In this document: one piece after another, positions 1 to 64,000 of the stretch
How positions within the stretch are numbered: position 1 is the first letter of the stretch
How the letters are laid out: each line of letters begins with the position of its first letter
Source of the DNA: Antedon mediterranea
Taxonomy: Eukaryota; Animalia; Echinodermata
DNA length: 64,000 nucleotides
NCBI RefSeq assembly: GCF_964355755.1
Contig: NC_092678.1
Location: 17,439,365-17,503,364, forward strand
Direction of reading: 5' to 3'
Position numbers and translations under genes: made by a program
The notes under the pieces: model-generated
What the model was told of the DNA's origin: nothing
What the model saw: the letters and a program-made list of their open reading frames with translations, nothing else
Database searches by the model: none

Positions 1-369
1 TATTAAATGTGATGAGCTATGACAAAAGAGACAACAATCTTATATTTTATATTCGAGTAGCCATACGATGACGTCACAATGTTTAGTTAAGCCTGGTTTC
101 CTGTCGACGTAAGATTTGGAAATGCTAACGTTTGTTACGATTGTTGCGTTTGTTACGTCTCTTCTGTTAAGTTGAACAAAAGGGAACGTCGTTTTGATCG
201 TTCTGAACCGCAGGCTCACGAGCCGATAACGACCCTTACGTAAAGTTGACTTTTTTAACTTCAAGCGCTTACGGTCGTCTTATGATCGTTACGTAAAGTT
301 GACATTTTTTCTTACGCTTCTGTGTTTGCTCGATCGATGGTTGCCCATGTCAGGCAATTGTTTTTCAGG

Positions 370-715
370 TAGGCAGCCTAGGCTTAGAAAGGCATCATGC
401 TGTGTGGCATATACTGTACATAGGCCTAGCTACATAAAACGGAACATGCCTAGGCCCAGGCCCAGTCGTACATCATAACCACTACCATTTTACTGTAATA
501 TAGGCAAGAGGCCTGTACTAAAAATGTCCTAGACCGTAGCCTTCTTGTAGGCCTAGCCTAGGCCTACTTAGTAATACTAGGCCTAGGCTAGCCTACTACT
601 AAACGCCTTTTTTAGGCCTACCTACTATATAGCCTAGGCCCCTAGTACTTAGTAGTAGTAGGCCTCCTATACTAGCCTACTAGGCTAGGCCCTACAAACA
701 AGTACTAGGCCTATC
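370..715. repeat. TAGGCCTA/CTAG-rich low-complexity tract
   Basis: Many imperfect copies of the palindromes TAGGCCTA and CTAG. Confidence 0.75.
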
Positions 716-716
716 C

Positions 717-1305
717 CAATTCAATCAATCAATCAATCAATAATTTTTATTTCTCAAATAAAAACACAAAAAAACAGTTAACATTTTCTAAAAATAATAG
801 ATAATAAATGAGAAAAAGGGGTACCCCACAGGAAGCTTAAGCTTTAAAATGTGGGGTCCTGGCAACATAATTAAAAGTAAGGTAAGGTAAGAAATATATA
901 TAATATATGATAATGAACATAAAAAGACATTTAACTTAACAAATGCAGTTATTATTTGACTTAAGACAGATATATGATCAACTTAAATAATAATAGTAGA
1001 AACAAGGTATTCATGTAGTTTGAACTTAAATGAAGATATAAAATTAATAATTTTAATTTCATCTGGTAAAGAATTCCAAATTTTTGGTCCTTGAAAAGTT
1101 ATATCATGCTTGCCAACCTCCGTATTAAAACAATCATAAGCATAATCAAATTTATTTCTGGTATTATAATTATGAACTGAACTAAAAGTTTGAAAATAAG
1201 TATCAAAAATTCTGGGCAGTTGATTATGTTTGAATTTAAACATAAATAAAGCAACATTTTTTGTAAGTAAGTCGTAAATATTAAGTGTATTAGATAAGAC
1301 AATTA
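717..1305 (-). mobile_element. 3' fragment of a CR1/L2-group LINE
   Basis: Part of ORF 983..1351 (FMFKFKHNQLP...HNYNTR...FQGPKIWNSLP) matches the typical ORF2 C-terminus. A 3' stem-loop lies at ~820-860 and a (TTGA)n tail at 717-740. Confidence 0.75.
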
Positions 1306-2042
1306 AGTGGACCACCATCTGTAGGCCTAGGCTAGCTTTGGAATTAGGCATAAATCTCTCTTTTTTTTAGTGTGACTTTATTTTATATGATAGGCCAAAT
1401 AAAAAAAAAAAACATTTTAACATTTTAATGTATTGGATCTACACACTCTACACAATAATTCCAACTTCTAAACTGCAACAAAAATGATCTACAGTGAAAC
1501 TCTTCTTTTACATGCCCTTTGGTTGGAATGTGTTTAAAAACTAAATGTTTGTAACTAAAAATGTTATCATACTGTACACATAATTATAACTAATAGTAGT
1601 TCAGCAAGTGAAACCCACTTTAAATATGTTTAATTGTTTTTCTTTGATTTAAATTAATTATTGAAAAGCTTCAACACACTAGTTTTAAAATGTTAAATAT
1701 TTTTACAGAGCAAATTTTAAACACAAAATGAGGCCTATAATGATTCCAAAGTAAATACTGCCCAGTACATAGAAAATATCACACTTATTTATTATTAACA
1801 TTTTTACATGTGAACAGAAAGTCTGCTTCTAGTACCACTGAAAATTAAACAAAACATTGATATTAACATTGATAATGTAACAACATTGAAAGTGTATGTG
1901 TTGCATTTACAAATCGTTTTGCTTTATTAAATAGATATACAAGAATGACACCAGAAAGATTGAATCAACTTGTGTCCTTAATTCAGCCCCATCTAAAAGA
2001 GAGAAATTACAGTACAGTGTACCACAGTTTCAGAGTTTAAAA

Positions 2043-5000
2043 TAGTCAGGTGGCTTAGCAACAATTTTCAGGATTAACGTTACCGGCCGGACAAAAGTAC
2101 CAAAATTGGCATGGAGTTTCCTTTCGACCTATCTATTGATTTTATCCGTGGAACCCACTTGATCGGGTCTGATTTTCCAAGATGGCGGCCAAAATCCAAG
2201 ATGGCCACCAGAAAAAAAGGAAATGCCATATATCTGGCTGTAAGACTCATAAATCAACAAATGGGGTGTAAATGTCAGAGTTTCTGGGGGTCACTGAAAC
2301 AGAAGCTGGTCATTTCATGTTGCTCAGACCACCAATTTCCAAGATGGCGGCCAAATTTCAAAATGGCCACCAAAAAAATCAAATGTCATATATCAGACTG
2401 TAAAAATCAGAAATGAACAAATGAGGTGTCAATTCAGGGGTTTCTGAGGTCACTGTAATAGATGCTGGTTAAGCCATTTTGCTCAGGTCACCCAATTCCA
2501 AGATGGCGGCCAAATTTCAAAATGGCTGCCAAAAAAAGGAAATATTGTATATAAGGTTGTAAAAATCATAAATGAACAAATAAGGTGTCAATTCAGAGGT
2601 ATCTGAGGTTACTGAAACAGATACTGGTCAAGCCATTTTGCTCAGGTCACTCATTTCCAAGATGGCGGTCAAATTTAAAAATGGCCGCCAATTCTACAAT
2701 GAAGGAAGGATCACAGGTGAAATGGTAAGGAATATTTAATTGTATTGATTTTGTACATCGGCAGGCAATAGAGTACCTCAACCCAGGACAAATCCTAGTG
2801 ATTACGTTTGACCAGCCTCTGTTCACGCTCGCCAAGTATGTACAATGAAAATGGCCAGATCTCTATGGTGAGAAAGTCTACGTAGTTATGATGGGCGGAC
2901 TGCACATTGAGAAGGCGCTAGTGAACAGTGTTGGCGATTTATTAGATGGGTCAGGTTGGACAACGGCTCTCACTGAATCTGACGTTGTTTCATCTGGAAC
3001 AGCCGATTCATTCCTGAAAGTATCAAACATTACCAGAACTCGACATGCCCATCAAGTCACTGTTCTTGTTCTTCAGCGGCTACTGAATGAAGCATTCAAC
3101 TAGAGATCTAATATTGATGAGAGTTTGAACAACTGGCTGGAACAAATGTGTAAGAAATCTCCCACGTTCAAGTTCTGGAACATGATCGCACACTATGAGA
3201 TTCTGATTCTCATATTTGTTAGAGCCCATCGGGAAAGAGACTTCCTATTGTATGTTTCTGTATTAGAGGCACTCGTGCCATTGTTCTTTGCGTTAGATCA
3301 TGTGAACTATTCTCGGTGGCTGCCTGTACACATTAGAGACATGAAGGCATGCCACAAGAGATCAAAATAATATTAGTTTGAAACTCGGAATCACTGTACA
3401 ATCGCAAAGTCGTTACACAGATACTCTGCGATTCCAATAGACCAAGCGCATGAGCAATAGAATAAAGTGGTGAAAGCATCCGGTGGTGTAGTAGGACTTA
3501 CAGAGAATCCAGTTGCCTTCAGACGCTGGATGACTGCTGGACCCGAGCTTGCCAGACTTCTGAGACAGTATGAGAATGAATATATTATTCATGACGATGA
3601 TCCGGAAAACCCAGCTAACTTTGAACACCATTAACAGGGACTTGCAGCACAGAAAACCTTCCAGCGACAGGTTGATAGTCTATCTAACACAATACGCAAG
3701 ATGGGAAATCCCTTCCTGTATGACATCCCTGAGTTGGTAACTCTTGATAGTCGTAACTGCGCGAATGAGGCAGTAGTGGATACAATCCGTACACTAGAAG
3801 ATACAGGCACAAAGAAGTGTCAAGAGTATGTGAAGACCGTGCCCGTGGATCGTAGTCGTTCCATACATGATACAATCTCAAAGAATTCACTACCCTTTCT
3901 CTCAACAAAGCTCAAAGTCAAATCAAAGGATTGCAAGAAAGTAAAGGTGCTTGAGAACAATGTGGCACTCTTCAGCCAGTTATACATTTCCTTACAAAAT
4001 AGAGATGGTGACATCAGTGAATTCTTTGCACACGAAGTACAGTCGTATCCTCCATCCCTGTCTGAGTTTGGAAAGCTTAATCTGTCTGGTACCAAATGTC
4101 ATCTGTTAAAATGTATCGAATCAAACCACACAGAGAGACCTGTATTTTATGACTGCAAAGTTCTGAATGGTGCGGTGACAGTACATGCATTACCTGTAAT
4201 AAATGTCTCAACATTCCAAGAATATGATGACAATGTGTTTATACCCCATCTGAAACGTCAGCTACGTGACACAAAGCAAGTGGATGTTGTGAAGGACGAA
4301 TACCGACCAGATAGCCTTAAGGAGGGAACCAGGGAGAAACGAGGCAAAGGTGTGCGTAGAAAAGTATCAGGTGATACCAAGCTGCCGGGCAACTGGAATG
4401 ACTTCTTCCGTGATTCAATCAACAAGAAAGAACTTTTTGAATTCCTTTCATCAAAAGTTGCGGATTGCAGCATCCCTCTTGAGTGTTCGGTATATATCAC
4501 AGCTGGAGAGCATGTTACATATGTTGAAATGCAGTTCAAAAATGTCCAGCTGTAATCAAGAGGAAGCAGACACCAGGATTGTGTTTCACGTGAAGCACGC
4601 GTTGGAAAATGGAGCAAAATCCATCCAGTTGCGAACTGTGGATACAGATGTTGTTGTTGTTGTTCTTAGTGTGTTTCATGACCTCTCTCATATAAATGCT
4701 GATCTTGATCTCTGGATAGCATTTGGAACTGGAAAGAACTACACTCATTATCAACGCCATTTGTGCACATCTCGGTGAACGCAAATCACGTTCCCTGCCA
4801 ATTTTCCACTCCCTGTCAGGATGTGATACTACCTCAGCGTTTAGAGTTACGGATGCCTTTCTTCATCTTGCCGCACATCCGTTTGAGCATCTTCACTTAC
4901 ATTCTGAATCATTTCAAAGAATCGAGAGACTAGTTGTCGTAGTTTATGACAAAACAAGTAACGCCATGAATGTTAACAGTGCTCGGATGGAACTGTTCAG

Positions 5001-5925
5001 CCAGAAACAGCAAGCTGTTGACAAGATACCACCTACTCAAATGCACTACTCCAGCACACTAGGAGGGCCGTATACCAAGCTGGCATCTGGACAACATGCA
5101 TGTTATCTCAACAAACAAATCCGTGTCCAGTCGACTATGCATGGGTGAAAGTTGGGAACTCATGGGAACCTGTCTGGTCTACCATTCCAGAGGCATCTAA
5201 AGCTTGCAGAGAATTTGTGAAATGTGGCTGCAAAAGGACCTGTACAGTCTGCAAAAGGACCTGTACAGTCTGCAAATGCAGCAAGGCAAATCTGCCTTGC
5301 ACATGTCCATCCAAATAGGGTAAATCAACTGTACTATAACTGTAAACTGTTATGTAGCAATTATAGAAGTCCAATAACCATTAACAAGTCGAGCCAAGTA
5401 AACCTTTTTCATATATTATTTTTGTTAATTTCTGATTTTTAACCCACATATGCCTACACAAAATTTTGGATTTTTTTTGGCAGCCATTTTGGAAATGGGT
5501 GACCTTAGCAAAATGGCTTGACCAGCATCTGTTTCGGTGACCCCAGAAACCCTGAATTAATACCTCATTTGTTCATTTCCGATTTTTACAGTGACACACA
5601 CAACATTTCCCTTTTTAGCGGCCATTTTGAAATTTGACCGCCATCTTGGAAATAGGTGGTCTGAGCAATATCAGCATCTGTTTCATTGACCCCAGAAACC
5701 CTTAAATTGACACCCCATTTGTTGATTTACGAGTTTTACAGCCAGATATATGGCATTTCCTTTTTTCTGGGGGCCATTTTTGATTTTGGCAGCCATCTTG
5801 GAAAATCGGACCAGATCAAGTGGGTTCCACGGATAAAATCAATAGATAGGTCGAAAGGAAACTCCATGCCAATTTTGGTACTTTTGTCCGGCCGGTAACG
5901 TTAAAATTGCTAAGCCACCTGACTA
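2043..5925 (+). mobile_element. AcademX-type Academ DNA transposon, internally deleted and degenerate
   Basis: Ends TAGTCAGGTGGCTTAGCAA...TTGCTAAGCCACCTGACTA, flanked by AAAA on both sides. The inverted repeats are several hundred bp long and contain repeated CCAAGATGGCGGCC motifs. Confidence 0.85.
2755..5318 (+). pseudogene. Disrupted Academ transposase with XPG-like nuclease domain and C-terminal Cys-rich finger
   Basis: Motifs across ORFs 2888-5318: DQPLF, MMGGLHIE, LFFALDHVNYSRWLPVH, EEADTRI..H, TVDTDVVV, FHSLSGCDTTSAF, CGCKRTC..CKCSKANLPC. Multiple stops and frameshifts. Confidence 0.85.
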
Positions 5926-7394
5926 AAAATATGTTTATAGTTTTAGTACTCAACTTTTTAGATTTATTTAAAGGTTTAATTTCCTGTATCATATATATTG
6001 TGTGACACAGTGTATGCAAAGAAAGTTACTGTATATCACTTAAGGTAATCAGTAAAAGTGTTTGTGTTTGCTTTTTTAAAATGTATTTAGTTAATAAGTA
6101 AGTAATTATAGTATTTAGTTAAAGGTTTGATTGTCGGTATTGTATATTCTGTATGCCATGGTGTATGCATCTATTGTTTTTGAGAATTTATATAAATGGC
6201 CTAATCCATAAAATAGTATTGTGCAGAATGTATTTGTAAATAAATTTATTTAACAAGTATTTACTGTATGCTTCTTATTATTAAGTGTGGAGGGATATTG
6301 AATGGCAATATTATTTGATAACTTTATTATTATTACTATTATTATCATTATTATTAATTGTTATTAAATATCTTACCTTCTGTATTTAATATTACATCTA
6401 CTGCATCAGAGTCTAATAGCATGCTTCTTATAACAACACAAACAACAAAAACATTGATTAGAAAAACTCAGATGGAGCAAATAGTGCCGGTTTAAATTGT
6501 TTAAAAACATCGAATCATTTCTCCTAATAAAAGAATAGTTAATGAACTTAATTACCGGAAGGAGAATATGTCAATAAAATAAAGAAAAGTGTGAATAGAA
6601 AGAACTTGAATATAATTGTACGTTTTTAATATAGGGCTAATTTTTATCCTTTTTTGGTAAAGAGGTGTTGTGTAAAAAAGCTGCTTTTATTAATGAAATT
6701 CGTATTTTCGTATCTATTAAAAATAGGCCTATCCTTTTCCATTGTATATCTTGCGCTTACGACTCTTACGCTTACGTAAAGTTGACTCCAAGTCAACTTT
6801 ACGTAAGAATCGTTAATAACGCAACGCAAGTGATCGCAAGCAATAAAATCCCGGTTTCCTGTAAATTCGCGATAAATCGACGTATCAGACGGAGATTCGA
6901 TACCCCGGTTTCCTGTCGATCGTCTATTTTTCTTGCGTTTACGTCGATTTCACCAAAATATTGTCGTAAGCGGTTTCCTGTCAAATGTTGGTTTCTTACG
7001 TAAAATCGACGTAACAATCGTAACTGACGTTAGAAAAACTGACTCTTACGTCGACAGGAAACCAGCCTTAAGTAATTTTTCGTTGTTTGTTGATCTCACC
7101 GGGCAATATTTTCATATTGTGATGGCTTGCACAAAATCGCGTATCTCGACTTTCTTGCGCAAAACTACGAAAAACTCAAAAAGTGGGTTACTTTCATTTT
7201 ACTATTACGATTTACATATTGCGATTTGAAAATCGTTCTTGGTACCATTGTAAAGCTAAAATCTTTTTGATTGTTTTAGTCTAAATTATATGTAAATCAG
7301 ATCACATACATAGTTTCAATCAACTTTAATAAAAACATATAATTGGGCTATAAATGCTGGCGGTGGCAGTTTCTAACTGGAAAAACCTCTGGCA

Positions 7395-8387
7395 GTCAAA
7401 GTGTTAAAACGTATGAATCTAAAATTCCATCGTCCGAAGAAAGACAAGTGTGGGCTCTGTGAAACATTTCACAGTGGATCATCTACAAAACGGCAAGAAA
7501 TTCAAGAAGCTTTCAATAAACACAATGCCGAAAAAGAAAGAGTTCGTCAAATTAAGGCCGAGATAAAGAAGAAGGCGATATCAGAGCCCAAGTTTGAAGC
7601 TGCCGTATTTGACTTGCAGCAGGTCATACTTGCCTCGCTCAAATAGATGCAAAATCTTCTATTAGACGACGACTGGCGTGTTACAACTTCACAATGTACC
7701 AGTTGTCAGACAGAGAAGGCCATTGCTTTTTATCTCATGAGGGGATAACAAAAAGAGAATCAAATGAAATTTCGACATACGTCAGTCAGTATTTACAAAT
7801 GCTGGATTCTCAATATAAAGAATCGGTTGCTCTTTTTTGTGACGGCTGTCCTGGCCAAAACAAGAACACGATAATGGCGGCAATGCTTCTCGCATTTGTT
7901 CGAAAATAAAAAAATATTAAATCAATAACAATAATATATTTTGAAACAAATCATGGCCATAGTGAAGGGGATGCTATGCACAGCTCAATTGAACGTGCAC
8001 TGTCAAGAGTAGGGGAATTGCTTACACCGACACAACTATCCTTAGTTCTAGAGATGGCCCGAACAAACCCACGCCCATACAAGGTTAGAAATGACAGAGG
8101 ATGGCCATCCGGTTGACTGGACAAAAGTCATGCAGTTACGGGTCACAAAGGAAAGGCCAGAGTTTATTGATGTGAAATTTTCTCATCTCGAGGCCACTTT
8201 TCATTCGTTAAAACTGGTCAGTAGCAGAACCCCACAAATAGATGTCACACATCGAGCATACACAACGAAGGAACCAAAGCTGTCAGCCAAAAAATACAAC
8301 GACTTGCTGAGCCTATGTTCAGGTACCACCCCCGTCATAAGAAATATTGAGGATCAATTTGTTTACAAAAATTTAAAGCACCGTTAA
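7395..8387 (+). pseudogene. Degenerate DDD transposase, Sola1-like
   Basis: Motifs FHRPKKDKCGLC, FDLQQVI, YNFTMY, KRESNEIST, FCDGCPGQNKN and NHGHSEGDAMHSSIE, split by stops and frameshifts. Superfamily assigned from memory of motifs. Confidence 0.65.
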
Positions 8388-8583
8388 CTAAGCTGTCTGT
8401 GGAATAACGTGCTTACGTTCCAAAACCCTTAAAAAGGGTTATATAAAATATTGCCTTTATAAATAATAAAAGTTTAAATTTTAAAAAAAAAAGTATTGTA
8501 ACCCACGATTAACGCTAGAGAATATAAGCAACAAATAACCATGAGAAATAAAACAACTACAACACAGGAGTAAGTAAAGAATT

Positions 8584-9390
8584 AACAAGGCCAACAGCCA
8601 TTAAGTCGCGTGCTACAATACATAGTGATACCGGACCGACAGACAGACCGACAGACAGACCGACAGACAGACAGACAGACAGACCGACCGACCGACATAG
8701 TGAACTATACTGACCGAAATTACTGAACATGTTTAAAAATGTTGAAATGTTTAAAAACATTTATATTTTTTTAATTTACACGTGCGTAGCCTGTCACTTT
8801 CGACGTGCTCGTATAACGTAATTTCGAGTTGAAAATTAAGTCAAGAAAACAGAAATCGGGCAAAAAGAGTGCGCAATAACATTTAACGCGCAGTGCGCGC
8901 GCAAAAATATGCGCACTCATGGCAATTTTGTAAACGCTTAAAATTGCCTGAAATGTACTCTTATTTCATCGAAAATAAATTTTGAAAATTTTAAGCGCGC
9001 GTACGCATGCGTTACATGCGCTACGCACGTAATTGTATTGCAATATGATGATTTATGCCCTGAAATTTTATTTAATTGTGATTCATGGTTGTGAAGATAT
9101 GATTACAAACGTGATTTCGTTAAATCGTGCGTAGACCGCGTAATTTTTTATTGCGCACCGTGAAAACATAACCACATTGATTCCTGGCCATAAGGAATAT
9201 ACTGTGAAAAATTGACCTAGCTAGATTAAACTGATATCAAGATAAGGTCAGAAAGCGATAAAACGCATAGTGATACCGGACCGACAGACAGACAGACCGA
9301 CAGACAGACAGACAGACAGACCGACAGACAGACAGACCGACCAACCGACCGACCAAGTGAACTATAGAGTCGCTTCCACGCGACTAAAAA
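8584..9390 (-). mobile_element. Helentron-associated non-autonomous element (HINE/DINE-1-like), copy 1
   Basis: On the minus strand it begins TTTTTAGTCGCGT and ends ACGCGACTTAATGGCTGTTGGCCTTGTT (subterminal inverted repeat), with two (GTCT/GTCG)n microsatellite blocks. Near-identical copy at 54616-55392. Confidence 0.75.
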
Positions 9391-9815
9391 ATAAATAAAT
9401 AAATAAAATTTAAAAAAATAAATTTAGAATAAATGGTATGTATTTATTAAAATTAATTCAATTAAAATTTTAGAATAACTGTTATGTATTTATAAATAAT
9501 TAAGTGTCATAGGCATAAATAATAATCCTCATGAAATAGAGAAAAATGTGTTTCCGTTTAATTAATTACTGACCACTACGAGAGACAGATTACATTAATG
9601 TATATTTTCTTTGTAAGTTTTTAATAATATTGTTAAGTGTTTAATGTATGCCCTTAGAGCTACATTAGTAAACACACTATAAAATGATTTCTATTTATTG
9701 TTCTAGGTTAAGGTTGAATTGTTCAATTTGGTTAATACGTTTATAAAGTTAAAATGTTCACTAATATCCTATAATTTAGCATCACAATATAAATTTATAT
9801 ATAGTAGACCTAATT

Positions 9816-12560
9816 TTTTATTTTTTTTTTTCATTTTTTTTTTATTCATTTCAAAAAAATACAACCATATCACAAATCACTTAAATATAAAGTAATAGGT
9901 ATCAAAATGATATGAACGTTTAAATAAAGTAACTTACAGTGATCAAACAATATTAAAAACTATCAATTATTAATTCCATTTTTTTTAAAGTAAATAATTA
10001 ATTTGGTAAATGCTGTGTTTTCCACAATTATGTAACTAATCTAACTAAATATAATTGTATTAATCAAATTAGCCAGAGATATACATTTACTAACATATTC
10101 ATTTTTTTTTGTCTTTACATAGCAATAATAAATAATACTCATATTTATACATACACATACATACACACAAATATATCTTAATCTGTACTATTACCAAGGA
10201 ACTATAATATAATTGTGTTAATTAAAATCAGATACATACATTTAACAACATAACCATTTTTGTTTCTTTAAAATAATACATATATATTAATAAAATACAT
10301 ATTTTTAATTATCTGTATTGTAACCAAGGAACTAATAGTATGCCTATAATAAATACTTAAATATATCTAACAAGTGCAAATAATAATTTCTGGTTTACAT
10401 TTTAATTTAATACAATAATAAAGAGCAAGCGTAATAATAATAATAATACACAAAAGTAAGTCATTTCCTCGAGAAACAGTATCGTTAAGTTATCAAATAT
10501 AATCTTCTATTAATCTCCACTTTTGTCTGAAATTATACAATGTACTTCTTTTAGAAGCAATGTTTTTCTCTACGTTATAATTAAATTTTAATCGATTAAA
10601 GAAAACCTGGAAGACTGGCTTTTTGTGAGTTAATTTGTAACTAAATATAATTTTCTTAATCAACAAAATACATAGATTTAATAATATCAGGATTTTCTGT
10701 ATTGTAACCAAATAATATGGAGGTTTTATCAAGGTAAATCTTTGTTTTTGAAATGTTTTCCCACCAAGTTGTGAATTCATCCCATAGTTTGGTTGCAATG
10801 TTACATTCAACCAAAAGATGGGTCATAGTTTCAATATTTGATTCACAATAGGAACACATATTACTCGGTACAATATTCATTTTATGTAGTCTACTATTAG
10901 TTGACAAGCAATTCACATTAATTGTATACTGAAATATTCTGGTTCTTACCTCCTGAGAACATTTAAATGGTAATACATAGATATTTTCCCATTTATCGCT
11001 ATCTACACCTAATTCATCCTGCAATTTACTTTGAGATGTTGGTATTTTAAAGATTTTTTTAATTAAGGCTCTGTATATATTTTTTGTACTCATACTTTCT
11101 AATTCTTTCTCTTCATTCTTTACTTCCACTATAAACCCTCTCTTTTTATAATTTGTTCGTAAAAACCCTAGCTTCATGTTTGCTTTCCACTGTGGGGGTA
11201 TTGCAGATATCGTCATTCTCCAGTGCATGAAATTACTTGTCGATAAGCCTCTCTTTATCCACGTATTAAAGGGAATGATATTACCGTTTTCATAAAAAAG
11301 GTCGCTTACTAAACATATCCCAACATCTCTGAGGCTCTTGTAATAAAATGGCTTGCCATGTATATGCATGTGCCTATTAAACCATATATATTGGGACCCT
11401 TCGTTTACTGTATCAGGATGTATTAATTCGAAATAAGCGTTTAACATATCCTTATAAAACAATGGAATATTTTTCCAACTACGGACACAGTCCGCGCTTA
11501 CATTACAATAAAAAATAGTGTCGCCTCCTTGCTTATTTAGGAACCTATGTAGTAGAGATCTCCATGCTGCATTGCCATTTATGTTATATCATTGTATCCA
11601 TTTTATCTTTAATGCCTTAAACATACTTTTGATATCTACCATTTTTAAGCCGCCTTCTTCAATATTCCCAATTAATGTTGTTCTTTTTATCATACCTTTA
11701 CCACCGTTCCATAAGAAATTAAATAGAATTGTTTCAATTGATTTAACTACATGGGGCGGTATATGTATGACAGATGCTAAATATATAAATTGGGATATTG
11801 CGAATGTTTTAATTAAAATTATTTTTCCTGCTAAGGTTAGTTGTCTGGTTCTCCATATGTTTAATATTGTTTTTAGTTGTTTAATTTTCGTTTCGAAATT
11901 ACATTACATTTTTCCCGTTGTCTTTCATTATAAGAAAAGTAAACTCCTAATGCTTTTACTGGTTGTTGTGGCCATTGCATATGTATTGGTTTGTTTTTAC
12001 ATCGCCTATTTGAACCAAGCCATATAGTCTGCGATTTGCTTATATTCAATTTCAAGCCCGATATTTTTGAAAATTTCTCTATTAAGTTAATTATATTTTT
12101 TGCTGACACTTCATCTTTCAAAAAGCATGTGGAGTCGTCTGCATATTGAGTTATTTTAATTTCTCTATTATTTACTGCAATCCTCTTAATAGTTTTATCG
12201 TCTCGTATGGCACATGCTAGTAATTCTATTGATAGGATAAATAAGTAAGGGCTGAGGGGGTCACCCTGTCGTACACCCCTTCCAACTGGAAAATAACTTG
12301 ATGACTGCCCATTATTTATCACGCAACTACTTATATCAGTATATAATGCTTTTATGAATTGAATACATTTTTCTCCGAGGTTTACTTTTTTTAAAACCTG
12401 AAACAAAAAACCCCATTCAAGCGAATCGAATGCTTTTTCATAGTCCAAAAAAAGCATATTTCCTGGAATATTTTTTATTTTGGTAAACTCCATAATATCT
12501 TCAATTGTTCGTACTGACTCGCCAATGTATCGGCCCTTTACAAAACCGGTTTGATCAATG
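9816..12560 (-). mobile_element. 5'-truncated L1/Tx1-clade LINE (RT plus C-terminal zinc-binding region)
   Basis: ORF 11873..12493 has LDYEKAFDSLEW, GVRQGDPLSPYLF and QYADD; ORF 10656..11462 has CSYC...ETMTHLLVEC. Poly(A) tail (T-run) at 9816-9850. 14-bp TSD TAGTAGACCTAATT at 9802-9815 and 12561-12574. Confidence 0.9.
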
Positions 12561-13102
12561 TAGTAGACCTAATTGATGATTAAAATTCTGTACTTATAAA
12601 AATTAATAATGTGATTATAGGCTTGTAATGTGTAAACAAACGAACTGGCGAATATACAATATCGCACTTTCGAGAAAAACGCGATTGAAAAAATAGCAAT
12701 TTTTAAACATTAGTATAGCAAAAACAAAAGACTTAATATCGGATTTTTTTTGCTCATCATTCGAAGAATAAGTGTATGTTTGCAAAAAATGTTTATTGAT
12801 AATAATTACTAATTAGCGAGTAATTGAATAATTAACTTATTGGTCAGTTCGTGTGAAGATTTTTGTCATCAACGTATGGTTTCGCCAGTTCGTGTGAACA
12901 TAATTACGCGCGCTTTCCTCTAATTGCGCATATTTGCCGCGGTGAATATAGCGATTTATATACTGTGATTTGAAGTTTTACTATTGATATATTTAATAGT
13001 ATGATGTGTACATACTGCAATAAATACAAAATTGTGAGGAATAAGTTATTTATTTCCTTAAAGTTCAAAAGTAATTAAAACACAGTTTAACTCTACTGTA
13101 TG

Positions 13103-13650
13103 AATGATGATAATAATATTAAGAAACAGTATCGAGCTATGTGTATCAAAGCTAATGCATTATGCAGGACATTCTCCAAATGTTCCGTTGAAGTGAAATG
13201 TCAGTTATTTAAAACGTTTTGCGTTAATGTAGACCAACACAGTATGACTCTATGATGGAGTAAATTCAGTGAAGGTAGGCCTACTGTGAACTCATTCAGA
13301 GTTTGCTTTAATAACGGGTTGCGTAAGCTACTGAAATTTCCTAGTTATGATAGCGCAAGCATGATATTTGTAACGAATAACGTTCCCTCATTCTATGAAT
13401 ATTGGAGGAACTCTATACATAGTTTTAAGAACATAATTCATGACAGTTGCAATAGCCTGATTCAAACCATAGTTAACGTCCTAACACAATCCAACCTACT
13501 GTACAGTACATCAGCGTTGGTACAAATTGGTATTTTTTAGGATATTGTAAGTTGATTTGTGGAAGTTGCTTATTTAATTTCCTAGTTAAATTGTTTCTAT
13601 TTTTGTATGAATTGTATATGGATGTACTATCCGAAAATAAATGGGTGAAT
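13103..13650 (+). mobile_element. 3' fragment of an RTEX-like LINE, duplicated with an LRR unit
   Basis: Closely matches 27117-27655 (…KKQYRAMCIKANALCRTFSKCSVEVKCQLFK…) and sits at the same position relative to the A-type LRR exon. Confidence 0.7.
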
Positions 13651-13819
13651 AGTGTACCGTCATTTTACAAGTTATATTATTGGCTAATGCAACGTAATGG
13701 TATTTAGAAACAGTTAAACCTACCCTTAAATGCATAATTTCACAATTAACCAGATTTACTTACAATTGTAAAGCTTTTAAATTGTTACAAGTAAGGAAAA
13801 AATGAGAATAAACAGTTAC

Positions 13820-13891
13820 AGTGTAACCAATGACGTCAAACCACCAAATGTATTTTCATACAATGTAGTAATGTCGTTACTTCTTAAATCT
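13820..13891 (-). CDS. LRR exon 7 (A-type) DLRSNDITTLYENTFGGLTSLVT(L)
   Basis: 72 bp, phase 2-2, AAG acceptor and weaker GTAACT donor; fits the LxLxxNxIxxLxxxxFxGLxxL consensus. Confidence 0.75.
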
Positions 13892-16800
13892 CTTGAAAAT
13901 AAAAACATGAATACTTGGTAAAATAACAGTTCACGAGTTGAGATTTTCTTCTTCGAGGAAAATTGTTACAGTTTGGTATGTATGTCAGCGGACAAAATTG
14001 TGACCGTAAAATAATTTATCTGCATTGTACTGTTAGTGTGTATTACGTGTCAGTGAAAATTAAAGAGGGTCGATAATGGTGCAAACATTAAAATATTAAA
14101 ATTAAAATACAAAGTTTATCAATTGAGTACGTAGAACTAAAGATCCGAAGCCTAGTTGGTTGGAACTTGTTCAGCCAGAGATGGTTCCTGATCAAGTTAA
14201 AACTATCAAACACGTCACAGGAAGCGTGGACAAATGTAGAAAACGCGTCAAACGTCGAAGGAAAAAATTCAAACCTCCATCCATCTGTTATTTTTGGTAA
14301 TGCGCACTCACTCAAAACAAGTGAAATGGCTGCAAATGTATTCGAATACAGGGACAGTTGCCTTATGGCGATCACTGAAACTTGGCTAATTGAATCTTTT
14401 CGGATCATGGATCAAAAAATTGTTCTTGTTATCTGGAAATATTAACATTAAACAGTACCAACGGAAATTACGATAATAAAGTATCTATTTTATTAATTTC
14501 GAAATACAAAGAAAAAATATGAACAAAATATCTATATTGTGCCAACAGAGGCCAACAAGACTTATGTCCAATTAGGCGTGTCACTCAAACAGTGAAACAA
14601 TTACAAGGTATAATTGATATAATACTAATTTAATGTTACTTTATCTCATATTATCATTATTTGCATGTTTTAGCTGTTTTTCATTAACTGTCTTTGCATG
14701 ATTATAACAATGTTTTATCTAGATTGACTGTAATCATGTTGTACTTTCCATATCATATGATTTCTGGATGTAGATCAATATCTACAATATAATACAAACG
14801 TTAAATGACGATGATCCATGTATTCTGCTATATTTTTACTTTTCATTATGGCAGCCGACGGTGCTACAGTAACTGAATTAAATAGTCTTGTTCGTAAACA
14901 ATGCCAAAATAGAAAAACTCGAAGAGAGCAAAAAGAAAGATATTACGCTTGAACGTATCACACATTAAACATACATATTCCGTAGAAGTATTAATTCCTA
15001 AAATAAAATAATTGTTTTTTGAGGCATAGAGTTAAACTTACGTTTTCATGAGAGGAGGATAAGATAATATTTGTTCCTCGTGCAAAATAAGCTTATTACA
15101 ACACTATTGCAGATTATAACGTGAATCGGCGGCGATTGTACGGAGGCATGTCTATTTTTGTTTTCGTATCTAATTTTGGCTTTCAAAAATGGCAGCCCAA
15201 AGCAATCGCGACCCCTGGATCCGACCCGTCGGACTATTTTGATATACAATGATGGAGGTTCAGACGTTCTGTGGTACATTTAAATTGTATTATTTGTATT
15301 TCCTCTTAACTTAATCTTAATTTCAAATAGAATAACATCAATAAAGTAATATTGTTTACTTAGAAGTGTGCCAGTTATTCAGCACTGAAGAAAACAAAAT
15401 CAGAAAACATTTAAACACATGCGACCACGTTTTTTTAAACAGTATTAAGGCTAAGTGTGTTAATTATTGAGATGTAAAGCACATAGGCTGATTTTAGCAT
15501 GAGTAAGTGCAGATATGGAGGGAGGAGAAATATAAAGTGTAGACACAGATATCACCTCACACGCAAGCTATTACTGACCCAGTGTGAAGGCCGAAATCAA
15601 GAGATTAGTTGTTTGACGGGATGGGATGTTCCTGCTCCCCAATTATTGTGATCCCTTTATTTATAGAACTTGAAAAGCAGAAAAAAGAGGAGAATGTGTA
15701 TGTTTGTTTGTTGCAAGATGCCTATAACGCTGGTTCAAATTTTAACTTAAGTTTATCTTACGAACGGATAACGCTAATATTGTACGTACCACCACATTAG
15801 GTAACCGATGCGCCCCCATTATGACACGTGCGAATAAAGAACAAGTGCTATTCCACTGTACGGAGGGATAGCTACCCGATGCCTCTCATAATAATATTAT
15901 TTTTCATTCAAAAACATTTACTAATAATGATAATAATAAATTACTATAAAACAAACGAATACAAGTAGGCATATCACTACACACAATACAACTACATACA
16001 GGAGCTTGTGTTAAAAGAAAGGTTTAGGGATCAATCATAATCAAACAAAAACGGGCATATTATATTATTTTTGTTTTGGATGAATATTCTGTCTTTGCAA
16101 AGAGTAAAAAATGAAATGATGTGACATAAAGTGTGGTAATCTTACAACGAAAATATACTATATTCAAAAGTATGATAAACAAGGGAAAGCACTCACAGTT
16201 GTGTCAATGATGTCAAACCATCAAAGACGTTTTCTGGTAATGTAGTTATTTGGTTAGTGAACAAGTACCTGAAAATCGTGAAAAAATGCATTAAATAGGT
16301 ATATATACAGTACCAAAGGATAGTACGATAACAAAAATTATTTTTAAAATTTCGAAAAACAAACAAAATATAACAACACATCTATATTGTGCCAACAGAG
16401 GCCATAAACGGCTTATGTCTAATTAGGCGTGTCACTCCAGCAGTGAAACCATTACAGGGTATATACAAGGACATAATAATAGTTGTTTAATGTTACTTTA
16501 GCTCGTATTATCATTAGTTGCATGTTTTAGCTGTTTTTCTTTAACTGCTTTTACATGATTTAACTATGTTTTATCTGGATTTACAACAACCAAGACAGAG
16601 GCACCCCAAAGATAATGCTGGCCAGGAAAAGGTATACAAAACAATTCTAAGTCTAAACAACTTTAAGAAACCTCATTATTTCCATATGCCTTAATGAATA
16701 AATGGGTTTTTAATAATTTTTAAAAAGTATCAATAGTTTTTCAAAATCTTATAGAGCTCGGTAGAGCATTCCACAGACGAGGAGCAGTAACGGAGAATGC

Positions 16801-19800
16801 TCTGTCACCCCATGAGTGGTGAGACTTAGGCTGATGTAGAAGCAGCGAGTCACTAGAACGCAGATTACGTCCGGGAACATACAACCTAAGCATGTCAGAA
16901 ATATATTCAGGAGCCATGCCATTTATAGACTTAAAAACAAAGAGTAATATTTTAAAAACAATGCGGTACCTAACAGGGAGCCAATGCAAAATTTCCAAAG
17001 TATTTGATATGTGTCCATATCTTGGTAATTTTTTAACAACTCGTGCCGCTGTATTTTGAATCAGTTGGAGCCTGTGGAGTTGTTTTTGTGGTAGCCCGTA
17101 TAGCAAAGAGTTTCCCATATCCAGTCGTGAAGTGACAAAAGCATGAACAAGTTGTTTAGCTGCTGTCTCATTTATAAACTTGCGAATCCTTCGAATGTTT
17201 CGCAAGTGAAAAGACGACGCAGAAATAGTTTTTGAGATATGAGAAATCATAGTCATACCCACATCCATTTCAACCCCAAGATTTCTAACCTGCCTAGCCG
17301 GGTCAATTTGGGTTTCACCAATGTGAATAAAGCTTGGTGGCAGTTTTTCCAACTGCTGTTTTGATCCAAAGAGAACAAATTCTGTTTTTTCATCATTTAA
17401 TTTAAGAAAGTTGTTTTTCATCCAGAAAGATAGATACAATGTTGGAGCAATTCTTTCAGCTTGCATGTCTATCTTTCAAAGCTCTACATCACTCTGCTCC
17501 TCTTACTATCTGTCAGCTTTTAACTAAAGTAACTTCCAACGGCCGTATGAACACTAGGCAAATTACTAAAGGAGATCTCCTTATCCCTCGTCCTTACCTT
17601 GAAATCTTTAAACTTTCTTTTAGTTTCAATGCTCCTTCTTTCTTTAATTCTTTATCTTTAAGCATTCGTAACACTTACAATTTCTCCTCCTTTAAATCTC
17701 TTTTGAAAAAACACCTGTTTCTCTCTCTCTGATTTTATTTCTTTTTTTCCTTCTTTCATTGTTGGCTTTCTGTATATTTTTTTATATATATATATATTTA
17801 TTTTTTATATCTTTGTTAATTTTGTGTTTTTATAGTTCATTTTGTATTTACTGTTTGTTTGAGGGTCCCTAATGATCAGCTGATGCTGGATGGACCACCC
17901 TCATAAAATATTGTTGAAATAAATAAATAAAATAAATTCCAAAGAAATGTCACTGTGTTTCATAGTAGGTTTAAAAGAAATATAAATCTTGAGTATCATC
18001 AGCATAAACATGATAGCACAGATCATATTTACTTATGATATCCCGTATCGGGTGTAAATAAATAGTAAACCATTGCGGCCCATGAACAGATCCTTGTGGT
18101 ACCGAAAAGTTTAGAAAAGAAGCTTTTGAAATAGCATCACCAATACATACGTGTTGTGGTCGTTTTTCCGAATATGACCGACACCAATCAAGTGCATTTC
18201 CTTCAATACCAATATAAGTACTGAGTCTATTTAGCAACACAGAATGATCAACCGTATCAAATGCTGCACTTAAATATAATAATACTAGATCAGTTAGCTT
18301 TCCATCATCCATCCCACGTAGGATGTCATTATTTACACGAAGTAATGCCGTTTCAGTACTGTGATGCGCTTTGTAGGCAGATTGATACGGATCAAGTAGC
18401 CCATGTTTTTGTACATGCGACAAAATTCGTTTAGAAACAACCTTCTCAATAATTTTTCCTAAAAACTAAGATTCGAGATAGGTCTGTAGTTTTTCAGAAT
18501 CTCGGGATCTAGACCTGTTTTTTTCAATGTGGGTCGAACATGGGTGACTTTTAGAGACTCTGGGAAAGAACCACTTTCAAGAGACTTATTAACAATATGT
18601 GTGATTAATGGAATAAATGCAGAAGTACATTTCTTAATCAGTAAAGTTGGTACCGGGTCAAGTGCACACAATTAAAAGGGAGAGTTTTTGACTATTTTTA
18701 TAATTTCCTCATCACTTGCAGGTTCGAACTGAGAAAACCGTATAGACCTAGTTAAACCATAAGATATATTACATTTATCAGAAGAAGTTATAACTTCGGC
18801 AGTATTTTCATTTTCTAGTGAATCACGAATTGATTTAATTTTATTTACAAAAAACACAGAAAATCTTTCAGCAAGAGCTTCATCGGAGACAGACGAAGGA
18901 AGGACCGATGACTTGGAGTGATGTAAAAGTTTATTTACTATATTGAAAAGTTTCTTTTGATCACCTGTGCAGTCACTAACCAGACTAGAGTAATACCGCA
19001 TCTTGGCCTTTTCAATCAGTCCATTTACAACGCATCTTTGAACACAGTATTCCTGTCTATCCTTAAGAAGCTTTGATTTCATCCATTTACGTTCAAGTTG
19101 ACGACGTACTTTCCTTTCAGATCGAATTTCATCGGTATACCACGGTTTAGCTTCCTTTTGCTTAATTGTTTTGTTCTGAACTGGCGCATGTAAATCAAGT
19201 ACAGCTCTGATATCAGAATAGCTTTCTACACTGTCTTCAAGAATTACACTTACATCGGTTATATTAGACACACAGGCTTTAATGTCATTTGTGAATTTCT
19301 CAATATCAATTTGTTTTAGGTTGCGACTTTTTCTTACAGTTTTGTGTGTTGTGGGCCGTTTAAGATCAAACTTGCAAAACATGGCAAAATGATCTGACAG
19401 GCCAGGGTGTATCTTTACATCCGAGAGCAGTAGATCATCTCTAGTGATGATAAGGTCGAGGCAGTGCCCACTACAGTGTGTGGGTTCACTTATATGCTGC
19501 TGGAGACCAAACGATCTAAGCAGTGTTTTAAATCTATCCGCTGCCACATTTTTTTTTATTATCCATATGGATATTAAAGTCTCCGCAGAAAACAATTTCA
19601 GACGAAAAGAGAATAAAGTCAAACAACATTTTTTCAAAATCATTTAGGAACTCTGTAACAGACAAGGTTGGTGGTCGATATATGTTAACTAAACGAAGAG
19701 ATTTCGAGTTAGACGTAATATGCACATGTATAGCCTCAAATGATGCATATGTATGTACATCCATTTTCAAGTTAACAACTAAGCTTGACTTAGACAGAAT

Positions 19801-22800
19801 TCCAACACCACCCCCAGTTTTGTCCACCCTAGGGACATGCACAAAGCGATATCCTAGTGGAGTTAAATCTCCAATCACAAGATCATCGTCTGGTCCACAA
19901 CTTCATCACACTTGCGTGCATTTAGAAATTAAGATGTGCTTTTTCTTTAGACCTATGCTTTTCTGTGGATTTAGTACTCGTCTCACCATTTCCAGATACT
20001 TGCTCCACTCCTTTTCTTGAGGCTTTGCTTTGCGTTGCGTGGATCGAGCATTAAGTACACATAATTTTAATTTAGAAAAATGAGTACTTATGGCACTGTG
20101 TCCTTTTGCAGTCGGCGGACTGTGTCCAGGTACTGGCTCCACTCTTGGTGTATTTGGTCTCTGTAGGGTTTTATTTGTAGAAATACCGCTGCGAAGATCG
20201 TACATCCTATATATCCTCGAGTACGATGATATTGACTGAGTCATTTTCGCGTCCCTGTCATATGAAATTAATTTTCGTGTGGCAACACTCGCGTTTGGCG
20301 ATAAATAAACAAAAGTCATCTACTGAGACTTGAACTCGCGATGATTAGTCCACACTATCACGAGACAACGTTTAACCCGCTAGCGCCACGCAACTTGCTT
20401 AAAGAAATTAATCAACTACACTATTTAAACTATGCATACATAACGCCCTAATTTATTATTAGCCCTCTCTAGACGTGATGAAAGACCGTTTGTGATTGGT
20501 CAATACTCACGGTAGTAACCTGGTACGCGCGGCGCGCTGAACATCTGGTGATTCGGCTCGAAGAAGACGAATTATTATTTATTCGGCCTAACTGATAATA
20601 ATAATATTATTATTATTAATGTAGATTTATTGTTGGAAATTCTTCTGTTAATTTAAACGACCTAGGCCTAAGTGAATATTTTATTGCCAAGGAATCATTA
20701 ATTAGTAATTATCTGTATATTGCTCTTCGCAAGGTAACTAGGCAGGCTTATTACATACATGTGGTCTAGCTACTCCCGACCCAGTAGATATTCTACTTGT
20801 TGTTGGCTATATAATATAACAGATATCGCCTTTTATATCGGCAAAATATAAGATTTGACATTCCCTCGGGAATGATATTTTGTTCGAGGGAATATATTCC
20901 CGAGGGGATGTCATTCCCGAGGGATGTTAAATCTGTTATTTTTAACTAACCAGGCGAATATCTGTATTATATATTATGTCGTTAGACACATGTGGCCAAG
21001 GATTACCAATAGTAAAATGAATCACTGTCCTATCAGATAGGTGGTGATTCCACTAATACAGGGGCTATTTTGTGAACCAGTTCACCGGGATAACTCCATA
21101 CTCGTCTCGAATGATGAACTGGATTCTTTAAAGTACACACGGGTTATAACTATGTACACTGGACCTACGGTTTGTAGTACTTATCCGAGAAGACTTGTTC
21201 AACCACCAGAACTAGGAGCGAGTCGGCCTCGAACCATTGTTGATATTGTTGGCTCTTTCGTCATGGTAAACAGCTCCTCTGCATTAACCGCTCGGTCATT
21301 TGAATATGGGCCAATAGGTCCAACAAAATTTTATTTAACTACAACATCCTTGCTACAAACAATCTCGTTGTACATGTTAATCATAGAATAATGGTTTACA
21401 CTTTTATTCGTGGTTCTTCTTCTGTTCTTCGCAATCAAGAACATGTGACGTATTTCAATTAAAACATAATGGTGACGACTTACGATCGACATTTTTCCGA
21501 CGAACTGTCATACTTCGTAGTCTTGAATAGTTAAACGTCATAATGTCTGAAAACACATCGGTACCGGCTTTGACAAAATCTTCAAGCTATGTCTACACTT
21601 TCAAACTTTGTATGAAGAAAATGTGATGTGCCCATATTGATGTCATATCAGTAGCATAATTTGGTCGTCAAACTAGTTTGATAGTGTAGACAGAGCTATA
21701 TAAATAGCTAATAACAAGTGACGGTGTATCAAGAAAATAAACGTATACAAGCAGAAAAAAAAATTCCAAAAATGTTAGTAACCTTAAGCATACTATTCTC
21801 TCCCCTCCGAAGAAATGTATACTCAATAGTTATTTTGAATATTCTACATGTTGACTTACATAATAAACTGTACGCACTTCCTCCTGAACTGATATCTACC
21901 AAATACATCTAAACATTTTACTGTGAACTTTCACACATTTGTGCTTATAATCATCTGGTTCGGTTTTATCAAAGATATGCTGTGAACATTCTAACAAATC
22001 TCGCCCTTTCTCCAAGTATTCTTTAATGTTAATTTTACTTTCACACAAAATCGATTATAAAAGGCAACCGATGAACATTACTGTTTAGAGAACACTAAAA
22101 ACTGCGGCGTTTCTCGATCATCTAGTCCGAGGTGTGTAAAGTTAGAATACACTGCTTCGGGAATACGCTACCTTAATCCACGTTAGGGCAATTGAGCACT
22201 GTCTGTAAGACTTTGTTAAGCAGAAAGGTATATCGAATGAAAACTAAAAGAAAAGTTAGGAGCTGTGACTAACCATCGATTTCAGCCAAACAAAAACATG
22301 GAACATACTCTATCGACTAAATACGGACCAAATCATGACCCATCAAGATCATATGTATAACTTGACTGCTGATAAATGACGATCGTAAGCTCTTTACACT
22401 CCACCACTGTAAGGAGCTCGAAAGCAGAGATGAATAAATGAAATGAATAACTTTCACTACTATATCCTAATTGATAATGAAATAAACATGAACTATATTA
22501 AAAACATTAAAATTGTTAACTGAAAGTACATGATGAACAAACACTATTTAGTTTAAGAACATCTGTAATATAAAGAAATTGAAACTACTTAATTTGTATT
22601 TTGTACATTACTTTATTGCATTGTCAATACCAACGTAATGAAATATCAGAATAGAGGCCTACAGCACCGAATATTTATGATAACGTGATCAAATGATTAT
22701 TTGAATAGACACCACACCTATGAAATTGAATACAAACATTCTGTAGTAAAAATTAAGCTGGTTTCTTGTGGTAGCGTCAGCAAGCATTATTGACGTGAGT

Positions 22801-25800
22801 AGTGTACTTCATATTATTGTTATGATGTATTGTAATTTGTCAGGATATATTTTAAGTAAACAAAGCTAAATCAAATAAACTGGACTTAGTTTTCCCTTAG
22901 TAAATTGACACTTTATACTGCCTTAGTAGGTTACAATGAACCTAAGAATCAGGCAAACCTTCAAATATCATATCTTATATCAATCATGTCTAATTTCATA
23001 ATTAATATATGATTGCAGTCTTGACATTTTTTGGAAGCATAAAATTATAAATTACACTTACAGTTTTTGCAAAGATGTTAAACCACCGAATACATTTGCA
23101 GGCAATGATTGTAAGCTGTTTTCGTATAAATACCTTCAACAACAAAAAGAAACAACAGTTAGTAATTAAACATTCACGAGCTGTTTCGAAGGATGTCGTC
23201 TTTGTTTTTGAACAAAAAAGTTAATTAAAATATGTTGGCCGTATAGAATAGGTGTCTGTGGAAATTAAGATAAGGCTGATAACGTTACGAACGTTTGGTT
23301 ATTACACAAATGAAAATGTAAATAAAGTGCATGGTCGAATAGTTTTAGGGTTCTAAGATGGAGAAATAGACATCAAACTCGTCTGCTGTCATTCGTCTAA
23401 AAGTCAATATAAACGGTCAGGCCGTTATTATAAATGAGAAAACACGTAGTAAAAGTGTAGTAGTATACATAAACTTAATTTAAACTTTTCATAAAATGTC
23501 GATTGATGTTACGTATGAAGTGATATCCGGGAACATTGCGTCAAGTTTATCGAACAATTTGGTACGAACTTTCAAAACCGCTTTACCATGCCATTAAGTA
23601 ATTGTTCATATAAAGAATCGAGTCAAATGGCCGAGCGGTTAAGGCACGGGCGCCGTTTACCGTACCTAAAGAGCCAACAACATCGACAAGGGTTCGAGGC
23701 CGACTCGCTCCTAGTTCTGGTGGTGGAACAAGTCTTCTCGGATAAGGACTATAAACCGTAGGTCCAGTGTACACAGTTATAACCTGTGTGCACTTTAAAG
23801 AACCCAGTTCATTATTCGAAAAGAGTAGGGGGTTACCCCGGTGAACTGGTTCACAAAATAGCCCTGTATCAGGGGGATTACCACCTATCTGATAGGACAG
23901 TGATTAATTCAATATTGGTAATCCTTGGCCACATTGCCCAAAGACATAAAATAAAAATAAAATAAATAAATAAAATATCAATGTAAACGATTCTATGTGG
24001 TTTATGTTCTAAAAAAACTGCTATTGTTAGCCATATCCATTGAAAAAAAGAACCTATTATACTTTTACGGACCATTTTCGCTGAACACGTCGTAGATGTT
24101 GGTACTTAGCGTTAGTTAGTTTTAAGTTGGACAAAAGCAGTTTATTAACTTTAAAAGGAGCATCCCAACCATTGCCTGGTCGGCTATCTGTGACTAAACG
24201 TCCTAAATGGAAGATACTAAAGCATTTTTTAAAACTAGAACACAATACTACTGTTGTAAGGTCTATGGCCCACAAGAGATTTGATGTTACTGTAATGATC
24301 AACAACTGTAACATTAACATTGGTCAAATCAAGTAAACATGTTCCTACCAAGAATAACCTGTAATACAAAAAAAGTAAACATAATAATACAATTTTAATA
24401 TAAATGTTATTGACAAAAAGAGAGATAGACGTTTCGGTACCATCATAGAACCATTTTCAAGATCAAGTGAATTCAAATCAATAATAATTATGTGCACTAA
24501 GCACCAAAGTTGGTGACATGAAATGCTACTGAGGGATTGAAATTATATAGTAAACGTCTTTTTATTCCTAGTAATACAACTTAAAACTATCATTTTAATT
24601 ATTTTGCAAAAAAACAAAAAAACACCAACATATTTTATGTTTTATCCGCTTTGATTAAGAATAAATTGAATAATTTGTTATTGTTCAGAGTCATACCACA
24701 AGGCTTCAATTAAAAAAACATACTTTAACGTACTAATGTTATAGGATCTAGTATGCCAACAAATTACACCAGGTATGTATGCAACATTTTACTCCAGAAG
24801 ATGTAAAAATACTCAAGAATAAACTAGCTAAGTGTGAAACTGATGGGGGTGACAGTGTCGTATTAAAACGTCGTCAAAAAGTCGAGAATAATATGACCGA
24901 TATCTTATCATTTCTTATTAACAATAATGTTGAATTAAAGAATTCCGACATTTGCTGCTGTGAACTTATCTAAAATTGCAACTGTTCATATTGGGGCTGT
25001 AGATACTGCCTCGTTATATCGTGAGATAAACAAGATACCATTTGATTTGCAGCTTGTAAAAGGAGATGTTGAGCATGGTTTTACTGAAAGACAACACATC
25101 AAGAATAAGCTGAATGAGTGTTATTGAACAGTCAAAACTTCATTGAACTGCAATAATGCTAGCAACGCCAAGTATTTTCCTAATGCTGTTTAAGTGATGC
25201 TTCTCGTCAAGGTACGTATAAGCAAAGGCCACAAAAAAGCAGACACATGCCTTCTTTGTGTCTATACCTTGGACATATGTCCGTTGATACCACCGTGGAT
25301 GGAAATCAATGCAAAAGTGAGTGCTTTGACTGTTAAAAGTGATGAATATGTTTCTTTATTGTTGAGCTGTGATGCTAAATATAAAGAGAATATACTTGGT
25401 CCGTCACTCTGGCCTGCTAATGCCATCATTCGTAAATATTATGAGCCTAGAATTGGTTTGATAGATAATCAATATGACTCCAGCTTTAACCATACTGGTT
25501 AGTCATGGCTGTACATCAAACTTGTGATGTCCGAGTAGTTTCATATAACTGTAAGAAATTAAAGTCTAGACAGAAAAAGATTATTGACTTATGCGAGACG
25601 TATGATGTTATTTGTTTCCAAGATGAGCTTCACCTCTTGAAAACGCTGTATATTGATTTTGACTGTTATGGCACGTCGTCTATTGATACCTCCGCATCTC
25701 TGGAGGTGTAGCTACATTGTTTAGAAAGAGTTTATATAGTTCTGTTAGGCACATTAATCTAGCTGACAATAGCTTGTTGCCATTGAGCTAGGTGTAGATA

Positions 25801-28800
25801 ACAATAAAACATTGCTTGTCAGTGTATACTTAACGTATGACTGCAACGAAAATTGTGTAAATTTGAAGATATGATTGAGAAGTATGATAACTGTAAAATA
25901 GTGCTTTTAGGAGATTTAATTAATTTCTGTACAGAATGAAATCTACATTTGTCTGACTGTGAGAATCGGGGTTCACGTCTGACACGTTTACCTTCTATAG
26001 CACATAACATAACCAGTCGGTTGGACCATTTAGTTTCCACTCTGAGTTCTCATTATTGTTTAAGTAATTTTAATTGTAGTTTTGCGTCAGGGAGTTGAGT
26101 GATTAGATGTTTTGCCCTACTCTGAAGTAATTTGTACTTTATACTAAGTACATTTGAGAATACTTGCGAAAAATTTCGCAAGTAGTTCTCGGGTGGGACT
26201 CGAACCCACGACCTCCAGATCACTAGCCTGGCGTTCATACCTCTAGACCACTGAGCTTGCGCTGATGGCTAGTGGTTAGATTCGAGCTCAAGTAAGCAGC
26301 GGGTACTGCACCAACAGGATTGTAATTGTAGTTGTAGCTATTGTAATTTTAGCTACATGATTTCATAGGGTCTGATCATTTTCCTATTGCATTTTGTATT
26401 AATGATGTTTTATGGGATAAGCCTATAACCCATGATTCAAGATAACGACAGACATAACATTGCAACTATTGTTAACTGGAAGTCCGTTAGTAAACATGAT
26501 ATTGATAAGTACACTTATACCACATGTATTACTTAATAGTCTTTTAATTAAGTCCTAAGCTTTCAATTGACATAGTTGCTTTCTGGACGCACCAAAAGCA
26601 TTCGATCGAGTCAAATCTTATTTAAAGTTTTAGTTGAAAGAGGTGTGCCTATCTTTGTAGTTATGATCTTACGACTGGTATGATAATCAAGAATGTGTAG
26701 TTAGATGGGGACATTGTGTCCCTTCACCTTTTTTCTGTTATTAACGGTGTGCGACAAGGGTGTGTAATGTCTCCACTGCTTTACAATGTAGCCTATTATA
26801 TTGACGATCTTTATGTACAACTTAGAGAGTCCAATCATGGGTGTACTATTGGTGATAACAAAGTTAATTGTCTTGGTTACGCTGATGACATGCTTCTCAT
26901 GGCTCCTTTTTCTATTGGAGTACTGAATCTCATTAATGTTTTTGAACTTTATGCTACGAATCGAGATATTGTGTACGGTACTATACAATCCAAGTGTATG
27001 TTTTTATGTGCTTGTGTACGTAAGTTACAAGGTTGACCTAGTGTTAAGCTAAACCAAACTGACCTTGAATTTGTTGACTGTATAACATACTTGGGTCATG
27101 TGATTTGTAACTCTCTGAATGATGATAATGATATTAAGAAACAGTATCGAGCTCTGTGTATCAAAGCTAATGCATTATGCAGGACATTCTCCAAATGTTC
27201 CGTTGAAGTTAAATGTCAGTTATTTAAAATGTTTTGCGTTAATGTAAGCCAATACTGTATGACTCTATGGAGTAAATTCCGTGAAGGTACTGTAAACTAA
27301 TTCAGAGTTTTCTTTAATAACGGGTTGCGTAAGCTACTGATAATTTTTAGTTATAGCATGATGTTTTTAACGAATAACGATCCCTCATTCTATAATTTGA
27401 TGGAACGCTATACATTATAGTTTTAAGAGCATAATTCATGACAGTTGCAATAGCCTGATTCAAACCATAGTTAACGTCATTCCATAATCCAACCTACATC
27501 AGCGTTGGTACAAATTGGTATTTTTTTAGGATATTGTAAGTTGATTTGTGGAAGTTGCTTATTTTATTTCCTGGTTAAATTGTTTCTATTTCTGTTTTTA
27601 TGATTTGTATATGGATGTACTATCCGAAATAAAGAAAATGAATGAATGAATGAATAGTGTATTGGCCTAGTACAACGTCATGCTATTTTTAAACAGTTAA
27701 ACCTACCCTTAAATGCATAATTTCACAATTAACCAGATTTACTTACAATTGTAAAGCTTGTTTCTACAAGTAAGGAAAAATGAGAATAAACACTTACAGT
27801 GTAACCAATGAAGTCAAACCACCAAATGCATATTCATACAATGTAGTAATGTCGTTAAATCTTAAATCCCTTCAAAATAAAAACATGAATACTTGGTAAA
27901 ATAACAGTTCACGAGTTCAGGTTTTCTTCTTCGGGGAAAAATTGTTACAGTTTGGTGTGTATGTCAGCGGACAAAATTATGACCTTAAAATAATTTATCT
28001 GCATTGTACTGTTAGTGTGTATTACGTGTCAGTGAAAATTAAAGAGGGTCGATAATTGTGCAAACATTAAAATATCAAAATTAAAATACAAAGTTTATCA
28101 ATTGAGTACGTAGAACTAAAGATCCGAAGCCTAGTTGGTTGGAACTTGTTCCGCCAGAGATGGTTCCTGATCAAGTTAAAACTATTAAACACGTCACAGG
28201 TATGGCGTTGAAAAATGTGGAAGACGCGACAAACTTCCAAGGAAAAAATTCAACTCTCCAATGCCATCTGTTATTTTTGGTAAAGCTCATTCACTCAAAA
28301 ACAAGTTTTTGGCTGCAAATGCCAGTATTCGAATACAGGGACAGTTGCCTTATGACGCTCACTGAAACTTGGCTAAATGAATCTGTTTCGGATCATGTAT
28401 CAACAAATTATTCTTGTAATCTGGAATTATTAACAGTTGCTCTTCGTCCCTTTTACTTGCCAGGTTCTAGTCACCATTATCTAGGACTATGTAGTGCAAT
28501 TAATTAAAGAATTACATGATTTTTAAATATTTTAGACAAAGTTCAACACAGTGTGACGTATTGTCTGCTACAATATCTAATGATTACACATTTTTAATAA
28601 TTATGTAATTTCTCATTTAATAAAACATACCAGTTATAATAACAAATTACCGTATTAAACGTACAAATCAAAGTATAAAAACAATAAGTATATACAGTAC
28701 CAACGGAAATTACGATAAAAAAGTATCTATTTTATTAATTTCGAAATACAAAGAAAAAATAACAAAAAAATATCTATATTGTGCCAACAGAGGCCAACAA

Positions 28801-31800
28801 GGCTTAGGTCCAATTAGGCGTGTGACTCTGACAGTGAAACAATTACAAGGTATAATTGATATAATACTAATTTAATGTTACTTTATCTCGTATTATCATT
28901 ATTTGCATGTTTTAGCTGTTTTTCATTAACTGTCTTTGCATGATTATAACAATGTTTTATCTAGATTGACTGTAATCATGTTGTACTTTCCATATCATAT
29001 GATTTCTAGACATAGATCAATATCTACGATACAATACAACCGTTAAATGACGATGATCCATGTATTCTGCTATATTTTTATTTTTCATTATGGCCGCCGA
29101 TGGTGCTACAGTAACTGAATTAAAGAGTCTTGTTCGCAAACAATACCAAAATAGAAAAAATTAAAAAGAGTAAAAGAAAGATATTACGTTTGGACATATC
29201 ACACATGAAACAGACATATTCCGTAGAAGTAGTAATTCCTAAAATAAAATAATTGTTTTTATGAGGCATAGAGTTAAACTGACGTTTTCATGAGAAGAAA
29301 ATATATAATATTTGTTCTACGTGCACAATAAGCTTATTACAACAATATTGCAGATTATACGTACGGTGAATCGGTGACGAGTCGGAGACGAACCGAACGG
29401 ATCATCCAGGATTTCTGAAAAATCTGGCCTAGTGCGCACACTTGGCGCAGCATTGTACGAAGGCGTGTCTATATTTGTTTTCGTATCTAATTTTGGCTTT
29501 CAAAAATGGTAGCGCAAAGCAATCGCTACTCCTGGATCCGCCCGCCGGAATATTTTGACAAAAAATGATGTAGGTTCAGACGTTCTGTGGTACATTTAAT
29601 TTGTATTATTTGTATGTTCCTTCTTTAAACTTCATCGTAATTTCAAATATAATAATATCAATAAAGTAGTATTGTTAACTTAGAAGTGTGTAAGTTATCC
29701 AGCACTGAAGAAAACAAACTCAATTCAAACTTAATTATTAAAGCTAAGTGTGTTCATTAATGAGATGTAAAGCTGATGAGCTGATTTTAGCATGAGGAAG
29801 TGAAAATATGGAGGGAGGGGAACATATAAAATGGAGAGACACAGACATCACCTAACAAGCAAGCTATTACTGACCCAATGTGAAGGCAGAAATCAAGAAT
29901 TGTTTGATGGGATGTTCCTGCTTCCAAATTATTGTGGTCCCTTTATTTATACAATTTGAAAAGCAGAACAAAGAGGAGAAGGTGTATTTTTGTTTGTTGC
30001 CAGATGCCTATAACTCTGGTTCAAATTTTAAGTTAAGTTTATATTACGGACGGATAACGCTAATAATATACGTACCACCATATTCGGTAACCGATACGCC
30101 TCAATTATGACGTTAGTAGAGGAAGATACAAACCATTTGTTGGGCGTGCGAATATAGAACAAGTGATATTCCACCGTACGGAAGGAAAGATGACCAATGC
30201 CTCTCATAATAACATTATTTTTCATTTAATAACATTTACTATTAATGATAATAATAATTTACTTTAAAACAAACGAATAACAAGTAGGCCTATCATTACA
30301 CACAATACAACTACATACAGGAGCTTAGTCTGGGCTCCAGACGGAGTTTTGTCTTAATATTAGTAAAAATATAAATATTTTTGCACATATGGCGTTTCAT
30401 ACGTGTATTACTTGAGTTTGGATACTCCGTCTGGGGAAACACGCACAAGTCACGTGGTTTGACACCAAGAATTCTTGGTGCATACGATTATCCGGTTGAC
30501 TACTTTCAGCTGCATGCGATTGGCTACTCACTCGTACACTGTTTTAATATTCATATTTCAGAATTTCAAAGACTCAACATCTACGACGATGCGCATGCGC
30601 TATATTACGTTTAGACAATGTGTACTTGGGTACATTGATGAAAGTTTCTGAAAGCTAGAAATGATTTTATATGCCTAGTAGTCTGGTAAACATTTGATGG
30701 GATTTTTCCCAAGAACATGAAAACTCGTCTTGATATGATAGGCTAGCTTCTCCGCAAATCAAACATTGAATGGATCATTTATTATGCGGAGATAATTTAA
30801 TTTATTTCCCACCCATCCATACCCTGTCCTGTTCTTTGTGGTGGTGTAGCCCTGTTGTGTGCCGGTGTAGCCCTGTTATGTGCCGGTCGGTGGTGGTATG
30901 TACCTTATTGGCGTTCTATTTGGCAGGTCATACGTACGAGTTGAGTATCCCTACGAAGGAGGCCTAGGCCAGGACTAAACAAATAATAAACAAAACAACT
31001 TGGCAACACGATTTTATATTTCAACAGTTGTTCAGTCTCGATCGTACATTCAGCACTGTATGTACTCTATCTTTTTCATTTTGAAACAAAATGATCATTG
31101 GTTGATTCGAAATCCATATTTACATACCGCCCGCCCCATATAGCCAAATACGGTATGATAACCTACGTCATTCTTATCGGATGTTTGCTAGTCTGGGCTC
31201 CAGACGGAGTTTTGTAAAAATATAAATATTTTTGCACATAATATGGCGTTTCATACGTGTATTACTTGAGTTTGGATACTCCGTCTGGGGAAACACGCAT
31301 AAGTCACGTGGTTTGACACCAAGAATTCTTGGTGCATAAATTATCCAGTTGACTAGTTTCAGCCGCATGCCATTGGCTACTCACTCGTACGTCGTTTTAA
31401 TATTCATATTTCAGAATTTCAAAGACTCAACGTCTAAGACGATGCGCATGCGCTATGTTACGTTTAGACAATGTGTACTTGGGGTACATTGATGAAAGTT
31501 TCTGAAGGCTAAAAATGATTTTATATGCCTAGTAGTCTGGTAAACATTTGATGAGATTTTTCCCAAGAACATGAAAACTCGTCGTGATATGATAGGCTAG
31601 CTTCTCCGCCAAATCAAACATTGAATGGATCATTTATTATGCGGAGAAAATTTGATTTAATTCCCACCCAGACCCTGTCCTGTTCTGTGTGGTGGTGTAG
31701 CCCTGTTGTGTGCCGGTCGGTGGTGGTATGTACCTTATTGGCGTTTTATTTGGAAGTACGTACGAGTTGAGTAGCCCTACGAACCCGCCTACGATCGAAG

Positions 31801-34800
31801 GAGGACTAGGCCAGAACAATTAATAAACAAAACAACTTGGCAACACGATTTTATATTTCAACAGTTGTTCGGTCTCGATCGTACATTCAGCACACTGTAC
31901 GTACGTACTCGATCTTTTTCATTTTGAAACAAAATGATCATTGGTTGATTCGAAATCCATATTTACATACCGCCCGCCCCATATAGCCAAATACGGTATG
32001 ATAACCTACGTCATTCTTATCGGATGTTTGCGGTTTGCAAATCGATTTCTATACGTGTTTCACAAGTCTGTATTTTCAGACTAAAATTGCGGTCGAAATA
32101 AAAACAAATACATAAAAAAAAGACAATAAATACAGACTTGGGGCAAGTCTAACAGGAGCTTTGCGTTAAAATAAAGGTTTAGGGATCAATCATAATCAAA
32201 CAAAAACCGGCCTGTTATATTATTTTATTTTTAGATAAATATTCTATCTTTGCAAAGAGTAAAACATGATGTGACAATAAGTGTGATTATATTACAACGA
32301 AAATATACTATTTTCAAAAGTATGATAAACAAGAGAAAGCACTCACAGTTCTGTCAATGATGTCAAGCCATGAAACACATTTGCTGGTAATGTAGTTATT
32401 TGGTTACTGTACAAATACCTGAAAACCGTGAAAAAATGCAATCAATAATTATATATACAGTACCAAAGGATAGTACGATAAAAAAATATCTATTGTATTA
32501 ATTTTTAAATACAAACAAAAAATAACAACATATATCAGCTATATTGTGCCAACAGAGGCCAAATAGGTTTCTGTCCGGTTAGGCGTGTCACTCTAGCAGT
32601 AAAACAATTACTTGTTTAATGTTACTTTAGCACGTATTATCTTTATTTGCATGTTTTACATGTTTTTCATTAACTGATTCCCATGATATAACTATGTTTT
32701 TTTTCTGAATTTACTAATCATGTTGTAATTGCCATATCGTATGATTTCTGGATTTAGATCAATATCTACGATACAATACAACCCTTAAATGACGTTAAAT
32801 CCATGTAATCTTCTATATTTTTATTATTTTTCATTATGGTCGCCGGTGGTGCTACATTAACTGAATTAAAGAGTCTTGTTCGCAAACATTACCAAAATAG
32901 AGAAACTCAAAAAGAGCAAAGAGAAAGATATTACATTTGAACGTATACACATGAAATATTCTGTAGAAGTATTAATTCCTAAAACAAAATGATTTTTTTA
33001 TGAGGCATAGAGTTAAACTGAGAAGAAGCTATATAATATTTGTTCCACGTGCACAGTAAGCTTATTACAACACTATTGCAGATTATACGTGAATCAGTGC
33101 CGAGTCGGTGACAAACCAAACGGATCATCCAGGATTTCTGAAAAAATCTGACCAATTGCGCATCCTTTGCGCAGCATTGTACGGAGGCGTGTCTATTTTT
33201 GTTTTCGTATCTAATTTTGGCTTTAAAAACATGTCAGCCCAATGCAATCGCTACCCCTGGATCCGCTCCGTCGGAATATTGTCGATATAAAATGATAGAG
33301 GTTCAGACGTTCTGTGGTACATTTAAATTGTATTATTTGTATGTTCCCTCTTTAAACTTCATCTTAATTTCAAATAGAATAACATCAATAAATTAATATT
33401 GTTTACTTAGAAGTGTGCCAGTTATTCAGCACTAAAGAAAACAAAATCAGAAAAAAATTTAAACACATGCGACCACGTTTTTTGAACATTATTAAAGCTA
33501 AATGTGTTAATTAATGAGATTAATTAGTTAATTAATGCTGATTTTAGCATGAGGAAGTGAAAATATGGAGGGAGGGGAAAATATAAAATGTAGAGACACA
33601 GATATCAGCTAACAAGCAAGCTATTACTGACCCAATGTGAAGCAGAAATCAAGAATTGTTTGACGGGATGTTCCTGCTCCCAAATTATTGTGGCAAAAAT
33701 AGAAAAACTAATAGAAGAGCAAAAAGGAAGATAGTACGCCTGAACGTAGTATACATGGAACAGACAGACACCGTACAAGTGTTCATTTATAAAGGGTCAA
33801 ACTGTGCCTGGAAATAAACATAATTACTGAACCATGGCCGGTTGAATGACAACATTATTTCCACCATATACAATTTTTATACGGAACAAACAAATTTGAC
33901 AAAAACAAATATGACGAATATAAACACGAACAAAGGAAAACAAAATACATCAGATTTATGAATAACGACGTTAATTTCCGATAATTATAATTAATTAAAT
34001 CTCAATTTTATAGAAATCAAACAAGGCCATATAGATGCCTGCAGTCGCGTGCTCAAGTTAGTGTTTACCAACCGACCGCCCAACCGACCGACCGACCGAC
34101 CAACCGACCAAAATTGCTGAACATGTTTAAAAATGTTGAAAATGTTTAAAAACATTTATTTTTTTTAATTTACACGTGCGTTGCCTGTCACTTTTGACGT
34201 GCTCGTATAACGTAATTTCGAGTTAAAAAGTGAATAAAATATGATGATATTATTAAAAGAAAGGTTGTTGATGAACAACTCTAAAATGTATATAGGAAAT
34301 GTTTTTTTTTTATTTTGTATCTATTATGTTGTGTTTATTGTTTTATGTAAAAGGGTCCTGCAAAAACAGAAGTGTAAACTTCTCTATGCAGGATACTTGC
34401 CATCATTTATGCTATGAAACTGTATTTATAAACGATGAGTAAATAAATGTGAATGTGAAAACAGAAATCGGACAAAAAGAGTGCATATTAACATTTAACG
34501 CGCAATGCGTGTGCAAAAATCTGCGCACTCATGGCAATTTTTTAAACGCTTAAAATTGCCTGAACGTACTCTTATATAATCGAAAATCAATTTTGACAAT
34601 TTTGAACATGTTAAGCACGCGTACGCATGCGTTACATGCGCTACGCACGTAATTGTATTGCCATGATGATTTATGCCCTGAAATTTATGAGTACCAACTT
34701 TTATTTAATTGTGATTCATGCTTGTAAAGGTATGATGACAAACGTGATTTCATTAAATCGTGCGTAGACCGCGTAATTTTTGATTACGCACCGTGAAAAC

Positions 34801-37800
34801 ATAAAAACAAAGATTCCTGGCCATAAGGAAAATACTGTGAAAACTTGACTGTGTAAATAGGTTAACTGCACACTACAAAGTTGTGGATGAGAGTTTGGTG
34901 TAATGGATATGTATCCAGCCTCTCACAGTTGAAATCGCAGATTCAATTCCCGCATTGGATCTTACTTTTTTCATCATCCTTATTATAATTTTTTTAAATA
35001 TTTTACTATTATTATTCATTATTATAATTAATAATATTTTATTTTAAATTTTACTTTTTTACTATGACGCTAACATTACGTTAAGTCTGCTCAGTACCAG
35101 ATCGCCGGCGTTTGGAAATTGTCTCCTTTCTTTTAAGCCAGTATAATTCTTCTACATAATTTTATATGATTTATTTGTGTGTGTTAGTGCTGTATTTGAT
35201 TTGGCTAATTGCACTACAACTTTGTGAATGTGAGCATTATTTTACCCTGACCATTCAAAATGTAAACACAATTTTATGATGAGTCATTGATTTTGGTTAG
35301 AATATGATAAAAACTGTGGTCTCTAGGCAGTAAAATAGTTTTTTGTCAGATGTGACCTTGACCTACGACCTTTTCCCCTCAAAATCGAACTCGTCCGAGC
35401 TTTTGGGGAATATGTCATTGTGGCCAAATTTGGCCATATACGGATGAAAAATGTGGCCTCCAGGCTGTTCACATGATTTTCTCATTCATGCCGATGAAAT
35501 AGATACGTCATAAGTTCACCTTACTACGGAAGGATACGTACCACACTACACTAGATAACAGGTTCTTCTCATAATAAGGTGTTCATAAGAGGAAGATATG
35601 AACAAAATATTTAATAATATTGTTCCGCGTGCGTACAATAAGCTTTTTACAACATTATTGCAGATTATACGTGAATGTCGAGCATTTCTTTCCGCGTAGA
35701 CAAGTATGTAGAGAAACTTGAACATTCTTGAACATCGGATTGGATAATTGTAAGGATGAGTTTCCAGAATCTGGTTAAAATCGCATTTTACAAAATGCAA
35801 CGTTAGGCAAACGTTTTTACCTTCGGATTGAGGAAAGAAAGCGAAATCAGTGTCTACAAGAAATATCAGGGTCCAAAACAATATCAACACGGAAGCGACA
35901 GCAGTATTCATCGTATTCAAGCTAAGTACAGTACAACAAATAATCACTATAGGTCAGCAGTCACATTTGACAATTGCGGAAAACCTGACCACAAACAACA
36001 TACACTGCAGAACAATATCGAGTACGAGTACCCGACCCAGTAGATATTCTATATATAATACATTGTTAATTTCCGGGTGAAATTGTTTCTTTTTTTTGTG
36101 TTTTTGTATGATTTGTATATAGATGTACTATCCGAAATAAAGAAAATGAATGAATGGGTGAATAGTGTACCGTAATTTTACAAGTTATATTATTGGCCTA
36201 ATACAACATCATGGTATTTAGACACAGTTAAACAATTAACAATGATTTACTTACAATTGTAAAGCTTTTAAATGTTTACAAGTAAGGACAAAAATGAGAA
36301 TAAACACTTACAGTGTAACCAATGACGTCAAACCAACAAATGCATTTTCATGCAATGTAGTAATTTTGTTACTTCTTAAATCCCTTAAAAATAAAAACAT
36401 GAATACTTGGTAAAATAAGAGTTCACGAGTTGAGGTTTTCTTTTTTGGGAAAAAATAGGTACAGTTTGGTGTGTATGTCAGCGGACAAAATAGTGACCGT
36501 AAAATAATGTATCTGTATTGTAACTGTTAGTGTGTATTACGTGTCAGTGAAAATTAAAGAGGGTCGATAACGGTACAAACGTTAAAAATTAATATTATTA
36601 AAATTAATATACAAAGTTTATCGATCAAGTACGTATCAAGTTCAAACTATCAAACACGTCACAGGAAGCGTGGACAAATATCGAAGACGTGTGAAACTTC
36701 GAAGGAAAAAAAATTAAACCTTCCTATGTCATCTGTTATTTTTGGTAATGCTCACTCACTCAAAAACAAGTTTAGTGAATTTGCTGCAAATGCCAGTATT
36801 CGAATACAGAGACAGTTGCCTTATGGCGCTCATTGAAATTTGGCTAAATGAATCTGTTTCATATCATGGATCAAAAAATTGTTCTTGTAATCTGGAATTA
36901 TTATCAGTTGCTCGTCGTCCCTTTTACTTGAAAAGGGAATTCTAGCAGGTTCTAGTCATCATTATCTATATACACCCGAAAGCAGACTTCAAAGTAGCTT
37001 GCGCTAAAGTCGTTGAGATAGATAGACAACTAAGCTGCAAATCACCAGATTCAATAAAGCTGTTACTTTGTGACTTTAACAAAGGATCCTATGAAGAGCT
37101 TGCAAACGTAATTCCACACCTTCATCATGTAAATGTCGCTACGAGAGAAGGCACTATACTTGGTATGCGCTATGGAAATGTTAAAAATGCTTATACAGCA
37201 AAGATATGTCTAAGCACTGGGTGGTCAGATCACAACATGATCCCAAGCTATAATTTACGAACATAGGAAGCCTCAAAATTAATATGATACGCACATATCT
37301 TAGTGCCGTTAATTGTGATATTCATTAGGCCTACATTAGGCCTGGGTTAACCCACTGTGCAACTGTAGTGCTGTTTTTTTTTTGTTTATTCTTTAGTTCG
37401 ATTCTTCCAGCATAGTATTGTTTTATTTATTTAATCTATAGAAGGTTCATTACAATACGAACGTTAGATTATTGTAAAAAAAAAATGTTCGATAAAACTA
37501 AGTCATTGGATTTTTGTCTAGATTTGGTAGTTTTTTTTAGGTTTACGAATTAATTTTTCCTTTGGTTAAGGGGGATTGGTCGGCTGAATGTTAATAATTT
37601 GTATGATTTAGCTTTGTAATTTATTTGTCATAGGTATAATCTCTGGTCTATGAGCAAGTGCAAATATTCTACAATTCAGACTCGACTCAATGAAATTAAG
37701 CAAATTTTGTTTAGGAATTAATGTTAGATGGTGTGAGATAAAACGAGAAAATGTCAAGTTTATAACATGAAATGAAATTGAAGATGAGTACCACTTTTTG

Positions 37801-38688
37801 TTAATAATTATGTTAATACAACTTAAATTTATCGTTTGATTTCTTTTGCAAAATACACTAAATTAGGAAAAACATATTTTATGTTGTATCCGCTTTAATA
37901 ATAAAGAATAAATCAAAGAATTTGTTATTGTTCGCAGTCATACCACCATTATAACGCTTTAACAAATATTTTAACCTTTCCACGTATTAATGCTTTAGTG
38001 TACTAATATTACAAAATATTGTAAGACTTCAGCACGTTACCCTGAACGTCATGGTATTTGGAAACAGTTAAACCTACCCTAAATGTATAATCACAATTAA
38101 CATGATTTACTGACAATTGTAAACAGCAACCTGAAATCAAATCAAATCAAATCTATATTCGTTTCATATATAAAAACGTAGCAAGTAAGTACTTGTCAAC
38201 TGGTTTAACCAAAAATTTAACATTTATTTATTAAATAAAAAATGTACATTGTTTTCCTCGACAGAAAAATATGGTAAAACATTCACAATTACATCATACA
38301 TAGAACACATTTACACTTTAAAAACATTAATTAAAACATCCATCAACTGTAAAACTTTGAAATATATATATTGCATGTGCGTTATTATGATCTAACAATC
38401 TTTGAGTTAAAATATGCGTTGAATATGGTACAAAGGACAGTCGGTTTCTTGACGTATCAGCTCTGAGAGCCTTTACATTTTTATAAGATGTATTTGCCGT
38501 CTAGCACGTGAAAGTATTCTTCCTTCTCTGTGCCTAAGGCAGAATTGGAAGGAAAACATCAGTATACATTTGCCAAAAAGTGACATAAAAGTATAAAGAA
38601 TACTCGATAAAAATACTTTATAATAATCTCATATAGCGCCGCTACATACTCGCACATTATTTGTTTAATAATTTAAGCAGATTCTGAA

Positions 38689-38762
<74 letters not shown>

Positions 38763-41700
38763 TTCAGAATCTGACTTTTTCTCATTCTCACAGATTTCTT
38801 CATCTTTATCGTTTCAAATTAATTAATTAAATTTCAGTATATCACCGGGCGGTTTAGAATTAATGTTCTTTGCCTCTTGTGTTTATATATATATATATAT
38901 ATATCAAAATACTACGTATGTAAAGATCAACGACTGTAACAATAACATCGGTGGATTTGAGGACAACCCTGAATACCTGTAATATAATAAATTACAAACA
39001 GTAATATAACTTAAAACTTAAAATCATCAGCTAACATACCATTTTATCCGCTTTGACAATACAGAATAAATCAAAGAAGTTGTTATTGTTCACAGTCATA
39101 CCACCATAATGCTTCACTTTGAATGTACCGTAATTTTACAAGTAATATTTAACAGTTAAACCTACCGTTAAATGTATAATTTCAGAAATAACATGATTTA
39201 TTTGAATTTTTATAAGTAAGAAAACAAAATGAGAATAAACACTTACAGTATAACCAATGATGTCAAACCACCAAATGCATTTTCATACAATGTAGTAATG
39301 CCGTTACTGCTTAAATCCCTTCAAAATAAAAACAGTTGGTAAATAACAGTTCACGAGTTGAGGTTTTCTTCTTTGGGGAAAATAGGTACAGTTTGGTGTG
39401 TATGTCAGTGGATAAAATAGTGACCCGTAAAATAATTTATCTGTATTGTACTATTATTGTGTATTACTGTACGTGTTAGTGAAAATTAAAGAGAATCGAT
39501 AACGGTATAACAAACGTTAAAATATTATTCAAATTATAAATACAAAATAAATTGATTTAGTACGTACTGTAGTACGTCAGGAATAGGTTGTTCGTTTATA
39601 TAATTACTAATCTAAGACGGAGAGATAACATTTTAATACATCTTAAAGGCAATTGAAAAATAATCAATCCCTTACTAAAAGCCGAAAAGTAGCAAGAGTG
39701 TGCAACTTATTTGTTATAGAATAGAGAAAAATAGTGCATGTTTAGACACAAACCAGCAAAGCTGATGTAATCTGAGGGTAGCCTACAATAATTAAAGTAC
39801 ACGTATAACTAAACGATAAAGAAAGAAATGTATACATAAATCAATGTCAAATAACTACTGTAGCTCGATGATATCAAACGGCGCATCTACACACTCATGA
39901 CATTGATTCAATCCGAAAAGTTTACATTGACAAGAAAAGTCAGCATTTTTTTAAAGTTATGTATAATCAACTACCAAAATAATAATAAACATTTTTAAAA
40001 TACCGTTTGTTATCTAATTTACGGACGTAGGAAGTCTAAAATCAATATATATGTACATATTTGTTATTTAGTGCCTTTGATTAACATTAACATCCGTTAC
40101 TCTATTGTGTTAACCCACTGTGTAATAATAGTGCCTGTTTCTGTGGTTAATTGCGCGGTGCAATGCTGGTTTTTCAATTGAGGATTTTTCAATTCTGTTC
40201 TCGCACGATTTTATTATTCTATTTTATGAAAAGATGAGGGGCATTTTGGAAACACATTTTTTATACAATTCGAATGAGTGTACGATGTATTAACCAATTT
40301 ACAGAACTTACGTATCGAAAAAAAACACCATGGACTGAAATCGTGGTTTTGTGTGGATGTGCTAATTGGAATGATTCGTTTACGCCAGTCCTGTACTTTT
40401 ACAATTAACTAATATTAATTTTCCGTTGTATCATTTTCATTTCTATATTTTGTAATAAAAATAATATAATCATAATAACAATTTTTTTTTTTAATATAAG
40501 CTTTAGAATTAACGTAACTGCGATCAACGTTTCAATGTTACTACGCTTGTCTTATGAAAGCTTACAGTTTGCACAAAACAGGTTCTTTGATGATACTTAC
40601 AAGAATGTTATTGGTTGATGATTATTGTAGTTCCTGACGGATTCTGCTGTTGTATTAATATATTTCCGACAGCTTAAGTAGTTAAATATGCAATCGCATC
40701 CAGTTGGACATATCTGTTTTAGGAATAATAATTGTTCTGTAAAAAAAAAATGTTTGTGAAATTAGGTACTAGTTTTGAATTTACCTAAATGGACAGTAAA
40801 ACAATAGCTATAAAAATGTAATAACTATGTTTGTCATTTAACTATTAATTGTATAGGACTTGGCTCTTGAGTAGGACTAGACGTTGTGAAAAGGTAGATG
40901 TATCTTAAGTTTAGGTCATTCTTCAAAGATATCATAATCTAATATCATTTTGATACATTACTGTTGTACATGTGCAATTTTGGATTTGTGGATTTGACGC
41001 ACACTGGTTAAATATTGATCTCTTTTTTCTTCAAAGGTCTCTCAATTCCGTGTCCAATTACGTCTGCCAGTGGAATTTGTATAGTCTCTAACAATGCACC
41101 ATCGCCGAGTTAGCTCATTGGCCGCCTTCTCCAGAGTAGGGGTCAAAGAGCCAGTGTTGTGGTGGAATAATGTTTTATAATTCAGGTGATTCATTATTAG
41201 TAGTAATATATACCGTACAGTCCAATGAATAATTCATAAATTAATTAATGAATATTAATATATTAATTATGAGTGTAGTATTTATGAATAATTAATATTT
41301 TAAAGGGTATTATTTATTAATAAATTAATAAATTAATTAATTATGAGGGGTAGTTTTTATGAATAATTAATATTTTAAAAGTAGTTTTTATGAATATTAA
41401 TATTTTTAAGGGTATTATTTATGAATAAATGAATTAATTAATTTGTTTAGCGATCTCAGTCCAATGTATAAGTAATAAGTAATGAGATGTTTTTATATTC
41501 ATGAATATTAATATATTTTTATTAATATGAGGGGTGTTTTAATGAATTATTAGTAAATGAGTGATAGTTTTACGTATAATGTTTAAACGTAATACATGTA
41601 TTACATAATGTTTAAATAAATATTTACATTTAAATATTAAAGACAATGTGCTTACCTTCATTGAGAAGTCTGATGTACAGTTTAATGAATAAAATCCACA

Positions 41701-44700
41701 AGTTTAATCAGCTTTGATTACTGTTTTTTATGCTTGTATAAGGAATCATAACATCAATTCGCTGTCTTTCCATGGAATTAGTTTACATGTGAGGCGTGGA
41801 CAGATCGTTTTTTGTAATTCTGTGATTTTAGCGGGTATGTGACGTCATCCGGCAATGAACCAATAAGATTCCTTATAAGCATAATGCTAATGAAATTAGA
41901 ATTCGTTGTCCTTGTTGAGATATTCAAAGATATTAAAAGTTATTTAATTATTTTACTAGTTTTTTATCCTTTTGTTTTTTTTCATTTAGTTACATAACCG
42001 CATTATTTTTTAAGGGTATTCCTTCAATATATAAAGATGGTAAAAAATAAATAAATAAATAAAAATTAAAAATAATGTGCTTACCTTCATTGAGAAGTCT
42101 GATATTATAGTATATTTTAATGAATAACATCTACAAGTTTAATCAGCTTTAATTACTGCTTTTTTTATGTTTGTATAAGAACAAAATCATAACATCAATC
42201 CGCTGTCTATTTTTTCAAATCCTGTGATTTTAGCGGGTATGTGACGTCATCAGGCAATGAACCAATAAGATTCCTTATAAACATAGCGCTAATGAATTAA
42301 TCTACCAATCATAATTCGTTGTTTTTGTAAGCGTAGCGATCTCAGTCCAATGAATAAGTAATGAGATGTTTTAATATTCGTGATATTAATATATTTTTAT
42401 TATTAATATGAGAGTGTTTTAATGAATACTTAGTAATTGCGTTGGTATTTATTCTAAGAATTATTGAATTAAGTATGATATATTTAAATTATTTTATTTT
42501 TAACACGGTACCTGATTTACTATATATATATACACATTGTTAATTTGAAAACAGTACAGTTTTCCTGCTTTAGATTTTTAACATTTAGTCATCTGTTCTT
42601 TATCCTGCTGTTATTATCTATCAGGATGAATTCTACTCAAAATCAATCCGGTAGTAAGAGAGTTTTTTCTTCTTCAAAAGGACAGAGTGCTGTATCTAAT
42701 CGAGTAAAGATACACAAAGTTTCACATCAACATGGCACAGCAGTACCTTCAAATTGTATGACGTGTTTAATGGCGATTCAACCCCCACCTCCAATGAACG
42801 TTGATTTCAATAATGTATCTAATACTGAAGAAGACGAACATTATAGATCGAGAATAATTTCTGAAGAGGAGAGGATTTTATACGACGACACGTCATCGGT
42901 AGTTGACTACCACCTATTTCTAGCAAGAAAAGCCGATGTAGAAGATGAGGTAGAAGATGAGGTGTTTGCAGAAGAGTACCTGAACCCTGTGCTGGAGGCG
43001 GAGATTAAGAAAGAAACTACCGAACTTGAGTACAAAGAAATAATGAGAACAATTGAGAAGGTTTTCATAGAAGAATTTATATTCATTCTGAAGGACATGG
43101 TTGAACGTTATAACTTTCACGGCTCAAGATATGAACAACTCCTAACATTTTTTCGACCAATTCTGGCATTGAAACTTGTGGACAATAGCGCTACCCATTT
43201 TGAATGGGCGCTAAACTACTTTCATTTACGTTGCATCAATGTTGATGCGTTCGATAAAGCCATAAAGTTGATTACAAATGATTCAGAACTTTTTAATAAG
43301 ATTCTTTACCAATTGTAATTTGTACAAATTTAAAATAATATCTTAACACTTTTTTAATTAATGTTACATAATTTTATAATTCTTATTTCTTTTCGGTAAA
43401 TTTATTATTATTATGGTTATAAATTATATTGAAATAGAATGTGTGTTAAAATAAAGGTTGTGTTTTTTTCTTTTAAAAGCAACAAGAACGAAAATGAAAT
43501 TTGATCTTTGCGTGTTATTTAAGTATTTGATTTATTTTTTTTAAATTTTCATTTGGGTGAATGAGGGTAATGAATATGAATGAGTACTTAAGAAAAGTAT
43601 ATTAATATCCTAAGCATCCTGATAGTTTTGGTGGTATGGACCGACTTTATCAAAATGTAAAAGACGATTTAAATATTACCAAGAGACAAGTTCAAGACTG
43701 ACTGAACAAGCAATACATTACACACATCCATTCAACGTAAATTCAAACAAAACTGGGTACTTGTAAGTGCTATTGATGAACAATGGGGAATGGATTTGGA
43801 AAAATAACGTGTATAAAATTTGATTCAGACAAACTGTTTGCAAAATCAAAGGTTTGACTCTAGATTTCTAAAAATCAAAGGAAGTCAATTTTGAAATAGT
43901 TGGTAGCATGGTACGAGGAATCGGACTGGAAAAAATAACAACAACTAATCCTAACAAAATAAACCGTAAACCAAAATCTCACTTAATATTTATTTTTTAT
44001 AAATTTGTAAAAGTAGTTACCCTATTTTAATTCATGGTAAATTTATTTTTCGAATTAATTTAATTTGTTTTATTTTCTGTTGAATTTTTATTATTATTAT
44101 GTTTGTAAAGTGTATTGCAATAGATTTGTTTAATAAAATAAATTATGTTTTGACTTAATTTATGTCAGTGTAAATTTGTAAAAGTAGTTTTCCTATTATA
44201 ATTCATGATAAGTTTATTTCTTGACTTTGCTTAATTTTTTCTTTTCTGTTAAAGTAGAATGTGTATTGAAATACATTTTGTTTTTAACATCAACAACAAA
44301 AATGAAATTTGATCTTTGCGTGTTGTTTAACTCGTGTATGAAGTTTTTGAATTTGTTAAATGTAATTGCAAACATACATATTAAATGATTGTGATTAAAA
44401 ATATTCTGTTTACTTTTTATTTTTTATTTTAAACAGTAGTATTTTTAACAGTAGTTATATTTTATATATAGGTAATATTACAAAAATAAACATACAAAAT
44501 GTATAAAGCATAGACTTATTAAATTTAAATACAATTTCTTTATTTCAAAATGAATTTCATTCAATTTCATCTCTCTAATTAATTTTAGATGTGTTATCAT
44601 TTATCTAAAATGTATATTTCTCAATAATAAGCATTTACTTTATAAATTTGGTAAAAATACATTTATAATATTCCTTCTTATTGAAAGTGTCGTTACAAAC

Positions 44701-47700
44701 CGTGCGTCTCAAATTTGTTTCCTTTTGTGTGCGTTTTTATATCAGTACGTATTGTGTCTTTCTTAAAAGATTTAAAATTGAAAACACGTATAAAATGAAA
44801 TTCATTTTGAAATAAAGAAATTGTATTTAAATTTAATAAGTCTATGCTTTATACATTTTGTATGTTTATTTTTGTAATATTACCTATATATAAAATATAA
44901 CTACTGTTAAAAATACTACTGTTTAAAATAAAAAATAAAAAGTAAACAGAATATTTTTAATCACAATCATTTAATATGTATGTTTGCAATTACATTTAAC
45001 AAATTCAAAAACTTCATACACGAGTTAAACAACACGCAAAGATCAAATTTCATTTTTGTTGTTGATGTTAAAAACAAAATGTATTTCAATACACATTCTA
45101 CTTTAACAGAAAAGAAAAAATTAAGCAAAGTCAAGAAATAAACTTATCATGAATTATAATAGGAAAACTACTTTTACAAATTTACACTGACATAAATTAA
45201 GTCAAAACATAATTTATTTTATTAAACAAATCTATTGCAATACACTTTACAAACATAATAATAATAAAAATTCAACAGAAAATAAAACAAATTAAATTAA
45301 TTCGAAAAATAAATTTACCATGAATTAAAATAGGGTAACTACTTTTACAAATTTATAAAAAATAAATATTAAGTGAGATTTTGGTTTACGGTTTATTTTG
45401 TTAGGATTAGTTGTTGTTATTTTTTCCAGTCCGATTCCTCGTACCATGCTACCAACTATTTCAAAATTGACTTCCTTTGATTTTTAGAAATCTAGAGTCA
45501 AACCTTTGATTTTGCAAACAGTTTGTCTGAATCAAATTTTATACACGTTATTTTTCCAAATCCATTCCCCATTGTTCATCAATAGCACTTACAAGTACCC
45601 AGTTTTGTTTGAATTTACGTTGAATGGATGTGTGTAATGTATTGCTTGTTCAGTCAGTCTTGAACTTGTCTCTTGGTAATATTTAAATCGTCTTTTACAT
45701 TTTGATAAAGTCGGTCCACACCACCAAAACTATCAGGATGCTTAGGATCTTAATATACTTTTCTTAAGTACTCATTCATATTCATTACCCTCATTCACCC
45801 AAATGAAAATTAAAAAAAAATAAATCAAATACTTAAATAACACGCAAAGATCAAATTTCATTTTCGTTCTTGTTGCTTTTAAAAGAAAAAAACACAACCT
45901 TTATTTTAACACACATTCTATTTCAATATAATTTATAACCATAATAATAATAAATTTACCGAAAAGAAATAAGAATTATAAAATTATGTAACATTAATTA
46001 AAAAAGTGTTAAGATATTATTTTAAATTTGTACAAATTACAATTGGTAAAGAATCTTATTAAAAAGTTCTGAATCATTTGTAATCAACTTTATGGCTTTA
46101 TCGAACGCATCAACATTGATGCAACGTAAATGAAAGTAGTTTAGCGCCCATTCAAAATGGGTAGCGCTATTGTCCACAAGTTTCAATGCCAGAATTGGTC
46201 GAAAAAATGTTAGGAGTTGTTCATATCTTGAGCCGTGAAAGTTATAACGTTCAACCATGTCCTTCAGAATGAATATAAATTCTTCTATGAAAACCTTCTC
46301 AATTGTTCTCATTATTTCTTTGTACTCAAGTTCGGTAGTTTCTTTCTTAATCTCCGCCTCCAGCACAGGGTTCAGGTACTCTTCTGCAAACACCTCATCT
46401 TCTACCTCATCTTCTACATCGGCTTTTCTTGCTAGAAATAGGTGGTAGTCAACTACCGATGACGTGTCGTCGTATAAAATCCTCTCCTCTTCAGAAATTA
46501 TTCTCGATCTATAATGTTCGTCTTCTTCAGTATTAGATACATTATTGAAATCAACGTTCATTGGAGGTGGGGGTTGAATCGCCATTAAACACGTCATACA
46601 ATTTGAAGGTACTGCTGTGCCATGTTGATGTGAAACTTTGTGTATCTTTACTCGATTAGATACAGCACTCTGTCCTTTTGAAGAAGAAAAAACTCTCTTA
46701 CTACCGGATTGATTTTGAGTAGAATTCATCCTGATAGATAATAACAGCAGGATAAAGAACAGATGACTAAATGTTAAAAATCTAAAGCAGGAAAACTGTA
46801 CTGTTTTCAAATTAACAATGTGTATATATATATAGTAAATCAGGTACCGTGTTAAAAATAAAATAATTTAAATATATCATACTTAATTCAATAATTCTTA
46901 GAATAAATACCAACGCAATTACTAAGTATTCATTAAAACACTCTCATATTAATAATAAAAATATATTAATATTCACGAATATTAAAACATCTCATTACTT
47001 ATTCATTGGACTGAGATCGCTACGCTTACAAAAACAACGAATTATGATTGGTAGATTAATTCATTAGCGCTATGTTTATAAGGAATCTTATTGGTTCATT
47101 GCCTGATGACGTCACATACCCGCTAAAATCACAGGATTTGAAAAAATAGACAGCGGATTGATGTTATGATTTTGTTCTTATACAAACATAAAAAAAGCAG
47201 TAATTAAAGCTGATTAAACTTGTAGATGTTATTCATTAAAATATACTATAATATCAGACTTCTCAATGAAGGTAAGCACATTATTTTTAATTTTTATTTA
47301 TTTATTTATTTTTTACCATCTTTATATATTGAAGGAATACCCTTAAAAAATAATGCGGTTATGTAACTAAACGAAAAAAAACAAAAGGATAAAAAACTAG
47401 TAAAATAATTAAATAACTTTTAATATCTTTGAATATCTCAACAAGGACAACGAATTCTAATTTCATTAGCATTATGCTTATAAGGAATCTTATTGGTTCA
47501 TTGCCGGATGACGTCACATACCCGCTAAAATCACAGAATTACAAAAAACGATCTGTCCACGCCTCACATGTAAACTAATTCCATGGAAAGACAGCGAATT
47601 GATGTTATGATTCCTTATACAAGCATAAAAAACAGTAATCAAAGCTGATTAAACTTGTGGATTTTATTCATTAAACTGTACATCAGACTTCTCAATGAAG

Positions 47701-49846
47701 GTAAGCACATTGTCTTTAATATTTAAATGTAAATATTTATTTAAACATTATGTAATACATGTATTACGTTTAAACATTATACGTAAAACTATCACTCATT
47801 TACTAATTATTCATTAAAACACCCCTCATATTAATAAAAATATATTAATATTCATGAATATTAAAACATCTCATTACTTATTACTTATACATTGGACTGA
47901 GATCGCTAAACAAATTAATTAATTCATTTATTCATAAATAATACCCTTAAAAATATTAATATTCATAAAAACTACTTTTAAAATATTAATTATTCATAAA
48001 AACTACCCCTCATAATTAATTAATTTATTAATTTATTAATAAATAATACCCTTTAAAATATTAATTATTCATAAATACTACACTCATAATTAATATATTA
48101 ATATTCATTAATTAATTTATGAATTATTCATTGGACTGTACGGTATATATTACTACTATTATTGTCTCGTTTCTAACAATATCGGAATTTTTACCTGGAT
48201 GAAGTCTCTTTTGCAAAAAGAAGCTTTGTGTTATGTTTGTTTAGAAACCTCTTACCATTACGTTTGTGAATTTCTTCCAATTGATCAATTGTTTTTGCAG
48301 AGGTTTTTTAAAGATTTTAGGTTGTCCAGGGAGCGTTTGTTTGCCAAATTCTCTGCAATCTAAGGTTGTGTCTAATTTTCAATCAAGTAAAGAGCTTAAA
48401 CTAGAGTATGATTAATTACTGTAATTGAATATTTAATTAATGGCAGTAACATAGCGTAGATTATAGAGTATAGACAGCGATTCAGATTAATATTTGTTAT
48501 AAAATCAAACAACAAACGTAAAAGACTTTAGTATATAATAGCGATCTTCCTTGTATTAGCTATAGTGTTTTATTTTAGAATTTTTGCAAGTAGTGTTTCT
48601 CTGTTTTAAAAGTATCTTCTATCAAATCGCCTAAAAAAAGCCTAATCAGGTTAATACATTATACTTTTTCAGTAACTTAGGGGTTATTAGTTTACAATAC
48701 GTCGCGAAACGCGTTACACTTAGCGACTGACGCGTTTATTTTTTTTCAATATTTATAATACAATTATGAATTATTAATTTTTAAAAAACATTAAAACCTA
48801 AATAACCTACTGAATACAAAATATATTCATTGTATCCTAATTTCAAAAGTAATATTAAACGCACCCATTTTTTCGAATTAGCATACTCAGGGATGTATTG
48901 TCCCACAAAAGCATGAAAAAAATACAGATTTTTTATTATTCTTCATTTATCAGACTTATAATAGGCCTTTTTTTAGTTTTAATCAAGTTAATCAATTCCA
49001 TAGAAAAGACCGAAATAATAATGGTCCTACTTATAAAAAGACAAAATAAACAGATTAATTTCAACACAACCTCATTGAACTGCCAGCGCAGCAAATTTGA
49101 CTATTTCCTTTTTCAAGTAAATATATTTCTTAAAATCCAATTAGTCAATGTGAATAACTCTTATGTGAAATTAAAATGGCATATTCAACAAAAAATTCCA
49201 ACAAATTATTTTTTCAAGGGATAATATATCTTCAATTCTCATTTTACTTATATTTTCAGGTTAGCCTAAAATAATTTCTTGCACCGTACCAATTAAATTT
49301 AAAAATAACTCACCCGGTGGAACAATTACTGCTGTAACTGTTGCATTAAATCCTCTCTTTGTTATAATAACATCAGTAGATAAAGAAATCCACATTGTGT
49401 TGTTGTTGGAAACTAGAGAATCAAATGTTGAACCTGTAAACCTGATTTTATTTTCATTTTCTGCAAATGCTATATCCAAATAATCAAATTTGTTCTCCAG
49501 TTGAAAGTCGTTGAACTCAATACGAATAACCAACTCTGGAGAGGTTGTAACCATCCATTCACACTTTAAATTGTTGTCGTAGTTCTTCGGATAATTAGGA
49601 GACCAAAATACATATGATGAGTTCTCAGATTCAAGATGAATATCCTTGTTACATTCTGCAAGAGAAATAAGATAATAATAATACACGGAATGTAGGCCTA
49701 TTGTTACTATTGTATTGATAGAAATATAGCGTGATTAATAATTTAGGTAATCACAATATTTGATATTTTCAAAATAACCTTAAAGGTAATATATCCGGCT
49801 AATCCTGCATATCTAATTGTTAATGATGGTTTTAATATGATAGGCC

Positions 49847-49877
<31 letters not shown>

Positions 49878-51098
49878 GGAAATAATAATAGTTCATTCTT
49901 ATAGCGCATTATAAGCAAGCTCTCAATGCGCTGCACATTATTACCCCGGGAATTGTTTTGGATAATACACGTATGGAAACATACTCCCATATTACTAGTT
50001 ATTTTTACCTATCCATGTGATTTTATATATAGTTTTAACAACAATTATTGTCTTTTAATCAGGCCGTGCTACAGTATAAAATAGGGTACACAAAATACAT
50101 GAAATTACATTAGATTACAAATGTACAAATAGTAATTAATCAGTAATTGCCCCGGCCCAGTTATCCCATTTATAAAAGTGTGAATTTTATCAATTATTAC
50201 CTATTGATGAAAAATATTTGATTTGTTTGTAAAATTTGGTAAATAAATCGAGTCCGTTTACTACCAGGTGTCCAGTTCTAACTGTACAAGGAAAGTTAGC
50301 ACCTACTCTTAACCTAAATCTGCACATGCGCCAAAGCTTGGTGTTCACAAACATGTGTGTACCAGGTAAATACGATTTACCAATAACATTCTTAACTTAA
50401 TGTAAAATTAAATAAACAACAATCGTCTGACTGACTTCATGTTATTGTTTAAACTCATAGTCAGATAATTTTTAGTATGTTAGAGAAAGAGAATCACGAT
50501 TGATAAAGAGAGATAAACACATTTGAGTAAAATTATGATTTCCAATGAATTCTTAAATGTTGACAATTAGTTGGGCAATAGTTTTTTATAACTTTGTTTT
50601 ACAGAATTGTAGTTTTCTGTAGAAAAGGAATCACGATTGCCCAAGATAGAAATGATTTTGTAAAATTGCGGGGAATTAAAATTTCAAATCCACACATTAT
50701 AAGTTAATTTTTTTTTAAATCAGTCGGGCAATTGTTACTATGTTCTACAGTATTGACCAGTTTTCTGTAGAAAGAGAATCACTATTGCTCAAGATAGAAA
50801 CGATTGTGTTAAACTGTGGAGAATTACGACTTTCAATGAATTCTAAGATATTTTTTTGATATTAAAAGTAAAACAAATTGAAGAATTGGAAACCATACTC
50901 ACGAATAGAACAGCTTGAAAACGAGATATACAATAATGATAGCTACCAGCAGTATAATTATTTCACAAATAATAATTATTAAAAAAAAAGTATAGTACCC
51001 ATACCAGGATCAAAATCACCACTAGAGTAATCTGATGATGATGAAGAGCTTGAAAACGGTACAACAACCAACAGCATAATAACGCTAAAGATAAACAT
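13820..51098 (-). CDS. Spliced host gene (5' part): signal peptide-CUB-LRRNT-(LRR)x7 or more; cell-surface or secreted protein, C-terminus outside the window
   Basis: Ten exons with GT-AG sites and matching phases (1, 1, then all 2) join into one stop-free frame: 51005-51098, 49314-49655, 40601-40736, 39247-39318, 36312-36383, 32347-32418, 27798-27869, 23062-23133, 16197-16268, 13820-13891. Confidence 0.82.
14150..14445 (+). mobile_element. Rex1/Babar-like LINE endonuclease remnant (part of the duplicated unit)
   Basis: PSVIFGNAHSLK...FEYRDSCLMAITETWL; paralogous copies at ~28130-28490 and ~36640-37245. Confidence 0.6.
16197..16268 (-). CDS. LRR exon 6 (B-type) YLFTNQITTLPENVFDGLTSLTQ(L)
   Basis: 72 bp, phase 2-2, TTTTCAG acceptor, GTGAGT donor; equals the end of ORF 16193..16381. 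Confidence 0.88.
16584..19920 (-). mobile_element. L2-clade LINE, ORF2 (APE endonuclease plus RT), frameshifted
   Basis: GGGVG...IYRPP...GDFNIH and SDH (APE); NYRPISNL, QSAYKAHHSTETAL, LSAAFDTVDH, VPQGSVHGP and YADDTQ (RT); LHWLPVRYRIVFK (L2 C-terminus). It interrupts the duplicated intronic unit at ~16584. Confidence 0.88.
17435..17936 (+). mobile_element. 3' fragment of a second LINE nested in the L2
   Basis: NTRQ…LLIPRP…FKLSFSFNAPSFFNSL, a 3' stem-loop GAGGGT…ACCCTC and an (AAAT)n tail; opposite orientation to the host L2. Confidence 0.7.
20808..20976. mobile_element. Small palindromic MITE-like element
   Basis: ATAATATAACAGATATCGCC…GGCGAATATCTGTATTATAT ends with internal inverted CCCTCGGGAAT/ATTCCCGAGGG motifs. 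Confidence 0.5.
20974..21303 (-). mobile_element. tRNA-derived SINE with Deu/Nin-like central domain, copy 1
   Basis: Reverse-complement paralogue of 23620-23975. Confidence 0.75.
21584..21698. mobile_element. ~115-bp MITE
   Basis: Inverted ends AGCTATGTCTACACTTTCAAACT…AGTTTGATAGTGTAGACAGAGCT. Confidence 0.65.
23062..23133 (-). CDS. LRR exon 5 (C-type) YLYENSLQSLPANVFGGLTSLQK(L)
   Basis: 72 bp, phase 2-2, pyrimidine tract plus GAAG acceptor, GTAAGT donor. Confidence 0.85.
23620..23975 (+). mobile_element. tRNA-derived SINE with Deu/Nin-like central domain, copy 2
   Basis: A-box TGGCCGAGCGG, B-box GGTTCGAGGCC, core TCGGATAAGGACTATAAACCGTAGGTCC…TTAAAGAACCC…AAAAGAGTAGGGG and an (AAAT)n tail. 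Confidence 0.8.
24775..27655 (+). mobile_element. Degenerate, internally deleted RTEX-like LINE (ORF1 remnant, APE, RT)
   Basis: VVSYNC, GDLI and SDHFPI (APE); FLDAPKAFDRV, NGVRQGCVMSPLL and YADDMLL (RT); (GAAT)n tail at ~27638-27655. Confidence 0.7.
26150..26310 (-). mobile_element. tRNA-derived SINE nested in the RTEX-like LINE
   Basis: Minus strand AGCTCAGTGGTCTAGAG (A-box) and GGTTCGAGTCCC (B-box). Confidence 0.55.
27798..27869 (-). CDS. LRR exon 4 (A-type) DLRFNDITTLYEYAFGGLTSLVT(L)
   Basis: 72 bp, phase 2-2, GAAG acceptor, GTAAGT donor. Confidence 0.82.
30326..32151. mobile_element. AcademH-like non-autonomous element, head-to-tail partial dimer
   Basis: Ends TAGTCT…AGTCTA with terminal hairpins GTCTGG-GCT-CCAGAC and AGACTTG-GGG-CAAGTCT. 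9-bp TSD ACAGGAGCT at 30317-30325 and 32152-32160; the paralogous empty site at ~15998 has one ACAGGAGCT. The second unit restarts at 31189. Confidence 0.72.
32347..32418 (-). CDS. LRR exon 3 (B-type) YLYSNQITTLPANVFHGLTSLTE(L)
   Basis: 72 bp, phase 2-2, TTTTCAG acceptor, GTGAGT donor; paralogue of 16197-16268. Confidence 0.88.
34020..34850 (-). mobile_element. HINE/DINE-1-like element, diverged partial copy
   Basis: AACAAGGCC…AGTCGCGTGC start, (GACC)n block and body shared with 8584-9390; it carries an extra insertion and lacks the far end. Confidence 0.65.
36312..36383 (-). CDS. LRR exon 2 (A-type) DLRSNKITTLHENAFVGLTSLVT(L)
   Basis: 72 bp, phase 2-2, TTTTAAG acceptor, GTAAGT donor. Confidence 0.82.
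36640..37245 (+). mobile_element. Rex1/Babar-like LINE APE endonuclease remnant (longest copy)
   Basis: FEYRDSCLMALIEIWL, RPFYLKREF, CDFN, YGNVKNAY and SDHNMI motifs, with stops. Confidence 0.65.
38678..38773. repeat. (AT)35 microsatellite with 13-bp inverted flanks (96-bp perfect palindrome)
   Basis: CAGATTCTGAAAG-(AT)35-CTTTCAGAATCTG. Confidence 0.9.
39247..39318 (-). CDS. LRR exon 1 (A-type) DLSSNGITTLYENAFGGLTSLVI(L)
   Basis: 72 bp, phase 2-2, GAAG acceptor, GTAAGT donor. Confidence 0.85.
40601..40736 (-). CDS. LRR N-terminal cap exon (E)QLLFLKQICPTGCDCIFNYLSCRKYINTTAESVRNYNNHQPITF(L)
   Basis: T10-ACAG acceptor and GTAAGT donor, 136 bp, phase 1-2, bridging the CUB exon to the LRR exons; CPxxCxCxxxxxxC pattern. 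Confidence 0.85.
41840..41878 (+). promoter_or_regulatory. CRE/ATF - CCAAT - TATA-like module (repeated at 42242-42281 and mirrored in the right arm)
   Basis: TGACGTCA (41840), CCAAT (41860) and TATAA (41874) at conserved spacing in both copies of a ~260-bp direct repeat upstream of the orphan ORF. Confidence 0.4.
42626..43318 (+). CDS. Orphan acidic protein (230 aa from first ATG) carried by the Polinton-derived element, left arm
   Basis: Uninterrupted frame in very AT-rich surroundings (track ORF 42545..43318 begins at TTG; first ATG at 42626). No family recognised. Confidence 0.6.
   Translation: MNSTQNQSGSKRVFSSSKGQSAVSNRVKIHKVSHQHGTAVPSNCMTCLMAIQPPPPMNVDFNNVSNTEEDEHYRSRIISEEERILYDDTSSVVDYHLFLARKADVEDEVEDEVFAEEYLNPVLEAEIKKETTELEYKEIMRTIEKVFIEEFIFILKDMVERYNFHGSRYEQLLTFFRPILALKLVDNSATHFEWALNYFHLRCINVDAFDKAIKLITNDSELFNKILYQL
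43576..43799 (+). pseudogene. N-terminal remnant of Polinton/Maverick retroviral-like integrase, left arm
   Basis: MNEYLRKVY*YPKHPDSFGGMDRLYQNVK…VQD*LNKQY/…QRKFKQNWVLVSAIDEQWGMDL matches the YYDP.HP.SFGGV..LY…WL..Q..YTLH…IDEQW..DL signature. Two stops, one frameshift, then truncated. Confidence 0.85.
45556..45779 (-). pseudogene. Polinton integrase N-terminal remnant, right arm
   Basis: Mirror of 43576-43799, reading Y*DPKHPDSFGGVDRLY, with the same stops. Confidence 0.85.
46037..46729 (-). CDS. Orphan acidic protein, right-arm copy
   Basis: Translation identical to the left-arm ORF. Confidence 0.6.
   Translation of the reverse strand: MNSTQNQSGSKRVFSSSKGQSAVSNRVKIHKVSHQHGTAVPSNCMTCLMAIQPPPPMNVDFNNVSNTEEDEHYRSRIISEEERILYDDTSSVVDYHLFLARKADVEDEVEDEVFAEEYLNPVLEAEIKKETTELEYKEIMRTIEKVFIEEFIFILKDMVERYNFHGSRYEQLLTFFRPILALKLVDNSATHFEWALNYFHLRCINVDAFDKAIKLITNDSELFNKILYQL
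49314..49655 (-). CDS. CUB domain exon
   Basis: C…SPNYPKNYDNNLKCEW…IRIEFNDFQLE..FDYLDI…S..NTMWI…TD…KRGFNA; 342 bp, phase 1-1, CTTGCAG acceptor, GTGAGT donor. Confidence 0.95.
51005..51098 (-). CDS. First coding exon with signal peptide MFIFSVIMLLVVVPFSSSSSSSDYSSGDFDP
   Basis: ATG in AAGATG context, hydrophobic core followed by small residues, and a GTATGG donor in phase 1 matching the CUB exon. Confidence 0.8.
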
Positions 51099-51747
51099 CT
51101 TGTTACGTAATTTTGTACTGATTCGTTGACGATTTTTACGAAATTCCGTAAGTTCACTGACTCGTATTCACGAATTAAACTTACCTCCGTGATTATTTCC
51201 AACTCATAATACTTGTTTTCGGTGGTCTTCATTAAATTATGATTTTGCTTTTAGACAATTTACAAAATTGATTAGATAAATCGTTTCACCAGGCCTATAC
51301 TTAATAAATTATGAGTTTGTTACTGATGTTGCTAGCATTATGTTATTCTACAATAATTCTAAACTTTGTACGATATACGCTAACTAAGATCTGGTAGAAG
51401 CGTTGTAAATAAGATTTAGTTTATTTTCTTCTCCTTTTTTCAGACAAGAGATAAAAATGGATGTGTGTCGATATATAGTTTTCGTTAACTGGTGACGTAG
51501 GTCTACACGTCATTGTATACACAGTTACAGTGGGATTTATTCATAATAATAAGAAGAGAAGATCAATACGAGTCCATCTGTTAAAGTCTTATTTTTTCCA
51601 TTAGTTGTATACATAATGTATATATATATACATTAACGTATTTCATCGTAATAGTTATTTTTCAAAGAAGTAATAATTATTAAATCTTCTTTTCTGCTTT
51701 TTTTCCAATTTAATGAGGTGAGTTGTAATTTTGACCTTAGAAAAAAT

Positions 51748-51826
51748 CCTGACATGACGGGAATTGAACCTAGGACCGTTTGAGTGGTAGTCAAGCATCA
51801 TAACCACCAACCCACAACTCAACTCC
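51748..51826 (-). mobile_element. Degenerate tRNA-like SINE head
   Basis: Minus strand GTTGTGGGTTGGTGG (A-box-like) and GGTTCAATTCCC (B-box). Confidence 0.45.
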
Positions 51827-52035
51827 AGATCTATGTTAAACCAAAAGTAGTATCTGTTTGTTGCTTTCATTATGTTCATGTCAAACACACACATAGTTAT
51901 TCATTTTAGTGGAGTTGATGAATAAAATTATTTCAATACTAACAATTCACTCCTTTGCTAACGTACTTCTAGACAAATTGTTGATAAATAAATCATGATA
52001 ACAACCTCATTGTTCTTCTCTCCTCTTATTATATA

Positions 52036-52327
52036 AAGTTTGGTTCCCAATTGGACGCAACGTAAGAACGTAGATGCAACGCAAGCGAGTTGACCAGTGA
52101 CAAGCGACAGTTCGAATAATCCATTGCTTGTGATTGGTCAAATCCCTTTCGTCGTGTGTCTAGTGAGAACCAAGTTTAAAAGATAGCGTAAAGCTTGGTT
52201 CCCATGTAACGCAACGCGATTTGACCAATCTCAAGCGATGGATTATTCCAACAGTCGCGTGTGATTGGTCAACTCGCTTGCGTTGCGTCTACGTCCTTGC
52301 GCTACGTCCTAGTGGGAACCGAGGTTT
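52036..52327. mobile_element. Two adjacent Harbinger-like MITEs in opposite orientation
   Basis: Each has AAG(T/C)TTGGTTCCCA…TG(A/G)GAACC(A/G)AG ends flanked by TAA/TTA, and they share an inverted TTGACCA…GATTGGTCAA core. Confidence 0.55.
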
Positions 52328-52837
52328 AAGGCTGTGTTTCCCCCGCAGCGTAACACAATTGATCGGTCAACCAAACAGATGATTAAAACAAAAATAAAGT
52401 GTGCATTCACAACGCAACAATGTATCTTTTATGTAAACAATTATCGCATTTATCCGAAATATCTGATTCTTCAGGAACTTTATCGGTTAATTTGTATCGA
52501 TAAATATCTTATTTAATATAATTGTATCTTAATTATCTTATCCTATTTTTCTTATTTTGATATTTAAATGTAAATGTCATTGTACCTATTATTAACTGTA
52601 GTTTAGCGCATCTCGCTGACCTGGTTTAATGTTTTTAATATCAAAGCGTCAACAATTGCAGGGAAGATTAATGACCATTAGGTAAACCCGATTGTTTACA
52701 TTTTATTTTCTGAATCACGTTATTATGTATAAATATGTTTTAAATAAATAAAATAAACGTTTTAAATGTTTATTCAATATTGCCGCGCGCCAACAACAAG
52801 GTTTATTTTTTAAAAGTTTGTGCTTTCTTGTCGAAAA

Positions 52838-52972
52838 ATGTTTGAGCTTTGTATGACTATCAAAGTAAAGATGGGAAGCCTATAAACTTTCAGAAAGGGC
52901 AACGGTTTACCTTGCTTGACAAAAGCAACGGTCATTGGTGGAAAGTTATGTCCGATCAGTCACAAAAGATGA
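52838..52972 (+). pseudogene. Frameshifted, truncated N-terminal SH3-domain gene fragment (NCKIPSD/SPIN90-like architecture)
   Basis: ATG TTT GA (1 nt short), then ALYDYQSKDGKPINFQKGQRFTLLDKSNGHWWKVMSDQSQKM with the SH3 ALYDY and WW motifs; cut off before G.VP. Confidence 0.7.
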
Positions 52973-53530
52973 TAGTGAGGTTCCTCATGTATGAAAATAG
53001 GGGTTCCGTAGGATTTTAATGCCCAAAGTTAGATTTCACTTGATTTTACGTTATTATAGTGCTAGGATACCAAAAATGCTAGGTAAACCATTTTCACGAT
53101 CTTGTAACCATGGTAACAGCCCCAAGTTCAAAATGGCGACCAAATGGCCATATCTCCATAACCCTTTGGTCTATTGGCAAGATATTGGTATCAAAATACT
53201 CGGAATATATATATTTATTTTCGTTGTAATGGAACATTTTTACTAAATGCAACCGGAAATGCTATTTTCTGTACTATTGACCCTAACCTTGCCTCGTACT
53301 GTATCTTAAAAACGGCTCGTCATAAAAATTTAAAAATGGTCTCAAATTGCTCAGACCTTATATATTTATATTTATTGTAATGCAATATTTTGTTAAAAAA
53401 TGTCCGGAAGCAAAGCTATTGAACTTTGACATAGATAATAGCTTAAAAACCGATTTTCATTCAGTAGTCTCTGATCATATCTCCATAACCCTTTTGTCTA
53501 TTGACAAGATATGGGTAAAAAAAGGATTTT
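52973..53530. mobile_element. Probable single end of an Academ-like DNA transposon
   Basis: Begins TAGTGAGGTTCCTCA, contains CAAAATGGCG and a repeated CATATCTCCATAACCCTTT motif; no partner end found. Confidence 0.35.
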
Positions 53531-54299
53531 GAAAAGTTACTATAAACAATAAAGTCGTTTCCAAATTTATGTAGGCCGCTTTGAAAAAAAAAATTTTCCA
53601 TTTACCATCGTTTTTTCCTAGATATCGTTTAACCCAACAGGCTTTTAGAGCTTGACAGTAACTTTGAATATGTGGCATTTCAAACCTCCTTTTTCTCTTG
53701 TTCGTTGCACATGATTTTCCTTTTTATCTTATCGGGTTTTCCGTTCCATAACAAATTAAACATCTTACCTTGCATATTATTGAATAAAGTGATTTGGTGG
53801 GTCCGGTAAGATTGAAAAATGAAAAGTTAAATTTTGCAGAACCAGTGTTTTTATTATAGTATTTTTTCCAAATAGGGTAATGGATCTTTGGCTCCACATG
53901 TTTAGTATTTTATCATATCTTTAGATTTTGGTCAAAAATTTTAATCAACTATATTATCTAAATTACTTGAAACATTATACCAAGGTATCGTATGGGTTCG
54001 TTAGTCTGTAGTTTTGTTTGGTGGGAATTTTAAAATCCGAATTTCTTAATGAACCCAATCTCATTATATTACTTTTTTCATAATTTATCTTAAGCCCTGA
54101 GGATAAAGCAAATAAGTTCAAAGTGTCCATGATGGGCTTTATTGAATTGGAATCGTTTATATAAAATACCGTGTCGTCAGCAAATTGACTTAATTTAATG
54201 TTTACGTTATTATAGGATATACCTTCTATTTTTTCTGTTTGACGGACTGCATTGCCTAGGATTTCCGCACATAGAATAAACAAGTATTGTGATAGAGGG

Positions 54300-54592
54300 C
54301 ATTGAATTGAATTGAATTGAATTTATTTGGAAAATCATCATAAAAAATACATACAATGTGATAACATAAATTACGGACATTACAAATAATACATTTATAA
54401 AAGATTTTCCAGGATAGCCCAAAAAGCTTATCAGCTTATTTCCATTGGGATCCTTTTACAATCTAAAATAAAAATATAAACATTACAAAGCATTAAACAC
54501 GTAAATATAACAAAACAGTAATATAAAAAAAAAGTTAAATTAAAGACGATGATTGACTTATAAAGTTATTTGGTTGAACAGAAATGTGAAAT
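54300..54592 (-). mobile_element. LINE 3' tail nested in the L1 RT
   Basis: (TTCAA)n tail and GGAT.CCCA…TGGG.ATCC stem-loop; splits the L1 motif SRGLR | CPLS. Confidence 0.55.
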
Positions 54593-54615
54593 GTCGTAAA
54601 CCACGACTAAGACTA

Positions 54616-55392
54616 AACAAGGCCAACAGCCATTAAGTCGCGTGCTACAATGCATAGTGATACCGGACCGACAGACAGACCGACAGACCGACAGACAGAC
54701 CGACCGACCGACATAGTGAACTATACTGACCAAAATTACTGAACATATTTAAAAATGTTGAAATGTTTAAAAACATTTATATTTTTTTAATTTAAGCGTG
54801 CGTAGCCTGTCACTTTTGACGTGCTTGTATAACGTAATTTCGAGTTGAAAAGTAAGTCAAGAAAACAGAACTCGTGCAAAAAGAGTGCGCAATAACAATT
54901 AACGCGCAGTGCGCGCGCAAAAATATGCGCATTTATGGCAATTTTGTAAACGCTTATTAAAATTGCCTGAAACGTACTCTTATTTCATCGAAAATAAATT
55001 TTGAAAATTTTAAGCGCGCGTACGCATGCGTTACATGCGCTACGCACGTAATTGTATTGACATATGATGATATATGCTCTGAAATTTATGAGTACCAAAT
55101 TTTATTTAATTTTGATTCATAGTTGTGAAGATATGATTACAAACGTGATTTCGTTAAATCGTGCGTAGACCGCTTACTTTTTTATTGCGCACCGTGAAAA
55201 CATAACCACATCGATTCCTGGCCATAAGGAATATACTGTAAAAAATTGACCTAGCTAGATTAAACTGATATCAAGATAAGGTCAGAAAGCGATAAAATGC
55301 ATAGTGATACCGGACCGACAGACCGTCAGACCGACAGACCGACCGACCGACCGACATAGTGAACTATACAGTCGCTTCCACGCGACTAAAAA
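54616..55392 (-). mobile_element. HINE/DINE-1-like element, copy nested in the L1 RT
   Basis: Near-identical to 8584-9390, inserted in a T-run. Confidence 0.75.
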
Positions 55393-58300
55393 TTCAGAAG
55401 AAAATCCGTTATTAATAACACAACTAAAAATATCATTATAAGAAGTTTTATCAAATTTATAAATTTATTTTTAAATCCAAATTGTTCTAGTGCATAGTAA
55501 ACAAAGTCCCATCTTATTTTATCGAATGCTTTTTCAAAGTCTTTTTTTGGAATCAATGATATTACCCCACGCCTTTGTGAAATAGAAAGACCTCCTCTTT
55601 GAAAGGAGTATTTGAATGAATTTGTTAGGGTTTGGCTAATTTCAGTTGGGAGACCATCGGTTCCTGGCGTTTTATTGTTATCCATTTCATTTAGGGCCTC
55701 AAAATAATCTTTTTTCGGAGAATGGGAGTTCACATTTTCTTTTATCTTCGTCACTAATTTTTTTATTTTTAATTTGTTTAAGAAAGGCGTGTTGTAAGTC
55801 GTTTCTTCTGATTTGTACAGTGTTTGGTAAAAAAACTTTGTCTTCATTTAATATTAGTTTTGGATCGGTTATTTCACCGTTCTCAGTAATAAGTTTTATA
55901 ATGTTTTTTTTATTATAATTTCCACGTTCTAAATTTAGGAAGTATTTCGTTTTTTTATTTCACCATCTTCCACATATTTGGCTCTTGATCTAATCATAAA
56001 ACCACTTGTTTTAAATTCATAAAGTTGTTCATTTTTTAAAATTTGAATTTGTTCGTTTACTGTTTGATCATTTTTATTGCAAAATTTCTCTTCTAAAATG
56101 TGTATTTCATTTTGTGATTTTTTAATGTTATGTTTATTTTACATTTTATTTTGTTTACTAGCAAATTTGATTGTGTTTCTTCTTTTGTTACATTTTGTCA
56201 TTTCCCAAATAGTGTTAGGGTTATTTTCTGCACATTCTATCTTGGTGATTTTTATTGTTTCTATAACATCCTTTACGTAGTTGGGATCCTGTTATAAACT
56301 AGTGTTCAGCTTCCAAGGCCTCTTTTGTGTATTAATTCATTTTATATTTTATTTCATTTTATTCATTTTATTGAAAGTGTTATTAATGAATGGTCAGTTT
56401 TAAATCATGATATAATTGATTGCAGTGTCGTTTACGTGTGCCCATAGAGAATATGAGATAAGAAAATAGTCAATTCTACAAAATATTAGTGTGGAGTCAT
56501 GATTTGAGTGCCATGTAAATAATTGTTTCTTTGGGTTCTGTACTCTCCAAATATCAATTAAATCTAATTTGTCTATAACTTTATTAATTTTCTCGGTGCA
56601 TTTTGAATGCGTTTGTCCCTTGCCATGTTTTTTTTATCGACAGACGAATTCGAAATTGTATTAAAATCACCTCCAATGATAATAGGGTTTTTTCCGAATT
56701 CCTTAATTTTGTCACATAAAAGTTTAAAAAAGTTAATGTCATCATTATTGGGTCAGTAAATGTTTACAATGGTAAATGATTTTTCATTAATTGTTTGCAA
56801 TGATTATTCTACCATTGTCATCCCGATAAACATTATCAAATTTGTATGTAGCATTTGGTTTAAAAAGTACACATACTCCGGCAGAATTGGATGTGCCATT
56901 ACTGAATAATATGTTGTTTCCCCATTCTTTTTGCCATGTTGATTCTAATTCGCTTGTGCAGTGTGTTTCTTGTAGAAAATAAATGGAAAAGGGACGATCA
57001 TGTAACCAATTAAAAACCGTCCGACGCTTAAACGAATTCCTTAGGCACCGTAAATCCAAACTACATATTTCTACATTTGCCAGCCAGAAAAGTTAGCAGA
57101 GCTTTCGGGCAACACTAGCCCTTCATCAGTGCAAGTGATATATATAATACAATTCATACATTAAGGTAGTTATAAACATATATAATAAAGTACAAAAACA
57201 TGGTATGGCTCTTGAAAAATAGGTAGCCAGGCCTACATGGCTCGTCCTATTACCGCTAAACAACAGCTCATCATGAGTAAGCATTGCTCCATAATAAGAA
57301 AAAAAATAAACATACATGCATAGCCTACATATTTCCGGTACTTCACAAGTGAGCTTCATGTAATTATAATTAAGAAGGTCAATAATAATCTGTTTTGGTG
57401 TGGAATTTGAAATTAGATGCATCATTAATAACATTTACTGGATAAAGGAAAGATATTTGATTTTGATAGTTATTAACCAAAATAACCACGGTGTATTCTG
57501 CAATGCCTATCTGCCTGCCCTGCACGACGTTGAGTACCGGCATTATGTAGACAAGATTATTGTTATTCATGAACGCTATTTTAATGGTTCCTATTGGTTG
57601 ATTGGTAATTAGCAATACTAGAGGGTTCGCTCGCGCACCCTCTAGTGGGTGTACCCGAATGGTCCTCGAAAACATGGCCAAAGCCTCTGGCCTTCTCCAG
57701 TGTGTGTCAGGGTGACATAAATTTGTACTCAAAAGTGTCACAATCCAAGAATGAATTAAAGTAAAGGCCTTCAATAATAGTTAAATTACTAAAACACATT
57801 GTAGTTCACCTAAAGTAAATGCTTTTAATCAATATAATTGATCAGCTGAATATCTAAAACAAATTAATTGCTAGGCCTAGTTCACAATACGTTGAACCAC
57901 TAAAAAATTTGTATTTATTATTGAATGTCGCCACCAACGGCCATTTTGCCTGAAGTGACGGACCCGGAAGCCAGTTGAACAACAGCACGAGTGTGTGAAA
58001 ATAATCCTGTGATATCCACAAATTTCGATAGGTAACGCTAAATGTTGTCGTAAAAAAAAAATGGAACAATAGCGTAGTACTGAAAACTAATGTTATCAAA
58101 TCTACGTTTCGCGGTACATCTAAGATAGATAAGATAGGTATCCAAGGCGGAGATTTATATCGAAGTTTTTCCATTGTGCTCGCCTATGTCGGAATTAACC
58201 ATAATTTATATATAGATTATCCAAATATGGTATGTCATGGACATAGTGTTTTTGCCATCGTTCACTGTGTAATCGTCCGTCTGCATTTCTAAGCATATAA

Positions 58301-59364
58301 CAAATCATTACATTAATTTACAGTTAATAATCAATAATAACAATGTAAACATACATTTTTTAAGCAATGAATATCCCTTGAATGATGTTTCAAAGATAGG
58401 TTGGTTGACGTTAGCCATACAACTCATTGAGTATGGTATGTTGGCATGTACAGCATTGTTCCACTATTGTTCATGAGCATCGTTCCATTGGTTTCTATTG
58501 TGTGGTTACTTAGCATGTACAAAATATGGTAAACGTTGAGCTTGGCATTTCAGCCATTGCTTTACTGTACTGTTCAAATGGCTACCTGTATTGCTATGAT
58601 AAGTGACTGTTTTACTATTACGTACTACCTCTAGCCAATAAAAATAAAAAAACAAACATACACCATTTAACATACATTTGCAAAGTCATAGAATATCTGA
58701 CTAATGCAATACAATTATTGTTTTATAAGGCTTAGCATAAAAATTACTTGTTTCTCCTATTTTAAATTATTGTTTATCTAACATATGTTTTTAAAAGTCC
58801 ATCATGTGTCTTGTACTTGATTACTGGTGGCACACTAAAAGGGATCAAGGCAAACTTTACGTCCGATCTTTGCCTCATTTTTTTTAAATGTTTTACTTTT
58901 AGTGTTTGTCTTAGAAGTCTTACGGGATACGTCATCGCTTATATAAATACTGTTATTGTTTAGTGGATTGCCCTTCAATGTTTTCGCTGCTTGGCATATA
59001 TGCCTGCCCACGTAGCTCAACAGTTAATTAGTCTTTGTCTCCTCGATGATGAGCGCCTTATTGGGATTCTGTGGACTCGTTCCACTTCTATGTCGTCCCC
59101 ATTCTCTAATTTCATGTGCGAAGTGAATAAAAATTCTACAAATTCCTTGCACGATAAATTGCCTACCTTCTCGTAATCTTCTGGTACGTTATGAATGATT
59201 ATATTATTCCTCCTCGATCTATTTTCGAGATCGTCTACTTTCTTTTCTAGATAGGTAATAGTATCTAAAGTTTTATTAACTGACTTACATTTGTTTATAT
59301 TGTCCTCCACTGATTTTTCCATGAATTCTAGCGATCGCGTTATCTTTGTGATGGCTCCGGTGTA

Positions 59365-59970
59365 TTTTTATTATTATTATTATTATTATTTTTGTTATTA
59401 TTATTATTATTATTTATTGCCAAAAACCGGTTACAAACATACAAAAACACAGAAACTAAGGGAGTAGGCAGGAACCTAAAAGTGAACATAATCACTATAA
59501 CAAGAGTTCAGGTTCCGTACTCCCAAAGTAACAACAATGATATATAATAAACTATATAAAAATATTTAAATAACAAATAGACGAATCAACAGCTTCAATA
59601 TAAAATAAAAGGATAAAATACATTATAGTCGATTCAACAAAGTCAATAAAAAACATGTAATTTAAGTGAATTTAAAAATGTTGGAAAACTGTCTAAAATT
59701 AAAGAAATTTTAATCATTTCCGGTAATTCTTCCCACAACCTAGGGAATATGTTAATAGCGGAATGATGAAGACAATTGGTTCGAGTATAGTGATGAATGA
59801 ACTTAAGTGTATCAAGGTGACGGCCATTAACAACTATAGATTGACGAATACTACTACAATCAACCGTTCCAATAAGTGATTTACAAACAAAGGATAACAG
59901 AAGATAATTTCTTCGATTAGATAGTGTAGGCCAAGTTAGCTTAGTGAGACGTTCCTCGTATTCCATTTTT
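59365..59970 (-). mobile_element. 3' fragment of a CR1-like LINE nested in the L1 ORF1 region
   Basis: YEERLTKLTWPTLSNRR…RTNCLHHS..NIFPRLWEELP with a (TAA)n tail at ~59365-59415. Confidence 0.75.
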
Positions 59971-60620
59971 CACGTTTTCCTCAATTTTGGTCACCATACC
60001 CTTCTAGCTTACTCGTTTATCCATCGACTCCAGTTTGTTGAGTATTAGGTCAAGTTTTGAAGAGCGTTATCGCATTTGACGGATGATGTTCTGGTTCAGT
60101 TGAGCCGCACCCATATTTTTTTGCTTCGAATCTGACCCTTGGCTGTCTTGGCCAGGGGTGGACCTCAGATGATAGGTTATTTTGTCCTTTTTAGATTTCG
60201 ATTTTTCCATATTCAATAGAGAGTTTTACTTTCAGTGTACAAATTATGTAAATACGGCACTGATTTAGTTGTTTTTGAACGGAGCGCTAAAACAATGTGA
60301 TGATTTGTGTATACATTTTAGGAGCTACAAGTATACAAGTCTTTACTGCATCGTAGCTTAGCGCCCTCTCAACCACTATTAAAAAAAAAATATTTTAATA
60401 ATGTACAAAAAATGAAATGAATACCATCCCATTAATTACTGGTATGTACGGAGAAAGCTTGAGCGGAAATCGAGGGTTACTTTTGCCAACAAGACGAAGC
60501 GCGAAACAAATAAAAACGAAGCGTGAAACATCTGAAATGATATACAATTTGCTACAAAATGAAAAGACAGAATATATTATATATAACTATAACTATAGCA
60601 GTAACCCGTGCTCCGCAAGG

Positions 60621-61218
60621 TCATGAGGTAATTTCCCGATTGATCGTAATCAAAACGGTACTGGGTTTGGTCTACTAGCGTTCCTGCTCCCAACCAGTAC
60701 ATCCATTCATAGAAGCCTTAATGAAGTAAGCCTACATGGTGGTGGCCATAGAACGGTCCCGAGATAACGACTATACTTCGGCTTTAGTCGATAGAAGATT
60801 CTTCCTTATATCTATATTTTTTAATTTATACTAACAAATATCTTTTTTATTAATATAATAATAATAATATATCAAAAATTTATTAAATAATATTCATCGC
60901 ATAATATGCAATCTACGATAATTTAATTAATTGATATAACAAATGTATTAAATACATAACATCATTGGAATAAAAAGAACAAATCACATATCTACACATA
61001 ATCATAACATCGTATACTCTATCTCTAACAATTTATTCAATCTTCTATCGACTAAAGCCGAAGTATAGTCGTTATCTCGGGACCGTTCTATGGCCACCAC
61101 CAGGTAGGCTTACTTCATTAAGGCTTCTATGCATGGATGTACTGGTTGGGAGCAGGAACGCTAGTAGACCAAACCCAGTACCGTTTTGATTACGATCAAT
61201 CGGGAAATTACCTCATGA
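60621..61218. mobile_element. MITE with ~180-bp near-perfect terminal inverted repeats
   Basis: 60621-60800 is the reverse complement of 61039-61218 (TCATGAGGTAATTTCCCG…CGGGAAATTACCTCATGA), with an AT-rich centre. Confidence 0.85.
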
Positions 61219-61274
61219 AATTATATACAAATTCCTACAAAATGAAAAGACAGAATATATTATATATAACTATA

Positions 61275-61303
61275 ACTAGCAGTAACCCGTGCTCCGCACG
61301 GTC
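61275..61303 (-). mobile_element. Helitron-like 3' terminus
   Basis: Minus strand CCGTGC-GGA-GCACGG hairpin followed by CTAG|T; degenerate duplicate at ~60591-60622. Other CTAG-ending candidates at ~61375 and ~57617. Confidence 0.5.
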
Positions 61304-62693
61304 TTTAAACAGCTTTGCATGGGCAAGTATAATAACAGCGCACTTTGATAAAGGTACTTTGACAAATTATTAAAACTAGATGGAACGCTCGCTTCGCTCG
61401 CGTACCATCTAGGGGTGCTCACAGATGGTTCTCGAATACAGTAGAATCCACGGACGGGGACTTTTTTGGGACACTAAACAAAAACGGAAGTGTCCCCCTA
61501 ATTGGGGTATTCAGAAATAGAGACAACAAAACCAATACTGGATTCCATAAAGGACAATTAATTTATGTGGATTAAATAAATTAGGGAGAAATGGAAATGT
61601 ATGTACGGGAATTGGGCGACACGTGGTGGTGGTGATGGAACCGCAGTAATAAAGTTGATTGTATTTATATATTATAAGAACCAAACTAAATAAATAGACC
61701 TAGACATTCTGCGAAATGGAAATCAGAAATGCAAGCTCCTATTCAGTGAAAAATTAAACTGTAGTCTACCTAAATATTTAGGGCAAATCATCGGTTGTGG
61801 TGTTGAAATTCCTGTAAACATTTGTGTGAACCAAACTGGGTCGAATTTCTGTCATGAGTACTGATTTGTTGGCCTGTGATTTATGACGCCTAAGGGATCT
61901 ATCTAGACTTATTTTTTAGAATAATGTACGTACCTGTCAGATACAATTGTCTTGTGTCGTATAATAAATAAGTACTGTAATAGTTACTGAAGTTACTATT
62001 ACAATCTCGTCAATGAAAACACGAAAATGTATATGCACTTACTTATGAAAACGTATACAGTATTATACTCAGTTATTGAAACAGTAGGTTTAAAAGTTTC
62101 GTTTGTCTGTAAAATGATGTAATCAAGCTGTTTACATGAGTCTTAATTTATAAGCACATCAATAATAAAATAGTTTATCTATCCTGTAATTGGCGAGATT
62201 TTGGTCGCTGTTGAATGAAATAAAGCCAATCGGTATCATATTTGTACAGAAACGTTTTCGCGGCCGAAGGGTGTAACCTAAATTCGTTGTATTATCGTCA
62301 AGAACTAACTGTAACTAAACTTACATAGGAAGTAGGGTATCATAAATTTGGCCTTAGCTCTCGGGGGAGTGGCTAAGATGAAGTCCGTGGGACTACTAAA
62401 TATACATTGTAATGAACCTCGAGGGACATAAATAGGAATATTTCATGTTTCATTATCAATGTATAATAAATGGAAACTGTTTACCGATTCAAATAATAGA
62501 AATTGGTTTTTAACATTTTCCGAACCTATTGCAAGTTTATTCTCAAAGGGCCCATATATTTACCTACCGTATGTGTTAAACCAAGGGCTCATAAATTTAC
62601 CTACAGTACTTGTGTTAAACCAAACTCTGGCAGACTGAGAGATTGGGATGTTCCATTCATCGCAAATCAATACATTTGTATAATCGTATATTA

Positions 62694-62829
62694 AATCTAT
62701 CAAAATAGTATTTTTTAAAGAAAATCGGCCAGTCTTCAACATTATGATGGTGTACTCTAGCAATCTATCAAAATAGTATTTTTTAAAGAAAATCGGCCTG
62801 TCTTCAACATTATGATGGTGTACTCTAGC
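62694..62829. repeat. Tandem duplication, 2 x 68 bp
   Basis: AATCTATCAAAATAG…GTACTCTAGC occurs twice with one mismatch. Confidence 0.9.
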
Positions 62830-64000
62830 TGTTCAACCGGTTTTCAGCTATTAAAAACAATTATCGTAGGAGGAGATAGGAAAATGCGAAGCCTCCTCGC
62901 TATGTAACATTAGGGTTGAGGGATGGGAAAGCGGATAGGTACAAAGAGGAACAATTTTCACGCTGCTGCTCTAGCCCGGTACGTCCCATTAGGACTACTC
63001 AATCAGAAGCTAAAGCAAGCAGCAGTTATAGTTCTAAGGACAGACAGTTTTGTGAAAATGGAAACTCCACTATGATTTATTGATTCACAGTAGACCCAAA
63101 AAACGTCTGGGAAAGAGTCTATTAGGACATGTCATGCTAAAATTACAAATCCCTAAGCATTTCTGGTATATTCACTGTCAGATATTCATTGAATTATTAT
63201 CGAAACAGTCCATTAAAGTTTGTGTTTGTAATAGGATACTTCACAATTGAAATATCTAGTGTGATGAAGTGACCCCAGATTTGACCTTAGCAATAAAATT
63301 AACTAAAGTGACAGAAATTGAGTATTCACTTCTGTAACAAAAATATAATATTTATTCACATATAAAAAGAGAAAAGAAACCCAAAAACCATTGTCTGACA
63401 GACAATTTAAGTATTTGTTGCTTTAAATTACATTTTTTTTCAGGTAAAATAACTATTATGTGACAATAAAATGAACACATTAAAAAACATTTGAAATAAA
63501 AAATATTTTTCAATAAGCGAGCAGCGTTTTTTGTAAGAAATATTTCTTGTTAAATATATTCTTTATCCACTGAGTAACGAAATATTTTGTTCATGTTTTA
63601 TAGGCCTATAAATAATATACCTCTAAATACAGTAGGCCTAAAACATTTGCGATTTAATACTTTGTTAAAACTGTCACTGTCATAATCGATTGAAATATTA
63701 AAGTACATGTCACGATACACCACTACGACGTTTATATTTTTGGTAATTATTAATTAATACAAACGTTGAGAAGGAACTGTCAGTATAAATTTTATTTGTA
63801 TATCTAACAGTAGAGCCTATCCACAGTCTCAGTAATAAAGTTTATTTGTATATATTTTTATATTACATCTAACAGTACGAACATTCACAGTAAGAAATGT
63901 TCGATTCAAATGAAAAATAGTTAATAGGTATTTACAGTATTGTCAAAGTATTGCAAGTTTATTCTCAAAGGGCCCATATATTTACCTACCGTATGTGTTC

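What the first reader, a model, noticed from the sequence alone, without database searches (positions are those of the whole stretch)
41193..48163. Integrated 7-kb fold-back ('snap-back') Polinton/Maverick made of one genome end copied back on itself
Seen: two ~3.36-kb inverted arms (41199-44561, 44794-48157) with a 232-bp spacer, AGTAGT…ACTACT termini and a perfect 6-bp ATTATT duplication. Both arms include sequence that is normally internal: an orphan ORF and the integrase start. Known: Polintons have (AGT)n or (AG)n termini, 6-bp TSDs, TIRs usually well under this length, and protein-primed PolB replication; DNA viruses that replicate by strand displacement can produce snap-back defective genomes. 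Inference: a template switch produced a hairpin genome with two copies of the same end. The TSD suggests it integrated as a unit, presumably using a helper's integrase. That would be a defective-interfering-like satellite of a Polinton.
Basis: partly seen in the sequence, partly recalled or inferred. Interest (0 to 1): 0.88.

Follow-up and report, generated by a model that had tools for sequence, protein, structure and literature searches.

The report
Snap-back palindrome from a defective Polinton
A 7-kb mobile element in an animal genome is one end of a virus-like Polinton transposon joined to its own mirror image, likely made when a broken copy folded back on itself; its central joint was not found in two related samples where the parent family is common, so it is likely a one-off accident rather than a spreading parasite of the virus.

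Summary
The structure is real as described: 3.36-kb arms differing at 7 sites, a 232-bp spacer, (AGT)2//(ACT)2 ends and a perfect 6-bp duplication. The integrase remnant is of Polinton type. Contigs of two other samples show that right arm plus spacer is the native order of a multi-copy family whose integrase is already cut short, and that the spacer normally runs on into other sequence. The new joint is left arm to spacer. It holds a 7-nt filler that repeats the adjacent arm tip, and it has no cover in the two runs where this could be worked out. So a parent with 3.36-kb terminal repeats is disfavoured, but nothing shows the hairpin spreading, and the duplication does not prove that it integrated as a unit. 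Best reading: a one-off asymmetric snap-back, sealed by host end-joining and then integrated in trans (0.42). Rivals: conversion in place (0.28), central deletion of a longer palindromic family (0.24), artefact (0.05). Precedents are AAV snapback genomes, Galileo extended repeats, maize Mu killer and 2-kb gene-bearing Polinton repeats. The scan noted similar palindromic Polintons twice before on other genomes (unchecked).

The parts
41193..41198 (.). left copy of the 6-bp target-site duplication
41199..44561 (+). left arm, 3363 bp, begins AGTAGT; the copy that meets the new joint
41245..41560 (+). AT-rich subterminal direct repeats (70-85% alike)
41614..42296 (+). duplicated non-coding block (41614-41894 and 42045-42296, 74% alike)
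42626..43318 (+). intact 230-codon orphan ORF, acidic, pointing inward
   Evidence: no relatives; model unusable (pLDDT 41)
43576..43798 (+). 5' remnant of a Polinton-type integrase with two stops and a frameshift; truncated before the catalytic core
43991..44330 (+). non-coding stretch resembling the ORF-integrase intergenic region 43316-43522 (70-82% alike)
44562..44568 (.). 7-nt filler at the new joint; 44563-44570 repeats 44553-44560 at the arm tip
44569..44793 (-). 225 bp of family sequence that natively follows the right arm inward (the loop)
   Evidence: joint 44561 to 44790 on opposite strands in X1, X4, X5, X6; loose ends before 44569 in all four
44792..44808 (.). short palindrome (8-bp stem, 1-nt centre) across the native arm/spacer boundary
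   Evidence: 2.6% of native positions lie in such palindromes; noticed after the fact
44794..48157 (-). right arm, 3364 bp, ends ACTACT; native end of the family
45557..45779 (-). mirror copy of the integrase remnant, broken at the same places
46037..46729 (-). mirror copy of the 230-codon ORF, identical protein
48158..48163 (.). right copy of the target-site duplication

Best explanation
The element is one end of an already non-autonomous Polinton family joined head-to-head to a copy of itself, likely formed once when a broken free copy folded back, was likely sealed by host end-joining, and was likely integrated by an integrase supplied in trans. Steps: (1) shown: right arm plus 225 bp of spacer is the family's native order, and the left-arm joint with its 7-nt filler is new. 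(2) Inferred: a molecule broken about 3.59 kb from its end primed on itself 232 nt back through a 2-nt match at the arm tip, stuttered once (the filler) and was copied out to the end. (3) Inferred from how protein-primed linear genomes replicate (recalled): a helper polymerase unrolled the hairpin into a linear duplex with two correct ends. (4) Inferred: a helper integrase inserted it and made the 6-bp duplication. It has since sat as a young, probably private insertion (0.1% change per arm).
For: Arm end joins the reversed spacer at family depth in 4 of 4 runs laid (depth 212 in X5 and 16 in X1, against flank contigs of 30-37 and 5), and no other continuation of the arm end is listed. In X5 and X1 the depth of bin 44560-44571 equals exactly what zero cover of the filler gives (98.2 and 10.2). 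The filler plus 2 nt repeats the 8 nt at the arm tip; simulated chance 0.004. The two halves differ in length by only 232 bp, which fold-back geometry gives directly (inference). The copy ends exactly at both termini with a perfect TSD. A flank contig of X4 leaves the window's sequence right after 41198, as an empty site would (table 8, record 13). In the ORF, 3 of the 4 listed differences from X5 are synonymous, so little decay in place preceded the doubling (small n). AAV makes asymmetric snapback genomes with a central loop, proposed to arise by end-joining (PMC9463555, section read).
Against: The sequence cannot tell a free molecule from a chromosomal one, and the TSD fits all routes. No second copy of the joint was seen, though a replicating hairpin might be expected to multiply. 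No short inverted repeat brackets the spacer: the relatives' contigs stop aligning on both sides of the filler. On a looser test the filler's local template is weak (0.065), and the 0.004 test was designed after seeing the repeat. The parent's far end and true TIR length were not seen. No reads of the source individual were laid. X4 and X6 are unresolved by the depth arithmetic, and one search listed only 30 of 99 contig pieces.
Confidence: 0.42

Rival explanations
1. Conversion in place (TIR extension). A short-TIR family member inserted here first. A later break was repaired by copying its right end (or that of another copy) inward from the left TIR for 3.36 kb, and aborted synthesis was end-joined to the other broken end. 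The TSD is inherited and the hairpin never moved.
For: The filler repeats adjacent sequence, as in end-joining after aborted synthesis-dependent repair (PMC2895639, passages). The joint is not seen in other samples. The same outcome is described and explained this way for Galileo '2RT' copies (PMC3573991, Discussion read). Terminal depth in X5 is about 160-190 against about 100 just inside, and four contigs leave at 41443, which hints at a short true TIR.
Against: It needs a second rare event soon after an insertion that still looks polymorphic (record 13). Near-equal halves need a further assumption, such as the spacer being the resected tract. I first counted a left-arm excess of new letters in its favour but withdrew it: only 4 of 7 sites are resolved, and the lay on the left arm could show only that direction (one search listed 40 of 194 rows).
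Confidence: 0.28
2. Central deletion. The multi-copy family is itself a longer palindrome (or has TIRs over 3.8 kb). This copy lost its centre, with breaks at 3363 and 3588 bp from the ends, and was end-joined with filler. The fold-back would then be older and shared by a mobile family.
For: One break-and-join event explains the filler, the near symmetry and the private joint. The data show only that the family continues at least 100 (X5, X6) to 228 (X1) letters past the spacer without listed branching, not how it ends. Gene-bearing TIRs of about 2 kb exist in mobile Polintons (10.1101/2025.02.07.637071, passages). Long palindromes are known to lose their centres (recalled).
Against: Vertebrate Maverick TIRs span 46-1447 bp (PMC8097293). 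In 7 of 18 long integrase-related loci with inverted repeats of 300 bp or more, none spans over about 1.35 kb. Terminal depth hints at a short TIR, though a second subfamily that joins at 42757 could explain it too.
Confidence: 0.24
3. Assembly or sequencing artefact (fold-back chimera or collapsed repeat).
For: The joint is unsupported in the runs laid. Palindromes are hard to sequence (general knowledge).
Against: Two different flanks with a perfect TSD, 7 scattered differences between the arms, no N, and a filler joint with no homology for a collapse. The samples laid are other individuals (1.4-4.2% different in the flanks), so absence there is expected for a private allele.
Confidence: 0.05

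Closest known systems
Polintons/Mavericks, including non-autonomous copies (PMC8097293, PMC6431247, passages; 10.1101/2025.02.07.637071, passages and section 13)
   Same: (AGT)2//(ACT)2 ends, 6-bp TSD, long TIRs, integrase of the rve+chromo type; polB-less copies that stay mobile and TIRs of about 2 kb that contain genes are described.
   Different: No polymerase, ATPase, protease or capsid gene; 97% of the element is inverted repeat; arms are 2.3 times the longest vertebrate TIR; both arms come from one end as far as the data show.
Asymmetric snapback genomes of AAV (PMC9463555, abstract and section 7; PMC8235507, abstract)
   Same: Two copies of one genome end around a central loop; proposed to form by end-joining of broken genomes.
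   Different: AAV is single-stranded and hairpin-primed, and its snapbacks are packaged, not germ-line insertions with a TSD; no replication or interference is shown here.
Galileo two-extended-TIR (2RT) copies (PMC3573991, passages and Discussion)
   Same: Internal sequence recruited into both inverted arms of a transposon copy that keeps its ends; explained by break repair from the opposite TIR.
   Different: Galileo is a P-superfamily cut-and-paste element with no self-replication; here the recruited tract is over 3 kb and holds a whole ORF.
Maize Mu killer (PMC3440606, passages)
   Same: Two copies of the same end and two partial copies of the recombinase gene in inverted duplication; proposed hairpin RNA silences the family.
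   Different: Mu killer's effect was shown genetically; here no transcript or small RNA was examined, and the recombinase piece is only about 230 bp of each arm.

Membership tests
Polinton/Maverick (derivative) | (AGT)2//(ACT)2 or (AG)3//(CT)3 end motifs | tested here: met
   motif definition; the same ends in intact relative L005
Polinton/Maverick (derivative) | 6-bp target-site duplication | tested here: met
Polinton/Maverick (derivative) | Polinton-type integrase (rve + chromo, no N-terminal H2C2 finger, found with protein-primed PolB and packaging ATPase) | tested here: met
   Remnant 67-71% identical to residues 1-77 of P0001, which has rve. Most of the 120 listed of its 729 longer relatives carry PF00665 plus PF00385; 0 of 115 have the finger motif (criterion from PMC2836005). 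Of 4 related loci scanned (of 63), 4 have rve+chromo, 3 PolB2, 2 A32 ATPase. Only a remnant is present in the element.
Autonomous Polinton | Intact protein-primed PolB, integrase, ATPase, protease, capsid genes | tested here: not met
   The only ORF of 150 codons or more in the element is the orphan, twice; integrase broken and truncated
Ginger1/Ginger2 transposons | TGTNR termini, 4-5-bp TSD, H2C2 finger | tested here: not met
Snap-back/copy-back defective genome | Stem is a copy of one end and the loop is the parent's own continuation | tested here: met
   a longer-TIR parent is not excluded
Snap-back/copy-back defective genome | Formed on a free replicating genome | not testable with these tools
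   Chromosomal and free routes give the same sequence
Defective-interfering satellite | Propagates with a helper (several insertions of the same joint) | tested here: inconclusive
   Zero cover of the joint in X5 and X1, unresolved in X4 and X6; the source genome is not held, so its own copies could not be counted; one copy in the window
Defective-interfering satellite | Lowers the helper's yield | not testable with these tools
   No functional data
Killer-type hairpin locus (Mu killer) | Hairpin transcript and small RNAs that silence the family | not tested
   No RNA run held the stretch (searched as kind dna); both ORFs point inward

The most novel reading that the evidence does not exclude
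Polintons throw off snap-back genomes made of one end, and these are replicated and integrated by helper elements as a class of defective-interfering satellites fixed in animal germ lines. Their inward-pointing promoters would also make long hairpin RNA that silences the parent family. This element, or the longer palindromic family it may derive from, would be such a satellite and a fossil record of free, protein-primed Polinton replication in an animal.
Probability: 0.15. Interest if true: 0.8.

Novelty: new variant of a known kind. Interest (0 to 1): 0.5.

Why it matters
Free replication of animal Polintons is inferred but virions have not been seen (PMC8097293, abstract start). An integrated snap-back made on a free molecule would be a footprint of that stage, and it would explain how Polinton TIRs grow to kilobases and take in genes. 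The element gives a cheap test: count the filler joint across an assembly and a population. A 3.3-kb hairpin with inward-facing genes is also a candidate family-silencing locus like Mu killer. If it is only a repair accident in place, it is a Polinton example of what Galileo already shows.

Tried and rejected
No genome is held for the window, so copies in the source genome could not be counted. Orphan ORF: 0 Pfam families, 0 of 254 candidates, no usable atlas hit, 0 of 40 viral stretches, 0 hits in 1.84 billion representatives, no hit in 63 integrase-related loci; the single-sequence model was unusable (pLDDT 40.8), so no fold search was run. Exact DNA patterns found nothing in metagenome contigs or viral contigs; integrase queries gave no viral locus. 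No Rfam match. The bacterial promoter scan is irrelevant to an animal genome. Withdrawn: a claimed excess of new letters in the left arm (binomial figures), because the lay on the left arm could show only that direction. The TSD was rejected as proof of integration as a unit. A parent with TIRs of exactly arm length is disfavoured: one continuation only, and spacer depth is not half of arm depth. The empty site has an open stretch of 77 codons on the minus strand; the two flank pieces scanned gave no Pfam match (the right piece was read in another frame), so no host gene is claimed. The founding Polinton paper was not held; its model is recalled. PMC11161782 had no passage on TIRs. PMC5449611 did not cover palindrome formation in linear plasmids, so that precedent is recalled only.

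Full report
Observation. The window holds a 6959-bp element at 41199-48157. Its arms (41199-44561 and 44794-48157) align at 99.79% with 7 differences, around a 232-bp spacer. It begins AGTAGT, ends ACTACT, and is flanked by ATTATT on both sides; a chance match of the two 6-mers is about 6e-4. The arms make up 97% of its length. There is one such copy in the window and no N. The surroundings (CUB exon, LINE fragments, other inverted-repeat elements) are those of an animal genome. No whole genome is held.

Genes. Each arm has an intact 230-codon ORF pointing inward. It has no relative in any search and no usable model. Downstream lies the start of an integrase: 67-71% identical to residues 1-77 of P0001, an rve protein whose longer relatives are mostly rve+chromo proteins of about 350 residues (120 of 729 listed). 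None of 115 such relatives has the N-terminal finger of Ginger integrases (criterion from PMC2836005, passages). Of 63 loci that encode a relative (of 227 stretches) I examined the 18 of 9 kb or more for repeats and sent 17 of their 42 long ORFs, from 4 loci, to Pfam: 4 loci had rve+chromo, 3 had PolB2 and 2 had the A32 ATPase. With the end motif and the 6-bp duplication, which define Mavericks in PMC8097293 (passages), this files the element as a non-autonomous Polinton derivative. The remnant has two stops and a frameshift in both arms and ends before the catalytic core.

What the parent looks like. Seven public runs hold part of the region; I laid five of them (X1, X2, X4, X5, X6), all contigs. 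X4, X5 and X6 are one sample; X1 is another, with a different organism label. They are other individuals: flanks differ by 1.4-4.2% and the element by 1.4%. Three results stand out. First, the arm end at 44561 joins the reversed spacer at 44790 in 4 of 4 runs, at depth 212 in X5 and 16 in X1, against flank contigs of 30-37 and 5. So right arm then spacer is the native order of a multi-copy family. Second, in all four runs contigs cover the spacer only from 44569 and carry other letters before it (at least 100 in X5 and X6, 228 in X1), so the family goes on past the spacer into sequence that the window lacks. Third, contigs at family depth bridge the place where the integrase match ends (records 5 and 25), so the truncation is older than the palindrome. 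The new joint is therefore left arm to spacer. In X5 and X1 the mean depth of bin 44560-44571 is exactly what zero cover of 44562-44568 predicts (98.2 and 10.2); in X4 and X6 the sum is not resolvable. Contigs show presence, not absence, and 69 pieces were not listed, but a single-copy joint at X5's depth should normally survive. No second continuation of the arm end is listed and spacer depth is not half of arm depth, so a parent with TIRs of exactly arm length is disfavoured. A flank contig in X4 leaves the window's sequence right after the left duplication (record 13), which suggests an empty site there; the letters beyond were not shown.

The joint. Seven bases belong to neither side. Six of them plus the next two spacer bases repeat the 8 nt at the arm tip. 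A simulation puts such an adjacent repeat at 0.004 (designed after seeing it); a looser test gives 0.065. Read as fold-back, the broken 3' end paired by two bases 232 nt back, extended six, slipped and restarted at the same spot. Read as repair in place, it is a templated insertion after aborted copying, as in Drosophila P-element gap repair (PMC2895639, passages). A short palindrome straddles the native boundary at 44792-44808; 2.6% of positions lie in one.

Mechanism. I commit to an asymmetric snap-back on a free copy, sealed by host end-joining and integrated in trans (0.42). It gives near-equal halves and exact ends in one event. The insertion looks young: 0.1% change per arm, a perfect duplication, and 3 of 4 listed ORF differences from X5 synonymous. 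A hint for a short true TIR is terminal depth of about 160-190 against about 100 just inside in X5, with four contigs leaving at 41443; overlap inflation or a second subfamily could explain it. I withdrew an apparent excess of new letters in the left arm: 4 of 7 sites show it, the other 3 are unresolved, and the lay could show only that direction. An artefact is unlikely (0.05) but untested with source reads.

Comparison. It works like AAV asymmetric snapback genomes (PMC9463555, abstract and section 7; PMC8235507, abstract), Galileo extended-TIR copies (PMC3573991, passages and Discussion; it also says, citing a review that I did not see, that expansion of inverted repeats was reported for Polintons) and maize Mu killer (PMC3440606, passages). 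Vertebrate Maverick TIRs span 46-1447 bp. Butterfly Polintons have TIRs of about 2 kb that contain genes, and polB-less copies that stayed active (10.1101/2025.02.07.637071; its supplements were not seen and may bear on this). Six searches listed no paper whose title or abstract start describes snap-back or defective-interfering Polintons; I read only the listings for most hits, and the library lacks most subscription journals. The founding Polinton paper was not held. The scan's own notes record similar palindromic Polintons on two other genomes (unchecked, not counted as support; one made me raise the central-deletion rival); none matched by place or sequence.

Verdict. A real, well-defined palindromic derivative of a non-autonomous Polinton family, with its new joint located to the base. 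It is a new variant of a known kind. The satellite reading stays open at about 0.15 and is testable by counting the joint in the source assembly. Interest 0.5.

Noticed in passing
window 42757: In runs X4 and X5 the inner 2 kb of the arm is about 2-2.5 times deeper than the outer 1.5 kb, and contigs with other upstream sequence join at 42757, inside the orphan ORF: a second subfamily or a chimera shares the inner part.
   Followed up: partly
window 43500-44793: The inner part of the family occurs at several copies in a run with a different organism label (X1), while its outer arm is barely matched there.
   Followed up: no
window 42626-43318: A family with a truncated integrase keeps an intact orphan ORF; 3 of 4 listed differences from run X5 are synonymous, hinting at selection.
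   Followed up: partly
window 41839, 42241: A GTGACGTCA motif (CRE-like, label recalled) next to CCAAT sits in both copies of the duplicated block upstream of the orphan ORF, a possible promoter.
   Followed up: no
window 41045-41198 and 48164-48240: The empty site has an open minus-strand stretch of 77 codons; a CUB-domain exon lies at 49261-49734 on the same strand, pointing towards the element.
   Followed up: partly
window 83-7075: Nested inverted-repeat elements (arms 83-149/7009-7075 and 2074-2222/5756-5904) around transposase-like ORFs at 3635-4778 without a Pfam match.
   Followed up: no
window 60621-61218 and 21062-23864: Other inverted-repeat elements: 180-bp arms 99% alike around 238 bp, and 242-bp arms 89% alike around 2.3 kb.
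   Followed up: no
window 10656-12568, 16741-19643, 53478-57092: Fragmented LINE-type reverse transcriptase frames.
   Followed up: no
L005 384-15912: An apparently intact 15.5-kb Polinton with 668-bp TIRs, AGTAGT ends, PolB, ATPase and integrase in a metagenome contig.
   Followed up: partly
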